Source: a virus. From it: DNA of 64,000 bases. Both the position numbers and the translations under genes were made by a program. The first letter of the stretch is position 1, and each line of letters starts with the position of its first letter. Positions 1-64,000 of this stretch are shown here, piece by piece. The stretch covers positions 1 to 64,000 of the IMG/VR virus record IMGVR_UViG_3300027741_000027; one strand, 5' to 3'. The notes below the pieces were generated by a model. That model was given only the letters and a program-made list of their open reading frames with translations, made no database searches and was not told where the DNA came from.

Positions 1-2
1 AG

Positions 3-704
3 GGTTTTCTTGAAGAAATTAGTCGAATGTTGACTGATAAAGCAGTGGAGGAAAAACCTAGCCTGCCTTGGTTTAATAAAAATGTGTTAAAGCAATGGGA
101 GGGGCAAGATCATGAGTGGTTTACCGAAAGAGGTATTACCGACGATGTTCGACTTGAATATCATTTGGGTGTAAATACCAAAACAGTAAGATCAAATAAA
201 GATCAAACTTTTGAATCTACATCTATTGTTTTGCCGCATTTTTGGCAAGGCAAATTGGTAGGTTGGCAAAATCGTTGGATTGGCGAGCGCCCTAAGTGGG
301 TACCTAAATACACTAATACTGGCGACTTTCCCAAGAAGCCGACTATCTATGGGTTTGATCAAGTCGCTAATGCAAATCAACCGATTGTGGTTGTAGAATC
401 AGTGCCTACAGTGCTCTATCTAGCCTCTTTGGGCATTCCCGCAATTGCCACGTTTGGCGCAACAGTAAGCAAAGAGCAAATCAAAATTTTAAGGGGTTTT
501 CAACAAGGAATTATTCTTGCTAGAGACAATGATGACGCCGGTTGGAAATGGCACGACGACCTTATTGCAAACTTAGAAAGATATATTCCGGTAATGGAAA
601 TGGAAGTAGTTTGGGAGGATGACATTGGAGAAACAAAGATGGTTGAAAACCCAGATATAGCAATTTGGCTTTATAATAACCCTGTTTATTCTAATGTTCT
701 CTAG
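3..704 (+). CDS. DNA primase (DnaG-like Toprim), 5'-truncated by the window edge
   Basis: Frame is open from base 3. Toprim motifs VVVES and ARDNDDAG; PKYTNT..FPKKPTIYG segment typical of phage/bacterial primases. Confidence 0.85.
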   Translation, partial: GFLEEISRMLTDKAVEEKPSLPWFNKNVLKQWEGQDHEWFTERGITDDVRLEYHLGVNTKTVRSNKDQTFESTSIVLPHFWQGKLVGWQNRWIGERPKWVPKYTNTGDFPKKPTIYGFDQVANANQPIVVVESVPTVLYLASLGIPAIATFGATVSKEQIKILRGFQQGIILARDNDDAGWKWHDDLIANLERYIPVMEMEVVWEDDIGETKMVENPDIAIWLYNNPVYSNVL

Positions 705-717
705 GATAATATGTACA

Positions 718-882
718 ATGCGTAAATATACAGGCACTGAAAAGACAGAAGTTTTATCCCCAGAAAATCATAAAGTGATTTCTGCTACACTTCGGCGTGT
801 AGGTAAAACATCTATGCAGCAACTTTCAGATGCAGAAAAACTTTCTTTGTCAGACTCACTTGAATCTGACAAAGAAGTATGA
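718..882 (+). CDS. Small hypothetical protein (54 aa)
   Basis: ATG 718 follows TAGGA; fills the gap between primase and SSB. Confidence 0.5.
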   Translation: MRKYTGTEKTEVLSPENHKVISATLRRVGKTSMQQLSDAEKLSLSDSLESDKEV

Positions 883-888
883 TATATT
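860..888 (+). promoter_or_regulatory. Sigma70-like promoter upstream of the SSB/polymerase operon
   Basis: TTGAAT (860-865), 17-nt spacer ending TGA (extended -10), TATATT (883-888). Confidence 0.5.
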
Positions 889-942
889 TACAATTGTAAT
901 TGGCAAAGAGCCTCATTGTAGGCCATACACAAAGGAAATAAT

Positions 943-1941
943 ATGCCGAATTATCAGCCCCGCAGGGGCCTTGGTGCAGTAGAGCAGGCAGCCCAACGCA
1001 AGGGTGGAACAAAGCTTAGGGGTTTTGCCCCCGAGATCCGCTGGCGCGAAGATGGCGAAAAGAAGTACATTTTGGTTCTCTCTAGCTTTGATGGAGACGA
1101 TCCTAATGGCGTAGTTGTTGCAGATCTGCATGAGTTTATTCCTGTAGGAACCGCAGAGAAGGCAAACGGTGAAACATACACTAAGTATGAATCATTTGTA
1201 TCCCGCAAGGATCCCCTTGCAGGAAGTGAAAGCTATGATGATCTTGAGGATCGTCTTGGCAATAAGCCTCGTACTCGCTGCATTGGTGTAGCTCTTGAAC
1301 TTGAACCTGAGTTTGAGACAATTAATGGTCGTAAGAAGCCCGTAAGGTTTTCTGTTAAGACAGATAGCTTTACTCGTAAAACTGATGATGGAACTGAAGA
1401 AGTTGGTCAGCCCCTTATTGGTCTAATTGCACAGTCGGCAGCCCTTATGTGGTCGCCGCTTGGTTCAATTGATGAGTCACAGGGACCGCTATGCGATCTC
1501 CCGCTTGAAGTTGTTCGTATTGGTAAGGACGTAAATTCTCGCTACAACTTTGTTCAGTTCCCAAATATGGAAGTTGATCTATCAGGACTTTTTAATAATC
1601 TTGATGGAATCACTTACATTTCAGATGAACTTGATGAGGTCAAGGGCGAGCTTGTTGCCAAGGGCGATATTGAGGCAGCACAGCTTGTGGGGCAGATTCT
1701 TATGGATAAGCGCCTTAATGAGCTTTCAGATAAAGCTCGTTATGAAGAGCTTGTAGGACCCATTGAGCATATTGAGCAGCGTTTTGGTGGCGGAGGCCGT
1801 AAGCCTAATAAGCCTAAGGTCGCTGCCGTTGTTGGTAAGCCCGCTCCCATTTCTACTACCTCTGGTGTAGAAGCGAGCCGCGAAGCGTTTGATCGTCTTC
1901 GCAAGAATATGGCTGCTAGCAACGCCAATGGCAATTCATAA
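943..1941 (+). CDS. Probable phage single-stranded DNA-binding protein
   Basis: 332 aa, AAGGA RBS, sits between primase and polymerase, flexible G/K/P-rich C-terminal tail. Function inferred from context. Confidence 0.55.
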   Translation: MPNYQPRRGLGAVEQAAQRKGGTKLRGFAPEIRWREDGEKKYILVLSSFDGDDPNGVVVADLHEFIPVGTAEKANGETYTKYESFVSRKDPLAGSESYDDLEDRLGNKPRTRCIGVALELEPEFETINGRKKPVRFSVKTDSFTRKTDDGTEEVGQPLIGLIAQSAALMWSPLGSIDESQGPLCDLPLEVVRIGKDVNSRYNFVQFPNMEVDLSGLFNNLDGITYISDELDEVKGELVAKGDIEAAQLVGQILMDKRLNELSDKARYEELVGPIEHIEQRFGGGGRKPNKPKVAAVVGKPAPISTTSGVEASREAFDRLRKNMAASNANGNS

Positions 1942-1960
1942 ATCGAATCTCCTTTTTGCC

Positions 1961-2188
1961 ATGGATCGCATCGATGATTTCGGTGCGGTCCATGCTAAGG
2001 AAGATTTAGAGAATAAACTTGATGCTCTAGAGATTATGCTAGAGTCAATTGGTCTTGACGATTCTTCCGTACCATCAATGATGGATTGGATTCAAAGGAA
2101 GCATGGTCACGGCCAAGAAGGTGGTTTTATTTTAGGAGTCATTATTGGTATAATGGCTCATGAACATATGATTGAAGAAAATAACTAA
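1961..2188 (+). CDS. Hypothetical protein (75 aa)
   Basis: ORF 1889..2188; first ATG after the SSB stop is at 1961. Confidence 0.6.
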   Translation: MDRIDDFGAVHAKEDLENKLDALEIMLESIGLDDSSVPSMMDWIQRKHGHGQEGGFILGVIIGIMAHEHMIEENN

Positions 2189-2236
2189 CATGAATTTTAA
2201 CCGTGTCGTAAGTGACACTAAGGAGGTGGTGGGGGA

Positions 2237-5200
2237 ATGAACTTTGCACCGATTCATAATCATAGCGAGTATTCCGCACTCTGACGGTCTAGCTACAGCT
2301 AGAGAAATTGCAATTCGATGCAAAGACATTGGATGCAATTGTTGCGGCATTACAGATCACGGCACAGTAAGTGGTCATCTTGAGTTTGCAAAGACAATGG
2401 CCGAGTTTGATATCAAGCCCGTCTTTGGTTGCGAGCTTTATCATGGTGTTAAAACAGAGTTTGGAAAGCATGAACGCGATCAGTCGCACTTTATTGCTGG
2501 TGCGATGACTGATGAAGGTTTGCGTAACCTGTGGCGACTAGTTGATGACGCATCAACTAATTATAGATTTGTTGGTCGTGTCAATTGGGATATGCTTAAG
2601 CATCGCAGCGAGGGTCTTTTTGCAACCTCTGCTTGTATTCAAGGATTGATTGCTCAGGGCATTATGCACAGCGATCCTTATGAACCGCTTAACAAATACC
2701 TTGATATTTTTGGCGATAATTTTTACATTGAGATTCATACTTATCCCGGCGATGAGCATATGGCCCTTAATACTATTCTTGTTAGTCTTGCGCAGGAAAG
2801 AGGCATTCCGCTTATTTATGCAACGGACGCTCACTTTGCTAGTCCAGATCAGTATGAACTTCATGATGCGTTTGTTGCTATGCAAACTGGCGAGAGTGTT
2901 TACATGCCGACAGAAGATCGTAAGATGTGGCATCCAAAGAGTCTTTACATTCAAGATGAAGCTCAAATTCGTGCATCCTTGTCATATCTTCCCGAGTCAG
3001 TCGTAGATGAGGCGCTTAGAAACTCACAGGAGCTTGCTGACAAATGCAACGCTCAACTACCAGAGGTAAAGCGTCATCTGCCTACATTTATTCCTAAGGA
3101 CTGTCCATGGACTCAGGATGAAGGGTCAGCAGCAGAGTTGTTCTTTGATCTTGTTGAAGAAGGTCTTGAACGTCGTTACGGAGTAGATGCACCAACAGAG
3201 GTTTGGGAAAGGGCTAGCCGTGAAATGGAGGTATTCATTGACGCGGGCCTTGAGCATTATTTCCTACAAGCGTGGGATTTCTGCGAGTTTTGTAATAAGA
3301 ATAACATTAAACGTGGCCCCGGTCGTGGTTCTGCCGCAGGCGCGATTGTGTCATATGCACTTGGCATTACAGACATTGATCCGCTTAAGTATGGATTGAT
3401 CTTTGAACGGTTTTATAATCCCGGTCGTGAAGATGGCTACCCCGATATTGATAATGACTTTCCTGTTGCCGACCGTAAGCGCGTTGGTCAATACCTTATG
3501 GATCGTTGGGGCGGAGAGAACGTAAGAACAATTGGTACGATTACTAGACTTAAACCAAAGGCTGCACTTGATCGCACTTACAAGGCTTGTAACATTTCTT
3601 ATGAAGAAAAAGAAGACCTTAAGAAAATCGTGGACAAGGTTCCAGACATCGACATCCTTGGATCTGATTCAATTGGTTGGTCAGAAGATGTTGATCCCGG
3701 CAAGACCGTTTATGTTATGGATCATGTCGGTGACGAAGTGCTTGCATGGGCAGATAATGATCGCCGTCGTTATTGGCTTGACATTGTTGAAACAATTACA
3801 TCTCGTATCTCAGGGTATGGCGTTCATCCATCTGGCGTAGTCGTATCTGATGTTGCACTTAATGATGAACTTCCTTGTATGTGGAATGCAAAGCAAGAAG
3901 TGCAGGTCACTTGCTTCCCAATGACAGACGTTGATAAAAGAATGTTTGTTAAACAGGATCTGCTTGGCCTTCGTAACCTTGACACTTTGCAGGAGTGGGA
4001 GAATGAATCCGGTAACGTGATTGATTGGTCTAACCTTGATGATGGCCCAGAGGAAATGTGGGAAATGCTTGATCAGGGTTTGACTCTAGGTGTATTCCAA
4101 ATTGAAAATGGATACGCTCGTCAATTGTGCAAGGGATTCAAGCCACGCTCAATTGAAGATCTTGGAATTATCGTGTCACTTAACCGTCCCGGCCCTATTC
4201 GCTCCGGTGCGCCTGATTCATTCATTCGTCGTCGTAATGGCGAAGAGGAAGTGGCATACGATCATCCGATTCTTGAAGATATCCTTGAACCTACCTATGG
4301 TTGGTTTTTGTATCAGGAGCAGGTAATTGCTTTCTTTAACAAACTTGGGTATTCGCTTTCTGAGTCTGATGCCGTTCGTAAGATTCTTGGTAAGAAGAAG
4401 CCAGAGCAGATGCTTGCGCTATACAACGGCGAAGGCGAGTGGAAGGATCGCGGATTTGTAAAGGTTGCGCTTGAGAGTGGAGTTGATCAAATTGCGCTAG
4501 ACGTTATTTGGAACAAGTTAGAGGATTTTGCTAAATATTCATTTAACAAGTCTCATGCTATTGCTTACGCCGTTATTGCATTCAGGACGCTGTACGCTAA
4601 ATACACCGCCCCAGCGGAGTTCTTGATGGCTTGCATCCGAACTAACTCAGATGCCGCCGGAAATTACGTTGCAGAGGGTCGCAGAATGGGTATCAATGTG
4701 ATGCCTCCAGATATTCTTAAATCTGAAGCAACAATTGCGGTCATTGACGATCAGATTCTCTTTGGATTCTCTGATGTTAATGGTGTTGGCGCTGGTGCTG
4801 CAAACAAGATTGTAGAGCTTAGGCAAAAGTATGATATTTCGTCTCCTGAAAAGTTGTCAGAGGCTATTAGCCATGAACAGGATCTTTGGGAATGGGCAAA
4901 GCAGGAAGCAAAGAAGAAGGGCGAGCCATTTAAAACAAGGTCGCCTAAACAAACAATCATGTCTAACAGGTTGCCCACCCTTTACGATGCTGGCGCATGG
5001 GATAATTATGAAGATAGAGATATCCTTTTGTCAGAGAAACAAAGGTTAGAGCGTCAATTGTTGGGAGTGATCCTTACGGATGAAAGTCATGAGATTTTGC
5101 AAGCGCATCAAGAAATCATTGACGAATGCGATAGCTATGCAGATCTTGAATACAGTCAAGAAGATGAAAGCGTAACTATTCCCGGTACAATCACAAGTGT

Positions 5201-5405
5201 AGTTGAGAAATTGACAAAGAAGGATAGTAAGCCAATGGGAATTATTACCATTGAGTATCAAGGAGATGCGGTAGAATTTGTTATCTTTCCAAACGATTGG
5301 AGTAGGTACAAGTTTATGCGCAAGGAAATGACGGTTGGCGTATTTAACTTGACAAAAACCGCCAGAGGTGTTAAATTTAATAATGCAGAACTTCTAAGGA
5401 AATAA
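2237..5405 (+). CDS. dnaE: DNA polymerase III alpha subunit (DnaE-type); N-terminal 15 codons lie in a different frame (+1 shift at 2279-2285)
   Basis: AAGGAGGT RBS then ATG 2237 MNFAPIHNHSEYSAL, TGA; the +1 frame continues DGLATA. GITDHG, FGCELY, GRGSAAG, YPDIDNDF, KQDLLGLRNL, YSFNKSHA motifs and a C-terminal OB fold. Confidence 0.95.
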
Positions 5406-6485
5406 ATGACAGAAAATACTAAAAAAGCACAAGATCTAGCAGCAAGCCTTCAAAAGAAATACGGAGAAAAAGCTGGATCAATTGGAAGTACCAAGTGGCC
5501 CCTTGATGTAATCCCAACTGGTTCATTGAGCCTTGATTACTCTCTTGGAGTAGGAGGGTGGCCAGTAGGTCATCTCATCGAAGTATTTGGTCCGCCGGAT
5601 ATTGGCAAGTCGTCAGTGATTGGTCTTAATGCTATTGCCAATGCACAAAAGATGGGCAAGTTTTGTGCCATCGTTGCTGTAGAACCCGGATTTGATGAAG
5701 AGTGGGCAAGGAAGCACGGAGTCAATACAGACGACCTTGCTATTGCTCGTCCTGATAATGGGCAAGATGCATTCAATATGCTCGCTCAAATTGTAAATAC
5801 ACCCGGAGTAGGATTTGTTCTTTTTGATTCAGTAGGCGCATTGCTTCGTGAGTCAGAGGCAGAGATTGATGGCAAACCCGCTCAGGGTGGTCGCTCTGGT
5901 CTTATCACTTGGGGTGTACATAATGTTCTTCAACCAGCATGGAAGAACAACGTATCGATCATGTTTATTAATCAAATCAGAGACAAGATGAATTCTCGTA
6001 TGCCGGGTGTTGTTGATTCTCCCGGCGGTCACGCTCTAAAACACACTTGCAGCATTCGTGTTCAACTTAAGGCTGCCGAGTATTATCGTGAAAAGATTGG
6101 CAAAGAAGATGTAGAAGTCGGTCATAGGCTTAAGGCCACTATTCTTCGTAACAAGTTCAGCGAAGGGTCAAGGCGTACAGCAGAGTTTGATTACTACAAG
6201 ATGACTACGCCAATTCATGAAGTTGGTATTGATAAGGGCGCAGACATTATTGATGTGGCTACTAGGCTTGGTTGTATTCAACCAGCAGGCGCTTGGTATA
6301 GGCACCCTTCATTTCCCGGAGAGAAGAATCAGATTCAAGGCAAAGCTGCCGTTGGTGAGTTTGTCATGAATAACCCTAAGATCCAAGAGCAGTTGCGTCA
6401 AGAAGTACTTGAAGCAATGATTAAGGAAACTGGGCCAATCGACAATGTAAAGCCAGCAGAAGGCGCTATCGAAGATGGCTCGTAA
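5406..6485 (+). CDS. recA: RecA-like recombinase
   Basis: IPTGSLSLDYSLGVGG, Walker A GPPDIGKS, LFDSVGAL, FINQIRDK, PGGHALK. Confidence 0.93.
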   Translation: MTENTKKAQDLAASLQKKYGEKAGSIGSTKWPLDVIPTGSLSLDYSLGVGGWPVGHLIEVFGPPDIGKSSVIGLNAIANAQKMGKFCAIVAVEPGFDEEWARKHGVNTDDLAIARPDNGQDAFNMLAQIVNTPGVGFVLFDSVGALLRESEAEIDGKPAQGGRSGLITWGVHNVLQPAWKNNVSIMFINQIRDKMNSRMPGVVDSPGGHALKHTCSIRVQLKAAEYYREKIGKEDVEVGHRLKATILRNKFSEGSRRTAEFDYYKMTTPIHEVGIDKGADIIDVATRLGCIQPAGAWYRHPSFPGEKNQIQGKAAVGEFVMNNPKIQEQLRQEVLEAMIKETGPIDNVKPAEGAIEDGS

Positions 6486-6843
6486 AGGAACTAATAAAGC
6501 AAGGTCAGTAGAACATGAAGAGTTTATTGCAAAGTGTTATCAGGGTCGTAGATCCCCAAGTTCAGGTGCAGCGGATCATGATGCTGGCGATGTCAAGGTC
6601 GGCAGCGCTAGAGTTGGCGGTGTACTCTTTGAGTGCAAGACAACTGGGGATGCTGAGAAACCTGCCAAAACAACACTAGTAACTAGGATGGAAAAGATTG
6701 CAGACGAAGCTTGGGCGGCAGGTTTAGAACCAGCCCTTGCTCTTCGTTTTTATAAACCAGACTCACGACTAGCAGACAGTAAAGGATTTATTGATCTGGT
6801 AGTTCGTAGGGTCGCTGATGATACGGAATCATATGGCAATTAA
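6475..6843 (+). CDS. Hjc-like PD-(D/E)xK Holliday junction resolvase
   Basis: RRSPSSGA...GDV...LFECKT motif, 122 aa. Confidence 0.7.
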   Translation: MARKGTNKARSVEHEEFIAKCYQGRRSPSSGAADHDAGDVKVGSARVGGVLFECKTTGDAEKPAKTTLVTRMEKIADEAWAAGLEPALALRFYKPDSRLADSKGFIDLVVRRVADDTESYGN

Positions 6844-7576
6844 ACTTACAAAACACAGCATGGCTCGTAAGCTTGTTACTAAGACAAAGCTTGCAGTTCA
6901 CCTTGATCGCATTATTGAACAAAAGGGCGATTTTGAATGGACGTACAATTATGAATCAAAGAAAGGTGATAATGCTTGGCATCCATCTGGAGATTGCACA
7001 TTAAGCCCTAGAGAGCTGTTTGATAAGGCTACTGGAGCAACTGAGCGCGATCCTATTGGTGCAGGTCTTAGAAAGACTTTTCAAGTTGGTCACTTTTGGC
7101 ATGGTTATCTACAAGAGATTGTAGTTAATCAACTTGGGTACGCCGATGCAGATGCAATTGAACGCCCCGGTCAAAAGGTTTGGGCGGAAGAGAACGGCAA
7201 ACCAAAGGCTTATCACTGGTGCAGAGGATCTGCTGATGTTGCTCCAATTAGCATCCCCGGTCAAGGCGAGTTTCTTGTTGACTTTAAGACAATGGGTAGC
7301 TTTGATTTTAAGCGTTCAACATTGCCAGATTGGTCAGCAGCTAAGTATGAATCTCAAATGAATATCTATATGGACTTCTTTGATCTTGAACAGACGATTG
7401 TTCTTTGTATCAACAAGGATTCTCCACATGAGTTTAAAGAATTCATTTTTAATCGAAACCAACCGTTAATTGATACCATTTATGAAAAGTGGCATTACGT
7501 CAGTGATTGTTTGGATAGTGGAAATATTCCGGATCCATCTGAGAATTGGGAACTTCCCATTAGAGGGTCTTTGTGA
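6833..7576 (+). CDS. Cas4-like/RecB-family PD-(D/E)xK exonuclease
   Basis: HPSGDC, GHFWHGYLQ, GSAD, LVDFKT, QMNIYM. ATG 6833 overlaps the upstream stop region. Confidence 0.75.
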   Translation: MAIKLTKHSMARKLVTKTKLAVHLDRIIEQKGDFEWTYNYESKKGDNAWHPSGDCTLSPRELFDKATGATERDPIGAGLRKTFQVGHFWHGYLQEIVVNQLGYADADAIERPGQKVWAEENGKPKAYHWCRGSADVAPISIPGQGEFLVDFKTMGSFDFKRSTLPDWSAAKYESQMNIYMDFFDLEQTIVLCINKDSPHEFKEFIFNRNQPLIDTIYEKWHYVSDCLDSGNIPDPSENWELPIRGSL

Positions 7577-8118
7577 GAGTTTTAGCATTTGATCCCGGCG
7601 CTGATCGCATGGGATATGCTTTACTTGAAGCTGGACCCAAGGAAGTTTTTTCAGGGGATGAGTCTTTTCCAACATCTGGTATTAAAGGTGTTTTAAAAAA
7701 CGATGGAGAGACTTATCAAGATCACAAACTTAGGATTATTGAGTATTGGGCGCATACTGCGAATGATTTGATTAAATTATTTAAACCTGATATAATAGCT
7801 AATGAAATTGTTCCTCCAACCGGAGGAAACATTGGAAATCTTATTCACAGACAAAAAGCCATGACTGCAATTACTGCGGTGCAAGTGGTAGCCATTCAAA
7901 GTGGTATTGAAATCAAGCAAATTGCAGCATCAACAGTTAAAAAGAACATTGGCGGTAGTGGAAAGGCTACAAAAGTCGCTGTTAGAAACGGCGTCATTGA
8001 GCTTCTTCCGTCCACAGAACGGTTTAAACCAGAGTGGAAGAAAGTGTTCGATCATTGCGATGCATTCGCAGTTGGCCTTACAGCATTAGGATATAAAATT
8101 GAAAAAAGAACTAAGTGA
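7573..8118 (+). CDS. ruvC: RuvC-like Holliday junction resolvase
   Basis: VLAFDPG...GYAL, IIANE, KKNIGGSGKATK, DAFAVG. Confidence 0.82.
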   Translation: MRVLAFDPGADRMGYALLEAGPKEVFSGDESFPTSGIKGVLKNDGETYQDHKLRIIEYWAHTANDLIKLFKPDIIANEIVPPTGGNIGNLIHRQKAMTAITAVQVVAIQSGIEIKQIAASTVKKNIGGSGKATKVAVRNGVIELLPSTERFKPEWKKVFDHCDAFAVGLTALGYKIEKRTK

Positions 8119-8482
8119 ACCAATTCCAAAGCATCGGGTATTAAGAGAAGTATATAGACACTATTATACTTTTAAAGAATTATACGCAAGTCAAGGAACC
8201 CATGTCATTGAGCATTCGTACTGGGTGTACAATGATGATGGCACTAAGAGTAAAGAAACCATTAGCATTTCATTATGGGATTTAGACCACGGACTAGAAA
8301 CACTTTCTGCTCGTAAGCGTGAAGCTGTTTACTACAACGTCATTTTAGACAAGAAACAAAAGGATGTGGCTGACATCATGGGTATTACTACTGTTTCAGT
8401 TGGCCAATATGTAGAGCAAGCTATGATGCAATTAGCAGAAGAGTACTTTGCTGAGGAAAGAGTTGAAAATGGCGTGGCATAG
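8099..8482 (+). CDS. Sigma-factor region-4-like HTH protein
   Basis: LSARKREAV...KKQKDVADIMGITTVSVGQYVEQAMMQL. Confidence 0.7.
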   Translation: MKKELSEPIPKHRVLREVYRHYYTFKELYASQGTHVIEHSYWVYNDDGTKSKETISISLWDLDHGLETLSARKREAVYYNVILDKKQKDVADIMGITTVSVGQYVEQAMMQLAEEYFAEERVENGVA

Positions 8483-8945
8483 TCGATGGAATAATTACGA
8501 AGAGGGTCTTGAATACGAAGACAATCGTAAGTACACCAATACTCAACTTAATCAATTAGCCGATGATTTTCTTAGAGAAGACGCTAAGAATGAAATTTGT
8601 CGTGAATGCGAAGAGCAGGGCAAGGAGACAGGTAATTTTAATCCGACCTCTCAAAGTGTTGCAGACGAAGAGGGCAATGAGTTAATCATTGACTTTCCTG
8701 AGTTTGAATGCAAGAATGGTCACAAGTGGTATCAGGGCGAAGGCAAGGTCAAGGGAATCAAGGGCGATGCTCCAATCCTTTTTGAAGAGCATCTTCATCA
8801 AAGGCGTCGTAGAGAAATTTACACTACTATTGGAACGCCAGATCCGTCTATCGTTGCAGGAATTTACAATAGAACTCACCCAGATGGTCGTAAGGTTAAC
8901 AGTCCCGAACAACGTAAATCTAATGGAGCCTCATACTATCGCTAG
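8469..8945 (+). CDS. Hypothetical protein with possible Zn-ribbon cysteines
   Basis: ORF 8448..8945, likely ATG 8469; CREC and FECKNGH. Confidence 0.7.
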   Translation: MAWHSRWNNYEEGLEYEDNRKYTNTQLNQLADDFLREDAKNEICRECEEQGKETGNFNPTSQSVADEEGNELIIDFPEFECKNGHKWYQGEGKVKGIKGDAPILFEEHLHQRRRREIYTTIGTPDPSIVAGIYNRTHPDGRKVNSPEQRKSNGASYYR

Positions 8946-8964
8946 TGTTACGCGGTATTAAATT

Positions 8965-9558
8965 ATGCCTCAATTTAATAAACCACAATTTGATAACAAC
9001 AAGCCTGAAAAGGTTGTAGTTAAGACCCCTGTGCATCACAGAGATCCTAGATGTAATGTTTGCTCTAGTGATTTTTCTAAAGCCATTGATCGAATGATTG
9101 CGCTTGGCACTAGTTATTCTGAGATTAGTAGGATTTTTGATATTAATCGTCAATCTATTGGTCGTCATGCTAAGAACCATTTGAATTATGAAGAGGCTGC
9201 TATTCGCCAGATTATTGCTGCCGAAGCAGAAGAAGCTCAGGCTAATGTTGAAGAAGGCATTAATGGAGCTATTGCTAGGCGAGTATATATTGATGTAGCT
9301 ATTCAGAAAGGCTTTGAAGCTCTTCTCAATGGCGATGTTCCAGTTGAAGTTAAGGATGTTGCTACACTGATTCAGCTTAAGGAAAAGATGGACTCTGGCA
9401 CAGAAGGCGCAGCCCTTGATGAGATTAGAACTCAGTTCAATGCTTTCATGCAGGCTATTAGAGAAGTTGCTCCTCCAGAGATGTGGGAAAGGATTCTTGG
9501 TCGAACCAAAGAACTGTTGCAGACTCCGGGTTTGCCTGCTGCTAAACAAGAGCAATGA
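8965..9558 (+). CDS. Zn-finger/HTH protein, possibly terminase small subunit-like
   Basis: CNVC, then HTH (SYSEISRIFDINRQSIGRH), HxxxH and a helical C-terminus. Function is inference. Confidence 0.5.
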   Translation: MPQFNKPQFDNNKPEKVVVKTPVHHRDPRCNVCSSDFSKAIDRMIALGTSYSEISRIFDINRQSIGRHAKNHLNYEEAAIRQIIAAEAEEAQANVEEGINGAIARRVYIDVAIQKGFEALLNGDVPVEVKDVATLIQLKEKMDSGTEGAALDEIRTQFNAFMQAIREVAPPEMWERILGRTKELLQTPGLPAAKQEQ

Positions 9559-11450
9559 AACTACTTACATCCGAATTACTATTTGAACTTGATGAGAAGG
9601 GCGAGGATCACAGAAGCAATTTTGTAATCCTTGACCCTCATCCTGATTTTGTAGATCAATGGCTCGTTAATGCTTTTGATGAATCCTTCTTTTATGAAGT
9701 CGATGAATACATTGGCAGGTACAGGTCTGTATCAACAGCAAGGATCGATGGGTTTCTTGCTCTTTGCAAAGATCTAAACAAAGAAGTAGTTTGGACACAA
9801 GATCCAACTCCAAACATTGATCAGTATTTATCATTAGATAATGTACCCGAAGTTAAGATTGAATCGCCATTTGATAATACGATCAACGGCTTCCTTCCTT
9901 TTCAGGTTCAAGGATTCAACTTTCTTAAAAATCTTAAGGGCGGAGTAGTTGAATGGTCTACCGGAACAGGCAAAACTGTTATTGCCTCAGCATTGCTCAA
10001 ATACCACTACGATCAAGACAATTTTGACTTAGCATTGTTTGTGGTAAAGAGCCACAACACTATTAACACTCAGAGAAGCCTAGAAAGGCTTGTAGGAATT
10101 GATTCAACCGTCATTCGGGGCAATAGAGCTAAAAGGGAAAAACTTTATTCAGAGGTCTCTTCTGACAAAGCCGTACTCATTCTCAATTACGAGAAATTTA
10201 GAGTAGACACAGAAGAACTGAAGAACATAATCGGAGGCAAGCGCGTCTTTATCATTTGGGATGAGATGCCAACTAAACTAAAAACTAGATCGTCCCAAAA
10301 CTATAAAGGTGTAATTGAGTGTCTTTATACGACACCACCCCCGCAAGTATCGAAAGATAAAGAGCGGGCTGAGCTACGGCAATACATGCTGTCAGCAACA
10401 CCAATTGAAAACAATCCAGAAGATTTTTTCAACTGCATTAGGATTATTGACCCAGACGTTTACGGAACCGTCAAAGATTTTCGTAATGAATACGTCGCAA
10501 GGTATGATTACTTTGATCGTAATAAACCGGCGGCATGGCATAACCTAGACAAGATGGGACTTAAGGCGTCTCACATTGTCCATCAGGTAGATAAACACGA
10601 TCAGGACATTGCAAAAATGTTTCCTAATGTTATATCTGAGCCATACTTTATTGATTGGAATGACAAGCAGCGCAGTCTTTATGATTCAGTGCGCAAAGAA
10701 GCTCGCAAGGTCGATCCGGACGATGTAAACATCCTTGCAATTATTACAATACTTCAGATGATCTGCAACATGCCATCGATGGTTCTTAATTCTGCCGCTG
10801 CATTTGAAGCATTTGAGGCAGCGGTGCAAGAGGCATTTGATTTGGGCGCTAGTGCGCCTGACAAATCAGGATCAGAGGTTGCAGCCAAGTTAATGGATGC
10901 CATTCAACCTGAGAAGTTTACCAATGACGGTCATGCAAAATTAGAGGTACTTAAATCTCTTATTACAGAAACGCACCCTGACGAAAAGATAACTGTGTTC
11001 TCTGCATTCAATAATGGATTAATGCCAGACCTGCGCAAGTACTTTGACGAGTGGGGCGTATCTCATGTTTACTATGGCGGCACGGCAAAGCAAAGACAAG
11101 AAGCAGAGGATAAGTTTAAGACAGATCCAAATATTCAAGTGTTCTTGTCTTCAGATGCAGGCTCAGATTCTATTAACCTTGAAGTTGGTTCTGTATGCAT
11201 TCATTACGATTTGCCATGGAAATGGTCTACATACACTCAGCGCGAGAATCGCATTCACCGAGTTACATCGAATTTTGAAACCGTCAGGTTTTACACACTG
11301 CTAATGGCAAACTCAGTAGAAGACAGAAAACTTAAAGTTGTTCTTGACAAAATGGGATATCATGATGCCATCTTTAAGGGAGCTATTGCCGATCAAGCAA
11401 TTAACCAAAGAATGAGCAAAAAGGACTTTATGTACATTCTTGAAGGTTAA
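9555..11450 (+). CDS. SNF2-family (SF2) helicase/ATPase
   Basis: GTGKT, WDEM, LSATPIEN, SDAGSDSINL, YDLPW, QRENRIHR. Confidence 0.9.
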   Translation: MKLLTSELLFELDEKGEDHRSNFVILDPHPDFVDQWLVNAFDESFFYEVDEYIGRYRSVSTARIDGFLALCKDLNKEVVWTQDPTPNIDQYLSLDNVPEVKIESPFDNTINGFLPFQVQGFNFLKNLKGGVVEWSTGTGKTVIASALLKYHYDQDNFDLALFVVKSHNTINTQRSLERLVGIDSTVIRGNRAKREKLYSEVSSDKAVLILNYEKFRVDTEELKNIIGGKRVFIIWDEMPTKLKTRSSQNYKGVIECLYTTPPPQVSKDKERAELRQYMLSATPIENNPEDFFNCIRIIDPDVYGTVKDFRNEYVARYDYFDRNKPAAWHNLDKMGLKASHIVHQVDKHDQDIAKMFPNVISEPYFIDWNDKQRSLYDSVRKEARKVDPDDVNILAIITILQMICNMPSMVLNSAAAFEAFEAAVQEAFDLGASAPDKSGSEVAAKLMDAIQPEKFTNDGHAKLEVLKSLITETHPDEKITVFSAFNNGLMPDLRKYFDEWGVSHVYYGGTAKQRQEAEDKFKTDPNIQVFLSSDAGSDSINLEVGSVCIHYDLPWKWSTYTQRENRIHRVTSNFETVRFYTLLMANSVEDRKLKVVLDKMGYHDAIFKGAIADQAINQRMSKKDFMYILEG

Positions 11451-14400
11451 AGCGTTTGAACATAAAAACGCCTTGTTACAGCATCAATTAATTTATCATT
11501 AACATAAATTTTTAAAATTACTGTATGAAGACAATATTCATCTTCATTTGCGGTAAATGATGTACCATCAGGCGCATAATTAAATTTGTAACTGATTGAC
11601 TTACCCGTTTGAACGGTTCCATCATCAAATAACCATTGGTACTTAACATAAGCAAAGTCAGCAGTGCCATTTGTCCAATTTTCGTCTCCAGTAGTAACAT
11701 TTTCAACCGTAAAGGTGGTTTCGGTTGGAACGGATTTAATTTTAAAAACGCCATTATAACCCGCTATATCTGAACCAGATATTGTAACAAAATTGTTTGG
11801 TTGAAATACATGTTTGCTATTTGTTGTATAGGTTACTGTAGAACTGTCTCCCGTCGCGTTAGTAATTGATAAAAGTTTTCCTAAATATCCTTGAAAATTA
11901 TAAACAATTCCGGCAGTTAATCCGTAAGTATCAAAAGAATTTCCACTAGTCTCATAAAGCATTGAACTTGGATCAGGGGTTGCAATTCCGCCAGTACCAG
12001 TAACAGTAACAGAACTTGTTACCGTAAATTGAGTTGAAGTGGCGCTAGCTACAAGAGCACTAGTTAAATTTAAAGTTGAGTTTGAATTATCAGTAATAGT
12101 AATCGTTTCGCCCGCAATAAAATTATTGGCGGCGATGTAAGTAATAGTTGTTCCGTTTCCTGAGGCGCTTGTAATTGAAGCAGGTTTACTTACTTTAATT
12201 TTAGTCAAAGAGCTGCCGTCAGAAACCGGATCTGCTGACGTAGAAATATAAAAACCAGACGATTGTTTATTCAAACGAGTGTCAGTAATATTTCTAAAAG
12301 AATTAATACTATCAGACCATTGAAACGCTCCAAGGTCGGCATACTTAGGCACAGACTTAACTTTTTTAATTGACGCAAATTGAGTTTTAGCTACTCCCTT
12401 AATTTGAAGATTTTTGCCACGCTCACTAAACATCAAACCTTCATTCATGCTTGTATTGTCAAGATCATAATCAACCCAATCATCAATAGCATTAGGTTTT
12501 GCACTCCATTGAACCTGAGGAGAGTTAATTGTTAAATTATTAATAGTGATTTGATTTTTACGCAATGTTTCTTGAACAACATACAATTTGTAATTACCAA
12601 ATTTTAAATTATTTAAAATTAAATTAATTTTATTAATTTGATTAGATTTAATATTGCCCAAAGACAAATCAATTCGAATTTCAATGTCTTTCTCTGTTGA
12701 CAGAAGATAAGCAGAAATGTCATTTTTATTATTAACAAATAAATTAAAATCAATTTTTAATTTTGAATTGTTAACGGTAAAATCATTGGTGCAAAAACCT
12801 TGAACCATATCGCCAGAAGTAACCGTTGAAATAACATACTCGCCAGTCTTTGTATTTGATAAAATTGCGCCCGAACCAAATGCGTAACCCTTAGTAAATT
12901 TTCTTATAGCAGGGCTTGATTCAGAAAAGACTTGAACTCCATTGACTGGAGTTTTTGATTTAAGGGGATTAGAAACATACTCTGCATAAGATGCTGAATT
13001 GACTGCAATTTTTCTAACATAGGATCGGTTATCAAGAAGGTTGGCCCACCAACCAAAACGACCTTTGCGCCTTTGAATTTTAGGATCATAAATCCAACCT
13101 GTATCATGAATAACATTGTAACCATTTATTTGAGATAACTGATAATCATCAGCCCAACCTGCATTAGAATCACTGGAGGTCGAAGTAGTATTATCCCAAT
13201 ATCCAATATTACCTAAATTATATAATTGATTCATTGTCAATCCATCTGATTGATTGTATTGATTGTTTAAACGATTAATGATAACCCTAAATTTGTTATC
13301 TTCTAAAAGAACATTGAATTCATAATTTGTATTAGCAAGTAAACCACCGGTTATTGAAATGTTATAATAAACGGCGCGACCAGTTTGATTCTCATCTTCA
13401 AATTTAATTGTAGCCCCTGTAGAATTCCAAGAAACAGAAACAAAATACAAATGAGTAGTAGTTTTATCATTTGAAGGCGCAAGTTTTGGAGATAGTGTTA
13501 ATGGTCCGGGAATATTATTTTGAGTTAATACGTTTAAAGCAGATTGCGTTTTACCAAGGTTGCCTGTTTCTCTTAAAATCAATCCAATTTGATTATCACC
13601 AGACGTTGGTAATAATCCAGTATTAAAAATCATTGAAGCATTAATATTTACTGGTTGAGGGTCCTTGCTACAATCGCCGATTATCATACTATTAGTTCCG
13701 GTAGTAATACCAGCATAACTTTTAATCATTGGAGGAAATTTTGCCCACAATGCTTCTATGGTAGTAGTAGCAGTTGAACCTACTGGTCCGGGACTAAGAC
13801 CAATAGTTTGAACAGAACTTGTTTTTGTTAAACGATTAGTTTGAGTGTTCCAATCAACAACAGGATACACATAATTTTTGCTCACGCAAATAATTTGAGA
13901 ACAATAAAATGTACCAATCGCTCCCGAACGAGTAATTTTTAATTGAATTTTATTTAACCCTTTAAGAACATTATAAGGAATTGAAGACAAATCAACAGAA
14001 GCTTTATTACTGTTGTTTAAAACATTTAAAGTTATTTCACTAGAGAAAGCGTTAGCTGAAGAAAAAGTTACTTGAACAGATTGAATGGGGTTAGATGAAT
14101 AATTAGGAAATGCAAAATCAATTTGACTATTAGATATACTAAAATTAGTCAAATCAACTGCCGCATCAAAACTTGACTCTGTTGTAATAACAGCATTTGT
14201 TGATAGATCAATTGCTAAACAATTTTGTTTAATACCTATTGCATCATTATACGCAACAGTACCATTAGTCCAAACTTCACCCTCAGTTGTTTTAGAATTA
14301 GTCAAAAGTTCAGTCATTGTATAATTGTCAGCCCAACCTGCACTAGGATTACTGGAAGACGGTGGATTCGCGTCATTATTCCAATATCCAATAGCACCAA

Positions 14401-14605
14401 GGGCGTTCAATTCAAGCATTGTTAATCCGCGACCCTTAACAGGAACAAAAGATCTAAGGTTTTTGCGAGACTGAGTAGGAAACTTAGACAATTGGCCACT
14501 AGTAGTGGTGTTGTCATAAGTTACATAATTACTCCAATCAGAAGATGTAAAATCCTCAGACAAAATATCTAATTGATTATCTTTAGCATTATTATAAGTA
14601 ATCAT
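11447..14605 (-). CDS. Large baseplate/tail-associated protein
   Basis: About 1050 aa, N/S/T-rich beta character, last gene of the baseplate operon; ATG 14605 overlaps the upstream TGA; PKD-like C-terminus (YQWLFDDG). Confidence 0.7.
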   Translation of the reverse strand: MITYNNAKDNQLDILSEDFTSSDWSNYVTYDNTTTSGQLSKFPTQSRKNLRSFVPVKGRGLTMLELNALGAIGYWNNDANPPSSSNPSAGWADNYTMTELLTNSKTTEGEVWTNGTVAYNDAIGIKQNCLAIDLSTNAVITTESSFDAAVDLTNFSISNSQIDFAFPNYSSNPIQSVQVTFSSANAFSSEITLNVLNNSNKASVDLSSIPYNVLKGLNKIQLKITRSGAIGTFYCSQIICVSKNYVYPVVDWNTQTNRLTKTSSVQTIGLSPGPVGSTATTTIEALWAKFPPMIKSYAGITTGTNSMIIGDCSKDPQPVNINASMIFNTGLLPTSGDNQIGLILRETGNLGKTQSALNVLTQNNIPGPLTLSPKLAPSNDKTTTHLYFVSVSWNSTGATIKFEDENQTGRAVYYNISITGGLLANTNYEFNVLLEDNKFRVIINRLNNQYNQSDGLTMNQLYNLGNIGYWDNTTSTSSDSNAGWADDYQLSQINGYNVIHDTGWIYDPKIQRRKGRFGWWANLLDNRSYVRKIAVNSASYAEYVSNPLKSKTPVNGVQVFSESSPAIRKFTKGYAFGSGAILSNTKTGEYVISTVTSGDMVQGFCTNDFTVNNSKLKIDFNLFVNNKNDISAYLLSTEKDIEIRIDLSLGNIKSNQINKINLILNNLKFGNYKLYVVQETLRKNQITINNLTINSPQVQWSAKPNAIDDWVDYDLDNTSMNEGLMFSERGKNLQIKGVAKTQFASIKKVKSVPKYADLGAFQWSDSINSFRNITDTRLNKQSSGFYISTSADPVSDGSSLTKIKVSKPASITSASGNGTTITYIAANNFIAGETITITDNSNSTLNLTSALVASATSTQFTVTSSVTVTGTGGIATPDPSSMLYETSGNSFDTYGLTAGIVYNFQGYLGKLLSITNATGDSSTVTYTTNSKHVFQPNNFVTISGSDIAGYNGVFKIKSVPTETTFTVENVTTGDENWTNGTADFAYVKYQWLFDDGTVQTGKSISYKFNYAPDGTSFTANEDEYCLHTVILKIYVNDKLIDAVTRRFYVQTL

Positions 14606-16245
14606 GCAATCACCCAACCATTACTCGTAGTGTCAAAATCATTGACTGCCACATTTTGATCATCGCCAGTGCTTTCAATATAAAGTTGTGCATCATAAGG
14701 AACCTGATGCAAATCCCTTTGAAATGCAATTTCATTAATGCCAACAAAGTAAGCTTTATTTTGTTCAAACTTTGCAAGGGCTTCACGATAACCATGTCTA
14801 CAAGTCAAATAAAAATGCATAACTGGAAAATTTTTCTCTAAAATTAAAGGTTCGCGATCAAGGGTAGAAACAATTGACGTATCTACTTTTGCCGATAACG
14901 AATTTTCAACAGCATATCTATTAATATCACTAGCTGCCCTACTTGATGCTATTTTACCAATAACCGTAGACTTATCAGATTGTATTACTGGGTCAGATTC
15001 AAAATTTTGAAATGATAATTTAATTTGATTTAAAATGTCGCCAGATAAATTATTATAATCTGATACATTTGTTAAAATATTGGTTGCATATTGAGCATTA
15101 TAATTAGCTAAACCAACAGTATCAATTCCATTTGAAGAAATAAAAATATCATCTTTGTAATAATTATAAGCCAAATCTAATGCATCGTAAGTAATTGATA
15201 CTTCTTGTCCAATAATAGCATCATAAGTTTTATTACGCTTGGCATTATAAAAAACCATAAAATAATCAAGAATCCACTTAGGGTGTTTTTTATATTTAAT
15301 CGGTTTATGAAATAAACCGCCTGAATAATTACGCGCTTGCAAATGAGAAAACTCAACTTTTATATATTTAGCAAATATTGGTTCAGGAAAAACGTAATTT
15401 TGTTTTTTAGTTGCTTTAAACGTTTGCCTGACTGGAGTCCACATAAGGTTGTCCCAATCATCATCGCTATCCACATGACCAAGCAGTTGATTCATTGTGT
15501 AATCATCAGCCCAACCATTAATGGGCGAACCCGATTTATCGCCAATTGAACCTAAATTGTACAAATCAGTCATTGTAAAACCGCTAAGGTTGTCATTTGA
15601 ATAGTAAACATGAAAATAAACATTTGGCGTTACTGGATCAAGATAAACTGAATCAATTACAATGGGGTTTCCTCCAACTTCAAAATAAAGACTTTCAACA
15701 CCAAATTCAGAGGGATTGGGTTTAGACATCCAATAATTAGAGTTTTGTCCTTGAGTTGTAACAGAATCAACGGTTTTATTTACAACAACAGAACGATAAC
15801 TATTTGACAAAAAGTCAACGCCATTATCGGCAACTGATGCAAGCACACGATAAGTGATATCAGAAGAACTTTTATAAATTTTAATAATATTACTAAAATT
15901 AAGATTTAATGTGAATTGACTGTTTAGTAAAGAACTATCAATGTCAACAGATTCGAATCTAATATCAAACCAACCGTCACCATTTGAATCAACAATACAT
16001 TTTGATTCAACTCCAGAAGTCAAAGTAATTGAATCGCAACTTAAACTATAATTGACAGATGCGGTATTAGGAGTAGAAGTATTGATTTTAACTTGAAAAC
16101 CAGTAAGACTAGGAATGTAACCGCCACGTTTAAAATCATTTGGCAAATAAAAAGATTGTGAAACAGTAAGCGCGGTAGTTGAATCATTATATTGATTTTG
16201 ATTAATAATGATGCCGCTATAATTTTTACTAATTAAATCAACCAT
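14602..16245 (-). CDS. Baseplate/tail protein
   Basis: 547 aa, coupled to its neighbours; discoidin-like segment (FAKYIKVEFS). Confidence 0.65.
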   Translation of the reverse strand: MVDLISKNYSGIIINQNQYNDSTTALTVSQSFYLPNDFKRGGYIPSLTGFQVKINTSTPNTASVNYSLSCDSITLTSGVESKCIVDSNGDGWFDIRFESVDIDSSLLNSQFTLNLNFSNIIKIYKSSSDITYRVLASVADNGVDFLSNSYRSVVVNKTVDSVTTQGQNSNYWMSKPNPSEFGVESLYFEVGGNPIVIDSVYLDPVTPNVYFHVYYSNDNLSGFTMTDLYNLGSIGDKSGSPINGWADDYTMNQLLGHVDSDDDWDNLMWTPVRQTFKATKKQNYVFPEPIFAKYIKVEFSHLQARNYSGGLFHKPIKYKKHPKWILDYFMVFYNAKRNKTYDAIIGQEVSITYDALDLAYNYYKDDIFISSNGIDTVGLANYNAQYATNILTNVSDYNNLSGDILNQIKLSFQNFESDPVIQSDKSTVIGKIASSRAASDINRYAVENSLSAKVDTSIVSTLDREPLILEKNFPVMHFYLTCRHGYREALAKFEQNKAYFVGINEIAFQRDLHQVPYDAQLYIESTGDDQNVAVNDFDTTSNGWVIA

Positions 16246-18152
16246 TATACATTTCGTCCCAATCTTAAATTACGAACAACTATTGGCCAAGGAGTATACT
16301 CGCCAGTGTTTTTATTGTAAAACAGTGGGTTTTCCGAGCTAGACTCATCCTTCCTAGTAAACTCGATAGTGATATATCTTGTAAAAATTAAGTTGCCCAA
16401 TGAGTCAGTAAAATGGTATTCAAGTTGATCCCAAGGATTATGATTTTGTGCATCATAATGTAATGAATATTCATAAGGAAAATTATCTTCATTAGTAACG
16501 TTTAAGTAACTTTTTGTTTCACCGTTAGGATCATCAAAAGCATCATATTTAATTTTTATATTTACTGGCAAAGCAAGAGTCTCAAACATTAAAAAGTTAA
16601 CAACTTTAACAGAACCAAGGTCAATTTCTAGCACATCAGTTGCCACGGTTTTATCATCTAAAATTGATTTACGATCAACAGATGCCCAAAAAATATTTCC
16701 CGAATTTTGCTGAGGCACCCCTTGAAGATTTAAATAATCAATGGGATAAACACCATCAATTAAACCAACCCTGACATTGTTGCCGGTATCATAAGTTGTC
16801 CTTGTTGTTTTAATATTAGATGAATGAGAGAGAGCATTAATTGGTTGATAACTATTAATGCCATTTGCATCATATTCAATTGAATAAGGAAAATTAACAA
16901 AGTTGCCTACGCGATAATTAGCCTGCTTAGTTGAGTTAGTATCTTCTTTGCGATAAGCGTTAACCTTTGCAGGCTCATGAAAATGTTGATAATGTTGCCT
17001 ATTGTCATCAGAAACCCTAGGAGCTTCTTTTTCAATACCCGGTTCAATCCAATACAAATTATCCACTGCTGGCCAATTAATTGACTGAGAACCTGTAACA
17101 AACCTTAAAACTTGAATCTGATTGGCATTAGATATGACAGAATACCAAGCTTGTCTTTTAACCGAGCTTTGATTTGGTGCGTAGGACACAAATGTTCCAA
17201 CTGGTTTTAAATAATTTATAGCCAGATCAACATCGTACCTATTGCTGATTGCAACATCTTGTATTAATTGAGTGTCTTGATTACCAATGACCGTTGTAAA
17301 AGTTTCAATAACTTTTGTACCATTTTCATATAATTGATTGACAAAAACAAGGTTTTCTTTTGATTGAATAGTAATCAAAAATCCAGAAAGTGAATCTCCT
17401 TGAACAATTGATGTTAAACCAATTTTTTTCAAAGCGGATTGAATACCAATAATTGTAAGATCGGCAATTAAAATATTAGAAGTCGTGTCATTGTTATTTG
17501 TAAAATAACAAAAACCAGAATTTGGAGTCGTATTAAATTTAATTGAATAAGTATAAGATTGATCCGTTTCATAATGAGGCAAAACGACAAATTCAGAAGT
17601 GGTATCGGTTGTTCCGTAATTAATTTCGCCAATTGGGTCGTCAGAATGAATATCAAAAAGATAACGATAGTTTTCAACTATTTCAACATCTTTACCCAAA
17701 CCGCTTTTTGCTGCAAGTCGCATTCCATCGGGCGTATTTCCTAGTCTGGCGGCATGAAGATAATCAATGGCTCTATTTCTATAAGAGGCATCTTTAACTT
17801 CAAGTTTAGCCCATTCGCCTTGAGTTAAGGACTCGCCGGAAATATTTTCTTGATTTTCATCAAGAATTTTAAAAAATTTAAAAACATTGCCATAAAATTT
17901 TTCAAGCTGAATGTTTTTAAAACCATTGGCTTCTAATTGAAGTCTAGTATTAAAAAAATCTTTTTTGAGAGAACCAACGCCAGAAGGACCAATAAGAGTA
18001 AAAATTAATTTAAAAAGATTAGAATCGGAAGAAGTGTTATAAACTTCTTCAGGGAACCGTTTTAAATATTTTTCAGGAACACTTGCGGCACTTAATGGTT
18101 CAACAATAACATTATTGCTAACAACGTTAGTATATTTTGGTCTTGTGACCAT
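16245..18152 (-). CDS. Baseplate wedge protein (gp7/tail protein I-like N-terminus)
   Basis: Directly downstream of baseplate J, TAATG coupling at 18152; YRNRAIDYLHAARLGNTPDGM. Confidence 0.6.
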   Translation of the reverse strand: MVTRPKYTNVVSNNVIVEPLSAASVPEKYLKRFPEEVYNTSSDSNLFKLIFTLIGPSGVGSLKKDFFNTRLQLEANGFKNIQLEKFYGNVFKFFKILDENQENISGESLTQGEWAKLEVKDASYRNRAIDYLHAARLGNTPDGMRLAAKSGLGKDVEIVENYRYLFDIHSDDPIGEINYGTTDTTSEFVVLPHYETDQSYTYSIKFNTTPNSGFCYFTNNNDTTSNILIADLTIIGIQSALKKIGLTSIVQGDSLSGFLITIQSKENLVFVNQLYENGTKVIETFTTVIGNQDTQLIQDVAISNRYDVDLAINYLKPVGTFVSYAPNQSSVKRQAWYSVISNANQIQVLRFVTGSQSINWPAVDNLYWIEPGIEKEAPRVSDDNRQHYQHFHEPAKVNAYRKEDTNSTKQANYRVGNFVNFPYSIEYDANGINSYQPINALSHSSNIKTTRTTYDTGNNVRVGLIDGVYPIDYLNLQGVPQQNSGNIFWASVDRKSILDDKTVATDVLEIDLGSVKVVNFLMFETLALPVNIKIKYDAFDDPNGETKSYLNVTNEDNFPYEYSLHYDAQNHNPWDQLEYHFTDSLGNLIFTRYITIEFTRKDESSSENPLFYNKNTGEYTPWPIVVRNLRLGRNV

Positions 18153-20614
18153 TAGTGACCCCAAGTATTTTGAGTCTTTTGCCTAATTGTAATGGCGGAA
18201 GAAATATCTGTTGTGCCGTCCGCGTTAATAATAACATCGGGGAGCCTCGCAATTTCATCGTCCTTGAGTGAAATGTCTTTATTATAATCTTTATCGCTTT
18301 TAATATATGAATCAACATTAAATCGCGCTGCAAGATCAAGTGCGCCAGTAGAACTAAAAGGCAATCCTGTTCCAGTAATATACAATGGCACATCATATGT
18401 AGGAAATTTTGCAGACCCGCTAAGCGAATAAGACGATGTAGAAACTTGAGAACCAAGTAAATCTCTAATAGCCACAAGAAGACTATTGCTACTAAGGCTA
18501 GTTTTATCGCTCCAAGCAGTTAAAGTATATCCCGTAGACCCTGTGGTATTGAAAAGCGACAATATTGATTTTTTAACCGTACTTGTATTTTTAGTTGCGC
18601 CAGCAATATAGCTAATTGCAAATGAGTTATTGTAATAAGTTTGACTACCAGAACTTATGTTTAAATAACTAGATGCATCTTTTGTAAAATAAGCCCTTAA
18701 TTTATTATTGCTATCCGGTTCAATAACAAACCTAGCCAAAGGTTGTCCAAGTTTGTTAGTTTCTCTTAATTTAAAAGCATAATACGGCTCTTTGGTTGAA
18801 ATTAATGGAAGCCCAGTAGCATCTGAGCTTTTCCTTGGAGATTGATTGTAAGTCCAGTCAACATTATCAACGCCGGGAGTATTATGGATGACTTGAAGAA
18901 TGTCAGAAAGTTGAATATAAGAACCAAAAGGAATGCCTTTAAAATAAACATCTAAATTATTTTTAATTAAATTATCAATACTAGTTGGATCAACGCCGTT
19001 ATTATAAGCAACACTAACGTCTGGTTTAAAGTAGCGAACTTTGGCTCCGTGAACAAGAACGTCGGTAGTAACTTGCTTATTGGCTTGAGAAGAAGCTTGA
19101 ACATCTTGGATGTTTTGATCATAGGTGTATTGATTAACATTAATGCTGCTAATTTTAGATTTATCAACTCCGGAAATTACAGGGCCAGTATAATAAGGTT
19201 CTTTACCGGCTTGTCCTTTAATTGTAGATGACCACTCAATGCCATTTCTGGCTCTAGTAGTTCCGCGATTACTAGTCCAATCCTCAACACCCCAATAATG
19301 AATATTTTTATAATAAGTGTAAGTTGTTTGAACAGCAGACACTTCATATGAAACAAAAATTGAATCAGGAAGATCGGTTACAGGCTGTTGAAATAATGGA
19401 GTAAAATAATTTTGCGACGATGGAGTAATACTTGCATCACCAATGCGTCTATAATTGTCAGTATACAATGGGCTAGAGGCGTCGGATGTAAACTGTTTAG
19501 ATGGAATTGGAATTGATACACTAGCAACTGATGGTTTTTGCCCATCAATAAAAACGTCGATGCAATTTAAAACTTGTTTTTCATAATTATTTCTTGAAAT
19601 TTTTGAAATGTATGAATACTCAAAAATTACCGTCTCACCGGGAACAACCGAGCGAGCAGAAGCAGTAGAGGGAATTTTAAAAGTTACATTGGGAAGGTCA
19701 CTAATTGTTTGACCTTTAGAATCTCCATAATTTAAAGCAGGATAATTAATTTGATAATCTGCGTCGGGAGAATAAAAACTTTCACCCGTAGTTGTATCTT
19801 TTAAAATATAAGATTGTAAATTGTCATAAAAATGAGCAATGTTAGAATTAGACGAAGGTGCAGTTGTATAATAATTCGCAGATCCGCCGGTACTTGAATC
19901 ATCAGAAGTAGGGACTTGAATTTTTTCTTTGTAAGTAGAGACAGGACCAAGAATATTAGCTTGAGAAACGTTATTGGCTGAAATGGCAAGCGCCAAAAAC
20001 TGATCCATTGTTCCAGACACATTTCTAAAAACAGTATTCTTAAATCTAGTTTTTAATTCATTGTCATTTTCTGGATCTAATCCACCATAAGTTGGCGCTT
20101 CATTTGTAACTTTAGTAATTCCATACACGGGAGTACCAACCCATGAAGTAATAGAACCGGCTGAAGCGTTACCATCAACTCCACTAGTGGCACATTCAAT
20201 TGGCGCTGTTACTGAAGTAGTGCCTTTAGCCAAAACAGAAGACGATGATGTAATAAACATAACATTATATCCGCCAGCAGTAGGCTTTGGTCCCATTAGT
20301 TGTACACCTGCGGGTATATTAATATCTTTGTCACTTGAATTGTCGCGGCTAAAAGTGACGTAACCCTTGGCTTTTCCGCCCCCTTGTCGTCCATAACCAA
20401 ACAGGGAAATTAATTTGTCAATATCGGTTCCATATTTAGATTCAATATCAAATGGAGCAGAAGTAATTGCAATGTCAGTTTGAGCCTCAGCCATAGCTTG
20501 AGCTACAGTTTCAATAATTTTGCGTTCAGGAGTACCCGGTTCGCCAGAAATGCTGGGATCTAAGGCTCTCAATTGAGCCATCATTTGTGATACGTATTGT
20601 TCTTGAGTTGCCAT
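18152..20614 (-). CDS. Baseplate J-like wedge protein
   Basis: GTDIDKLISLFGYGR.GG..AKGYVTFSR, IECATSGVDGN, GGLDPENDNELKTR. Confidence 0.88.
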   Translation of the reverse strand: MATQEQYVSQMMAQLRALDPSISGEPGTPERKIIETVAQAMAEAQTDIAITSAPFDIESKYGTDIDKLISLFGYGRQGGGKAKGYVTFSRDNSSDKDINIPAGVQLMGPKPTAGGYNVMFITSSSSVLAKGTTSVTAPIECATSGVDGNASAGSITSWVGTPVYGITKVTNEAPTYGGLDPENDNELKTRFKNTVFRNVSGTMDQFLALAISANNVSQANILGPVSTYKEKIQVPTSDDSSTGGSANYYTTAPSSNSNIAHFYDNLQSYILKDTTTGESFYSPDADYQINYPALNYGDSKGQTISDLPNVTFKIPSTASARSVVPGETVIFEYSYISKISRNNYEKQVLNCIDVFIDGQKPSVASVSIPIPSKQFTSDASSPLYTDNYRRIGDASITPSSQNYFTPLFQQPVTDLPDSIFVSYEVSAVQTTYTYYKNIHYWGVEDWTSNRGTTRARNGIEWSSTIKGQAGKEPYYTGPVISGVDKSKISSINVNQYTYDQNIQDVQASSQANKQVTTDVLVHGAKVRYFKPDVSVAYNNGVDPTSIDNLIKNNLDVYFKGIPFGSYIQLSDILQVIHNTPGVDNVDWTYNQSPRKSSDATGLPLISTKEPYYAFKLRETNKLGQPLARFVIEPDSNNKLRAYFTKDASSYLNISSGSQTYYNNSFAISYIAGATKNTSTVKKSILSLFNTTGSTGYTLTAWSDKTSLSSNSLLVAIRDLLGSQVSTSSYSLSGSAKFPTYDVPLYITGTGLPFSSTGALDLAARFNVDSYIKSDKDYNKDISLKDDEIARLPDVIINADGTTDISSAITIRQKTQNTWGH

Positions 20615-20615
20615 A

Positions 20616-21077
20616 TTACATGCTAATTTCTAAAGTTTGTTCATTATTTGCGGCGGAAATAAAACTAATCATTACATTAACTTTGTCAAAATATTTGTCT
20701 ATAGAAATGTTTTTTAAATCGTATAAAACTTCGCCGTGAGTCAAAGTTGTTTTTCCATAAGTCAATTTATCAATTTTAGCCCTAGATAAAATTTTTTCTT
20801 GATAATTATTAACAACCCGTGCTATCTCACTTTGAATTCCCAAGATTGTTACATCGTTATCTTTTTCCCCAATGTAACCATTGTGCTGTGTTCCATTAGG
20901 CATTGTTCCGCCATTTAAAAGAGAACCGAAGTCAGGATGCATGTCATCATTGCCCATTTTTTCTAACAAATTACATCTAAGGTCTTGAACAAGTTTTTCC
21001 TCGTTTGATACTACATCAAGACCATTAGACGAACTAAGGGAAAGGTCTCCGTTTTTTAGTGCTAAACTCCAAGTCAT
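20616..21077 (-). CDS. gp25-like baseplate wedge/sheath initiator
   Basis: KLVQDL...HPDFGSLL; directly upstream of baseplate J. Confidence 0.75.
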   Translation of the reverse strand: MTWSLALKNGDLSLSSSNGLDVVSNEEKLVQDLRCNLLEKMGNDDMHPDFGSLLNGGTMPNGTQHNGYIGEKDNDVTILGIQSEIARVVNNYQEKILSRAKIDKLTYGKTTLTHGEVLYDLKNISIDKYFDKVNVMISFISAANNEQTLEISM

Positions 21078-21116
21078 CTTATTAATTAACCTGTCGGAAC
21101 GTAGTATTGCAGAGGG

Positions 21117-23270
21117 CTAAGCGACTTTCATTCCCCAAATTTTTAATATGCCATATATATCCGCAGTAGCTCCGCTATCATTTTTTACCCATCCAACAAT
21201 GTTGCCTGCTACCGTGCTACTGCCGGTATCATAAACCCCACATATCACATTGTTGGTAGCAGTTCCCGGACTTGACGAACGAGATCCAAGCCCGAAAAAA
21301 TTTGCAAACCAATAATAACCATTTGGAACATTGACATCAGAAAAAGTGTGACTTTTTATGGCTCCATTAACGGCATCAGCGAAATTAGCTACATAATCAT
21401 ACCATAATATGGTTACGCTTTTTGTACTTGTCGTTCCGGAATCAGTTAATCTAAAACCATCAAAATCTGTACCTGCAAAAGTATTATCTACTGCAACTTT
21501 ATTTTTATTAATATAATTAGTACTTACATAACTTTGAGTCGCATAATTGTTAGAATTAACCCAATTTTGAGTTGCAACTTCAAAATTTCTGTATTTCAAT
21601 GTTTTATTAGCAGTACTTGCAAAATTACAATCTCCGTCGAAAGAAGCATTGCCATTAACATCGACCCAAGCTAAATTGTTATTTTTAGTAGTTGAGTTTC
21701 CAACCGCAAGATAACTAGTTGATCTTATATAATCGGTAACTCTTAATTCTTGATCTACAAGAACCGAACCAGTCACGTTAAGGGCGTTAGTTACATTACT
21801 AGTAACATTTAATGTTCCAGTAGTAATATTACCTGTTCCTGCACTAATGTTTCCGTTATTAGTATCAATTCCTCCTGCATCTCCTCCCCCTAATACAACT
21901 TTGCGAGCCGTTCCATCAGCCTTGGTTGTGTAAATGTCACTATTAGTTCCGCCACTAGCAACAATGTCACCTTTAGCTTCAATTTTTCCGGTAGAATCAA
22001 GTTTAACTTTATCAACAGTAGACGTTCCAACTATAATATCTCCAACTAAAGTTGTTCCCGAAACTGCTCCATTGACTCTAATATGGCCATTAGACGACAA
22101 AATAACACCATTAGATGTGCTGTTGTCATCCAAGGTAACCCTTCCGCTTGGACCTTTAATATAAATGGTTTGTCCGTCAATGACGGTGTTGACAGTGGAA
22201 CTATCAAAAATATTAATTAAGCCAGTAGATTTAATTTCTGTATAATTTGATGCTGAATTGCCAACTTTAATGTCCCCAGTTGTTTTATTAATTTGAATAG
22301 ATTGATTGGTTCCGTTATTAAATTCAATAAAACCGTTTAAACCAAAATTGATATTACCGGCATTGCCAACAGTAATAGAACCATTAGCTGGAACAGTAAC
22401 ACTATTTACTTTCATATCACTTGAAGGAACCCACTGATTTTCTATCTGACCATAAGTTTCAACAGCATCAGTATTTGAACTAGTAATATTAAAAGTATTA
22501 TCAGTCGGTTTATCAGATGTATTAGGAGCCTGAACCGTTGCGCCAACTGCGTGAATGGCACTAATAGTTTTATTGTCACTGGCCTTAGAAATGCCAGTTA
22601 ATTGATTATCAGGGGCAACCTTGAGGCCAGAATAAGAAAAAATTTCGCTATCAATTGTCACTGTTCCAGAAGTAGGCCAATTTTCAACAGAATCTAAAGT
22701 AATTGTTGTTGGAATAGAACCCTTGCTAATGGCAACAGTAAGCTTGGCAGAAGCTCCGGAACCCAAGACTGTAAACTTGCCATTGTAACTATCGGGCTTA
22801 AAACCAGAAATGGTTACTTGCTGACCGGCAATAAGATGATTAACGTCCTTAGTGGTAAAAGTAAGGATAGTTCCCGCATCATTCAATTTGACAAGGGTAA
22901 TTGTGTTTGAATCCTGATGCTGAAGAACGGAATAACTATCGGCACTAGAATCAAAAGTAGCAAGAACAGACTTACCACTAGCGTCCTTAATTGTGTCAGA
23001 AGCAATGCGAGCCTCACCGGGCTGCATCTGATCAACTGGGTAATCGTTTTTAACGTCAATTTTAGAATCAAGCTTCCAATGATGACCGTCTTTGTGAACA
23101 AACCAATGTTCTCCTTCTTGCGGCCAAATAAAAGTGTTAGGCACTCCAATTACAGAAATAAATCCCGTGCCTCCGTCTTTAAATCTGCATTGTATATTGC
23201 GATTAGCAATATCAACCGTTTGAATTAAAACGGCCATTTTAATCATTCTACCAGTTGCGTGTTGAATCAT
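21117..23270 (-). CDS. Baseplate spike/central tail protein with beta-repeat extension
   Basis: N-terminal OB-like region (WPQEGEHWFV), G-rich beta repeats, located between hub and gp25. Start may be 23246 or 23237. Confidence 0.55.
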   Translation of the reverse strand: MIQHATGRMIKMAVLIQTVDIANRNIQCRFKDGGTGFISVIGVPNTFIWPQEGEHWFVHKDGHHWKLDSKIDVKNDYPVDQMQPGEARIASDTIKDASGKSVLATFDSSADSYSVLQHQDSNTITLVKLNDAGTILTFTTKDVNHLIAGQQVTISGFKPDSYNGKFTVLGSGASAKLTVAISKGSIPTTITLDSVENWPTSGTVTIDSEIFSYSGLKVAPDNQLTGISKASDNKTISAIHAVGATVQAPNTSDKPTDNTFNITSSNTDAVETYGQIENQWVPSSDMKVNSVTVPANGSITVGNAGNINFGLNGFIEFNNGTNQSIQINKTTGDIKVGNSASNYTEIKSTGLINIFDSSTVNTVIDGQTIYIKGPSGRVTLDDNSTSNGVILSSNGHIRVNGAVSGTTLVGDIIVGTSTVDKVKLDSTGKIEAKGDIVASGGTNSDIYTTKADGTARKVVLGGGDAGGIDTNNGNISAGTGNITTGTLNVTSNVTNALNVTGSVLVDQELRVTDYIRSTSYLAVGNSTTKNNNLAWVDVNGNASFDGDCNFASTANKTLKYRNFEVATQNWVNSNNYATQSYVSTNYINKNKVAVDNTFAGTDFDGFRLTDSGTTSTKSVTILWYDYVANFADAVNGAIKSHTFSDVNVPNGYYWFANFFGLGSRSSSPGTATNNVICGVYDTGSSTVAGNIVGWVKNDSGATADIYGILKIWGMKVA

Positions 23271-23272
23271 AA

Positions 23273-24724
23273 CTATTTAGGTGTCCACTTTCCTTTATTA
23301 TTACTGATGGGTAATGATGTAGAAGAAGCCATAGCTTCGTCATTAGTAATTGGTCTAATCATGCCATGACTAATAGAAGACCTGTCCGCGTTTAAGGCCT
23401 TCCCATCAGATCCCCTAATGGCGCTTGGGGCTATCAAAACAACGTTAGTTGTAAAACCATTTTGATAATCACAATTATGGCTTACCGCCTCCACAAAACA
23501 TTGGATCCCATGCTCAGGAAAAGAAACTATCCCTCCGGGATATAATTCAGGCATAAAAGTTAATTCAAATTCTGTTTGAAATTGCTGCGCCCACAACAAA
23601 CAAAATTTTTGATAAGCTAAAAAAGCTTCGTAAATTGGCGCTCTTACATAAGGTTCTCCTTTATAAACTGGTCGCGCTCCATATTTTTTTAAAAATTGAA
23701 TTGCATCGTCTTTACTTGAAAATCCGGGACCGTCAATAAATCCTGCCATAAATGCATTAAAAATTGTAACGACGCCACCGGTAGCTAATTTATCCACTAA
23801 TTCAATTTGCCCATCAATTGCACTAGACACATCTCCAACAACAAAAACGTGAGTTGCGAGACTATCATCAGACAAATCTATTTTTCCGCTAATAATTTCA
23901 ATATCTGCAATTTCCCAATGCGGAGTGGCCCCAAAAGATCCAAAGTAATCAGGATAAAATGCATAAAATTTACCATCTGGTAAGGACATCATTCTTCTTA
24001 ATGAGGCGTTAGTAATGTTTTGAACAACTTCAAAAATAGACTGGTCATTCATCATTCCTCTCACGCCGGTTAATTGTTGCGATTCCTGAGCATCAAATAT
24101 GCCCGGCAGAGTAAGGTATCCAGTTAAACCCTGAGAGATCGATATCTGTTGAGCGGAATATCCAGTACCTATGCTACCCTCTGTAGAGATTTCCCCCGTG
24201 TTGGTCTTAAGAGATCGCAACCAGTTTCTCATTTTAGATCCAGATCCAAATGATGGACCACTTCTAGGATTTCCTGTGTTATCGCCCCAACCAATTTCTA
24301 GATATTCATTGCCGGTTAATCCAATAATGTCTTGAGCCTTAACCTTTTTGCCAATAACAGTTAATTTTCCATTAACGGAATACTCAGATTTTGCCAAATT
24401 ACCATAATAAACATATTTAAAATTATTACCATCAATGGAAATACTGTTATCTAACTCTAAAATGACCCAATCATTGCCCAAGCCGCCTATACTCAAGTCT
24501 GGTTTTCCTGCTGTAATTGTTCCTGCGCCAACCGCCAAGACATTAATATTGCCATTTGTTGGAATTTTTACTCCCATGGTGGTCATATTTGTTGCAATGG
24601 TATCCCAGTGACCTGAAAAATTGGTGTCACTCGGAAGACAAAAAACGTTTTCCGCAGCAACTTGATTTTGTGCATTTGGTGAGCCTGTGCTTGGCTTTGT
24701 TTCTGTTTTAGTAGATCTAGTCAT
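23273..24724 (-). CDS. Baseplate hub, C-terminal part, with degenerate M23-like domain
   Basis: YGARP..., MPELYPG..., FVEAVSH...GFTT hub motifs; the N-terminal part resembles LytM lacking its His ligands. Confidence 0.65.
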   Translation of the reverse strand: MTRSTKTETKPSTGSPNAQNQVAAENVFCLPSDTNFSGHWDTIATNMTTMGVKIPTNGNINVLAVGAGTITAGKPDLSIGGLGNDWVILELDNSISIDGNNFKYVYYGNLAKSEYSVNGKLTVIGKKVKAQDIIGLTGNEYLEIGWGDNTGNPRSGPSFGSGSKMRNWLRSLKTNTGEISTEGSIGTGYSAQQISISQGLTGYLTLPGIFDAQESQQLTGVRGMMNDQSIFEVVQNITNASLRRMMSLPDGKFYAFYPDYFGSFGATPHWEIADIEIISGKIDLSDDSLATHVFVVGDVSSAIDGQIELVDKLATGGVVTIFNAFMAGFIDGPGFSSKDDAIQFLKKYGARPVYKGEPYVRAPIYEAFLAYQKFCLLWAQQFQTEFELTFMPELYPGGIVSFPEHGIQCFVEAVSHNCDYQNGFTTNVVLIAPSAIRGSDGKALNADRSSISHGMIRPITNDEAMASSTSLPISNNKGKWTPK

Positions 24725-25827
24725 TATTGAGGGTCCTTATTCTGTTTTGACCTATAAGAGATTAACAAACCTTTAGCAACGGCGCGAGCGTCTTGCTCAA
24801 AGTTTCCACTACTGCCAGACCAATTTAATGGTCTATCGCCTCCGGGCCAATAATTTTCCTTGTCTGGAATATTAAACCAAGCGGAAGGAGATTTTCCATA
24901 ATTAGATTCTTTTCCATAAATACCCCATAGTGCGGCAAAAGGAATTTTTTGCTCAGCGGCCACTTTTTCAACAATTTGACGATCATTTGGAACGGCTCCG
25001 TTATGAGGGTCTTGATTAAGTGCAGAATTGACATCCGAACTGCCGTATTTGTTATCTGAATAGTCACCAAGCGTTTTCTCCCAATCAGAGCCAATCTTCG
25101 AAGAATTTGTTTTTACGGGTTTATTGTCAGATGGAACGCTTGTATTGGCATCAGAACCAACCTTGCTCACAAAATCAGAAAGAAATGCTGAATACTTTTC
25201 AAGATTTTCTTTACCAGATTTTTCAAGATCGTCAAATATTTTGGCAACCTGCCCTTGAATAGCTTCACTAGGCATTGGTCCAATAACAATGTCGCCCTTG
25301 CTCCAATTTCCAGCCTCATGTAAAAATGCCATTAATAAATTTCCTAATCCGGCATCATTTAACTGCTTAGTGTTTCCAGCGTTAGCCGTATCGGCCATTC
25401 GATTTGATCCAGTAAGATAATCATATGACCACCCATGCCTTTGCATAAATTGAGTAACAAATGGAAGTCCGGGATCCCAATATGTGTATTTAATTTTTTT
25501 AAATGTGCATGATGCTTGTATTGAAGCAAGTCCGGGAAACATTTGAAAATAAGGAGTCGTATCACAAAATCCAGTAAAAACTTGAACGGGTCTTCCTTTT
25601 AATCTTGTCATTGATATTACAATTGGGTCCATGGGATGAAAGGCTGGCGGATCAGTAAATAAAAACTTTGATCCAACTTTAGGATTTCTAAAAGTAACTG
25701 TTGCAGAGCTAACACTGTCTATTTGTCTAGAAACAGAGCAACCGGTTACGTGATCGGATAAATCAACGATTCCTGAATCGGTTTTTATATAAACGTTTAC
25801 AGATGGAGAGTAAATTAATCTTTGCAT
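24724..25827 (-). CDS. Baseplate hub, N-terminal part, with lysozyme-like segment
   Basis: DLSDHVTGCSVSRQIDSVSSATVTFRN hub start; C-terminal VAAEQKIPFAALWGIYGKESNYG. Confidence 0.65.
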   Translation of the reverse strand: MQRLIYSPSVNVYIKTDSGIVDLSDHVTGCSVSRQIDSVSSATVTFRNPKVGSKFLFTDPPAFHPMDPIVISMTRLKGRPVQVFTGFCDTTPYFQMFPGLASIQASCTFKKIKYTYWDPGLPFVTQFMQRHGWSYDYLTGSNRMADTANAGNTKQLNDAGLGNLLMAFLHEAGNWSKGDIVIGPMPSEAIQGQVAKIFDDLEKSGKENLEKYSAFLSDFVSKVGSDANTSVPSDNKPVKTNSSKIGSDWEKTLGDYSDNKYGSSDVNSALNQDPHNGAVPNDRQIVEKVAAEQKIPFAALWGIYGKESNYGKSPSAWFNIPDKENYWPGGDRPLNWSGSSGNFEQDARAVAKGLLISYRSKQNKDPQ

Positions 25828-25829
25828 AT

Positions 25830-26504
25830 TTATTCCTTAAACATTGACATCCAGCCAACAGTTTGAGATCCGGTGCTAGAAACATCGCTATAAATTCCAA
25901 TGTCGCCTGTTAAAACTGAAGTTGCTAAGATTACGTCAAACGAAAACTCTGGAGCGTAATTAAATTTTATAGCTCCGGCATCAAAGTTGTTTAAATAACC
26001 TTGAAAAATTAAACCTTTATGGCCACCCTTAATACTTCTCTGTTTATTTTTTCCTCGTTTTCCAGCGCCTTTTAATAAAATTTGTACCGTGGGCGAACCA
26101 GAATTTTTTAAAGACTGATAATGACTTTCACGCATAAACGATGATAATATATTATATTGATATTGATTTGCGCACTGCCCCTTAACATTCATAATAGGTT
26201 GATTAAAAGACTTTGGAAAAAATTGCCTTCTGTATCTGCTTTGACCCACCGATCCACTCATAGAAAAATCTATATTAATTTCATGAACCCAAAGGTAGAT
26301 TTTTTGATCAGATGGATCGCTAATCATCATGTTCCATGTATCACTCTTTGCAGGATCGCGATCAGGCGTAGTTACTTGCCACCCGGTATCCGGCCTAATT
26401 TGATTTAAAAAGCTATTTGCTCCTGAAAATCCGCCTGCCGACCCTTGGTAAGTATTTGGTGGCGCAACTTTATACTTATTATGTTTTTTTGAATTACGTT
26501 TCAT
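25830..26504 (-). CDS. Tail/baseplate hypothetical protein
   Basis: 224 aa, between tape measure and hub. Confidence 0.6.
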   Translation of the reverse strand: MKRNSKKHNKYKVAPPNTYQGSAGGFSGANSFLNQIRPDTGWQVTTPDRDPAKSDTWNMMISDPSDQKIYLWVHEINIDFSMSGSVGQSRYRRQFFPKSFNQPIMNVKGQCANQYQYNILSSFMRESHYQSLKNSGSPTVQILLKGAGKRGKNKQRSIKGGHKGLIFQGYLNNFDAGAIKFNYAPEFSFDVILATSVLTGDIGIYSDVSSTGSQTVGWMSMFKE

Positions 26505-26510
26505 TGTGAT

Positions 26511-27239
26511 TTATTTACCAGTGGGCTTTGAAATATTTTGATTTTGCCAATCTGCCGCACCCGGCGAGCTAACATAAAAAGAGTGCAATCTTTCCTGATA
26601 GGCTCTAACGGCGGCTTCATTTTGAGCATTACTTAAATCTGCGTACTCTGGATAATTTTGAGACCATGGATTTTTGTCATCGTAACCAATGCCAGCGGTC
26701 ACGGTTCCAAAGGGTTCAAATCCACCATCGGGACTTATTCCACTCAAGTTTGCATTATCCATAACCGCACTTTTAAAGTCGTCATTAAATTCAACAACAG
26801 CCGCTTCAATATTCCATTGCGGAGCCACAATATCTCTTCCGTATTTAAATCCGGGCAGAGACTTGGGCATAATTTGAAATTTCCACCCTCTATTTAAATA
26901 TTCAAAGCTCACGGGAGTCATATCATACGATGCTGAATTTCTCCCTTGGGTTGCCTGTTGCATATAAAGCGTAAACCATTTATAAATTTCTTCAATTTGA
27001 TCATAGGATCTTACAGTTCCTGATATCTTCATATCTCCAACATACATAGAAAGAATTTGTACGACTTCCCCTCCGTAAGTTGGATAACTATTGGTATTCA
27101 ATCCATATGACCACGTAATTTCATCAGGACTTAGAGGCACATTTAATTGACCAACACTGGGATGAGAGAAAACAACTTGGGTTATCTCTTTTTTAGGCTC
27201 TTTAAATTTATTAATATTTTGAGTTCTATGTTTTTTCAT
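26511..27239 (-). CDS. Tail tube initiator-like protein
   Basis: PLSPDEITWSYGLNTNSYPTYGGEVVQILS; follows the tape measure gene. Confidence 0.55.
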   Translation of the reverse strand: MKKHRTQNINKFKEPKKEITQVVFSHPSVGQLNVPLSPDEITWSYGLNTNSYPTYGGEVVQILSMYVGDMKISGTVRSYDQIEEIYKWFTLYMQQATQGRNSASYDMTPVSFEYLNRGWKFQIMPKSLPGFKYGRDIVAPQWNIEAAVVEFNDDFKSAVMDNANLSGISPDGGFEPFGTVTAGIGYDDKNPWSQNYPEYADLSNAQNEAAVRAYQERLHSFYVSSPGAADWQNQNISKPTGK

Positions 27240-27242
27240 TAT

Positions 27243-29099
27243 CTAATCTTGCGATGGAGATGTGCCAGTTTTATTTGACGCCGTTTTATTTGATAATTTA
27301 CCGGCTGCGTTTTTTAAATACTCCGACGCCTTATTTAATAATTGACCAACGTCAGCGTTTCCTAAAGGATCCACCCCGCCAGACAGTGCGTTTTTATAAT
27401 CTTGACCATTGCCTGAAGCTTTTGCAGTCACAACCGCCTGAACATAACTTTCCATTGTATCCGGGTTGTCCATAATGTGTTTTGAAAATTCTCCTCGTTG
27501 TTCATTTGATATACCTGCATTTGCAGATATTTGATTAACAATACCCATTCTTTCGTTAGCACTCATATCAGCAAACTTTTTAACCCCAGTCTGAGCATTG
27601 TCTCCGTACTGACTGGCAATTTGTGTTGCGGTGTTATACCCTTGAGCTGTTTTAGGATCAAGGGAAAGCATATGACGTAAAACTGGAACGCTTGGAAGAG
27701 TTGGATCTGTATTAACCATTCTTTGTAATGCGTCTAAACCCTTTGCAGAGCCGGGATCGACTCCACGACCCCCATAAGCAGCATACATATCTTTAAGACC
27801 AGACGTTGTAGCTTGAAGTTTTTGACCTGCGGTTGCGTCTTGAACGGCCCAAGGATTTATGCCCATTTGCGAAAATTTTGCTCTAATCATTGGGCTTTCT
27901 TGCATTTTATTAAGAATATTTGGATCTACGCCAGTTGCAGAAAGTTGACCTATATACGATTGAGCCGCAGATCCAACACCCCTTGTCCCGCCCTGCATTG
28001 CTTGAGTTGTATAGGAGGCCATTCCATTATAAAGTTGATCCATATTCATACGAGCGCCCGCTGCCGCAGGACCGACTCTAGAAAGAGAATCGGTCAATTT
28101 ATTAACTTCGTCTGAAGATTGAAATCTAGTTCCGCCGTACAGACCGGCAGTAATCGGATTTAACATGGCGGGATTTGCATTAACCACTCTTGCATACCCT
28201 TCTTGCATTTGCGCAAATTCAGGGCTAGAATCATTAAAACCTGTGCTAAAAAGCTGTTGTCTAATACTCGTTGCTTGATCTTTATTGATACCGGCTCTGG
28301 CAGACAAAGCTCTTGTCAAAACTGAACTTTCGGCTCCTCTGATTGTTGCAGCATTAACTGGAAATCTAAAACCCATTCCGCCAACAATTGGAACATTTGA
28401 AGGAATTGATAAATTGCCCCCTGCGGGTGATACACCTTGAGAAGCTCCGACCGATTCAAAACCCTGAATGCCTCTATACCCTTGTTTTGCTAATCCATAA
28501 CCCCTTGACATTATTGGAGCATATTCAGCGGATCTAGATAATAGGGCTTCGGCGCTATTTAACCTTGTAGTGGTTGAATCAAAAATAGGTTTTCCAGTAG
28601 AGGGGTTAATTCTCTTAGCATTTTGCTTTCCAATTACATCTGCGCCTAATTGAAACATTTGCCCCATGCTCATTTGTCCTCCAAAAATAGCTGGATCTAT
28701 TATTGATGATGGATTTGGATTAACTCCAAGGGTCGCCCTTTGCATGGCTATTTTTTGTTTGTTTGAAACAATTTGTCCGCGTTGATCTTTATAATCTGCT
28801 GCGATTACATCTGCGGGTTTAAAAAGACCTCCGAGCGCACCAGTGACTCCTTTACCCAAATCGGCACCTTTACCATAAGTATAAAGCAGGGCTTGTTCTT
28901 TTAACTGTTTTACAACTTCTGGGTCGCGCCCTAGTCCCCCGGCTCCGCGACTAATTTTACTACTTTCTTCAGATTTTTTAATGTTTTCACTGACGGATCG
29001 TCCAATTGCTTCAGCTAATTTTACAATTAATTGCGCGTCAAAATCAGAAATAAATGCGGCTGGATTGTCGGGATTATTTGGGTCGCGTTCTTGAGTCAT
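27243..29099 (-). CDS. Tape measure protein
   Basis: 618 aa, G/A/Q-rich helical; directly downstream of the frameshifting tail chaperone. Confidence 0.7.
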   Translation of the reverse strand: MTQERDPNNPDNPAAFISDFDAQLIVKLAEAIGRSVSENIKKSEESSKISRGAGGLGRDPEVVKQLKEQALLYTYGKGADLGKGVTGALGGLFKPADVIAADYKDQRGQIVSNKQKIAMQRATLGVNPNPSSIIDPAIFGGQMSMGQMFQLGADVIGKQNAKRINPSTGKPIFDSTTTRLNSAEALLSRSAEYAPIMSRGYGLAKQGYRGIQGFESVGASQGVSPAGGNLSIPSNVPIVGGMGFRFPVNAATIRGAESSVLTRALSARAGINKDQATSIRQQLFSTGFNDSSPEFAQMQEGYARVVNANPAMLNPITAGLYGGTRFQSSDEVNKLTDSLSRVGPAAAGARMNMDQLYNGMASYTTQAMQGGTRGVGSAAQSYIGQLSATGVDPNILNKMQESPMIRAKFSQMGINPWAVQDATAGQKLQATTSGLKDMYAAYGGRGVDPGSAKGLDALQRMVNTDPTLPSVPVLRHMLSLDPKTAQGYNTATQIASQYGDNAQTGVKKFADMSANERMGIVNQISANAGISNEQRGEFSKHIMDNPDTMESYVQAVVTAKASGNGQDYKNALSGGVDPLGNADVGQLLNKASEYLKNAAGKLSNKTASNKTGTSPSQD

Positions 29100-29180
29100 G
29101 TGTGATAAGATATTTCCACTGTTTATAATTTACGCGACTGGAAAGCGCATAGTTGGTGTACTAACTAAAAAGGATATGCT

Positions 29181-29336
29181 ATGAAGATTTTTACAAATTT
29201 AATTATGGTTGTTATTGCGATTGTTTTTTCGCCGCTATTTTTGGCACTAATTATCTTAGAGTGGCTTTTTGGCGACGATCCACGTAGCCACTACAACGGT
29301 TACGCATGGGTCTATTACAATGAATGGAAGAACTAA
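29181..29336 (+). CDS. 51-aa single-pass membrane protein (absent from the ORF track)
   Basis: MKIFTNLIMVVIAIVFSPLFLALIILEWLFGDDPRSHYNGYAWVYYNEWKN; AAGGA RBS 6 nt upstream; TATAAT at 29124-29129. Confidence 0.65.
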   Translation: MKIFTNLIMVVIAIVFSPLFLALIILEWLFGDDPRSHYNGYAWVYYNEWKN

Positions 29337-30117
29337 TCGTTATCAATTAATCCATAAGATTTTAATTCTTTAAGCATGTTTTTGAATTCAAATTCGTTTT
29401 GAGGGGCTACATATTCAACGTCTTTTTCATCGATGACATCTTCTTCCATAAACATCTTTCTATACAAATCAATGCTATTGGCAAACACTTGATTTTTAAA
29501 TTCTTGCTCTCGCCTTTTTAAATCATTTTTTTGATCTTGATTTATTAAATAAAGGAGCAATTTTCTTTGTAAGATATTTAATCCTGCTCGCTGTCCAAAA
29601 TGTCCATGATCTCCCCTGTCATTTGAGAATCTACCTTCTTTTTCAAAAAGCTTGGCGAGTCCATAAAGGTATTTAGACTCTCTCTGGATAAAAAATCCAT
29701 TTCACGAATGCATGCTCGTTGCCTTTCTATTAAATCAGCATACTTAGAATAAACAAAGGCTAATGTTGGTTCGAACCAATGAGAGGCGATATAGTTAAAC
29801 CTAGCTCTGGCGTGATCTTTTTTATTTGGACCAATTGCCGGACAAAAATCTTCTCTGCCGTCAATCGCAATTAGGGACATTGCTATTTGAGCCGTAATTA
29901 AAGCTTTGGCTTCAGACATGCTTTCTGCGTACTCTTTTGACAAGAGTCCAGTCGTCATTTCTTCTTCAAGCCTTAGCGTTCTAATAACAAACTCATGACC
30001 GCAAAATTCAAATTCGTCTTCTAAATAACCAAGCCATAAAAGGCCATCTACATCTTCAGATACTTCTTCGGGAAAGCCGTCTTCGGCTTCGCTAACAAAA
30101 CTTTGATCTTCCATCAT
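29333..30117 (-). CDS. Tail assembly chaperone, long form via -1 frameshift (about 261 aa)
   Basis: T TTT TTA at 29695-29689; the -1 frame is open from 29701 to the stop at 29333 and absorbs ORF 29333..29560. Confidence 0.8.
29578..30117 (-). CDS. Tail assembly chaperone, short form (179 aa)
   Basis: Acidic protein between tube and tape measure; AAGGAAG RBS. Confidence 0.8.
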   Translation of the reverse strand: MMEDQSFVSEAEDGFPEEVSEDVDGLLWLGYLEDEFEFCGHEFVIRTLRLEEEMTTGLLSKEYAESMSEAKALITAQIAMSLIAIDGREDFCPAIGPNKKDHARARFNYIASHWFEPTLAFVYSKYADLIERQRACIREMDFLSRESLNTFMDSPSFLKKKVDSQMTGEIMDILDSEQD

Positions 30118-30171
30118 ACTTCCTTTACTTTTTGAAGAACTCTCTTATTAAGAGAGAGGAATGACTAGTTT

Positions 30172-30822
30172 TTAGAAAGAAGTTGTTGTAGAGCTATTTG
30201 GAGTAATTCCACCAAGGTTTGCAGATCTACGCTTGGTCATTGGATTGCGGAAACCGCGAGTCATGTATGTGTAGTTAACAGCAATCTGCTTGGTAATTTG
30301 CATTGTGCCAACTTCAATAGTTTCGCTGTCAGACACGTTTGAAATTACGCAATTGTGATACTCTTCTGTATATGGCTTCATTGTGCGACCACGAATCTGA
30401 GGAGGTTTGATGTACTTAATGATACGAATTGGTTCCTTAGCGTTAGCAACAGCGTTGAAAACGCCAACGATATCAACAGGGCCATTACCTTTACCTGTAA
30501 CGCCGTCGCCAAAACCGGTTGCTGAACTGGCATTTGGATCGCCGCCAAGATAGCTAGCAAGTCGCTCCCAAACCTGTGCTCCATAAAGCTCAAAAAGCTC
30601 AAGAACAATAGTACCCATTGAAGCAGCCTGAGGCGTAATTAATTCAACTGGGTAGGGTTCATCTAAGGGGTGAATTGCTACGGTGCCGGGACCAACGGGT
30701 GCTGGTGACGTATGTGAAATTTGCTGGGCAAAAAGAATTGGTTTATTATCCCATGTGAAAACGGTAAACCCAGACCCGCCTACTCTTGCCCTATTCCTTG
30801 CTCCTTTGAGATCGTCTGCCAT
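30172..30822 (-). CDS. Tail tube protein
   Basis: 216 aa directly after the sheath; GTIVLELFELY and EEYHNCVISNVSDSETI. Confidence 0.75.
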   Translation of the reverse strand: MADDLKGARNRARVGGSGFTVFTWDNKPILFAQQISHTSPAPVGPGTVAIHPLDEPYPVELITPQAASMGTIVLELFELYGAQVWERLASYLGGDPNASSATGFGDGVTGKGNGPVDIVGVFNAVANAKEPIRIIKYIKPPQIRGRTMKPYTEEYHNCVISNVSDSETIEVGTMQITKQIAVNYTYMTRGFRNPMTKRRSANLGGITPNSSTTTSF

Positions 30823-30827
30823 TTAAA

Positions 30828-33701
30828 TTAACCCACCTGTAGAGTATTTGCTTGAGAAAGTGTTGAGTTCCCACTTGTTAAGTCAATTGAGAAGCCGATA
30901 TTAATGTAATTGACTGGGAAAGCAGGACGGTAATTGAATCGAACATCAATTGTTGTAGGGCCATTTGTAAGAGTTCTGGCCTGAACATCAGAGAAATCAA
31001 CAATGTCGCCATTATTCTTGAGAGTTTCAAGTGCTGAGGCAATTGCAGTGCTTACAACTAGAGGGGCATTGCCATCTGCGTATACTTTGCCAATAATTTG
31101 AGTATCAACAGTGTTTTTAAGTGTAGACATCATAAAGTGCTTGGCACGAACAACCGAAAGCTCTGACTGGCTGACGCCATTTTTTACATCAGTAGTAACA
31201 GCGTGACGAACTTGAACGGCTGTGCCAGCCTGTTCGATAACAAGAATGCCAGCCTCTGCCATTGAGTTCTTTTCTTTCTTTGTAAAGGAGTTAAGAACCG
31301 CGCTGAATCCGCCAACGCCTTTTCTTGTAAGAGAGGTTGAAACCTCGCGTGAAGCGGCCATTGCAGCAATTGCAACGGCAGCATACTGTCCGCCAACTTC
31401 AAGAGCAACATTGGTTGAAGCAATTGAAACAGGGCGCTGAAGTTTAGTGGGTGAAACAAAGACTAACTGTTGATCATAACCCTGATCCTGATGATTGATC
31501 CTAAGATCGCCAACGTTGGCGATAAGAGCCGCTGATGTTAAACCGGTAGCGTCTCCGGTAATCGTGCCATCGTGACCGACTAAACCAATAATGTACTGAC
31601 CTGAATCAGTGACCATTGTTGCAAGGTGATTCTTAAGTTTGCCATGAATTGCCTTAACGTTAGTTGTAGTAGCGCTTGATCCACCAAATGAATTACCAGT
31701 GCCAATAACTGGAACAATAAAGTTAATATTATCAATGCTTTGAAGTGCGGTAAAAGTATTATCCCAAGCCGTTAAATCGTCAACATTTGTTGGTTTAATA
31801 CGAGTTACTTTATCAGTATCAAAAGCAAACAAGGGTTGAAGATAAACGGAGTCTACTCCATTTTCAAAAGCAATTTGAGCAGCAAATGAAAGGGTAGAGT
31901 TTATGGTTCCGTTTGATTTGTAAACTTTTCCAAAACGATCTTCAACATCTGACATGGTATCAAATTCAATAACTTTATAAAAATCTGATGGAGCATAAGT
32001 GTATTCAACAATTACAGGTTCATCAAATGCGTATGTACTAGTGCCTGACTTCAAGCCAATGGTTGTTGATGGAATGGATGTAATTACCGAAGCATCGGTT
32101 AAACCGGTTCCAGCGGTAAGGCCAGTTGTTGTGCCAGTTGTTGTTGAAAGTGTAAATGCAACCGTCGAACCCAGCGTGGCTGGAGTTGTAAAGGTAACGT
32201 AACCGTTAATTTTTGTTGAAGAAATTGAATAAGTTGTGCTAGGTTGAAGTCCGGTATTTGCATTTAATGTAACGGTTGCAACGCTTGGAGAACCGGCAAA
32301 AACTATTGATGCAACACTTAAAGTAGTAATTTGAGTCGATGAAATTGCGCGAGCAATGGTATTTGTTAAAAGTGATACTGGTACGCCAACGCTGTGATCT
32401 GCGGCAATCGTGCCATATTCTGAATTGTAAACGCCAGTTAAAGTTGGAGGAGTTACTGATGTATTGACACCGGTATAAGTAAACAATTCGCTATCAATTT
32501 TAACTGTTCCGCCCGTAGCTGGGAATCCACTGACTGATGAAACCGCAATTGTTCCGGGCAAACTTAATGAAGAAGTAAAAGCGGTTGCAAGAGTGGTTGA
32601 AACAGAATTAGAATTTACTACCGAATATTGAGTTGAAGACGAACCATAATTAATCGTCAATGATGTTGTTGCTGCTACCGTTCCAGCAGTAGTACAAAGC
32701 AAGGTTGCGGTGTTGGTTCCAGCGGCAGTAACAGTGTATGTTGGTCCGTTGGTGCCAGACGTTACCGTTCCGCCAAGAATTGCTGAAGTCCAAGTCCCTC
32801 CACTTACATAAGATGAAGACCCTACAACATTGCCCGGAGCGGTTGTAACGGTTGTAGTAATTGAAGTTGGAGGAGTAGTTTGATTAACATAAATGGTGAC
32901 ATTGCTACTAGATGCAGTTGGAGCATTGTTTACGGTAACGGTTAAAGTTGTTCCGTTAGCGTCAGATGTCACATTTGTAACTTTTGTATTATTAGGGATA
33001 CCTGTTCCTGCTACTGTTTGACCGATTCCCCAAGGATTATTAACGCTTGCAGTAAAATATGCAGTTCCACTAGTAAGAGTTACACCAGATTCGATAAAAC
33101 CGTCATAACGTGTACCGGAAGTATTATTTGAAGGGGCATTTGACGCAAGAGTAACCTTGTTAATTGATACAAGTTTGCTGCCAGTTGAAATTGAAGGAAG
33201 AGTAATCGGAACGCCAATTTGCTTAATGCTGGCTTTAAAAGTACCTGCAAAACTAGTACCGGGAACAACAGATAACTTATCAGTGGTACTAGCCGTTACT
33301 AAAACAGTAACATCGGTAACGTCTGTTGTAATGGAACCTGAAACATTTCCAATAATGTTGCTGCCAAATGTGATAGATGCAATGTTGGCATTAGTTGAAG
33401 TTGTTGCGCCAGTTACAGTATAAGTAATTTGATAAGTAAATCCAACAGTTGGAACAAAACTATTAGTTAATGCAACAACGCTGCCAGTAGTGTGTGAATA
33501 AGGGCTAGTGGTTCCCCAGTTTGTTCCAGACCAAGTACTGGTTAAAAGCTCAGGGCTAGTAAAAGTAACAGTATCAGTCTTAGTCACGCCCGCAATAGGA
33601 GTAGGCCCAACAAGGCAAAGAGTGTCTGCTGTAGCAAGCAGAGGGGAAACTACTGGATTCGTATATTCAGTTACTGATACGCCGGGTGGATTATAAGCCA
33701 T
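30828..33701 (-). CDS. Contractile tail sheath protein with a large T/S-rich insertion
   Basis: N-terminal PPGVSVTEY; C-terminal sheath motifs (AGILVIEQ...VRHAVTT, ELSVVRAK, RPAFPVNYINIGF). Confidence 0.9.
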   Translation of the reverse strand: MAYNPPGVSVTEYTNPVVSPLLATADTLCLVGPTPIAGVTKTDTVTFTSPELLTSTWSGTNWGTTSPYSHTTGSVVALTNSFVPTVGFTYQITYTVTGATTSTNANIASITFGSNIIGNVSGSITTDVTDVTVLVTASTTDKLSVVPGTSFAGTFKASIKQIGVPITLPSISTGSKLVSINKVTLASNAPSNNTSGTRYDGFIESGVTLTSGTAYFTASVNNPWGIGQTVAGTGIPNNTKVTNVTSDANGTTLTVTVNNAPTASSSNVTIYVNQTTPPTSITTTVTTAPGNVVGSSSYVSGGTWTSAILGGTVTSGTNGPTYTVTAAGTNTATLLCTTAGTVAATTSLTINYGSSSTQYSVVNSNSVSTTLATAFTSSLSLPGTIAVSSVSGFPATGGTVKIDSELFTYTGVNTSVTPPTLTGVYNSEYGTIAADHSVGVPVSLLTNTIARAISSTQITTLSVASIVFAGSPSVATVTLNANTGLQPSTTYSISSTKINGYVTFTTPATLGSTVAFTLSTTTGTTTGLTAGTGLTDASVITSIPSTTIGLKSGTSTYAFDEPVIVEYTYAPSDFYKVIEFDTMSDVEDRFGKVYKSNGTINSTLSFAAQIAFENGVDSVYLQPLFAFDTDKVTRIKPTNVDDLTAWDNTFTALQSIDNINFIVPVIGTGNSFGGSSATTTNVKAIHGKLKNHLATMVTDSGQYIIGLVGHDGTITGDATGLTSAALIANVGDLRINHQDQGYDQQLVFVSPTKLQRPVSIASTNVALEVGGQYAAVAIAAMAASREVSTSLTRKGVGGFSAVLNSFTKKEKNSMAEAGILVIEQAGTAVQVRHAVTTDVKNGVSQSELSVVRAKHFMMSTLKNTVDTQIIGKVYADGNAPLVVSTAIASALETLKNNGDIVDFSDVQARTLTNGPTTIDVRFNYRPAFPVNYINIGFSIDLTSGNSTLSQANTLQVG

Positions 33702-33762
33702 TATTATTCAAATGCTCCTTGTCAAAAATTAAGTGGTAGTGAACGGCATAAAGAAAGGTTGA

Positions 33763-34437
33763 TTAGGTCCAATTATTTAAATTTTCGCTGCCTTTTGGAA
33801 GATCGTCACCATCGGTATAAGGATAAAGGAAAGTCTGTTTAATAAAATCAATCGGCACATCAGCGGGAAGGCTATAAAATTCTCCCCAAATGTTTGATCT
33901 ATAAGAAACTTGATAAATTAAATCATCTTCAGAGTTCCAAGGTACAGGATTTTGATTTTCTCCAAATCCATTAATTTTGTCAGAGTTTATATTTATATAA
34001 TGTCCAACTGAATCAGGAATGTTTGATGTATTTGGAGGATAAATTCGATTAAAAAAATTATTTGTATAATCGGCTAAGTTGCCCATCGCTATGGTTTGAA
34101 CCAAAGTGTCAGAGATTAAATCTCTATCAAGAGAAGATAAAGCTAAAATTGAAAATTCTATGTCTCCATTATAAAAATAATGTTTAAATTTCCAAACGTT
34201 ATTATCATTGTCAATTAACATTTCTTCATGTCCGACACCAGCATTACTAATTTCTTTTTCATAAAATTTAATAACTACTGACGGATAACTTTGACGCTCT
34301 TTTGGAAAGTCAATAGTAACGTTGGTATTTCTTAATTTTTCATCCAAGTGATTTTTAAAAACCGGTCTTAATGCTTCAACTAATGCAGTTTTTACATAAG
34401 TCTTATACCTAACTGTTTTTTCAGGTAAATAAGTCAT
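33763..34437 (-). CDS. Tail terminator/neck protein
   Basis: Upstream of the sheath; VTIDFPKERQSYPSVVIKF. Confidence 0.55.
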   Translation of the reverse strand: MTYLPEKTVRYKTYVKTALVEALRPVFKNHLDEKLRNTNVTIDFPKERQSYPSVVIKFYEKEISNAGVGHEEMLIDNDNNVWKFKHYFYNGDIEFSILALSSLDRDLISDTLVQTIAMGNLADYTNNFFNRIYPPNTSNIPDSVGHYININSDKINGFGENQNPVPWNSEDDLIYQVSYRSNIWGEFYSLPADVPIDFIKQTFLYPYTDGDDLPKGSENLNNWT

Positions 34438-35273
34438 CTATCAACCTCTACATTCATTAAAATGTTATTAGCTGGGACAAGTGTTATTTGATATTTTTGA
34501 TTAACTGTGTGACGATTATTTAAATACCCTTTGTTCTCAATTCGCCCATTGTTATCCAAACCTCTCATGGTAACCGGATTAACAATCTTTGCTTGATATC
34601 TCCGCCCCGCAGCGATAACCCTTCCGTTATTACCCAATTCAACATTAATGATTAAATCATTGTCATCTACTTTTGGAAACCAACCCATAGTTAGTTCTGC
34701 CATCTGCGTTTGAAACATAGCTCCCTCTGGAGTCAATTTAAAAAAGTCCTCTGCAATGTCTGGTTGAATGACATAAGTTAAAATACCGGGACCAAATCCT
34801 CTATATTTAGGAGCTTTAGGCCAACTATCGTTAGGAGTATAATCCGATCTTACAACTTCGCCAGTTGAAAGATCAATCCATTCATCGTCTGATTTTTCTT
34901 TTGAAACAAAACCTGATCCCCAAGAAAGATTATCATTGTTACGAGTTTGACCGTAAATGGAATCATAATTAGCTGAGCGCTCAGCGTAATTTTCCTCAAC
35001 ATCTTTGACCGTTAACATCTTTTTAATAATTACAGGTTGACCCATGCGGCGCATCATGTCATGCACTTGACGACGAAGGCGCTTAATGTCTTGCGGGGCA
35101 CTTTCATTCCCAACATATTTAGTGGCATATAAAAGATTGTCGTAAATAGTGGTACGATAACCAATTGATGCTGCCAAATTAGAAGTTGCGGTTAAAAGGT
35201 TCGCGACCTTTGCATTTGCTTTTAAATTAGATTGAGCCGATAAATTGGCTGAGTATGAACCTGAATTAGTCAT
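34434..35273 (-). CDS. Head-tail connector (head closure-like)
   Basis: Neck position; FPKVDDNDLII...RRYQ. Confidence 0.5.
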   Translation of the reverse strand: MTNSGSYSANLSAQSNLKANAKVANLLTATSNLAASIGYRTTIYDNLLYATKYVGNESAPQDIKRLRRQVHDMMRRMGQPVIIKKMLTVKDVEENYAERSANYDSIYGQTRNNDNLSWGSGFVSKEKSDDEWIDLSTGEVVRSDYTPNDSWPKAPKYRGFGPGILTYVIQPDIAEDFFKLTPEGAMFQTQMAELTMGWFPKVDDNDLIINVELGNNGRVIAAGRRYQAKIVNPVTMRGLDNNGRIENKGYLNNRHTVNQKYQITLVPANNILMNVEVDR

Positions 35274-35281
35274 CTAAACCC

Positions 35282-35704
35282 TTAGGTTAGGGTCAGAGTT
35301 AAGCTGCCCGCTGGAAGTGTAAATGTGTCGCCACTAACCGCCATTAAAATTTTTGCCGAAAGGGAACCAAACCAAAGAAGTTGACCGTCACTATCAAAAA
35401 CTCCGATGTATCCAACCGGAGTGGCACTTCCCGAATTACTGCTCCAAGGACCGGTAGAGGTCCAAGTAATGTCCGTGGAATTACTTATAGTGCCAGATGA
35501 TGCAGAATTCCAAGAAATTTGTTTTCTTTGATATCCATTTGTTTGTCCAACCTCAACGCCTGTAATTGAGTTGGAAGTTAAATAATTAACAGTTGGAATA
35601 CTAATAAAAAGCCCTGCATAGGTTGCAGCAGGCATTGCGTAAGATGTTTTGCCAACGCTATGCTCAAGGAGCTTGTTTTCTAAATATGTTGTAATGTTTG
35701 CCAT
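35282..35704 (-). CDS. Small virion structural protein (tail-fibre-associated family)
   Basis: TTYLENKLLEH...YAGLF...EV...GYQRKQISW...ISNSTDITW. Confidence 0.6.
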   Translation of the reverse strand: MANITTYLENKLLEHSVGKTSYAMPAATYAGLFISIPTVNYLTSNSITGVEVGQTNGYQRKQISWNSASSGTISNSTDITWTSTGPWSSNSGSATPVGYIGVFDSDGQLLWFGSLSAKILMAVSGDTFTLPAGSLTLTLT

Positions 35705-35725
35705 CGTATATTAAGTTGTCGTAAA

Positions 35726-36622
35726 CTACCAATAACCACGCCCAACAGATCTTGCCCGCATAGGAGCAGGAATAAGACGACCAGCTTTAGCGGAAACAAT
35801 GAGCTTGCTATGACCAAGTTGAAGGAATCCGCGTTTGTAAAGAGCAACCCATCGCATATATTGCTGCATTTCTAATTCGTACATGCTTTCCCAGCGTTGA
35901 AGATAATCACGACGATCTTGAAAAGCAATTTGCGCACCAGTAGGCATTGGTTGCTCAACATAAGAGCGCATAATGTGACGAAGAACTTGAATAAAAATGC
36001 CCTGAACAAGAAGTGGATAATTGTCAGTAACCGTATTGTCAGCGTTTACAAAACTGTTAATTGCTAAAGCGGTAGGAGGATTTTGATAATTAATATCAAA
36101 AAGAGCGTCTGCAATAAATTTTTCCATTTTTTCTTCACGAAAAAAATGCATGGTCATATCTTGAACCCAAGGACCTTCATTTTCAGCATCAAAGCAATCT
36201 TCAAGTTTAGTCCACACGCCATCTGCTACAACGCGGATTGGAGTATCAACAATTTCAAATGGATCAAAAACTTCAAAATCAACTCTAGTTGACTTTGTTG
36301 TTCCGTCAATAAGTTTAAAAGTTGCAACGGCGATATGATGACCTAAACGAGTAGTGTCATCATAAATTAAAACTCCTGTACCGTCTTCTAAAATTTCGCC
36401 ATCTAAAGTTATCTTTTCAGCGGGGCTGATGTATTCTCTGTTCTTTTTATTATCAGATGGATCATCATCTGTGCGACTAGCGGGCAATTGAATAGTAAAA
36501 GTTACTGATCCAAGGTCTTCATAAGAATAAAGTTGATCATTATCGTCATAAAGACGAGCGACAAGGCGAGCAGAGTCACCTAGCGCAACAATTTTTGTTT
36601 GTTTATCATAACCAAGGCTCAT
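35726..36622 (-). CDS. Head-tail adaptor protein
   Basis: ORF 35726..36643, likely ATG 36622; Ig-like N-terminus plus helical adaptor (DRRDYLQRWESM). Confidence 0.55.
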   Translation of the reverse strand: MSLGYDKQTKIVALGDSARLVARLYDDNDQLYSYEDLGSVTFTIQLPASRTDDDPSDNKKNREYISPAEKITLDGEILEDGTGVLIYDDTTRLGHHIAVATFKLIDGTTKSTRVDFEVFDPFEIVDTPIRVVADGVWTKLEDCFDAENEGPWVQDMTMHFFREEKMEKFIADALFDINYQNPPTALAINSFVNADNTVTDNYPLLVQGIFIQVLRHIMRSYVEQPMPTGAQIAFQDRRDYLQRWESMYELEMQQYMRWVALYKRGFLQLGHSKLIVSAKAGRLIPAPMRARSVGRGYW

Positions 36623-36660
36623 GCAACTATTAACTGTTGGCAATAAAGAATCTTAAAATA

Positions 36661-36687
36661 AAAAGAGCCGCACAAGGCGGCTCTTTC
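36661..36687 (-). terminator. Rho-independent terminator
   Basis: 10-bp stem AAAGAGCCGC/GCGGCTCTTT with a 5-nt loop, then TTTTATTTT on the minus strand after ORF 36706. Confidence 0.75.
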
Positions 36688-36705
36688 ACTAAAACATTGA
36701 TAAAT

Positions 36706-37017
36706 TTACTTATCTGACTCTTCAGTTGCAGGCTCAGTTTTCTTAGCAGCAGCCTTTTTAGGAGCGGCCTTTTTCACTTCTTCCTTAACAACTTCAGCGA
36801 CCTCTTCAACCTTTTCAACAACTGTTTCAACGACAGTTTCCGCGACAATTTGTACGGTTTCTGCGGAATCGGTTGCAAAAACCTTAAGAGCTTCAAGAAT
36901 TTCTTTAAGTTTTTCTTCGTAGTTAAGTACATCGGTTTTAGCTTGATGAATACGACATTCAATTGAAGTTTTTATCGCATCCAACTCACCTTCATTTAAA
37001 TTATTAATATTACTCAT
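36706..37017 (-). CDS. Hypothetical protein, coiled-coil with KKAAPKKAAAKK tail
   Basis: 103 aa; AAAGGAAA RBS. Confidence 0.7.
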   Translation of the reverse strand: MSNINNLNEGELDAIKTSIECRIHQAKTDVLNYEEKLKEILEALKVFATDSAETVQIVAETVVETVVEKVEEVAEVVKEEVKKAAPKKAAAKKTEPATEESDK

Positions 37018-37037
37018 ATTTTTCCTTTAATATTAGT

Positions 37038-37589
37038 TTACAACGAGCTACCCGGAACGTCAACCCTTTCAGGAGCAACGCTGCGGGTAATTTCAGTCGC
37101 CTTTTCCTCATTTGGACGACCCTCTACTTCATTAAGGTGACCGATTGTAATACTTTTTTCTGTATTAGACTTGTCCAGACCTGTAAAATTACCAGCATTA
37201 CCAAGTTGATCGGTAAGAATATCTTCTGGGCGAGGCTGTGGCAAAGTTGATGCATTAGTCATCTGCTTTTCACGGATTGTCTGAGCGTCAGTGGCAGAAA
37301 TAACTTCATAAAGGCTGCCAAGGTTATTAAGGAAGATTGAATCATCTAATTCATCCTTACTAATTGCAGTCATATCATTGCGCTGGCCTCTAGGAGCAAG
37401 TTCAATCTTGCGACCAGATCCAAATGTAACGCGAACATTGACGCCGCGAACATTACGAACATACTTGCTTGTTGACGCGCTCTTTCTGGGAGCGGTCTTG
37501 GGCTTTGCGGCAGGCTTGCGAGTTGCAGCAATTTTTGCTCCAACGGGTTCAGCAGCCTGACCATTAGGGGTTAGCTTCTTAGGTGGCAT
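37038..37589 (-). CDS. Hypothetical head-associated protein
   Basis: 183 aa, K/A/P-rich N-terminus; lies downstream of the capsid genes. Confidence 0.7.
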   Translation of the reverse strand: MPPKKLTPNGQAAEPVGAKIAATRKPAAKPKTAPRKSASTSKYVRNVRGVNVRVTFGSGRKIELAPRGQRNDMTAISKDELDDSIFLNNLGSLYEVISATDAQTIREKQMTNASTLPQPRPEDILTDQLGNAGNFTGLDKSNTEKSITIGHLNEVEGRPNEEKATEITRSVAPERVDVPGSSL

Positions 37590-37872
37590 AATTTATTCTC
37601 TCTTTCTATAACAATATAAGACTTGACTTGGTACTACAAACGAGACTTGCCACTGATTAAGACCGGGATTCGATATAGTAATTAGGGAAGCCAAACTAAG
37701 TCTTGACAATTTGACTATATGATATAGTCTTTGTACAAGTCAACGTTTGGCTTTTTATATAAATCGACAAAAGGAGTTAATTCCACTGGTCTCATTCAGC
37801 CCGTTAAGTTGTTAAGTAAGAGGGCTTGCGAAGTCAATGTAGGACAAATGAATGTGTTCCAAGGAAGATATT

Positions 37873-38793
37873 ATGTTATATGCTAAAACAGCGGTTGTAG
37901 TAGCCGCCGTAATCGGTAGTTTTGCATCTACCCCAGAACCAGCGAAAGCTGTTAGTAAACAGGCCCACATTACTACAATTCCGGGTCCTGTAGTAACAAA
38001 AACAAAGAAATATCGCGTAAGGGTGCCGATTCAGCACTTTTCCGTTAGAGCAACCGCTTATTCAACTGAAGGCTGTGATGCTTCAGGTGGCGGTAATATT
38101 ACATCAATGGGAACAACGCCTCGTTTTGGCGAAGTTGCCAATAATTTCCTTCCATTAGGAACAAGGATCTATTTCCCTAAAGCCATTTATGGCAAGCATT
38201 ATTTTAGGGTTGAAGATCATATTGGTTGGGGTTCTCAGCTTGACATTTGGGTTCATTGTGGATATCAAATGAATAATTGGAATAATCCCACTGTTCATTT
38301 TTATACATACAAATGGAAGGTGAAAACAAAGAAGATCCGAGTAAGGGCGTCAATCAGCCTTATTAAAGATCCTCTCAAACCTGTTGTAATGGGTTCTAAG
38401 GCTTTTATATATAAAAATGTAGCCTATGCCCCATCTAAGGCTCCAATTAATGTTAAACGAGTTGTATGGGCCGGAAACAAGATCAATGCGCTTCCATATG
38501 TATGGGGAGGCGGACATGGATCTTTTTTAGATTCTGGCTACGACTGTTCAGGATCAGTATCATATGCCCTTCATGGAGCAGATCTGATCAATACTCCAAT
38601 GGATTCAGGATCACTAATGTCTTGGGGTCAGTCAGGGCCGGGTAAATGGATTACGGTTTACGCTAATTCAGGCCACACATACATGCATGTTGCTGGTATT
38701 AGGTTTGATACATCAGGAGCTAATCCTTCAAGGTGGCAATCTGATTTAAGGCCTAGCTTAGAATATGCTCTTAGGCATCCAAGTAATTTATAA
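37873..38793 (+). CDS. Secreted cell-wall hydrolase: signal peptide + 3D domain + NlpC/P60
   Basis: AAGGAAG RBS before ATG 37873; MLYAKTAVVVAAVIGSFAS...AKA; VRATAYS...PLGTRIY...VEDHIG..SQLDIW; PYVWGGGH...YDCSGSVS...GHTYM. Confidence 0.85.
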   Translation: MLYAKTAVVVAAVIGSFASTPEPAKAVSKQAHITTIPGPVVTKTKKYRVRVPIQHFSVRATAYSTEGCDASGGGNITSMGTTPRFGEVANNFLPLGTRIYFPKAIYGKHYFRVEDHIGWGSQLDIWVHCGYQMNNWNNPTVHFYTYKWKVKTKKIRVRASISLIKDPLKPVVMGSKAFIYKNVAYAPSKAPINVKRVVWAGNKINALPYVWGGGHGSFLDSGYDCSGSVSYALHGADLINTPMDSGSLMSWGQSGPGKWITVYANSGHTYMHVAGIRFDTSGANPSRWQSDLRPSLEYALRHPSNL

Positions 38794-38811
38794 AATAATA
38801 TAAATGCAAAT

Positions 38812-38843
38812 AAAAAGGCCCCCATTTCTGGGGGCCTTTTCTT
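38812..38843. terminator. Bidirectional Rho-independent terminator
   Basis: AAAAGGCCCCCA-TTTC-TGGGGGCCTTTT between the convergent hydrolase and capsid genes. Confidence 0.88.
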
Positions 38844-38863
38844 TACCTCAAAGAGGACTAGGA

Positions 38864-39952
38864 TCAGGCGAGGCCTGAGATGTCTAGCTTCTTGCTTGTT
38901 GTAGTGGTTGTGTAATCAGAGATTGCACCGCCCTTAACAATACGTGAAAGGCCGCGAGCGTTAAGGATGAGCATGCCGATAAGTTCGTCCATGACCCAAC
39001 CCTTCCAAAATGTTTCAACATTGTGGTTCTCTTCAACGTCAAGTGAGTACATGACGGGCATAACACCGACGTAATCAGGCTCAGCGGTAAGGAATACCTC
39101 GCCTTGTGGGACGATGATTGAACGCTGGATCTGGAATTCACCGAATGTGGTGATCTTCTCTCCACCGAATACCTTATCCTTGAATTCAAAGCCAGTTACG
39201 TTGAGATCCCAGTTGTAGAAATCGCGAGCGTCAGCAGGGTGAATGATGACACGGCGAGCTTCAAGCTGGTTGATCTCGATTTGTGAAACAGCGCTGTAAA
39301 AGTCGCTAGGCTCAAGTGGGTTACCATCACCAATAAGGATGGTCTGCTCACCTGATGAACCAGCAGCAATACCGGTCTGACGACCACCGGTAGGAGCAAC
39401 GCCAGCAATAGCGTCATTGCCAGTTGCATTGCGAACCTTGCCAAGCTCAGCAATAGCAGCCTCAAGAAGAAGGATAAGACGGGCGTCTTCCTGCTTCTGG
39501 ATTGCCTGACGGCTCTCGTCCTGTGCGTACTCAACAGCGTTTACACGAAGGTAGTACAGATCTTCCTTACGGATACGTGGGAACGTAGCGATACGGAAAA
39601 GCTGAGGGAATGCCTGCTTGCCTTCGAATGGGGTGATCTTAACTTCCGAGTCGGTCTGGTTAAGGATATAAGCCCTACCTAGATCGTCAAGGATGTCGTA
39701 AGGCATAAGGGGACCGCGCTCAAGAGTATCTTCAATAAGAACATTACGAGTAATGCCCTCATAACGAAGACGAATCTGAATAGGACCGATCATACCCTGA
39801 CCGATACGACGCATTGCGTTCGATGAATCCTTTAGGATTGACTGAAGCTTCTGTGCCTTTGCTTCCTTGGTAAGCTTAGGTGCGTTAGCAAGCTTAGCCT
39901 CGTAATCGGCTGATGAAACAGCCTTGCGTGATGTAATTTCCATATTAATCAT
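38864..39952 (-). CDS. Major capsid protein
   Basis: Likely start 39952 or 39943 (AAGGA RBS); GMIGPIQIRLRYEGITR, QIEINQLEARRVIIHP, WVMDELIGMLILN; biased codon usage. Confidence 0.85.
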   Translation of the reverse strand: MINMEITSRKAVSSADYEAKLANAPKLTKEAKAQKLQSILKDSSNAMRRIGQGMIGPIQIRLRYEGITRNVLIEDTLERGPLMPYDILDDLGRAYILNQTDSEVKITPFEGKQAFPQLFRIATFPRIRKEDLYYLRVNAVEYAQDESRQAIQKQEDARLILLLEAAIAELGKVRNATGNDAIAGVAPTGGRQTGIAAGSSGEQTILIGDGNPLEPSDFYSAVSQIEINQLEARRVIIHPADARDFYNWDLNVTGFEFKDKVFGGEKITTFGEFQIQRSIIVPQGEVFLTAEPDYVGVMPVMYSLDVEENHNVETFWKGWVMDELIGMLILNARGLSRIVKGGAISDYTTTTTSKKLDISGLA

Positions 39953-39962
39953 ATTCCTTTCT

Positions 39963-40727
39963 TTATACCAATAGGTCCACGACAATACGGCTTGTGGCTG
40001 GGCTGTCAATTAAACGAGCAACAGGCATACGGTTTACACCGGGGGTCGTCATGCTTACAAGGCGACCATCTACACCTGCGTACAGGTAGATGCCGCTGGT
40101 GTTATTGACAGTACCTGAAATGGCTGTTGAAATAGCCTGCGCACCAAATGCATTAGTTGCAGTAGTTGCAGTGGTCTGAGCGGTTCCACCAAATGTTGGA
40201 GGATAAGTCAGAGACTTAATGGTGTTAGTGGCGCCGATACCGCCAGAGGCACCAATGGCCGTTGTGACAACAGATGTGCCGCTTGAGCCAGTGCCGTCGC
40301 TGTCGAACGCAGGTGAGAGAATCTCAAACACCGAGTCCGGACCGCGCCAAACACCAACTGAATTTTGAAGAGAGTCTCCTGAGAAACCCTCGTCAAGGTC
40401 GCCGCCAACAAAGTTGGCAAGAAGACCAAATGGTACTTCATTTTCAGCGCCAGTAGCGACTGTAACTGATTCGCCAAGAGCACCCGAGGAATCCTTGGCA
40501 CGAACTAGAACAAGTCCGGGAACAAGGCTACCCTTGAGAGTAAAAGCAGAAGCCTGACGAGCAGTGGCACCAGCAGTAACCGAAGTGGTTGGAAGCTGGA
40601 GCGAACCGTCAGATGCACGAAATCCACTATGTAGATTTGCAGCATAAGGCGTAGCCTGAGTCTGGGCATACAACGGCCTACAAGTGCGCTTCTGATACTT
40701 ATTAGCTAGATTCTTTAGTCTAAGCAT
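39963..40727 (-). CDS. Capsid decoration/cement protein
   Basis: Directly upstream of MCP; PFGLLANFVG, GVWRGPDSVFE, LYAGVDGRL. Confidence 0.55.
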   Translation of the reverse strand: MLRLKNLANKYQKRTCRPLYAQTQATPYAANLHSGFRASDGSLQLPTTSVTAGATARQASAFTLKGSLVPGLVLVRAKDSSGALGESVTVATGAENEVPFGLLANFVGGDLDEGFSGDSLQNSVGVWRGPDSVFEILSPAFDSDGTGSSGTSVVTTAIGASGGIGATNTIKSLTYPPTFGGTAQTTATTATNAFGAQAISTAISGTVNNTSGIYLYAGVDGRLVSMTTPGVNRMPVARLIDSPATSRIVVDLLV

Positions 40728-40843
40728 ATTTGTATTTTCCTATTTTGTTTTGTGATTTTTAGTTTCACGCCTTGTGGGCGCTACGCCGTTTCAATTGTTT
40801 CTAGACGGCGGGTTGTAAAAATAAAGTAATATTCTCTTATTTT

Positions 40844-43390
40844 TTACATAAACAGAGCAGAGTCATCTGAATCTGCCTGAGTTGTTGCGGGAGCAGTACT
40901 TGCCTCCCTAACTAGAGACGGAAGCCTCTTAGCTGTCCGCGCCGACTTCTTAAGGCCCGCTGTCTTAACGCGATTAGCGTAAATCAGTGAAGCCTCAACA
41001 ACTGCGGGCGCTGCCTTTTCAAGCTCAGCAACTCTTGCATACTTCTGTGAAGCGTCAAGAATGCCAAGTTCGATCTCAGTATCAGCCAACTTGAAGGCCG
41101 ACATGATATGAGCGGTGCTATCATTACCATCACCAAAAGCATGATCCTTAGAATCAACTCCAGTTGGGTAAAATTCCTTACTATTCTGATCGTGATAGAA
41201 ACTCTTATTCTGAGGATCTACTGGATCAGCCTGACGAGTTACCGCGCTATTACCATCTGGGAAAGTAGCTGTTGGGCCAGAATCCTGAGTGGTAATTGCA
41301 TATGGTCCCATGCTATCTGTTACATCAATGCGGTCATCAGCCTTACCCATTGGGTCGGAAGGCTCCACGCCGCGAACATCTGATACAACCCATGATGAAG
41401 CCTTTGCTGCTGGCTCATGCATTGTAAGAGGCGTAGCGCTATCTGAGTTAAATACCTGATAGCTACTTACGTCAGTTACTGGGTCTTGCTGACCGAGTGA
41501 ATCGCCCTCATTTGCACCAAAAGTATCTGTGTGGATAGCTTCAATGTTTTTTGAGTGTTCATCGCCCTGATCAACTTGTACTGTCTTTTCATTGCCAGTG
41601 CCAACACCAGAAATGCCACCAATATCGGTAACATTAACTTGAGCGTCAGCCTTGGATGCGTCTTCATTTGAAGCTCCACCAACGCCACCAGTTCCGACTA
41701 CATCAGTATTGTAGTCAGGCTTGGCAACAGCCGGTGCGCTTGTCATTGCGTCAGCGATATGTGTTTCCATGTTGTTCCTTTTTCTGTTACCAGCAGCCGC
41801 AAGGAAATCCGATGCGGTGCGAACTGATGATGTGACGGGCCTTATTTGATCCTTCACAACATAGTCTTGCGGCTCATTAGACGCTGGTGGCGTCTGAACC
41901 GGAAGTATTGGTCGTTCAATTTTATTGATTTGTGAAATTTTTGTGTCGAATACTGTCCATTCGGCATCTGTTACATGAGAGAGCGTAGGCAAATTATTAG
42001 TATCAACATCTAAAGTTGATAAAGATTCTTCATTTGCTTCTTCTGATTCGTCACGCCTTTTAGCGGCGCTAAGATCTGGATCGCCAAAACCTTCAGGCTC
42101 TGCTTCATAACCACAAACGTCGCACTGTGGGCCATCCATAATTTCGCCACAAATGTCGCAAACCTTATCTTCGCGCAAAGTATCTACTTCTTCAGGAGCG
42201 CGAGTTTTAGTGATCTGTGGCTTATCATTAGAAGTTTTTTCACTCTTATCATGGCCAACTTCTTTGCCAACAACGGATTCCGCCCAAGAGCGACCTGAAT
42301 CTCCGCCCCAAAGCATCCAAGCGGTTTTCCAAGGTGAGTTACCTTTGCCGCCATCATCTGGGCGAGTTTTATCATGACGCTCAAAGAATGAATGCATACG
42401 CTTAACATGATCAAGGCTTAGAGCCTTGCCTGAAGCGATATCATGAGCACGACCTTTGGTTGCAGATTCAAGACCATCGCCAGCCTCGCCAGCTTCAACC
42501 ATTTCAAGACCACGACGAGCATTGTTTTGTACTGACTCTGGTGGAGTAAACCCTTCAGACGCAAATTTATTCATAGAAGCTTCCTTTACATTAGAACGTA
42601 CCTCGCGGATAAGAGCCGTCTCATCGGCGGGGTCAAATACTGCTGAAATCTCAAAGAACTTAATGCCGTAGCAGTCCTCATATGATTTCTTTGAAGTTTT
42701 ATGACCCGTCTCAGGATCGATGTAATCGCACATAGCGCCCTTCATGCGAACGTGGTTGCAAAACTCATCAGGAGTAGTTGCAGAGTTCTTGCAGATATTG
42801 CAAACAGAGCGCTCTACGTCACATCCCATTGAGAAACCATCAATGCCATTCTTGGCATTCTTTGATCCGTCAATAATTGCCTTAGCAAGCTTAGGGAATG
42901 ACTTAGCATCTACTTCAAGAAGAAGCTCAACCCAAGTTGGGGGAGTGTGATTAGAAGGAGCGTCGCGATAATAAGAATCTTTTTGAGCGGCAGTTTTATG
43001 ATCGTCTACATGAAGCTTTGCATCAACAATAACCCCACGCGCACGGGAGGGATCTGAATTATGATGATCTACAAAGATTGGCTTGCCAATGAAAGTAGAA
43101 AATCCATATTGATCATTAGCATTGGCGTTAACAGTGAATCCGCCAGTAGAAGAAGTGTGACGATCAAAAACATCCTGACCGCCAGCAAGCTCTACTGAGG
43201 GCCAGCCGTCATGATTTTTATTTACTCTTGAAGAAATGGCACGAATACGAGCGTAAAGATAACCATCTTCAGTACGATAATCTTCAAAAGCAGCAATTTT
43301 AGAAAGAGAAGCAGAGGCATCGCGCTCTGCTGAACCTTTAATCTCTAAAACTTTGCTGACCTCTAAAGAGGCGTATTTTGTGAATGCCAT
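40844..43390 (-). CDS. Prohead protease/scaffold fusion
   Basis: FIGKPIFVDHHN...RGVIVD, VELLLEVD, GFSMGC, FFEISAVFDPADETA; long acidic scaffold-like C-terminus; upstream of the capsid genes. Confidence 0.75.
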   Translation of the reverse strand: MAFTKYASLEVSKVLEIKGSAERDASASLSKIAAFEDYRTEDGYLYARIRAISSRVNKNHDGWPSVELAGGQDVFDRHTSSTGGFTVNANANDQYGFSTFIGKPIFVDHHNSDPSRARGVIVDAKLHVDDHKTAAQKDSYYRDAPSNHTPPTWVELLLEVDAKSFPKLAKAIIDGSKNAKNGIDGFSMGCDVERSVCNICKNSATTPDEFCNHVRMKGAMCDYIDPETGHKTSKKSYEDCYGIKFFEISAVFDPADETALIREVRSNVKEASMNKFASEGFTPPESVQNNARRGLEMVEAGEAGDGLESATKGRAHDIASGKALSLDHVKRMHSFFERHDKTRPDDGGKGNSPWKTAWMLWGGDSGRSWAESVVGKEVGHDKSEKTSNDKPQITKTRAPEEVDTLREDKVCDICGEIMDGPQCDVCGYEAEPEGFGDPDLSAAKRRDESEEANEESLSTLDVDTNNLPTLSHVTDAEWTVFDTKISQINKIERPILPVQTPPASNEPQDYVVKDQIRPVTSSVRTASDFLAAAGNRKRNNMETHIADAMTSAPAVAKPDYNTDVVGTGGVGGASNEDASKADAQVNVTDIGGISGVGTGNEKTVQVDQGDEHSKNIEAIHTDTFGANEGDSLGQQDPVTDVSSYQVFNSDSATPLTMHEPAAKASSWVVSDVRGVEPSDPMGKADDRIDVTDSMGPYAITTQDSGPTATFPDGNSAVTRQADPVDPQNKSFYHDQNSKEFYPTGVDSKDHAFGDGNDSTAHIMSAFKLADTEIELGILDASQKYARVAELEKAAPAVVEASLIYANRVKTAGLKKSARTAKRLPSLVREASTAPATTQADSDDSALFM

Positions 43391-43419
43391 ATCGCCTCTT
43401 AAGTGTGGGATAAACTAAA

Positions 43420-43596
43420 TTATTTAGTTACAATGTCCCGAATTGACTTTTCTGCGTCATAAGTCAATGATTTAAAGGTGGCTTTGCAGCCCTTTTCTTG
43501 ACGCTCAGGAAGACCCCAAGATTCAATTAAACCAAGTACCCGGCCCCGAAGAGTATTAAACTCTTTAATAATAATTTCTTCGGAGTCAAGGCTCAT
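43420..43596 (-). CDS. 58-aa protein (absent from the ORF track)
   Basis: MSLDSEEIIIKEFNTLRGRVLGLIESWGLPERQEKGCKATFKSLTYDAEKSIRDIVTK; ATG 1 nt after the upstream TAA; fills the gap. Confidence 0.7.
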   Translation of the reverse strand: MSLDSEEIIIKEFNTLRGRVLGLIESWGLPERQEKGCKATFKSLTYDAEKSIRDIVTK

Positions 43597-43597
43597 T

Positions 43598-44620
43598 TTA
43601 TCGAGTCACTAAAGCGTGAATATAATCTCCGTCGCGCTTAATGCGAGCTACGCGAAAACCTTGATAAGTATTTTCAAGCTGAGCTTTAGCCATTCTAATG
43701 CTTACATCGCGATTAGGATCAGCCTTAGAAGCTGTAAATGACATCACTGGGCCTGAAGCTGAGGGGGATGCAGGAGCGGCTGCATTTGATGCTGTTGAAG
43801 CGCCGCAAGAGCATGGTTGACCGGGAGGGCAAGTGCAGCTTTGACCAGACATAGGAGCGCCTACTGGACCTGAGGCAGTGCCCATAGCAGGTGCGCCCAT
43901 AGCAGCAGGAGGCATTGAAGCATTAGCTTCACGTTTGCTGTCGCAATGCTCACAAGCACCCTTTTCGCATTCGCCTTCGCAGCTAGCAGTTTTAACTGAA
44001 GCAAATGAAGGTGAACCAACAGGGGTCATACCGGGCTTGTTAGGAACCTCACCGGGCTTAAGTTTAGCGCCTGAACCTGTTGGAAGAGGCTCTGATTTGC
44101 TAGGACCCTTTGGACGCTTAGGAGCAGGTGCAGCAGGAAGATCAGCAGATGGACCCTCTGGCATTTCATCCATATCTTCGCCCTTTTCGCTAATTCCAAG
44201 AGCATCAAGAAGAAGGTCAATCTTCTTCTCAAGTTCAGCAATCTTTTTATCTTCTGAGCGCTCATGCTTTTCTACATGATCTTCGCCCTCATGCTCTTCC
44301 ATTTCTTCAAGGGGTGATTCATTCATTTCATGCATGTCATCATGAAGGTCGGCGGGCGATTCATCAATATCTTCAAATGCGCCAGCGGCAGTCTTCTTGC
44401 AATGCTGACAACCTTTATCCTCGCAATGCTCGCAAGGCTTTACATCTTCATTTGAAGTCTTAGGAACAAGAAGCTTGGCAACCCAATGACCGCCCTGATT
44501 GTGAATGCTGGCAATTTTAGTTCCAGCTTGGAACTGACTATGATTCTGAAGCGAAAGAAGGGCTTCATGCTGAGTGAGTCCTGAAGCGGACTTAACGATG
44601 CGGGTTGTATAATCCATCAC
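43598..44620 (-). CDS. Putative internal head protein with Cys clusters and H/E- and P-rich tracts
   Basis: CEHCEDKGCQHC, CEGECEKGACEHC, CTCPPGQPCSC; AAAGGA RBS. Confidence 0.65.
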   Translation of the reverse strand: MMDYTTRIVKSASGLTQHEALLSLQNHSQFQAGTKIASIHNQGGHWVAKLLVPKTSNEDVKPCEHCEDKGCQHCKKTAAGAFEDIDESPADLHDDMHEMNESPLEEMEEHEGEDHVEKHERSEDKKIAELEKKIDLLLDALGISEKGEDMDEMPEGPSADLPAAPAPKRPKGPSKSEPLPTGSGAKLKPGEVPNKPGMTPVGSPSFASVKTASCEGECEKGACEHCDSKREANASMPPAAMGAPAMGTASGPVGAPMSGQSCTCPPGQPCSCGASTASNAAAPASPSASGPVMSFTASKADPNRDVSIRMAKAQLENTYQGFRVARIKRDGDYIHALVTR

Positions 44621-44653
44621 TTGTTATCCTTTAGATTTAAGTTGTTTTTAAGG

Positions 44654-47600
44654 TCAGCAACCGAAAAGAAAGTAATCGGGGTCTGAATCGGCATAGTGAG
44701 TGCCTTCTAAATTAAGCTTGTCTGAATTGCGAGCTTCGCCATACTCATCAATAAGTTCACGCTGCTGCATAGGTGTGTAATGCTGTCCGGCTGTTTTTAG
44801 TGACGAAACATTACGCCCTTCTTGATGCTCTTTTACTGTATAAATTTGTTGCATGTAATTTTCACCGGCTTCTACGGTTGGCACATGATGATATGGGCAT
44901 TCGCCGGGTTCAAAATCTCCGCCCTCAATATTAAATTGACATGCTGGAGTTTCTGGGCAAGCCCAAAAACCAACGGTTGCCTTCTTTGTAGAACTACCGA
45001 TTTGAATATGAGGCGTTGAAAGGTCTGAATCCTGACCGGGAGCAGTGACGTTCTTAGTGTCAAGATTTTCCTCAATGCCAGCCGGATTATCTTCTGACCC
45101 AAAATCAGTTGAAACAAAACGATAACCGTTAAGATCTGCTTCTTTGCGATCAATTTCAATTGTGGTACGAAGTCCGCCATTAGATTCAATTTCATAAACA
45201 ACGGCATCTGGCTTAACTTCAACTACGCGACCAACATCTGGGATTTCATAATTATGAGCATAAATTTCATATTCCTTGCCCTCTTGAAGCGGTTCGCCAG
45301 AATCGTCTGCCCAAGTATGAGTAGAGTCATCTTCTTCTAATTCTTCAGGCTCGCTAAAAGAATCAACAGATCCGGGCATAACTTCCATTGGGCCTTCATC
45401 AAGATTCAAAGCCTGATAAAAACTAGCAGTTGTGCTTGTATCTGTTGAAGTACCATCAGAAGGAATTAGATTCTTATCATCCCATTTATGACCGCATGAG
45501 CGACACTCGCATCCACCGCTAGATTGATTTACAACACCGGTAGTGTGACCATCACATTTAGGGCATACGCTAGCGGCAGAATCGGCAGCATGTTTAAAAA
45601 TAGATTTAAGCATATCATTTCTTACATGAGACATGATTGGGGGCTGCATAGCGCCGGGGCCAGCAGGGTTAAGATCAGCAGGCGTAGGTGCACTCATATC
45701 AGGAATTCCGGGTGCAGGACCACCGGGGCCGAGAGGACCGCCCATACCCATATCTCCACCGGGAGGTGCTGGTGCGCCGGGTGCGCCCATGCCCTGCATT
45801 TGCTCTTCTGGGCTAGGAGCCATATCTTCTGGAGCGGCATCAAAAAGCTCATCTTGATTAGCAATCTCTGCCCAAATTTTAGTAATCTCTGGATTAGAAG
45901 GCTCATTAAACATCATATCTTCTAATTGGGCAACTTGTTCTTCATCAAGTTCCCCAGCCTCAAATAATTCGTGAAGGCGCTCAATAAATGCATTTTGTTG
46001 TTCATCTGTATGAGGACCCTGTGTATGTGATCCTTGTTTCTTTTGTTGAATTTGTTGCATAATTTGTTGTTCAGTCTGCTGCTGTTTTTGTTGATTGTTT
46101 TGAGTTAACTGCTGAGCTTGCTGTTGTTCTTCCGGAGTAAGGGGAGCAGTCTTATTAATTAGGTTAGGGGAAGTCTGTGTTTCCCAGCCTGCCGAAGCTC
46201 CAGCAGCATTTGCAGGACCAGCTTGAGGATCAAAACCATGAGTTGAAGGATCTATTACATTTGGTTTTTTCTGTTTAGGCATTTGAGTAGGATCAGGAGT
46301 TAAAGGCATTCCATCTCTTGGAACAAGGGTTTTTGGTCCAAAAACGGCAACGCCTGTTTTTTGAATATCGCGGTCGGATCCATTTAAGATTAGTAAAATT
46401 TCGTTTTCTTCAGGAGCAACATCGGGTAGATCAAGATAATCTGGAAATAATTCGTTAAACGCTTCATGAAACTCTTGAAGGTCGGGGTCGTCAATGCCTG
46501 ATTCTTCGGAAGAATAAAAATGTAATAATTTTGGTAAAGCTTTTGTAAGAATTTCAATTAAATGATCCTCACTATGACTTTCTTTAAATGGCTTATCTTC
46601 GCCCGTTCGACTTTGACCGATTCCATTTACAGAAAAATCTTTTTGCCAATATTGATTATCTCCGTCTGTCTTTGTATGCGGATCTACATTGTGAGGATCG
46701 GTAGTATCTTTTCTTTCACTAATTGAACTTGGGCTTTCAAATTCGTCTCCATAAGTAGCATTTTTATCAAAAGATAAATATTGCCATCCAGTGTCCGCAG
46801 GTTGATCAAAAGATTGTCCTCCGCTCATAGCAGGCTGTCCTCCGCCACCAGAGTTTTCGCCATCATTGCCTTCACCATCATCACTTTCGTCACCAATGCC
46901 AAGTAATTTTTTGACGCCTTCAAACGCAGCCATATTTTTACCTTTACTAAGGGCACCTTTAGCCAAAGAAGAAAGTCCTCCTAATAAGCGTCCGCCACCA
47001 AGAGCGGCCTCACCTGCGCCCAGTGCTTCTGCGCCTAATCCAGCGGCTCCAGCAGCCTCAGCAGCACCAGCAGCACCAGCAGCGGCTCCGCCAATTCCTA
47101 AACCAGACAGTGCAGCAGCGGCGGCTTCCGGTAATAAAGCTAAAAGTGGCCAAAGGGCTTCTTTACGAACTGATGCGGATTTATTTAAAGCGGATAAATC
47201 GTCAGTTCTTGCAATGTGATTAATAATGTCGGCCATATGAGGATCCTCTACTCCGATTTGAACTGAACCTTGTGTAATTTTTGGTCGAATAACTGACCAA
47301 TACTCTTTATAAGGCCGAAGTTTGCCATTTTCCTCTGGGTTCTCTACCCAAGCATTAAGAGCGATTAAAGCCTCATGTAAATTATCTGTAATACCTTCAG
47401 GCATTGGCATAGAATATTTGTTAGCGGCCTCTGTAAGCTCTTTAGAAGGCTCTACAACGTCAACGATATCCCAGCCTAGTTGCTCAACAGGAAAATTATC
47501 TGGTTCTTCATCAAGCCAAGGCGCTGTAGCAACTTTATTTGTTGATTGATTAGGCTCAGCTTGAGCGTTTTCAAAATCTTCAACAACTTGATCCCAAAGA

Positions 47601-48043
47601 TCTTGATTGTCATTATCTCCGGGATCGCTCCAGCTATGCTCGCCACTACTACGAACAGAGCCAAGCATTTCATCTCTGCCCATAGAGCGATCAGATCTAT
47701 CTCCGGGCTTCCACTGATTATCTTTTACAGGATGAGTTTCGCCAAGGCCAGCAGGTTCAGTTGCTTCATCAAGCTCAGCGATTTCTTCCCAATCCATTTC
47801 ATCCTTAAGCCCAGCAAGAATTCCTTCTTTCAAAGAATTGCCGCCCTGATCTTTACCATCTTCAAAAGTATTGCGTTCTTTCATTTCTTCTTCAACGGGA
47901 TTGGGCCGCCCGCGATAAGGACGATCCCGACCCTCAGTTTGCACTGTCTCAGGTTGAATTTCGCCTTGTTGAAAGAAAACCGTTCGCCCATTTTCAGGCG
48001 ATTCAATTTCGTCGTAGTGGTGCTCAGGACCTTTATGATCCAT
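44654..48043 (-). CDS. Large acidic putative internal head/ejection polyprotein
   Basis: 1129 aa mosaic of acidic, G/A-hydrophobic, Q-rich, P-rich and Zn-ribbon segments. Confidence 0.65.
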   Translation of the reverse strand: MDHKGPEHHYDEIESPENGRTVFFQQGEIQPETVQTEGRDRPYRGRPNPVEEEMKERNTFEDGKDQGGNSLKEGILAGLKDEMDWEEIAELDEATEPAGLGETHPVKDNQWKPGDRSDRSMGRDEMLGSVRSSGEHSWSDPGDNDNQDLWDQVVEDFENAQAEPNQSTNKVATAPWLDEEPDNFPVEQLGWDIVDVVEPSKELTEAANKYSMPMPEGITDNLHEALIALNAWVENPEENGKLRPYKEYWSVIRPKITQGSVQIGVEDPHMADIINHIARTDDLSALNKSASVRKEALWPLLALLPEAAAAALSGLGIGGAAAGAAGAAEAAGAAGLGAEALGAGEAALGGGRLLGGLSSLAKGALSKGKNMAAFEGVKKLLGIGDESDDGEGNDGENSGGGGQPAMSGGQSFDQPADTGWQYLSFDKNATYGDEFESPSSISERKDTTDPHNVDPHTKTDGDNQYWQKDFSVNGIGQSRTGEDKPFKESHSEDHLIEILTKALPKLLHFYSSEESGIDDPDLQEFHEAFNELFPDYLDLPDVAPEENEILLILNGSDRDIQKTGVAVFGPKTLVPRDGMPLTPDPTQMPKQKKPNVIDPSTHGFDPQAGPANAAGASAGWETQTSPNLINKTAPLTPEEQQQAQQLTQNNQQKQQQTEQQIMQQIQQKKQGSHTQGPHTDEQQNAFIERLHELFEAGELDEEQVAQLEDMMFNEPSNPEITKIWAEIANQDELFDAAPEDMAPSPEEQMQGMGAPGAPAPPGGDMGMGGPLGPGGPAPGIPDMSAPTPADLNPAGPGAMQPPIMSHVRNDMLKSIFKHAADSAASVCPKCDGHTTGVVNQSSGGCECRSCGHKWDDKNLIPSDGTSTDTSTTASFYQALNLDEGPMEVMPGSVDSFSEPEELEEDDSTHTWADDSGEPLQEGKEYEIYAHNYEIPDVGRVVEVKPDAVVYEIESNGGLRTTIEIDRKEADLNGYRFVSTDFGSEDNPAGIEENLDTKNVTAPGQDSDLSTPHIQIGSSTKKATVGFWACPETPACQFNIEGGDFEPGECPYHHVPTVEAGENYMQQIYTVKEHQEGRNVSSLKTAGQHYTPMQQRELIDEYGEARNSDKLNLEGTHYADSDPDYFLFGC

Positions 48044-48051
48044 GAGATATC

Positions 48052-48813
48052 CTAGTACTTAACGCTAGCGTCTGATGTACGGGCGTTGAGCCTGAAAATA
48101 GTTGGCCAAAGTACATCAGTCGTACCACCAAGAACAAATTTAAACCTAATGTAAGGACTTACGATCTCTTCAGTAAATTTGGCACTAAATCCAGTCACCG
48201 TTCCAGTTGGAGTGTCAATGACTCCGGAATTGCTAGTATTATCCGTAACTACCGTACTTTGGTAATCCCAATTTTTACCATCTGGGCTTTGCTGAATGTA
48301 AAGAGTGCCAGCATTATTACCAGAAGATGTACTTACGCCGTAATTAAATACTGTGCCATTAAGCTTGTCGTGAGTGTCGGTTTTAATAAAATCAGTTGTA
48401 ATAGTCCTGCTTCCATTGTTAGTAATGTCAACAAAGGTGTAAGCAGTTGAACCTGTTGACCAATAAGCTGAAGATGAAGATGGTGTGTTACCAACATTTC
48501 TATCAATCAATGAAACGTAGTAAGTAGTAGCTGTTACTTTGGTTGAAGATAGTGCAGAAGCAAGGGGGCGACTCAAACCAATTGTAGTTGAATTAATCGA
48601 CGTTACCGTTGTACTTGATTGAATTCCGCGTCCATTAAGGGCGGAAATGGTCATTCCAACTGCAAAGTCATTTGCAGAGTTAACGGTAATTGTTGAAGAA
48701 TCTACAGTTCCGGTAGCAGTTGTATTAGCAGAAGTTCCGTATCCAACGACGTCGCCTTTGTTATAAGTTGTATTACTATCGTAAAAGTAAATGTTTGCGC
48801 CAAGATATGCCAT
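48052..48813 (-). CDS. Virion structural protein with CBM5/12-like motif
   Basis: YDSNTTYNKGDVV...YYVSLIDRNVGNTPSSSSAYW; C-terminal beta-sandwich. Confidence 0.6.
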   Translation of the reverse strand: MAYLGANIYFYDSNTTYNKGDVVGYGTSANTTATGTVDSSTITVNSANDFAVGMTISALNGRGIQSSTTVTSINSTTIGLSRPLASALSSTKVTATTYYVSLIDRNVGNTPSSSSAYWSTGSTAYTFVDITNNGSRTITTDFIKTDTHDKLNGTVFNYGVSTSSGNNAGTLYIQQSPDGKNWDYQSTVVTDNTSNSGVIDTPTGTVTGFSAKFTEEIVSPYIRFKFVLGGTTDVLWPTIFRLNARTSDASVKY

Positions 48814-48852
48814 TCTATAAGTTATTCTTTCGTATTGGGTTATTTAGTAGGT

Positions 48853-49557
48853 TTATGTAAACGATACAATTGAGAATGTCAAGGTAGCGGTTAATGGTGT
48901 AATGCTTGTACCTTGAGTATGGAATCCCCAAAGATTGAAAAAGTCATATTGAGCTGCATAAACGTGCATTGATACCGTAGAAGCAAAAGAAGCAGCACCA
49001 AGAAGTGGAGTTTCTGCAAGGTTTGCACTTGGTGTTGTCATTCCAGTATAAAAGTTAACTAGGTAATTCGCCCCACCAGTAGGTGAATAATGCCTAATAT
49101 GCGTCCATCTGTTTCCTGTTGTGCTTGCACTTGGCCAAGTTATTAAACCGCTTATATGAATCCAACAAGCTTGTTTTACTTGCACAAATCCGTTTGCTAT
49201 GGATCCGCCATTGGTAGGGGTAGCCGTTACTATTTGAGTATTAAGTGCAGTATTACCAGAATCAGTTGAAACGGTATTAGTAGCTAAGTTTATATTAGTA
49301 AGTGTGGCAGTTGTCATAGACGCGGTTGTTCCTGTTAATTTAACAAGATCTCGTTTATCAACATAAGTTTTGGTTGCAGCATCATTTGCAGTTGTTGGAG
49401 CGGAAACGTTTGTAATTTTATTAGTATTAGCGGTAATAGACGCAGTTGCAGGACGATTAGTCGCAAGGTTATCCAAAGTTAAAGCAGTTGACAAATCACC
49501 ATAAGCAATAGTTCCATCAGTAATGTCAGTACTTGTTGTGTTAGGATTGTAAGTCAT
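48853..49557 (-). CDS. Fibre-like virion protein
   Basis: T-rich; NKITNVSAPTTANDAATKTYVD fibre motif. Confidence 0.6.
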   Translation of the reverse strand: MTYNPNTTSTDITDGTIAYGDLSTALTLDNLATNRPATASITANTNKITNVSAPTTANDAATKTYVDKRDLVKLTGTTASMTTATLTNINLATNTVSTDSGNTALNTQIVTATPTNGGSIANGFVQVKQACWIHISGLITWPSASTTGNRWTHIRHYSPTGGANYLVNFYTGMTTPSANLAETPLLGAASFASTVSMHVYAAQYDFFNLWGFHTQGTSITPLTATLTFSIVSFT

Positions 49558-52319
49558 TAGATAATAATCCAGCCCGTTCCTGTTGATTGAACAGTAATAG
49601 TTTGATAGCGTTTAACGCTACCATCAATTGTAATAGAGGTTGCGTTATCAATTGTATCGCTGCCAGTTCTTGCAATAGTTATAACTCCGGTACCACTATT
49701 TTTGATATTGTAAATACGACCAGTTACGCCTGCCGCTGCTGCCGTTGTTGATGCGGCTGGAAGGGTTACCGTATATGATCCGCTTGTATAATTTACTGTA
49801 TAATGAGATGCGGTAAGGGGCAAGTTACCAGTAGAAGTCGCATCAAGATATGGCAATTGTAATGCTCCGCCTGAACCGATTGCTGCCAATGTAGTGCTAG
49901 AACTATTTTGCCATTCTTGAATATTTCCTGATTGACCATTCCAAGCTTGAGTAATTAATTTGGTTCCAGTGGGGGCGGTTGGAGCGGTACCGGCAAAATA
50001 AGCATTTGTTAATGTGGCGGTACTTGTTGGTGCGCTAGATGGGCGGTCGCTGAAACTAATAGTAAACTGTGTCGAACTTGTAACAGTGACTGTGTAAGAA
50101 CCAGAGTTAAGATTCGCCCATTGCGTGCCTGCATTATTTGCAAACCCTGAAAAAGAAACACTCTGACCAGTATAAAGTCCATGAGCTACAGATGTTGTAA
50201 GAGTGACCGTTGTGCTTGATACAGATGCTGCTGAAAACGGAGTTGTGCCTGTATCGTTATATGCATTAGTTGTTGTAGAGCTAGCAGTTGTTTGTTGAGT
50301 TCCAGATACTGGAATGTATTGTGCGCCCGTCCATGTTGGACTCGCGCCAGTCGCCCTATAAATTTTATAACTAGAAGCTCCGGGAATTTGCGCCCAAGAC
50401 AATGATGCAGTCTGATTACCGGATGTGGGGGTAACATTTACAGTTGAACTAACCGTTGTCTCCCCCTGAGGGTTGACAGCCGTAACCTGATAATTGTATT
50501 GTGTGCTGACCGTTAATGATCCTCCCGATGCTAACGCAGCAGAAGGAGAAGGAACCGCTAAAGCATTAAGATAAACATTCGTGCCATTATTTTTTAAATT
50601 GCCAAAATTATCAAATAAAGCATAAACGCTGTTATTTGTATCTGAAATTCTTAAAATGTCTTGCGTTTGATCATACCTTGATCTAGCGATTATTGGAACG
50701 GTACTAGACGAACCGCTTTGTGCGTTTACAGTATAGGCGGGCGAAATTAAAGTAGAGGCACCGGCACTGCCATTAACTTGTAGACCGCTGTTGATAACAG
50801 TATTTCCATAAACCTTATTAATTGAAAACGTAGTAGCGCCAACATAATCGTAAATTGCAAAAGCGTGTTGGTTCATTGCTGATACACCGGCTGGAGCGGC
50901 ACCCGACGTACTCGTTCCTGTATCTTTGTAAGATGTAATTGATCCGCTAGTAATTGTGGTTAAAAGTAGACCGGATCCAGTAAAAACGCTGCTGTTCGAA
51001 TTACGATAAATTTTGTAACCAATCGCACCCGGAGTTTGAACCCAATTCAAAGTAACGGTATTTGTATTATTAACTGTAGTTTGCGTGAACCTGATATAAC
51101 TAGAAGCAGTTGAAGTTGTGGCCGTACTTGAAGTTCCTACGAATCCGTCGCCATTTGAAAATACCGGAACAACAGTGTAATAATATGTTGCGGCTGAAGA
51201 GCTAAATGATGAACTTTCAGTATTAACTACGACCGGCCATGTTGCAGTATACATAGCCCTACTAATAATTAAACCATTATTTAAAGTTAATAAACCGGTT
51301 TGATCAAATTTTGCCAATACATTATTATTAACATCGTTGACATCGTATATATCAGTAGATGGAGTCACTGTTGCGGTAGCATTAGTTGCGGTTGTAATAC
51401 CAGAACCAGTTGAACTCAAAAGTATTGGCGTTCCTGCAAAGGTGACTGACATTCCAGCAGCGTGAGCGACGGGAGCTGTAGAGTTCGCACCTCTAGTGCA
51501 TCCAGTAAAAGTTGTTACCGTTAATCCCGTATAAGTGATTTGTTCACTTTCAATTTGAATTGTTCCAGTATATGAAAAACCTGCGGTGCTGCCAACGGTA
51601 ATTGTTGTACCACTTGAGCCGGGATCAGTACCGACCGTTGTTGAAGTTGAAATGGTGCCGCGAGTAGTAAAAGTATATGGGGCGTAACCGGTTTGACCAG
51701 AAGCTACAGTTGGATCTTTAGTTATGCTGGGAATACCAGAGGAGGAAATGGCATATGTAGTATAAGGTTGAAGACCCGTTGCGGAAAGACTGCCTCCTGT
51801 AGCGGTCAATGTTGCATTCGCGCTGCTGCTTGAAGTAGTTACTACCAAACCAGAAAGAGACGATCCAAGACTTGAAGTACCCTTAAGTGTTAAAGGTACT
51901 GCGGTCGTAGAAGTAGGGGCAATAGTGTTAGCAGCAGTAAAAGTATTAGCAATATTTAATGTTGCAACCGTACCATTTGCATTTGGAAAAGTCATTGTGG
52001 TACCATCGGTACCAGACAATGTTAAAGCGTTATTAATTGCTACAGTTTTACCAGATCCTAATGTTAATGTGGCTTTACTTGCGGGTGTAGTAATATCAAC
52101 ATTATTGTAAACTTTATTTCTTAAATTGTCGGAGCTATCTGTACTAACAAGATTACCTCCCCCGACCGGCAAATATGCTGAGCTTAAAGTGCCACTATTA
52201 TTGGCATATAAATATGTAACCGATCCATCAGAAGCATATATTCCCAAACTTCCGGAATCGTTAGAATTTCCTAAATTAATGAAATTGGTTTGTATACCAT
52301 TTTTAAACTTAGCAGACAT
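49557..52319 (-). CDS. Fibre/spike protein with two FN3-like modules
   Basis: YYYTVVPV...LNWVQTPGAIGYKIYR and YNYQVTAV...LSWAQIPGASSYKIYR; S/T-rich. Confidence 0.65.
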   Translation of the reverse strand: MSAKFKNGIQTNFINLGNSNDSGSLGIYASDGSVTYLYANNSGTLSSAYLPVGGGNLVSTDSSDNLRNKVYNNVDITTPASKATLTLGSGKTVAINNALTLSGTDGTTMTFPNANGTVATLNIANTFTAANTIAPTSTTAVPLTLKGTSSLGSSLSGLVVTTSSSSANATLTATGGSLSATGLQPYTTYAISSSGIPSITKDPTVASGQTGYAPYTFTTRGTISTSTTVGTDPGSSGTTITVGSTAGFSYTGTIQIESEQITYTGLTVTTFTGCTRGANSTAPVAHAAGMSVTFAGTPILLSSTGSGITTATNATATVTPSTDIYDVNDVNNNVLAKFDQTGLLTLNNGLIISRAMYTATWPVVVNTESSSFSSSAATYYYTVVPVFSNGDGFVGTSSTATTSTASSYIRFTQTTVNNTNTVTLNWVQTPGAIGYKIYRNSNSSVFTGSGLLLTTITSGSITSYKDTGTSTSGAAPAGVSAMNQHAFAIYDYVGATTFSINKVYGNTVINSGLQVNGSAGASTLISPAYTVNAQSGSSSTVPIIARSRYDQTQDILRISDTNNSVYALFDNFGNLKNNGTNVYLNALAVPSPSAALASGGSLTVSTQYNYQVTAVNPQGETTVSSTVNVTPTSGNQTASLSWAQIPGASSYKIYRATGASPTWTGAQYIPVSGTQQTTASSTTTNAYNDTGTTPFSAASVSSTTVTLTTSVAHGLYTGQSVSFSGFANNAGTQWANLNSGSYTVTVTSSTQFTISFSDRPSSAPTSTATLTNAYFAGTAPTAPTGTKLITQAWNGQSGNIQEWQNSSSTTLAAIGSGGALQLPYLDATSTGNLPLTASHYTVNYTSGSYTVTLPAASTTAAAAGVTGRIYNIKNSGTGVITIARTGSDTIDNATSITIDGSVKRYQTITVQSTGTGWIII

Positions 52320-52333
52320 TCTGCCCCTTTACT

Positions 52334-53767
52334 TTAACCAATGATGGTAATATCGTATGTATCGTAACTTGCTGTAACATCTGCAAATGTAATAGTGACT
52401 TGACCGAGTGCACTAATGACAATATCAGTATACACGACATTACCGTTAGAATCGGAAACTTGAACAATGAGATTTCGATTAGACGAAAGTCCGTGAGCAG
52501 ATTGAGCAATAACCTTAGACACGTTTCCGAAAGAAGCAGTAAAAGTTGTTACATACTTAGTTGGAAGACTCTGGTTAGTTTCAGTTGGAACGGTAGCAAG
52601 GGTTCCCGAAGTTGGAAGAGTTACGCTTGTTGTACCAGTGGCTGTAAGAGTAACAGAATAAGCTCCAGACGTTGCTAATGTTGAGCTATTAGCAAGAGTA
52701 AGCGTACCCGTGCGCGATGTAATTGTAACACCGTTAATTGAGGTTGCCGTTGCCACACCAAGTGTTGGAGTAGTAAGAGTTGGCGATGTAGCAAGAACAA
52801 AATTACCGGTGCCAGTGCTGATACTAACTGGAACCGTTGTATTATCAAGTTCAAAATTAGTACCATTTGTTATTTTAATACCAGCGGCAGGATTGTTTGC
52901 CGTATATGACGCAAGTTGCGTAAATTGAGTAAAGGTTAAGCTACTTGTGCCAACGGTAAGCGTACCAGTTGCAGATTGAATCCAAGCAGTTGATTTTTGA
53001 CCGCCATAAAGAACGAAAATGTAATCGCCATTTGCAACTTCGCCAGTAATACTGCCATCGTAATCTGTATCACGAATAAGTTTGGCGGTAGACGAAGTTG
53101 GAAAGCTATCAAGGTAATAAACACCATTTTGCGTTTGAGTCGTTTGATTTTTAACAAGAATTCTGTCGCCGGTATAGATGGTTCCCGCCGTAAGTAGCTT
53201 GCCGTCAATTGTCAAAGTTGAACTAGTTGCCGTGACAGTAAGATAGGCTCCAATGCCGTTTCCGTTTGGCGCGGTGTAGCTATTTCCAAGGTCTGCCGTG
53301 GTAGCTGCTACAACGGGGGCATGAACATTAAGATTAGCAACAGCGGCATCAACATATTTTTTGTTTGCTGCATCATTGTCTGCTGTAGGATCAGCAACGT
53401 ATTGAATTTTTTGAGGTGTACCGCTTGTACCGGCAGAGATAGTTCCAGTGGCGTAACCGATAGTGTCAAGTCTTACAGAATTAGCTGTAGCAGACGTTGT
53501 AAGAAGTTTAGTTACGTCAATTGCTGCACTAGATGAAATATCAGCATTGACAATACTTCCGGAATAAGGAATGCTCAACCAAGCGCTGTTAGCCGCATTA
53601 CGAATAACTAACCGGTTATTAGTTCCGCCACCGCTTGTATCAAAATAAATTACTCCGGTTTTTTGATTAACCGCTGTAGTAGGATAATTGACATCTGGTT
53701 GCGGATTTAAAGCAACATTTTGAAGCTGATTGTTATTTAAATTGATTGATGTATAAAATTTAGGCAT
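52334..53767 (-). CDS. Fibre-like virion protein
   Basis: DAANKKYVD...VVAATT...DRILVKNQTTQTQNGVY motif. Confidence 0.65.
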   Translation of the reverse strand: MPKFYTSINLNNNQLQNVALNPQPDVNYPTTAVNQKTGVIYFDTSGGGTNNRLVIRNAANSAWLSIPYSGSIVNADISSSAAIDVTKLLTTSATANSVRLDTIGYATGTISAGTSGTPQKIQYVADPTADNDAANKKYVDAAVANLNVHAPVVAATTADLGNSYTAPNGNGIGAYLTVTATSSTLTIDGKLLTAGTIYTGDRILVKNQTTQTQNGVYYLDSFPTSSTAKLIRDTDYDGSITGEVANGDYIFVLYGGQKSTAWIQSATGTLTVGTSSLTFTQFTQLASYTANNPAAGIKITNGTNFELDNTTVPVSISTGTGNFVLATSPTLTTPTLGVATATSINGVTITSRTGTLTLANSSTLATSGAYSVTLTATGTTSVTLPTSGTLATVPTETNQSLPTKYVTTFTASFGNVSKVIAQSAHGLSSNRNLIVQVSDSNGNVVYTDIVISALGQVTITFADVTASYDTYDITIIG

Positions 53768-54051
53768 TAATTAAAAAAAGCCTTTCCGGTAAAAGCGGCG
53801 GTAAATGTCAAGGTTACTTGGTTAAGCGAATTGTAACGAATTTCTCCAATAACAACATCATCATTATTATCTACAACTGTTACGGAACAGTATTTATTTA
53901 GATTGTGGGTGATTGGATTATTTCCAGCTATAAAAGATTGAATGGGAGTCACATAATTTGCTCCGCTCCCTTGACTTACAAGCATTGATTCTGTACTTAA
54001 TACCAAATTAACTGGGTTGATCGGATTTTCTAATTTTATTTTATCGGGCAT
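53767..54051 (-). CDS. Small fibre-associated protein
   Basis: ITHNLNKYCSVTVVD...VTLTFTAAFTGKAFFN; same fold type as the C-terminus of the downstream gene. Confidence 0.6.
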   Translation of the reverse strand: MPDKIKLENPINPVNLVLSTESMLVSQGSGANYVTPIQSFIAGNNPITHNLNKYCSVTVVDNNDDVVIGEIRYNSLNQVTLTFTAAFTGKAFFN

Positions 54052-54068
54052 CGTATATTAAATGTTGG

Positions 54069-57000
54069 CTAACCCATAGAAACAATTGAAGTGCCTTTAC
54101 GGGCAAGCGTTTCTCTAATTTTTACTTCTAAATACGCCGTATTAATATTAAAATTAAATATACTGGGGGCAATATAAGATTTAGTATGAGTTGTTTGACT
54201 AGAAAGATTTATGGGTTTGTCTATTGTTATAACCAAAGAATCTAAAACGCTTTGGTTTAATAAAGGAAAATCAATTTGATTAATTTGCGTAATAGTGTTT
54301 TCTTGACCCAAATTATTATCAGCTTGAATCCATCCATTGATGTTATTTTTAAATGATATTATAGAATTAGGTTGACTTATTACAGGAGAGGCGCTTATAC
54401 TAAATCCTAAAGTTCCAAGGGTGGCATCAGCAGCATCAATGCCGCCATCGGTAAATTGATCTGCGTAAACGGCTGCGATTGATATATATTTTGTTGAAGG
54501 GCGAGTATAAGAGCTTGGCGTAGCGTTAGAGGCGCTAACTCTTAAATTTGACGGATCAAAAAGAGTACTAAATGAGATTTCTGCTTCGGTATCTACGTCT
54601 TTCCAAATTCCGGTTATGCTATCCTTGTAAAGAGCAATTTTTATCCAAGCAAAATCGGTTGGATTTGTATCGCAAGTTGTAACAAGTTGCCAATATGAAT
54701 TTGTTTCATATGGAGAGGTTGTATTAATGCTATAGCGGTTATCGTTTTGCAAACTTCTATAAACTCTATAAACTCCGTCATCCTGTTTATATGAAATTAA
54801 ATCGCCAAGCGAATAAGTAATTTGGGGATAAGTGCTGGGGCCACCAGTCGCGCCAGATCCAAGACCCTGCCTGCCATTAGAGTCAGTTCCAGTAATAGTT
54901 GGGTTAAACCAATTACCCTTATAATTTATTGCTTTATAATTAAAATATCTTGTAGAATCATAAAGTTTAATATTTGCTGTTAAAGGCGCATTGGTCGCAT
55001 TAATATAAGTTCCAGATGATATGGTAGAACTTGGTTTCCAAAGAGATGTTATTCCGGTATCGGGGTCAGTGTAACTCATTTGAATAGTGTTTGATGGAGT
55101 TTTACTTGAAATAAACACTCCGTTTTTTATTTTTCCCGCGCTATCATTAAGAAATGCACCAACGCCAAAATTGGCAATTGCAGAGCTACTTGAGAAAGTT
55201 AAAGTGCTACTACTGGTGCTGGTGCTTGATGTAATTTGCTGCCTAGTCGCCCTATCGGAATATCCAGTAACTAAACAAACCCATACTTCAACTCTGCTCG
55301 CGTTTCTACCGCTTGGGAATGGATTTGGGGTTGATAAAGTCCAATCCATATATTGAGCGGATGAATTTGATACGGAATTTACAACTACGGAATTATTTAA
55401 ATAAGGGGTGATACCTCTAACTGTGGCACCGATGTTATGCGTAGCAGGAATTGTGTTATTGTAACCACGCCCAGTTGCAGTTGCAGTTAAAGTGCTGCCA
55501 GACCTTGTGTATTTAATATACTCTTCATCAATAAGTACAATTCCGGAAGTAGCAAGTGCGCTTGAACCAGTTCCAACCGTAAATTGAATTGATCCCGCCG
55601 TGCTAGTAATATTTGTTGACAGTGTGACCGTGCCAGTACCATTAACAGCGGCAACAAAGTCGGACCCAGATTGAGAAGTTGTCCATGTAGACCCACTTTG
55701 AGTGGCAACTGCCGGTCTTTGATTTCTAAATACCATCAAAGTATGATTAAAATTGACAACCGGTTTAATATAAAGAATATCTTGATTACTTCCTTTATAA
55801 AAACTATTTGTAAACATATAAAGATATGACGAACTGTTGTTAGATGAATCAAACCACACGGTAGAATTTTGAGGCAGTGCGGACCCACTTTTAACTAATT
55901 GGGTTTGCATCGTATAAGATCCATCAAGGGTGACGCCGGATTCGGTTGTAGTTGACAAAGTATCAGATTTATAAAAATTAAATCCGTTTGCAACAAGATC
56001 TTGAGTCGGAACAATATATCTATTGCCAATAATTTCGGGTTTATTAACATTTTTATCTGGAAAGTTGGACGGACCATCGTAGGTCGAATGAATCACAGAA
56101 CTTTCAGGATTATCGGTAGGGGCATCATTCATAAACGGACTGAGCGAATCATAAATATATTGACTTTTATAAATATCACTGGTCCATGGAAACCAAGTTG
56201 TCGTCCCAAGATAGGTAACCTTATAATAACCTTGATAATTATTTAAAATTCCAGCCACAAACCTTTTACTATTTAAAATATAACTCATTGTTTTGCGAGC
56301 TGTAGCGGGCGGTAAGGGAAACCCGCCCTCTTCTAATATTGCGGGTTTTTGATAACTATTAAATATTGACAAATTGGCTGCTAGCTCATATGCCGACCGC
56401 GATGAATTGGCATACTGATGAGGAGAGAAAACATCAACTAAATCATTAATATTTGCTGGACTAAATCCACCTGTAAAAAATGGACTGCTATTTCCATAAA
56501 AACTAGTAGTTGGCATAGTAATTGGAGTATATTGATCTTCGCCGGTATTTCTAATAGCGTCTTTCATTTTTGTAATCCAATTACGAATAACCATTTTATT
56601 TTGTACGCCTCTGGGCGTGAGAGATAAATATGGTACGTAATGTCTATCAGAATTAAAAAAAGATGATCCGACCCATTGAGTATTGTTGGTAATAGTACAA
56701 TTTTGATAATCTAAAGAAGACGTTACGTCATCGGCATTTGACAATGTAATAACATATTGATTATTTGAATTAGCGGTGATTGTATCACCAGTGGTAAATG
56801 ATATGTTGCCGCCCTGTGGAATTGTGTCACTGTAAATTTGATAAGTCGTATTTGGTTTTAATTGTTGACGAAAATAAGACGCATTTTGAACCGATAGAAC
56901 TCCCGAGGAGGCCGGGCCTATAACAGTAAAAATGTTTGGAGTTAAAACGGATTTAACTGTATAATTTCCATTTATATTTGACGGGGTTGCGCCAGAAATT

Positions 57001-59597
57001 GTTACCAGATCATTAATTTTTAATTGATGCGGAGTACCCGTAGTATATTTATACGTGTAAGTTTTTGGAATTGTAGTTACAAACCCGTTTCCAATTATAT
57101 CTTCATATTCAATTGATACGGTTACACCGTAATTTGGTAATAGTGAATCGTTTTGAACAATTTGTTTATATGTATTTAATATTTTTGTGTGACCAAGGCT
57201 GTTTAAATTATTATTAGCGTCATAATCCGAATTAATATCTAATTTAGTTTGATTAGGCGAATTTACATCTATAAAATAAATATTTCTATCAAAAAATTCG
57301 GCTTGTATTAATTTAGAAATTTTTTGATTCCATTTAATAACCGGATTAACTTCGTCTGATGAAGATTTAATGTATCCAGCAGGCAAATTATTATCAATAG
57401 AATTTAAAAAAATAGGTCTCGGATCAGATGATTCAATTTGCCAATAATCTAAACAAGCCGTACCGTTTGTTACATTTAAAGTAATAGAAATGGTATTAGC
57501 ACCAGATGGTAAGGCGTTTAACCTTTTAATGACTGGCAGCGCAAAATAATTTTGATCATTAGTATTAGATTTATATACATCAATTCCAGATATTAAACTT
57601 TGTGTATAAGAATTTCCATTAACCGTAATAGTTGCGCTAGCAGAAGAACCGTATTCAACCATAAATCCAATGGCGACAGTTTGATCAGCGGTAAAACCAA
57701 TTGGCGTAGTAAAGGTTACCGTTGTATTACCAGACCCCCCAGATGGTTGATAACGTTGATAACTGTTGCCCGAGGCGCTATACGCAGCAATATGAACAGT
57801 GGGATCAACAGTTGTAAATTGATTAAGGTTTGAAAATTCATTAACGTAACCAAATCTAGTAGAAAGTCTACTTAAAACAACTTTTAAAGATTGAATAAAA
57901 AACGTATCATTATATCCTTGATTTGCACCATATAATTTAAAATCTTCTTTTCCAAAATTTATAGAATTAAATTGAAAATTATTGCCTTGAGGATAATTTT
58001 TTAGCACTTGGCCGTAGCCAGTAGGATTCCCATTATTGTGTTGATTAGAAGATAAAATTGCACCAGACACTCCAAAATTAGATTCCTGTAATACCGAAGT
58101 GAGACTGCTTAAAAGTTGAGTAGAATACCTTTGCAAAGATGGCGTAGATAATCCCGACCCAACCGTTGTAGAATCTCCTATAAATCCAAAAGTTGGAGGC
58201 TCATCAACAGTGGCAGGTTGAAAAGGAACGCCGCTAGCTAAAAAATCTAAAATTGCTGTAGTGCTGCCCTCTGTTGTTTGCACAAGTTTTAAATTATCAA
58301 TATCGGGTTCTTTATTAATTAAAGATATATATGAATTGACATTCGGATTAACAATTTCTTCATCTGATAGTGGAGGATAGGTTCCATAAGATAGGCGATC
58401 AACACCAGTAATGTCAATTTTTTGACCAGAAACGGATAAATTTTGATAATAAAGAAGTTCAACTTTACTATTTGTCGCGTCTGTTAATAGTGCAAAACCG
58501 GGAGTGTTTAATTTGTTAGAGGGAAATCCGGTTCCTGACGGATTGCTTCCAGTTATAGTGGATGTTCCGTCGTCGTTTTCTGCATAATAAGTTACTACAG
58601 CGTCGTCTATTCCTTCGACCGGTTCATTAATTAAGCTGTACCAAGCGACCGCAGGGTGAGCGTTAACAGTTTGAGCCACACTTGACCAAAAACTGGCTTG
58701 AGCAGTCCATCTATCAACATCATTAGACCAAGCCAACCAGTCAGGTTGATCTCCTGCAACCCATGAATTTGCACCGTTAATAATAACATAAATATCATAT
58801 TTAGCCGCTAAATCACAAAAAGCATATAAATTATCAAGTTGATCCTGATCAACTAAAAAGGGGTCGGTATTGACATCTGTTACAGGTTCTTCAATAAAAC
58901 TTATAATATCATTTGGTTGTTGATCCGCGTCATCTGAATCGTCTTTGCCTTCATTTGCAGCATCGATTGCAGCTTGATAACCTTGGTCATCAAGCATAAA
59001 TTTATCAAGTTGCAAACAAATTCTGATAATTTTAGATTTGGCTATGTTTTTCATAATTGCCAAATCTAATTCTATTGAACCCATTCCAATTAATACATTA
59101 TTGACTGAGGTACCAACGGTATTAGCATTAATGAAATTTTTAAATTCTTGTTGAAATGTAATTGTGTTATTAGTTGTATTAATATTGGAAATAGCTTGAC
59201 GATTATTATTTACATCTGTTGCAGCGCCCTCGATACTAAAATTAACCGAAGTACCTCCAAAAACATTTGTGCCAATAAGCGTAGGACTTCCGGCAATAGT
59301 AATTTTGTCGGTTCCAATTGTAAAAGTGTCAGAAGAAAGTGCTTCATTCAATGTTAGAGTAACATTGTAAGTAAAAGTTGGGCCGGTTCCAGAAACATAA
59401 GACCAAGCTATTTTATTAACGGTAAAAATTCCGCCTTTGGCGTATAAATTATCGCTCCAAACGTTTTCAATAATTTCTCCATACGCCCCAATATCTAAGA
59501 TGTTTAAATTGTCATAATTATGACCCCAAACAGGGAATAATGATCCATCTTGCTTGACAATATTAGTTCCGTCTATTTTCAACCTTTGCGTAATCAT
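54069..59597 (-). CDS. 1842-aa virion protein with GH5-like (clan GH-A) barrel and nested SGNH-like and beta modules
   Basis: WGHNY, DLAIMK..KIIRI, WYSLINEP (E325), FSPHQY, KPAILEEGGF (E1089/E1090), FIGDS (S476). Confidence 0.7.
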   Translation of the reverse strand: MITQRLKIDGTNIVKQDGSLFPVWGHNYDNLNILDIGAYGEIIENVWSDNLYAKGGIFTVNKIAWSYVSGTGPTFTYNVTLTLNEALSSDTFTIGTDKITIAGSPTLIGTNVFGGTSVNFSIEGAATDVNNNRQAISNINTTNNTITFQQEFKNFINANTVGTSVNNVLIGMGSIELDLAIMKNIAKSKIIRICLQLDKFMLDDQGYQAAIDAANEGKDDSDDADQQPNDIISFIEEPVTDVNTDPFLVDQDQLDNLYAFCDLAAKYDIYVIINGANSWVAGDQPDWLAWSNDVDRWTAQASFWSSVAQTVNAHPAVAWYSLINEPVEGIDDAVVTYYAENDDGTSTITGSNPSGTGFPSNKLNTPGFALLTDATNSKVELLYYQNLSVSGQKIDITGVDRLSYGTYPPLSDEEIVNPNVNSYISLINKEPDIDNLKLVQTTEGSTTAILDFLASGVPFQPATVDEPPTFGFIGDSTTVGSGLSTPSLQRYSTQLLSSLTSVLQESNFGVSGAILSSNQHNNGNPTGYGQVLKNYPQGNNFQFNSINFGKEDFKLYGANQGYNDTFFIQSLKVVLSRLSTRFGYVNEFSNLNQFTTVDPTVHIAAYSASGNSYQRYQPSGGSGNTTVTFTTPIGFTADQTVAIGFMVEYGSSASATITVNGNSYTQSLISGIDVYKSNTNDQNYFALPVIKRLNALPSGANTISITLNVTNGTACLDYWQIESSDPRPIFLNSIDNNLPAGYIKSSSDEVNPVIKWNQKISKLIQAEFFDRNIYFIDVNSPNQTKLDINSDYDANNNLNSLGHTKILNTYKQIVQNDSLLPNYGVTVSIEYEDIIGNGFVTTIPKTYTYKYTTGTPHQLKINDLVTISGATPSNINGNYTVKSVLTPNIFTVIGPASSGVLSVQNASYFRQQLKPNTTYQIYSDTIPQGGNISFTTGDTITANSNNQYVITLSNADDVTSSLDYQNCTITNNTQWVGSSFFNSDRHYVPYLSLTPRGVQNKMVIRNWITKMKDAIRNTGEDQYTPITMPTTSFYGNSSPFFTGGFSPANINDLVDVFSPHQYANSSRSAYELAANLSIFNSYQKPAILEEGGFPLPPATARKTMSYILNSKRFVAGILNNYQGYYKVTYLGTTTWFPWTSDIYKSQYIYDSLSPFMNDAPTDNPESSVIHSTYDGPSNFPDKNVNKPEIIGNRYIVPTQDLVANGFNFYKSDTLSTTTESGVTLDGSYTMQTQLVKSGSALPQNSTVWFDSSNNSSSYLYMFTNSFYKGSNQDILYIKPVVNFNHTLMVFRNQRPAVATQSGSTWTTSQSGSDFVAAVNGTGTVTLSTNITSTAGSIQFTVGTGSSALATSGIVLIDEEYIKYTRSGSTLTATATGRGYNNTIPATHNIGATVRGITPYLNNSVVVNSVSNSSAQYMDWTLSTPNPFPSGRNASRVEVWVCLVTGYSDRATRQQITSSTSTSSSTLTFSSSSAIANFGVGAFLNDSAGKIKNGVFISSKTPSNTIQMSYTDPDTGITSLWKPSSTISSGTYINATNAPLTANIKLYDSTRYFNYKAINYKGNWFNPTITGTDSNGRQGLGSGATGGPSTYPQITYSLGDLISYKQDDGVYRVYRSLQNDNRYSINTTSPYETNSYWQLVTTCDTNPTDFAWIKIALYKDSITGIWKDVDTEAEISFSTLFDPSNLRVSASNATPSSYTRPSTKYISIAAVYADQFTDGGIDAADATLGTLGFSISASPVISQPNSIISFKNNINGWIQADNNLGQENTITQINQIDFPLLNQSVLDSLVITIDKPINLSSQTTHTKSYIAPSIFNFNINTAYLEVKIRETLARKGTSIVSMG

Positions 59598-59601
59598 TAA
59601 A

Positions 59602-61140
59602 TTAATTTAACTTGTGTTCAAAAACCAAAGTCACCGTCAAATTTTGCGGAACGGGGCTGGTGCTAATTCCAGTAATATATATACCAATTCTATTTCTATT
59701 AGTGATAGTAATAGGTGTAGTAAAATTATTACCATCTAAATGATTTGCCGTTGATGACGCTAAAATAGTTGAGCCGCTACCTAAAACAGTTGCATCTGCG
59801 GGAACAGTTGCATCTGCGGGCCAAATAACACTAGTGTTAGAATTGGTATTTATTGGACTATCATTTATTATTTTATAAATTTGAAAATAAACATTTCCAC
59901 TAGTTGTTACATAATGAACTTCAGCCAATGTTGTCACTCCAATATTTTGCCCTATGCCATTTACTTGAGGCCACCCATTAATAGCAAAAAATGGAGGAAT
60001 TGGCAAAGCTCCACTTGTAACAATATTTCCCTGAATAATAAAATTATGGGATGTTCTAAATACATGAGGATGAGCGCCCGCAGCAATTTGGTTAGACAAT
60101 GTTCCAACATTTTTAGTTGCGGAATCTCCAAGGCCAAGATTAACAATCGCCGCAGGTTTGTCAGTTAAATCATTTAAATTGGAAGATTTTTGAGCAGCAC
60201 CGATAATTCTTGAATCATCACCGGCTGCAACTGTTCCAGATGTTTGTCCGATGTTTTTTGATGCCGATCCGCCAGCATCTGTGATTTGACTTAAAGTATG
60301 AGTGTGAGATACCGGCGCTGCTCCAATGTCGGAATAACCAATATTTACTGAACTTCCTGTTTTGTTACCACCCGGATTGGTAACAATTTGAGAAATGCCG
60401 CTGGCCGCTTCTTGAAACCAATCTCTATAATCATTATAAGTTGTTTGAAATTTTACATAAGTTCCCGAATTTGTACCGCCAGTTTTAATAATTTTATCGC
60501 CAACGACCCAAGTAATGCTGTTGTAAGGAGATTTGGTTGCAATATTAAAAGCAGAGTCATCGTTTACATTTGCATATTGAGTGGGGTTTTGAACTGGAAG
60601 ATACTGAGAGTCAATTTTTGTACTGGAATTTAATCCAGCATAACCGTTTGCTTGATTTTTTTCTGAAGTATTTTGTTTACCAGTTAAAGTTGATGAAAGA
60701 CTGGTAATATCTGTAATAGCGTGAGTATGGACAAGCGGAGCCTTGCCATTAACATTAGTAGTAAGGGTTGATAAATCTGAAGTTAAATTGGTAATTTTAG
60801 ATTGATTTAAAGTACCACTAATTTTTACATCTGTAACAGATGCATCTTTAGGCGTTCTATCATCAGTAAGTCTCCCGTCGCCGCCTAAAACAAGTTGAAA
60901 AGTTCCAGTACCAGTATTCGCGCTTATTTTTTTAGTAGCACTGTCATATAGAATAGGAGGATCGGCATTAACAATACCAGTTAACCCAATGTCTCCCTTT
61001 TCTCCTTGAATACCTTGAGGTCCCTGCACGTAAATACCGGCAACGGCAATTGAAACCTTTTGATTCTCAGTGTTTAAAGTTAACCCCTGAGAATCCTCAA
61101 CAAGAAGGATCTTTTTAGTACCATCTATTTCTAGATTCAT
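59602..61140 (-). CDS. Tail-fibre-like protein with a short collagen-like stretch
   Basis: GPQGIQGEKGDIG, HTHAITDIT, ANGYAGL, HTHTLSQITD repeats. Confidence 0.7.
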   Translation of the reverse strand: MNLEIDGTKKILLVEDSQGLTLNTENQKVSIAVAGIYVQGPQGIQGEKGDIGLTGIVNADPPILYDSATKKISANTGTGTFQLVLGGDGRLTDDRTPKDASVTDVKISGTLNQSKITNLTSDLSTLTTNVNGKAPLVHTHAITDITSLSSTLTGKQNTSEKNQANGYAGLNSSTKIDSQYLPVQNPTQYANVNDDSAFNIATKSPYNSITWVVGDKIIKTGGTNSGTYVKFQTTYNDYRDWFQEAASGISQIVTNPGGNKTGSSVNIGYSDIGAAPVSHTHTLSQITDAGGSASKNIGQTSGTVAAGDDSRIIGAAQKSSNLNDLTDKPAAIVNLGLGDSATKNVGTLSNQIAAGAHPHVFRTSHNFIIQGNIVTSGALPIPPFFAINGWPQVNGIGQNIGVTTLAEVHYVTTSGNVYFQIYKIINDSPINTNSNTSVIWPADATVPADATVLGSGSTILASSTANHLDGNNFTTPITITNRNRIGIYITGISTSPVPQNLTVTLVFEHKLN

Positions 61141-61526
61141 ACGCCAACAACCTTGATTCCCCCGTAGAGCAATGCATCTGTTACACCATTATTGGTTATT
61201 GTTAAATCATAAACGCCTGATTTCCAAGTGCTTGATTTGCCAAGGTTTTTAGTTACGGCGTCTGAAATTTGTAACCGAATTTGACCTTGATCGGCAGTAG
61301 TTGTTCCAAGTGAAATACTACAACCGTCAGATTTATTTACATTTTCTAAAGTTGCCAATGTTAGCAATGCCGTCCCATTGGGTTTATCTCTAATAATCAT
61401 TTCGGCTGTATAACCGGTCAGATTGCGCGGAGAAGTTCGATCCATTGTTGAATACAATGTTAAAACTTCATAAAATGTTGCGCCCTGCCAAATGGTGAAA
61501 GTATGTTTATCAGGTATAATAGTCAT
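61137..61526 (-). CDS. Fibre-attachment/BppU-like small protein
   Basis: IWQGATF...NLTGYTAEMIIR...GVYDL. Confidence 0.55.
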   Translation of the reverse strand: MTIIPDKHTFTIWQGATFYEVLTLYSTMDRTSPRNLTGYTAEMIIRDKPNGTALLTLATLENVNKSDGCSISLGTTTADQGQIRLQISDAVTKNLGKSSTWKSGVYDLTITNNGVTDALLYGGIKVVGV

Positions 61527-61557
61527 GCTACAAATTACAGTTCGTTAAAGCTATAAA

Positions 61558-61623
61558 CTACAGCCCAATGTCTTCAGGCTCAATAATAATATCTTCAATA
61601 TCAAAATCAATGTTAAAATTCAT
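61558..61623 (-). CDS. Putative 21-aa acidic peptide
   Basis: TAATG-coupled to the upstream stop; MNFNIDFDIEDIIIEPEDIGL. Confidence 0.35.
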   Translation of the reverse strand: MNFNIDFDIEDIIIEPEDIGL

Positions 61624-63971
61624 TAATTAACCGCCTCCCTTCCTATTTCTGGATTCAATGCCCAAATTTCCGGTGTGCTAAGCGGGCCGTCTCCAAGCGC
61701 CAAGGATTCAATAATATGCTGCATATGCCTTTGACCGGGGCGGCCAATAACCTTATCCTTGGTATCAGGATGATGATAGAAAGGCATTAGCATGCTAGAG
61801 AACCCAGCATCAGCCTTCTTTCTAAAAGGAATGGCATCCTTAGGATTAGATACGCCTTCAAGTCTATCCCATTGTTTGCCAATTTGCTTGCGAATATCTT
61901 TAGTATCATTAAACCAGCTTGGAATAATTGGTTTTTCTGATTTCTTTGATCGATTATCCCAATCAATGCCGTCATGAGGAACAGGAAGAAGAACGTGCAT
62001 GTGATCTTTTGAAGGATGATGACCGGGCGCATGCCTCATAAGATTCTTTAGCCCTCTAGAAAATTGACCAAGAGGAAGGTGCCCGTATCCAGAGGCATCT
62101 CTAGCGCCCTGTAATTGACGTTCGGCCTTAAAGTAATCCCTTATTCCCATATCATCTTTTTTATGCCCAAGGGCCTTTAAAATGTCTGGGTTAATTGACC
62201 CAAGTTGACTTGTATGAGGCGCAAGGAAAAACCAAGCTTCATCAACCTGATGTGGCTCCATGTCATCAGTAAAAAACTGCTTCATAAATGAAGACCTGAA
62301 GTGATGACCCTTGCCGCCCTGATCAATATCTTCAAGTGCAATTTGAACAATATTCTTAATGTTCTTGCCAATGTCAGCGATTGGTTTTACTTGATGAGCA
62401 AGGGGCGGAGAGTAAATAGCTGAATCAGGATGTTTAGATTCAAAGAACATTTTCTCATTACCAAAATCATAATCTTGATTAACTTTAGCATTGGTCATGC
62501 GCTTGAGCCTTTTGATAAGTCGCTTAGTTGCCTCACGATGAATATCATCTGAAGTGGCATCTTCGCCAAGTTTCTTCTTTGCCTCGCGCTCTTCTTCTGC
62601 CTTCATATTCAAAAGATGATGATCTGCCAAATCACTAATTTGATCATGCCTCAATCCTCCACCAATATTTTGAATATGGCGCTTAAATGGCATCATATAA
62701 GGATCAAGTTCTTTATTTGCCTGCAAGTAACCGCGAGCATTATTATGTGTATCGCGGGCGTGAGTAAGAGCATTCCAAATACGAGCAGGATCATCTACTG
62801 AACCGGGAAGGTGATGAAGTGCTTGATAATGCTGGGCGTGGCCGCGTTCGTGCTTATGAGGTTTCAAAAATGCATTAGAGAAGGCGTTACTAACCGCTTG
62901 CTCGCGGCTTGCATCATCTAGTTCATGCCAATTAGATTTAATTCCACGGGTCATATTGGTAAGGCCGCGACTATTAAGTGGATCAACCATTTCACCATCG
63001 GCATTACGAATCCTGTGCCAATTATAAGCATTGTTATCTGCTGGAACAACGCCTGTTTCATAACCATCATTTGGATCAAGCAAATTATCAAATGATGAAT
63101 TCTTATCAAAGTTGGCATCGTTAGGAATTTTAGCCATAGGGCCGGGAACAATAGTTTGTGAAGGATGAACGGGGTGATGATAAGGCTCAGGCGCTTCGGG
63201 GTTGTCAAATATTTTTAAGAATGCAATCTTCTGCTGAGATTGTGATCCATAATAAGAATTAAATGCACCTTGACCAATAACTTCAGTAAACAATGCCTTT
63301 TGAGCAGTGTAAGTCAAAAGTGGAGCGTGAGCTTTAAATGCTCTATTGATACCAAACCAAGACCAATCACCGCCAGAGGCACCATGACCTAAAATGTCAT
63401 GAGCAATGCGAAAATCTACAATTTGATTAATGCTCCAAACGGGATGGGATGCATTGGCCCTAGAAACAGTGAAATGACCCTTTTGAGTAATATCTTCGGC
63501 CATCTCCGAGAAAGTTTTATAAGGCAAAGGGTTGTCAGTGATTTCAATCTCAATTTCATTTTGAATAATCTCTACACGACGACGACAATCTTCTGCAAGC
63601 TCAGTCCAAGCAGAAGCTGCTTTTTTATCATACATTTTGGCGTCAGCATATTCGTGCGCAATGACCTCTTGAAGATCAATGTATGAATCATGCCAAGCTG
63701 CTGCTCTTGCGTTCATAGGCATACGGAAACTATAAAGGCGCTGAATCATATGCAAAAGATTACCAGCGGCTGTTTCCTGAGTATTGCCAGTAGCTTCTAG
63801 CTTTTCACCATGAACGCTAGTGGCTTTGACCTTATAGCCATCTTTTTTATAGTCAGAAGTATGATCTACCTCCCACCCAAGATCCTGAATTTGATTCAGG
63901 ATCTCAGGCAGGGGTGTAGTAATCCCAACAAAGGCGGAAGTAACATCAATAAATTTGATGTCTTCCCACAT
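61623..63971 (-). CDS. 782-aa multidomain protein, probably head-associated
   Basis: AGAGG RBS; FRIAHDILGH zincin-like segment; first gene of the minus-strand run in this window. Confidence 0.75.
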   Translation of the reverse strand: MWEDIKFIDVTSAFVGITTPLPEILNQIQDLGWEVDHTSDYKKDGYKVKATSVHGEKLEATGNTQETAAGNLLHMIQRLYSFRMPMNARAAAWHDSYIDLQEVIAHEYADAKMYDKKAASAWTELAEDCRRRVEIIQNEIEIEITDNPLPYKTFSEMAEDITQKGHFTVSRANASHPVWSINQIVDFRIAHDILGHGASGGDWSWFGINRAFKAHAPLLTYTAQKALFTEVIGQGAFNSYYGSQSQQKIAFLKIFDNPEAPEPYHHPVHPSQTIVPGPMAKIPNDANFDKNSSFDNLLDPNDGYETGVVPADNNAYNWHRIRNADGEMVDPLNSRGLTNMTRGIKSNWHELDDASREQAVSNAFSNAFLKPHKHERGHAQHYQALHHLPGSVDDPARIWNALTHARDTHNNARGYLQANKELDPYMMPFKRHIQNIGGGLRHDQISDLADHHLLNMKAEEEREAKKKLGEDATSDDIHREATKRLIKRLKRMTNAKVNQDYDFGNEKMFFESKHPDSAIYSPPLAHQVKPIADIGKNIKNIVQIALEDIDQGGKGHHFRSSFMKQFFTDDMEPHQVDEAWFFLAPHTSQLGSINPDILKALGHKKDDMGIRDYFKAERQLQGARDASGYGHLPLGQFSRGLKNLMRHAPGHHPSKDHMHVLLPVPHDGIDWDNRSKKSEKPIIPSWFNDTKDIRKQIGKQWDRLEGVSNPKDAIPFRKKADAGFSSMLMPFYHHPDTKDKVIGRPGQRHMQHIIESLALGDGPLSTPEIWALNPEIGREAVN

Positions 63972-64000
63972 TAGTACCTCTTACCGTGCCTGTGCGGGCG

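Follow-up and report, generated by a model that had tools for sequence, protein, structure and literature searches.

The head-assembly module of an uncultured 136-kb lake phage raises the question of whether its large, modular proteins are polyproteins cut by the prohead protease at a short basic motif. The phage is a Bxz1-like (Ceeclamvirinae-related) myovirus from lake metagenomes, and the window analysed here, a stretch of 64,000 nucleotides, holds this module (Table 1). The sequence-only reading had proposed cutting at K/R-x-(A/S/G) in four ORFs (848, 340, 1129 and 782 aa), with release of mini-proteins for packaging or ejection. All tetrapeptides that it listed were found in the ORFs named.

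The capsid protein shares 51% identity with those of Myrna and Cali; its orthologs begin at residues 20–23 of the long ORF, the basis for the revised start. A 58-aa gene was added to the module; its orthologs (EFNRLRGRL..GLP.KQERG...LKSLSYD) occupy the same location in distant relatives. The true start of the 340-aa protein is likely the ATG at residue 2.

Table 1. Features of the head module and candidate processing sites (position 1 is the first letter of the window; the arrow marks a proposed cut).
Feature	Position	Strand	Basis or remark
Major capsid protein	38864..39943	-	phrog_2522, E 3e-87; true start near 39943
R-I-G↓Q in capsid protein	39797..39808	-	aligns with phage G gp27 maturation cut
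Cement/minor capsid protein	39963..40727	-	PF23968 Phage_cement_3, E 3.4e-14; homolog of Cali gp94
Protease-module-scaffold gene, 848 aa	40844..43390	-	homolog of mycobacteriophage Cali gp93
Putative nested in-frame scaffold gene, 308 aa, Met541-Met848	40844..41770	-	conserved SD and ATG
C-terminal tail: basic stretch, R-L-P-S, acidic stretch, ...A-L-F-M	40847..40954	-	putative capsid-binding end
K809-T-A-G812, maturation-site-like, 40 residues from C-terminus	40955..40966	-	relatives
Internal ribosome-binding site AAGGA (41776-41780) and ATG of Met541 (41768-41770)	41768..41780	-	20-relative alignment
R524-T-A-S527, conserved [R/L]-T-A, 17 residues ahead of internal start	41810..41821	-	alignment
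Zinc ribbon CxxCG-x7-CxxCG, residues 411-427, start of scaffold part	42110..42160	-	family alignment
K385-T-S-N388, opens conserved scaffold part	42227..42238	-	alignment, 17 diverse relatives
Inserted module, residues 273-384, domain of unassigned role	42239..42574	-	phrog_2859, E 3.7e-22
K269-E-A-S272, release-site-like, end of protease domain	42575..42586	-	pLDDT drop here
Protease domain, residues 1-268	42587..43390	-	AF2 model and structure alignment
K5-Y-A-S8, candidate self-processing site, disordered N-terminus	43367..43378	-	pLDDT <50 for residues 1-8
58-aa gene, between 340-aa gene and protease gene	43420..43596	-	ORF; not in the sequence-only reading
Head-module protein, 340 aa	43598..44620	-	8-ortholog alignment
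K210-T-A-S213, conserved F-A-S-V-K-T-A, then variable Cys-rich insert	43982..43993	-	8-ortholog alignment
K76-T-A-A79, end of first Zn module	44384..44395	-	8-ortholog alignment
K54-T-S-N57, Zn-module insertion point	44450..44461	-	8-ortholog alignment
Modular protein, 1129 aa	44654..48043	-	homologous to Cali gp92 at C-terminus
C-terminal tail, 43 aa, ends ...DYFLFGC	44657..44785	-	most conserved part of the protein
K1083-T-A-G1086, ahead of conserved tail	44786..44797	-	orthologs and Cali gp92
K1020-K-A-T and Zn module (1024-1082)	44798..44986	-	comes and goes among close relatives
K669-Q-G-S, directly ahead of conserved block (H/N/D)TQGPHTDEQQ	46028..46039	-	[KRI]-x-[GA]-S, 6 orthologs
K427-N-A-T, directly ahead of conserved block YGDE(Y/F)E.PSS	46754..46765	-	[KRH]-x-[AS]-[TS], 6 orthologs
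Ala/Gly-rich hydrophobic segment, residues 297-368 of 1129-aa protein	46940-47155	-	similar segment in Cali gp92
K288-S-A-S, ahead of Ala/Gly-rich segment	47171..47182	-	K-x-[AS]-[SNH], 6 orthologs
782-aa protein ORF	61623..63971	-	named in the sequence-only reading

Protease domain and nested scaffold gene

The 848-aa protein matched phrog_2774 (E 5.5e-52) and phrog_18299, a 'head maturation protease' (E 4e-18), and has 3057 relatives at E<=1e-3. Its tblastn matches include cluster C mycobacteriophages, gp19 of Bacillus phage G and the protein annotated as 'prohead protease' in Rhodococcus E3. The AF2 model of the N-terminal domain (pLDDT 85.6) was aligned by VIA-align with T4 gp21 (Z 9.9; 130 residues, 20% identity) and with the proteases of VZV (9.8), HCMV (7.3) and KSHV (6.7), whereas unrelated chains all scored Z <=6.0. 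H109, S187 and H213 are invariant across relatives, and the domain also carries a Cys cluster (C197, C200, C211, C240). Judged by this model, the N-terminal part is a prohead protease with the fold shared by T4 gp21 and herpesvirus assemblin, which confirms the identity first given to it; in the scheme proposed below it is a serine protease.

The slot behind the protease ranges from <10 to 290 aa among relatives, and its module is kept, missing or swapped for unrelated ones. The scaffold part then opens with a site of consensus [KH]-[TQ]-[AS]-[DE]-N-x-x-P-Q at K385 (17 diverse relatives), followed by the zinc ribbon; VCG is the most enriched tripeptide in relatives. The pattern of its C-terminal tail recurs in 60+ diverse relatives and in Cali gp93.

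The column of Met541 holds a Met with an SD-like sequence 5–16 nt upstream in 20/20 aligned relatives, with varying encoded residues. Such a sequence precedes 15% of all internal ATGs and none of the 53 ATGs in the three further Met columns conserved inside the protein (residues 188, 216 and 418), and Cali gp93 has the equivalent signal AAAGGAAC ahead of Met889. Because SD and ATG are conserved in all 20 relatives, we infer a nested in-frame scaffold gene, and the signal indicates a layout like those of lambda C/Nu3 and herpesvirus UL26/UL26.5. The polyprotein appearance of the 848-aa protein would then be due in part to this second start and not to cutting. Phage G has two genes instead: gp19 is the protease, and gp21 a scaffold-like protein that has the same tail.

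Frequency and conserved positions of the motif

In its loose form, the motif occurs at chance level. Against composition-preserving shuffles, [KR]x[ASG] was counted 32, 13, 20 and 19 times in the 848-, 340-, 1129- and 782-aa proteins, with 24.6, 10.5, 19.9 and 19.3 expected (P for excess 0.047, 0.22, 0.53 and 0.58), and the form with the listed fourth residues showed no excess in the four ORFs (P 0.15–0.59). As a general motif, K/R-x-(A/S/G) is not upheld. The stricter [KR]xA[AS] exceeded the shuffles in the 848-aa (8 vs 1.9, P<=0.001) and 340-aa proteins (4 vs 0.9, P 0.013) and not significantly in the 1129-aa protein (2 vs 1.0). In the 782-aa protein the excess is nominal only (4 vs 1.1, P 0.018–0.038), three of the four sites being the overlapping RAAA/KKAA/KAAS of residues 89–117. 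This protein has no [KR]TA site and no link to the head module in this phage, and it drops out of the proposed set.

KTA ranked first among all tripeptides of the 848-, 340- and 1129-aa proteins in an unbiased scan (7 vs 0.74 expected, P 1.3e-5), and these three, 5% of the proteome, hold 6 of the 11 genome copies of [KR]TA[AGS]. [KR]xA[AS] is in general excess (73 genome-wide vs 43 in shuffles). In 65 relatives sharing <50% identity with one another and not used for defining the motif, KTA was found 110 times vs 15 and RTA 65 times vs 11 behind the protease domain, an enrichment of 6–7x in counts that, for homologous sequences, are not independent. With the final 90 residues left out, 1.6 copies per protein stand against 0.34, which is still a 4.7-fold excess. 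The preferred context is T at P2 (3.5x), G/S at P1' and L at P2'; in distant gp92-like proteins the enrichment is only ~2x.

Three positions are kept family-wide. At the N-terminus, [KR][YF]A lies within the first 12 residues in 114/136 diverse relatives (84%, background 18%). Immediately behind the last conserved protease block, [KH]-x-[AG]-x is conserved in the 17-relative alignment, and the site is kept by 71/104 relatives (68% vs 24%). Near the C-terminus, V-[KR]-T-A-G-L is almost universal, its median distance from the end being 44 residues (62/89, 70% vs 11%), with RTAG as the Cali gp93 equivalent. At R524, several relatives have Leu in place of the basic residue. Many conserved [KR]x[AS] positions fall within the folded protease domain, so not all can be sites, and KIAA31, KTAA132, KIAS35 and others from the original list lie in folded domains and are not supported as cut sites.

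Chance would explain these words as products of Lys-, Ala- and Ser-rich linkers, with the eye picking those at borders. The shuffle-level frequency of the loose motif, the genome-wide excess of [KR]xA[AS], two negative boundary tests (see below) and the definition of the narrower motif post hoc, from the data, speak for it, and for the loose motif and the 782-aa protein it holds. For the narrow motif it is largely refuted and, as a whole, we consider it very unlikely: KTA leads an unbiased scan, the enrichment was replicated outside the defining set, conserved sites number 20 for the forward motif against 5 for a reversed motif of equal composition, and positional conservation is 3–6x background. 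The basic K-x-A motif first proposed recurs at conserved positions of head-assembly proteins, here and in hundreds of relatives, once narrowed; the core [K/R]-[T/V/L]-A-[G/S/A] is a genuine signal.

Variable modules and flanking sites

The 340-aa protein gave no match in family searches. In the alignment of eight orthologs, small domains are conserved at both termini, the middle is acidic and helical, and the Zn modules vary; distant relatives carry a version of 234–290 aa. Behind K54, relatives have 0, 1 or 2 Zn modules, each with a terminal K-K-T-A-[AST]. The Cys-rich insert (52–81 aa) is present in the window and in loci L001, L003, L007 and L013 and missing in L008, L009 and L019, always right behind K-T-A.

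Orthologs of the 1129-aa protein were found in 26/35 related loci, the complete ones ranging from 626 to 1608 aa, and relatives carry GNAT, PEP-utilizer and Zn-ribbon domains. Similarity to Cali gp92 is limited to the C-terminal tail; phrog_2940 and phrog_30974 match this tail as well, at their extreme C-terminal ends. Ahead of it, K[TVL][AS]G-x-x-[YF]-x-P is shared by close and distant relatives and Cali gp92 (QRTAGRHYSP), so that two unrelated proteins have [KR]TAG ahead of their tails, as far out as Cali. The Zn module 1024–1082 is present in the window, L007 and L008 with a site at both ends; L001 and L003 lack it and have one K-[VT]-[AS]-G left. In six orthologs, the region ahead of K427-N-A-T is wholly variable, and a variable region also precedes K669-Q-G-S.

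The alignments bear out that variable Zn and other modules lie between motif sites. Bracketing by the motif is seen at 6/8 flanks of inserts of at least 50 aa (the L008 intein left out); it does not extend to indels at large, since two automated tests over all indel boundaries gave no excess (71/240 with motif vs 72 expected, and 10/26 vs 8.9).

Module gain and loss exactly beside the motif, an inserted module that brings a second copy, and the highly variable domain content of relatives would also suit recombination joints, that is, linker-coding DNA for module swapping between phages with no role at the protein level. We judge this most improbable, as the motif has a defined residue context, is conserved as amino acids between GC contents as different as 40% and 65% (the lake phage has K-T-A, Cali R-T-A), and holds its place at two points without module turnover, the N-terminus and a point 44 residues short of the C-end.

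Proposed processing and known systems

We propose, with moderate confidence, that the protease cleaves at the narrowed motif in a head module built on a protease-scaffold fusion with a nested scaffold. The 848-aa gene would encode, from N to C, the gp21/assemblin-fold serine protease, a swappable module, a zinc ribbon, a long scaffold region and the C-terminal tail. The internal ribosome-binding site would yield the last 308 residues alone as bulk scaffold. Through their common tail, this product and the full-length one would reach the procapsid; the 1129-aa protein, having a comparable tail, probably enters likewise. Cutting after a small residue, [K/R]-[T/V/L/x]-A↓[G/S/A], is predicted at the protease's own N-terminus (K-Y-A↓S), behind its domain (K-E-A↓S, like the herpes release site), in the scaffold and the 1129-aa protein ~40 residues ahead of the C-terminus (K-T-A↓G, like the maturation site), at sites flanking variable Zn and other modules, and in the N-terminal arm of the capsid protein (R-I-G↓Q). 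Release of mini-proteins as packaged cargo is weakly supported.

The capsid protein gp27 of phage G, whose protease gp19 is 34% identical to that of the lake phage, is shortened from 282 to 255 aa according to N-terminal sequencing (PMC5646251). The cut maps to ...RVALA↓QAMANP, after Ala27, with Ala and not Lys/Arg at P3. Among relatives, this is the one cut known from experiment; the literature on Bxz1-like phages yielded none.

Alternatively, [K/R]-T-A-G-L may be a docking signal instead of a cut site, a basic helix-turn that binds the portal or the inside of the capsid, which we think unlikely. The scaffold and the 1129-aa protein would share it for incorporation into the procapsid and would remain mostly intact or exit as protease-independent scaffolds do. 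The best-conserved copies do lie in very basic C-terminal regions beside the tails (R-L-P-S ... L-F) of two unrelated proteins, and Gly at P1' and Leu at P2' would suit a helix cap and turn. On the other hand, the motif is also frequent far from the tails, and occurs at the disordered protease N-terminus, just after the protease domain and at either end of swappable modules; scaffold processing is expected of a phage with an active-looking protease of this fold, and phage G cuts its own capsid protein after Ala.

In layout, the proposed scheme resembles that of herpesviruses, where UL26 is a protease-scaffold fusion, UL26.5 a nested scaffold, and release and maturation sites follow (V/L/I)-x-A↓S. 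Shared are the fold with its invariant His, Ser and His, identically ordered, a protease fused ahead of a scaffold with an internal in-frame start, candidate sites right behind the protease and ~40 residues from the C-terminus, and Ala at the proposed P1 with a small P1'. The two proteases have no detectable sequence similarity, the proposed P3 is Lys/Arg and not hydrophobic, and in the lake phage a zinc ribbon and additional swappable modules separate protease from scaffold, the protease holds a Cys cluster, and the cuts are predicted. Lambda C/Nu3 and P2 gpO are phage fusions that likewise join an N-terminal protease and a C-terminal scaffold in one reading frame, the lambda scaffold also being made from an internal start. 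Lambda C belongs to the ClpP/SppA-like S49 group and not to the gp21/assemblin fold, and the lake-phage gene is far longer and modular.

T4 gp21, which shares the fold, phiKZ gp175 and SPN3US gp245 process many head and internal proteins at L/I-x-E or S/A/G-x-E (PMC10052503, PMC5694885). As in the lake phage, one short motif recurs across several unrelated head proteins ahead of conserved mature domains. P1 is Glu there and, as proposed, Ala here; those phages have separate scaffold/core proteins and mass-spectrometric proof, and packaging and ejection of internal proteins were demonstrated in them; in the lake phage both are only proposed. Polyvalent proteins of phages and conjugative elements (Iyer et al. 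2017, PMC5512222) are also large and built of shuffled unrelated domains, and were proposed to be virion-carried and protease-processed; the passages of that article considered here cover metallopeptidase domains inside them and no prohead-protease motif, a prohead protease being named there just in a reference title.

Phage G gp19/gp20/gp21/gp27 and Cali gp92/gp93/gp94/gp95 are true homologs, with proteases 34–38% identical, and the literature on their head proteins contained no published cut-site motif. K-T-A words occur in gp19, gp20 and gp21 of phage G, and [KR]TAG with the tails in gp92 and gp93 of Cali. Unlike in the lake phage, these two Cali proteins carry other modules (LysM, SWIM), and gp93 is annotated as 'tape measure'.

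Head module and protease domain

The 64-kb window is the first part of a single 136,021-bp contig, and its head-assembly module lies on the minus strand, at 38.8-48.0 kb. The order of the genes for the 1129-aa, 340-aa, 58-aa, protease-scaffold (848-aa), cement and major capsid proteins is identical in 35 related loci of IMG/VR and in phage Cali, where gp92, gp93, gp94 and gp95 follow the matching order. The isolates nearest to it are cluster C mycobacteriophages (Bixzunavirus) and myoviruses of Gordonia and Rhodococcus; Bacillus phage G is more distant. A profile of the protease domain retrieved 3057 proteins at E<=1e-3 from a library of 1.8 billion proteins.

The 58-aa protein, absent from the sequence-only reading, has no PHROG match, and its position between the 340-aa and protease genes and its sequence (EFNRLRGRL..GLP.KQERG...LKSLSYD) are kept in distant relatives. 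The 340-aa ORF opens with GTG followed immediately by ATG, and its true product is probably of 339 aa, since the ESM Atlas entry runs from the ATG. Among the head proteins only the cement protein matched Pfam, which likewise gave nothing for the inserted module of the 848-aa protein and the tail of the 1129-aa protein; no Rfam match was found over 36-50 kb of the window and no usable ESM Atlas match for the 340-aa and 782-aa proteins.

Features of the window, of the remaining contig and of related loci
Feature	Position	Strand	Remarks
1129-aa protein	44654-48043	-	first in transcription order of the head module
Zinc-ribbon region, residues 12-48 of 1129-aa protein	47900-48010	-
Hydrophobic stretch, residues 297-368 of 1129-aa protein	46940-47155	-	Ala/Gly-rich
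340-aa protein	43598-44620	-	second
Start of 340-aa ORF	44617-44620	-
58-aa protein	43420-43596	-	third
848-aa protein (protease-scaffold)	40844-43390	-	fourth
Cysteine region, residues 197-240 of 848-aa protein	42668-42802	-
AAGGA before Met541	41776-41780
ATG of Met541	41768-41770
Cement/minor capsid protein		-	fifth; PF23968
Major capsid protein		-	sixth; phrog_2522, E 3e-87
618-aa tail-region protein	27243-29099	-
782-aa protein	61623-63971
2504-aa protein	91509-99023 (genome)	+
Portal	109983-112256		outside the window
Ortholog of 848-aa gene, L008	10001-13684
gp92-like protein, L023	1754-6580
gp92-like protein, L033	4027-7515
Cali gp93 (L036, NC_011271)	8923-12783		protease-scaffold homolog

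The prohead protease proposed from the sequence was borne out by a model and a structural search, and the protease domain of the 848-aa protein is almost certainly a prohead/capsid maturation protease. The AF2 model, built from 41 diverse sequences, reached a pLDDT of 85.6 and a pTM of 0.81 (an earlier model from 17 sequences, with pLDDT 54, was unusable). In the VIA-align comparison with 48,161 representative chains, T4 gp21 (5jbl) ranked first (Z 9.9, 130 residues, 3.1 A, 20% identity), followed by the proteases of varicella-zoster virus (1vzv, Z 9.8), HCMV (8j3s, 7.3) and KSHV (1fl1, 6.7), and all unrelated chains had Z <=6.0. Herpesvirus proteases also head the Foldseek list, yet weakly (E 0.06-0.6), and a profile search of PDB sequences with the protease gave no match. 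The model has the clan SH (MEROPS) beta-barrel fold, common to T4 gp21 and the herpesvirus assemblins, and the gene is placed between portal/head accessory genes and the major capsid protein gene, as is typical of gp21/assemblin proteases.

Residues H109, S187 and H213 are invariant in the 41 sequences, in the His-Ser-His order of assemblins, and are the candidate catalytic residues. Also invariant are C197, C200, C211 and C240, which probably form a structural zinc site; we know of no counterpart in T4 gp21 or the herpesvirus proteases. Model confidence is low at the two ends of the domain, residues 1-8, which include K-Y-A-S, and the part past residue 268, which includes K-E-A-S. In the ortholog of locus L008, the domain is interrupted between S-M-G and the next Cys (G189/C190 in the window) by 330 residues that start with Cys, end with H-N before the next Cys, have no K-x-A flanks and look like an intein. 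Short family members, considered as evidence for gene fission at a release-like site, proved to be truncated fragments.

Probable nested scaffold gene and C-terminal tails

The alignment of the 848-aa family has five conserved Met columns, start codon included. A Shine-Dalgarno-like sequence precedes Met541 in 20/20 sequences, while the residues encoded there vary (KRNN, AGDK, KETQ, GEN, KDK and others); the other three internal columns lack it, against a rate of 15% over all internal ATGs. In the window AAGGA stands 5 nt upstream of the ATG, and in Cali gp93 AAAGGAAC is found before Met889, in a genome of 65% G+C. Since the signal and Met541 are kept while the encoded residues differ, an internal in-frame start with its own translation signal very probably makes the last 308 residues alone, co-terminal with the fusion. 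The layout is that of lambda C/Nu3 and herpesvirus UL26/UL26.5. Phage G has separate genes for the protease (gp19) and a scaffold-like protein (gp21), the latter with the same K-K-T-A...S-L-F tail. The head proteins had been described as polyproteins; given the Met541 start and the separate genes of phage G, part of that appearance would instead reflect a single frame that yields two proteins. In the 1129- and 340-aa genes, no conserved Met preceded by a Shine-Dalgarno sequence was found.

At the scaffold C-terminus a conserved pattern runs from K-Y-x-R-x-A-E-L-E through V-[KR]-T-A-G-L, basic residues, R-[LM]-P-S and acidic residues to L-F, which closes the protein or lies close to its end. 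In the 1129-aa protein and its relatives the terminal pattern is [KR]-[TL]-A-G-x-x-[YF]-x-P-x-E-Q-R-E-[LF]-I-D-E...G-T-H-Y...[FL]-[FW], and two distinct PHROG families are matched by this tail at their very C-termini. Upstream of it the proteins (626-1608 aa) are unrelated and carry GNAT, PEP-utilizer and zinc-ribbon domains; LysM and SWIM occur in Cali. We infer that the two tails share a role in docking to the capsid interior; the scaffold end would bind the capsid protein and be removed at V-[KR]-T-A-G, a maturation-like site. In the gp92-like proteins of loci L023 and L033, a PEP-utilizer mobile domain precedes the same C-terminal tail, and L023 also has a GNAT acetyltransferase; by this domain layout, enzyme modules are attached to a conserved head-module tail.

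A narrow candidate cleavage motif

Cutting at K/R-x-(A/S/G) had been proposed from a list of tetrapeptides, every one of which is present in the ORFs. The loose motif itself did not stand, being at chance against both shuffles and other proteins: [KR]x[ASG] occurs 32, 13, 20 and 19 times in the 848-, 340-, 1129- and 782-aa proteins vs 24.6, 10.5, 19.9 and 19.3 in the shuffles (P 0.047-0.58), and adding the listed fourth residues brought no gain. Only a narrow motif, [K/R]-[T/V/L]-A-[G/S/A], is a candidate cleavage motif shared above chance by several head proteins. For the related pattern [KR]xA[AS], the 848-aa protein has 8 copies vs 1.9 expected and the 340-aa protein 4 vs 0.9. Among all tripeptides scanned in the three head proteins, KTA has the strongest over-representation (7 vs 0.74 expected, P 1.3e-5), an excess that is borderline by itself once corrected for 8000 tests, and these proteins, 5% of the proteome, hold 6 of the 11 genomic copies of [KR]TA[AGS]. 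Single-genome P values are optimistic, since shuffles underestimate [KR]xA[AS] genome-wide (73 vs 43). The narrow motif stands out plainly in the 848- and 340-aa proteins, and for the 1129-aa protein it is evident from ortholog conservation, not from the count.

The 782-aa protein had been counted with the head system, from which it drops out: it has no [KR]TA site and no tie to the head module in this genome. It matches only one unannotated PHROG, and was also ruled out as the portal, which is encoded elsewhere on the contig. At locus L014, a protein with a similar N-terminus is encoded one ORF upstream of the gp92-like gene, with a 143-aa ORF between them.

The strongest support for the motif is its replication in sequences outside its definition. 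In 65 full-length representatives with pairwise identity <50%, none of them used in defining the motif, the region after the protease domain has 110 KTA vs 15 expected and 65 RTA vs 11, with KLA, KVA and RVA enriched 3-4.6x; the excess is still 4.7x when the last 90 residues are left out. VCG and TLR show higher ratios, each from single conserved positions, whereas KTA is multi-copy. Chance as the source of the narrow motif is very improbable beside this replication.

Around the 718 [KR]xA sites, V/F is preferred at P4, T (3.5x) or L/V at P2, G or S at P1', and at P2' L (3.1x). By position, [KR]-[YF]-A is found in the first 12 residues of 114/136 relatives (background 18%), 71/104 have a site that follows the last protease motif by 5-24 residues (background 24%), and 62/89 have V-[KR]-T-A-G, whose median distance from the C-terminus is 44 residues (background 11%). 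An alignment of 21 sequences has 20 conserved [KR]x[AS] positions, vs 5 for the reversed pattern of identical composition; not all 20 can be cut sites, because several are inside the folded protease domain. On balance, these patterns favour cutting at the motif in several conserved positions. In the main rival, V-K-T-A-G-L would serve for docking and contain no scissile bond; its regular place in the scaffold tail would suit this role, the excess upstream of the tail and the sites on both sides of the protease domain fit cutting, and we consider the rival rather unlikely.

The one measured cut found, indirect evidence for the proteins of the window, is in phage G, whose capsid protein gp27 is shortened from 282 to 255 residues, as shown by N-terminal sequencing (PMC5646251). 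The cut, placed at ...R-V-A-L-A↓Q-A-M-A-N-P, has Ala at P1, as the motif predicts, and Ala, not Lys/Arg, at P3. It aligns with ...A-M-R-R-I-G↓Q-G-M-I-G-P in the capsid protein of the window, where a cut at the R-x-G bond would take off a 48-residue N-terminal arm. The searchable literature gave no cleavage data for Bxz1, Myrna and E3, none for phage G beyond the capsid N-terminus, and no virion proteome with cut sites for the relatives.

Two other proteins also have K-T-A-S close to the C-end: a 2504-aa protein, where it follows a CxxC motif and is 33 residues from the end, and a 618-aa tail-region protein, where it is 14 residues from the end; these could be further substrates or chance matches.

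Module borders and proposed maturation

The motif had also been said to bracket compositional modules. By eye this stands at large modules that are present or absent among relatives (6/8 flanks), and it fails in two automated tests. All indel boundaries of three alignments gave 71/240 vs 72 expected, many of these events being alignment noise within non-homologous inserts, and a stricter test of core blocks against variable regions gave 10/26 vs 8.9. Bracketing is suggestive only, since it relies on few large modules and on judgement. That the motif marks recombination joints, a reading that the flanks of these modules would suit, is very unlikely; cut sites remain the preferred reading.

Between K-E-A-S (269) and K-T-S-N (385) of the 848-aa protein, where the window has a phrog_2859 domain, the sequences that relatives carry are unrelated and vary from almost nothing to 290 residues. 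The 340-aa protein has zinc-module insertions immediately behind P-K-T-[SA] and S-V-K-T-A, and every extra module ends with K-K-T-A-x. The 1129-aa protein has a zinc module between K-K-A-T and L-K-T-A-G, and two relatives without it keep one K-[VT]-[AS]-G. Its conserved blocks YGDEYEHPSS and TQGPHTDEQQ and its C-terminal tail each directly follow [KRH]-x-[AGS]-[STG], itself preceded by variable sequence. At the N-terminus, relatives have two CxxC pairs (CPECG ... CPECGYD) of a zinc ribbon; in the window this module is decayed, as the pairs are lost (SPENG and a deletion). The Ala/Gly-rich stretch, which recurs in Cali gp92 and N-terminally in the L014 ortholog, resembles glycine-zipper/membrane-active segments of ejection and tape-measure proteins.

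We propose that the fusion protein and the separately made scaffold would co-assemble with the capsid protein via their common tail, by which protease and inserted module would get inside; for the 1129-aa protein, its own tail is the probable way in. The protease would then cut behind the Ala (or Gly/Ser) of [K/R]-x-A↓[G/S/A]. The sites would be its N-terminus, the border just past its domain, the module joints and the capsid protein arm, and cuts near the C-termini would free the scaffold from the shell. That the modules become packaged or ejected cargo is a tentative possibility. Equally doubtful is the widest reading, in which an undescribed Ala-specific K/R-x-A code would be used throughout the Bxz1/phage G-like lineage, which counts thousands of phages and ranges from mycobacteria to lake actinobacteria and megaphages. 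By this code the protease would free itself, strip the scaffold tail and excise swappable zinc-finger and enzyme modules from carrier proteins, as ready-made head cargo delivered with the DNA. If true, motif and tail would together make up a portable "address and scissors" cassette by which any protein could be loaded into a capsid.

The processing of many head proteins by a prohead protease at one short motif is well known, and so are fusions of protease and scaffold with a nested scaffold. New here would be the predicted specificity (Ala at P1, a basic residue at P3), the swappable modules between protease and scaffold, and the very large lineage over which the rule would hold; no paper describing this was found. 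At present this is a sound comparative prediction within a known class of system, and no new kind of system. If the cuts are confirmed, a large and mostly unannotated lineage, which includes mycobacteriophages used in classrooms and relevant to therapy, with gp93 still labelled "tape measure" or "hypothetical", gains a readable rule of head maturation, which could predict which giant modular proteins become separate virion proteins. The parallel between herpesviruses and tailed phages would then reach from the fold to the gene layout, with nested scaffold and release-like and maturation-like sites.

The RefSeq label of Cali gp93 as tape measure and that of the protease-scaffold homolog of Gordonia phage Skog as "LysM-like endolysin" are probably mis-annotations caused by the inserted modules.
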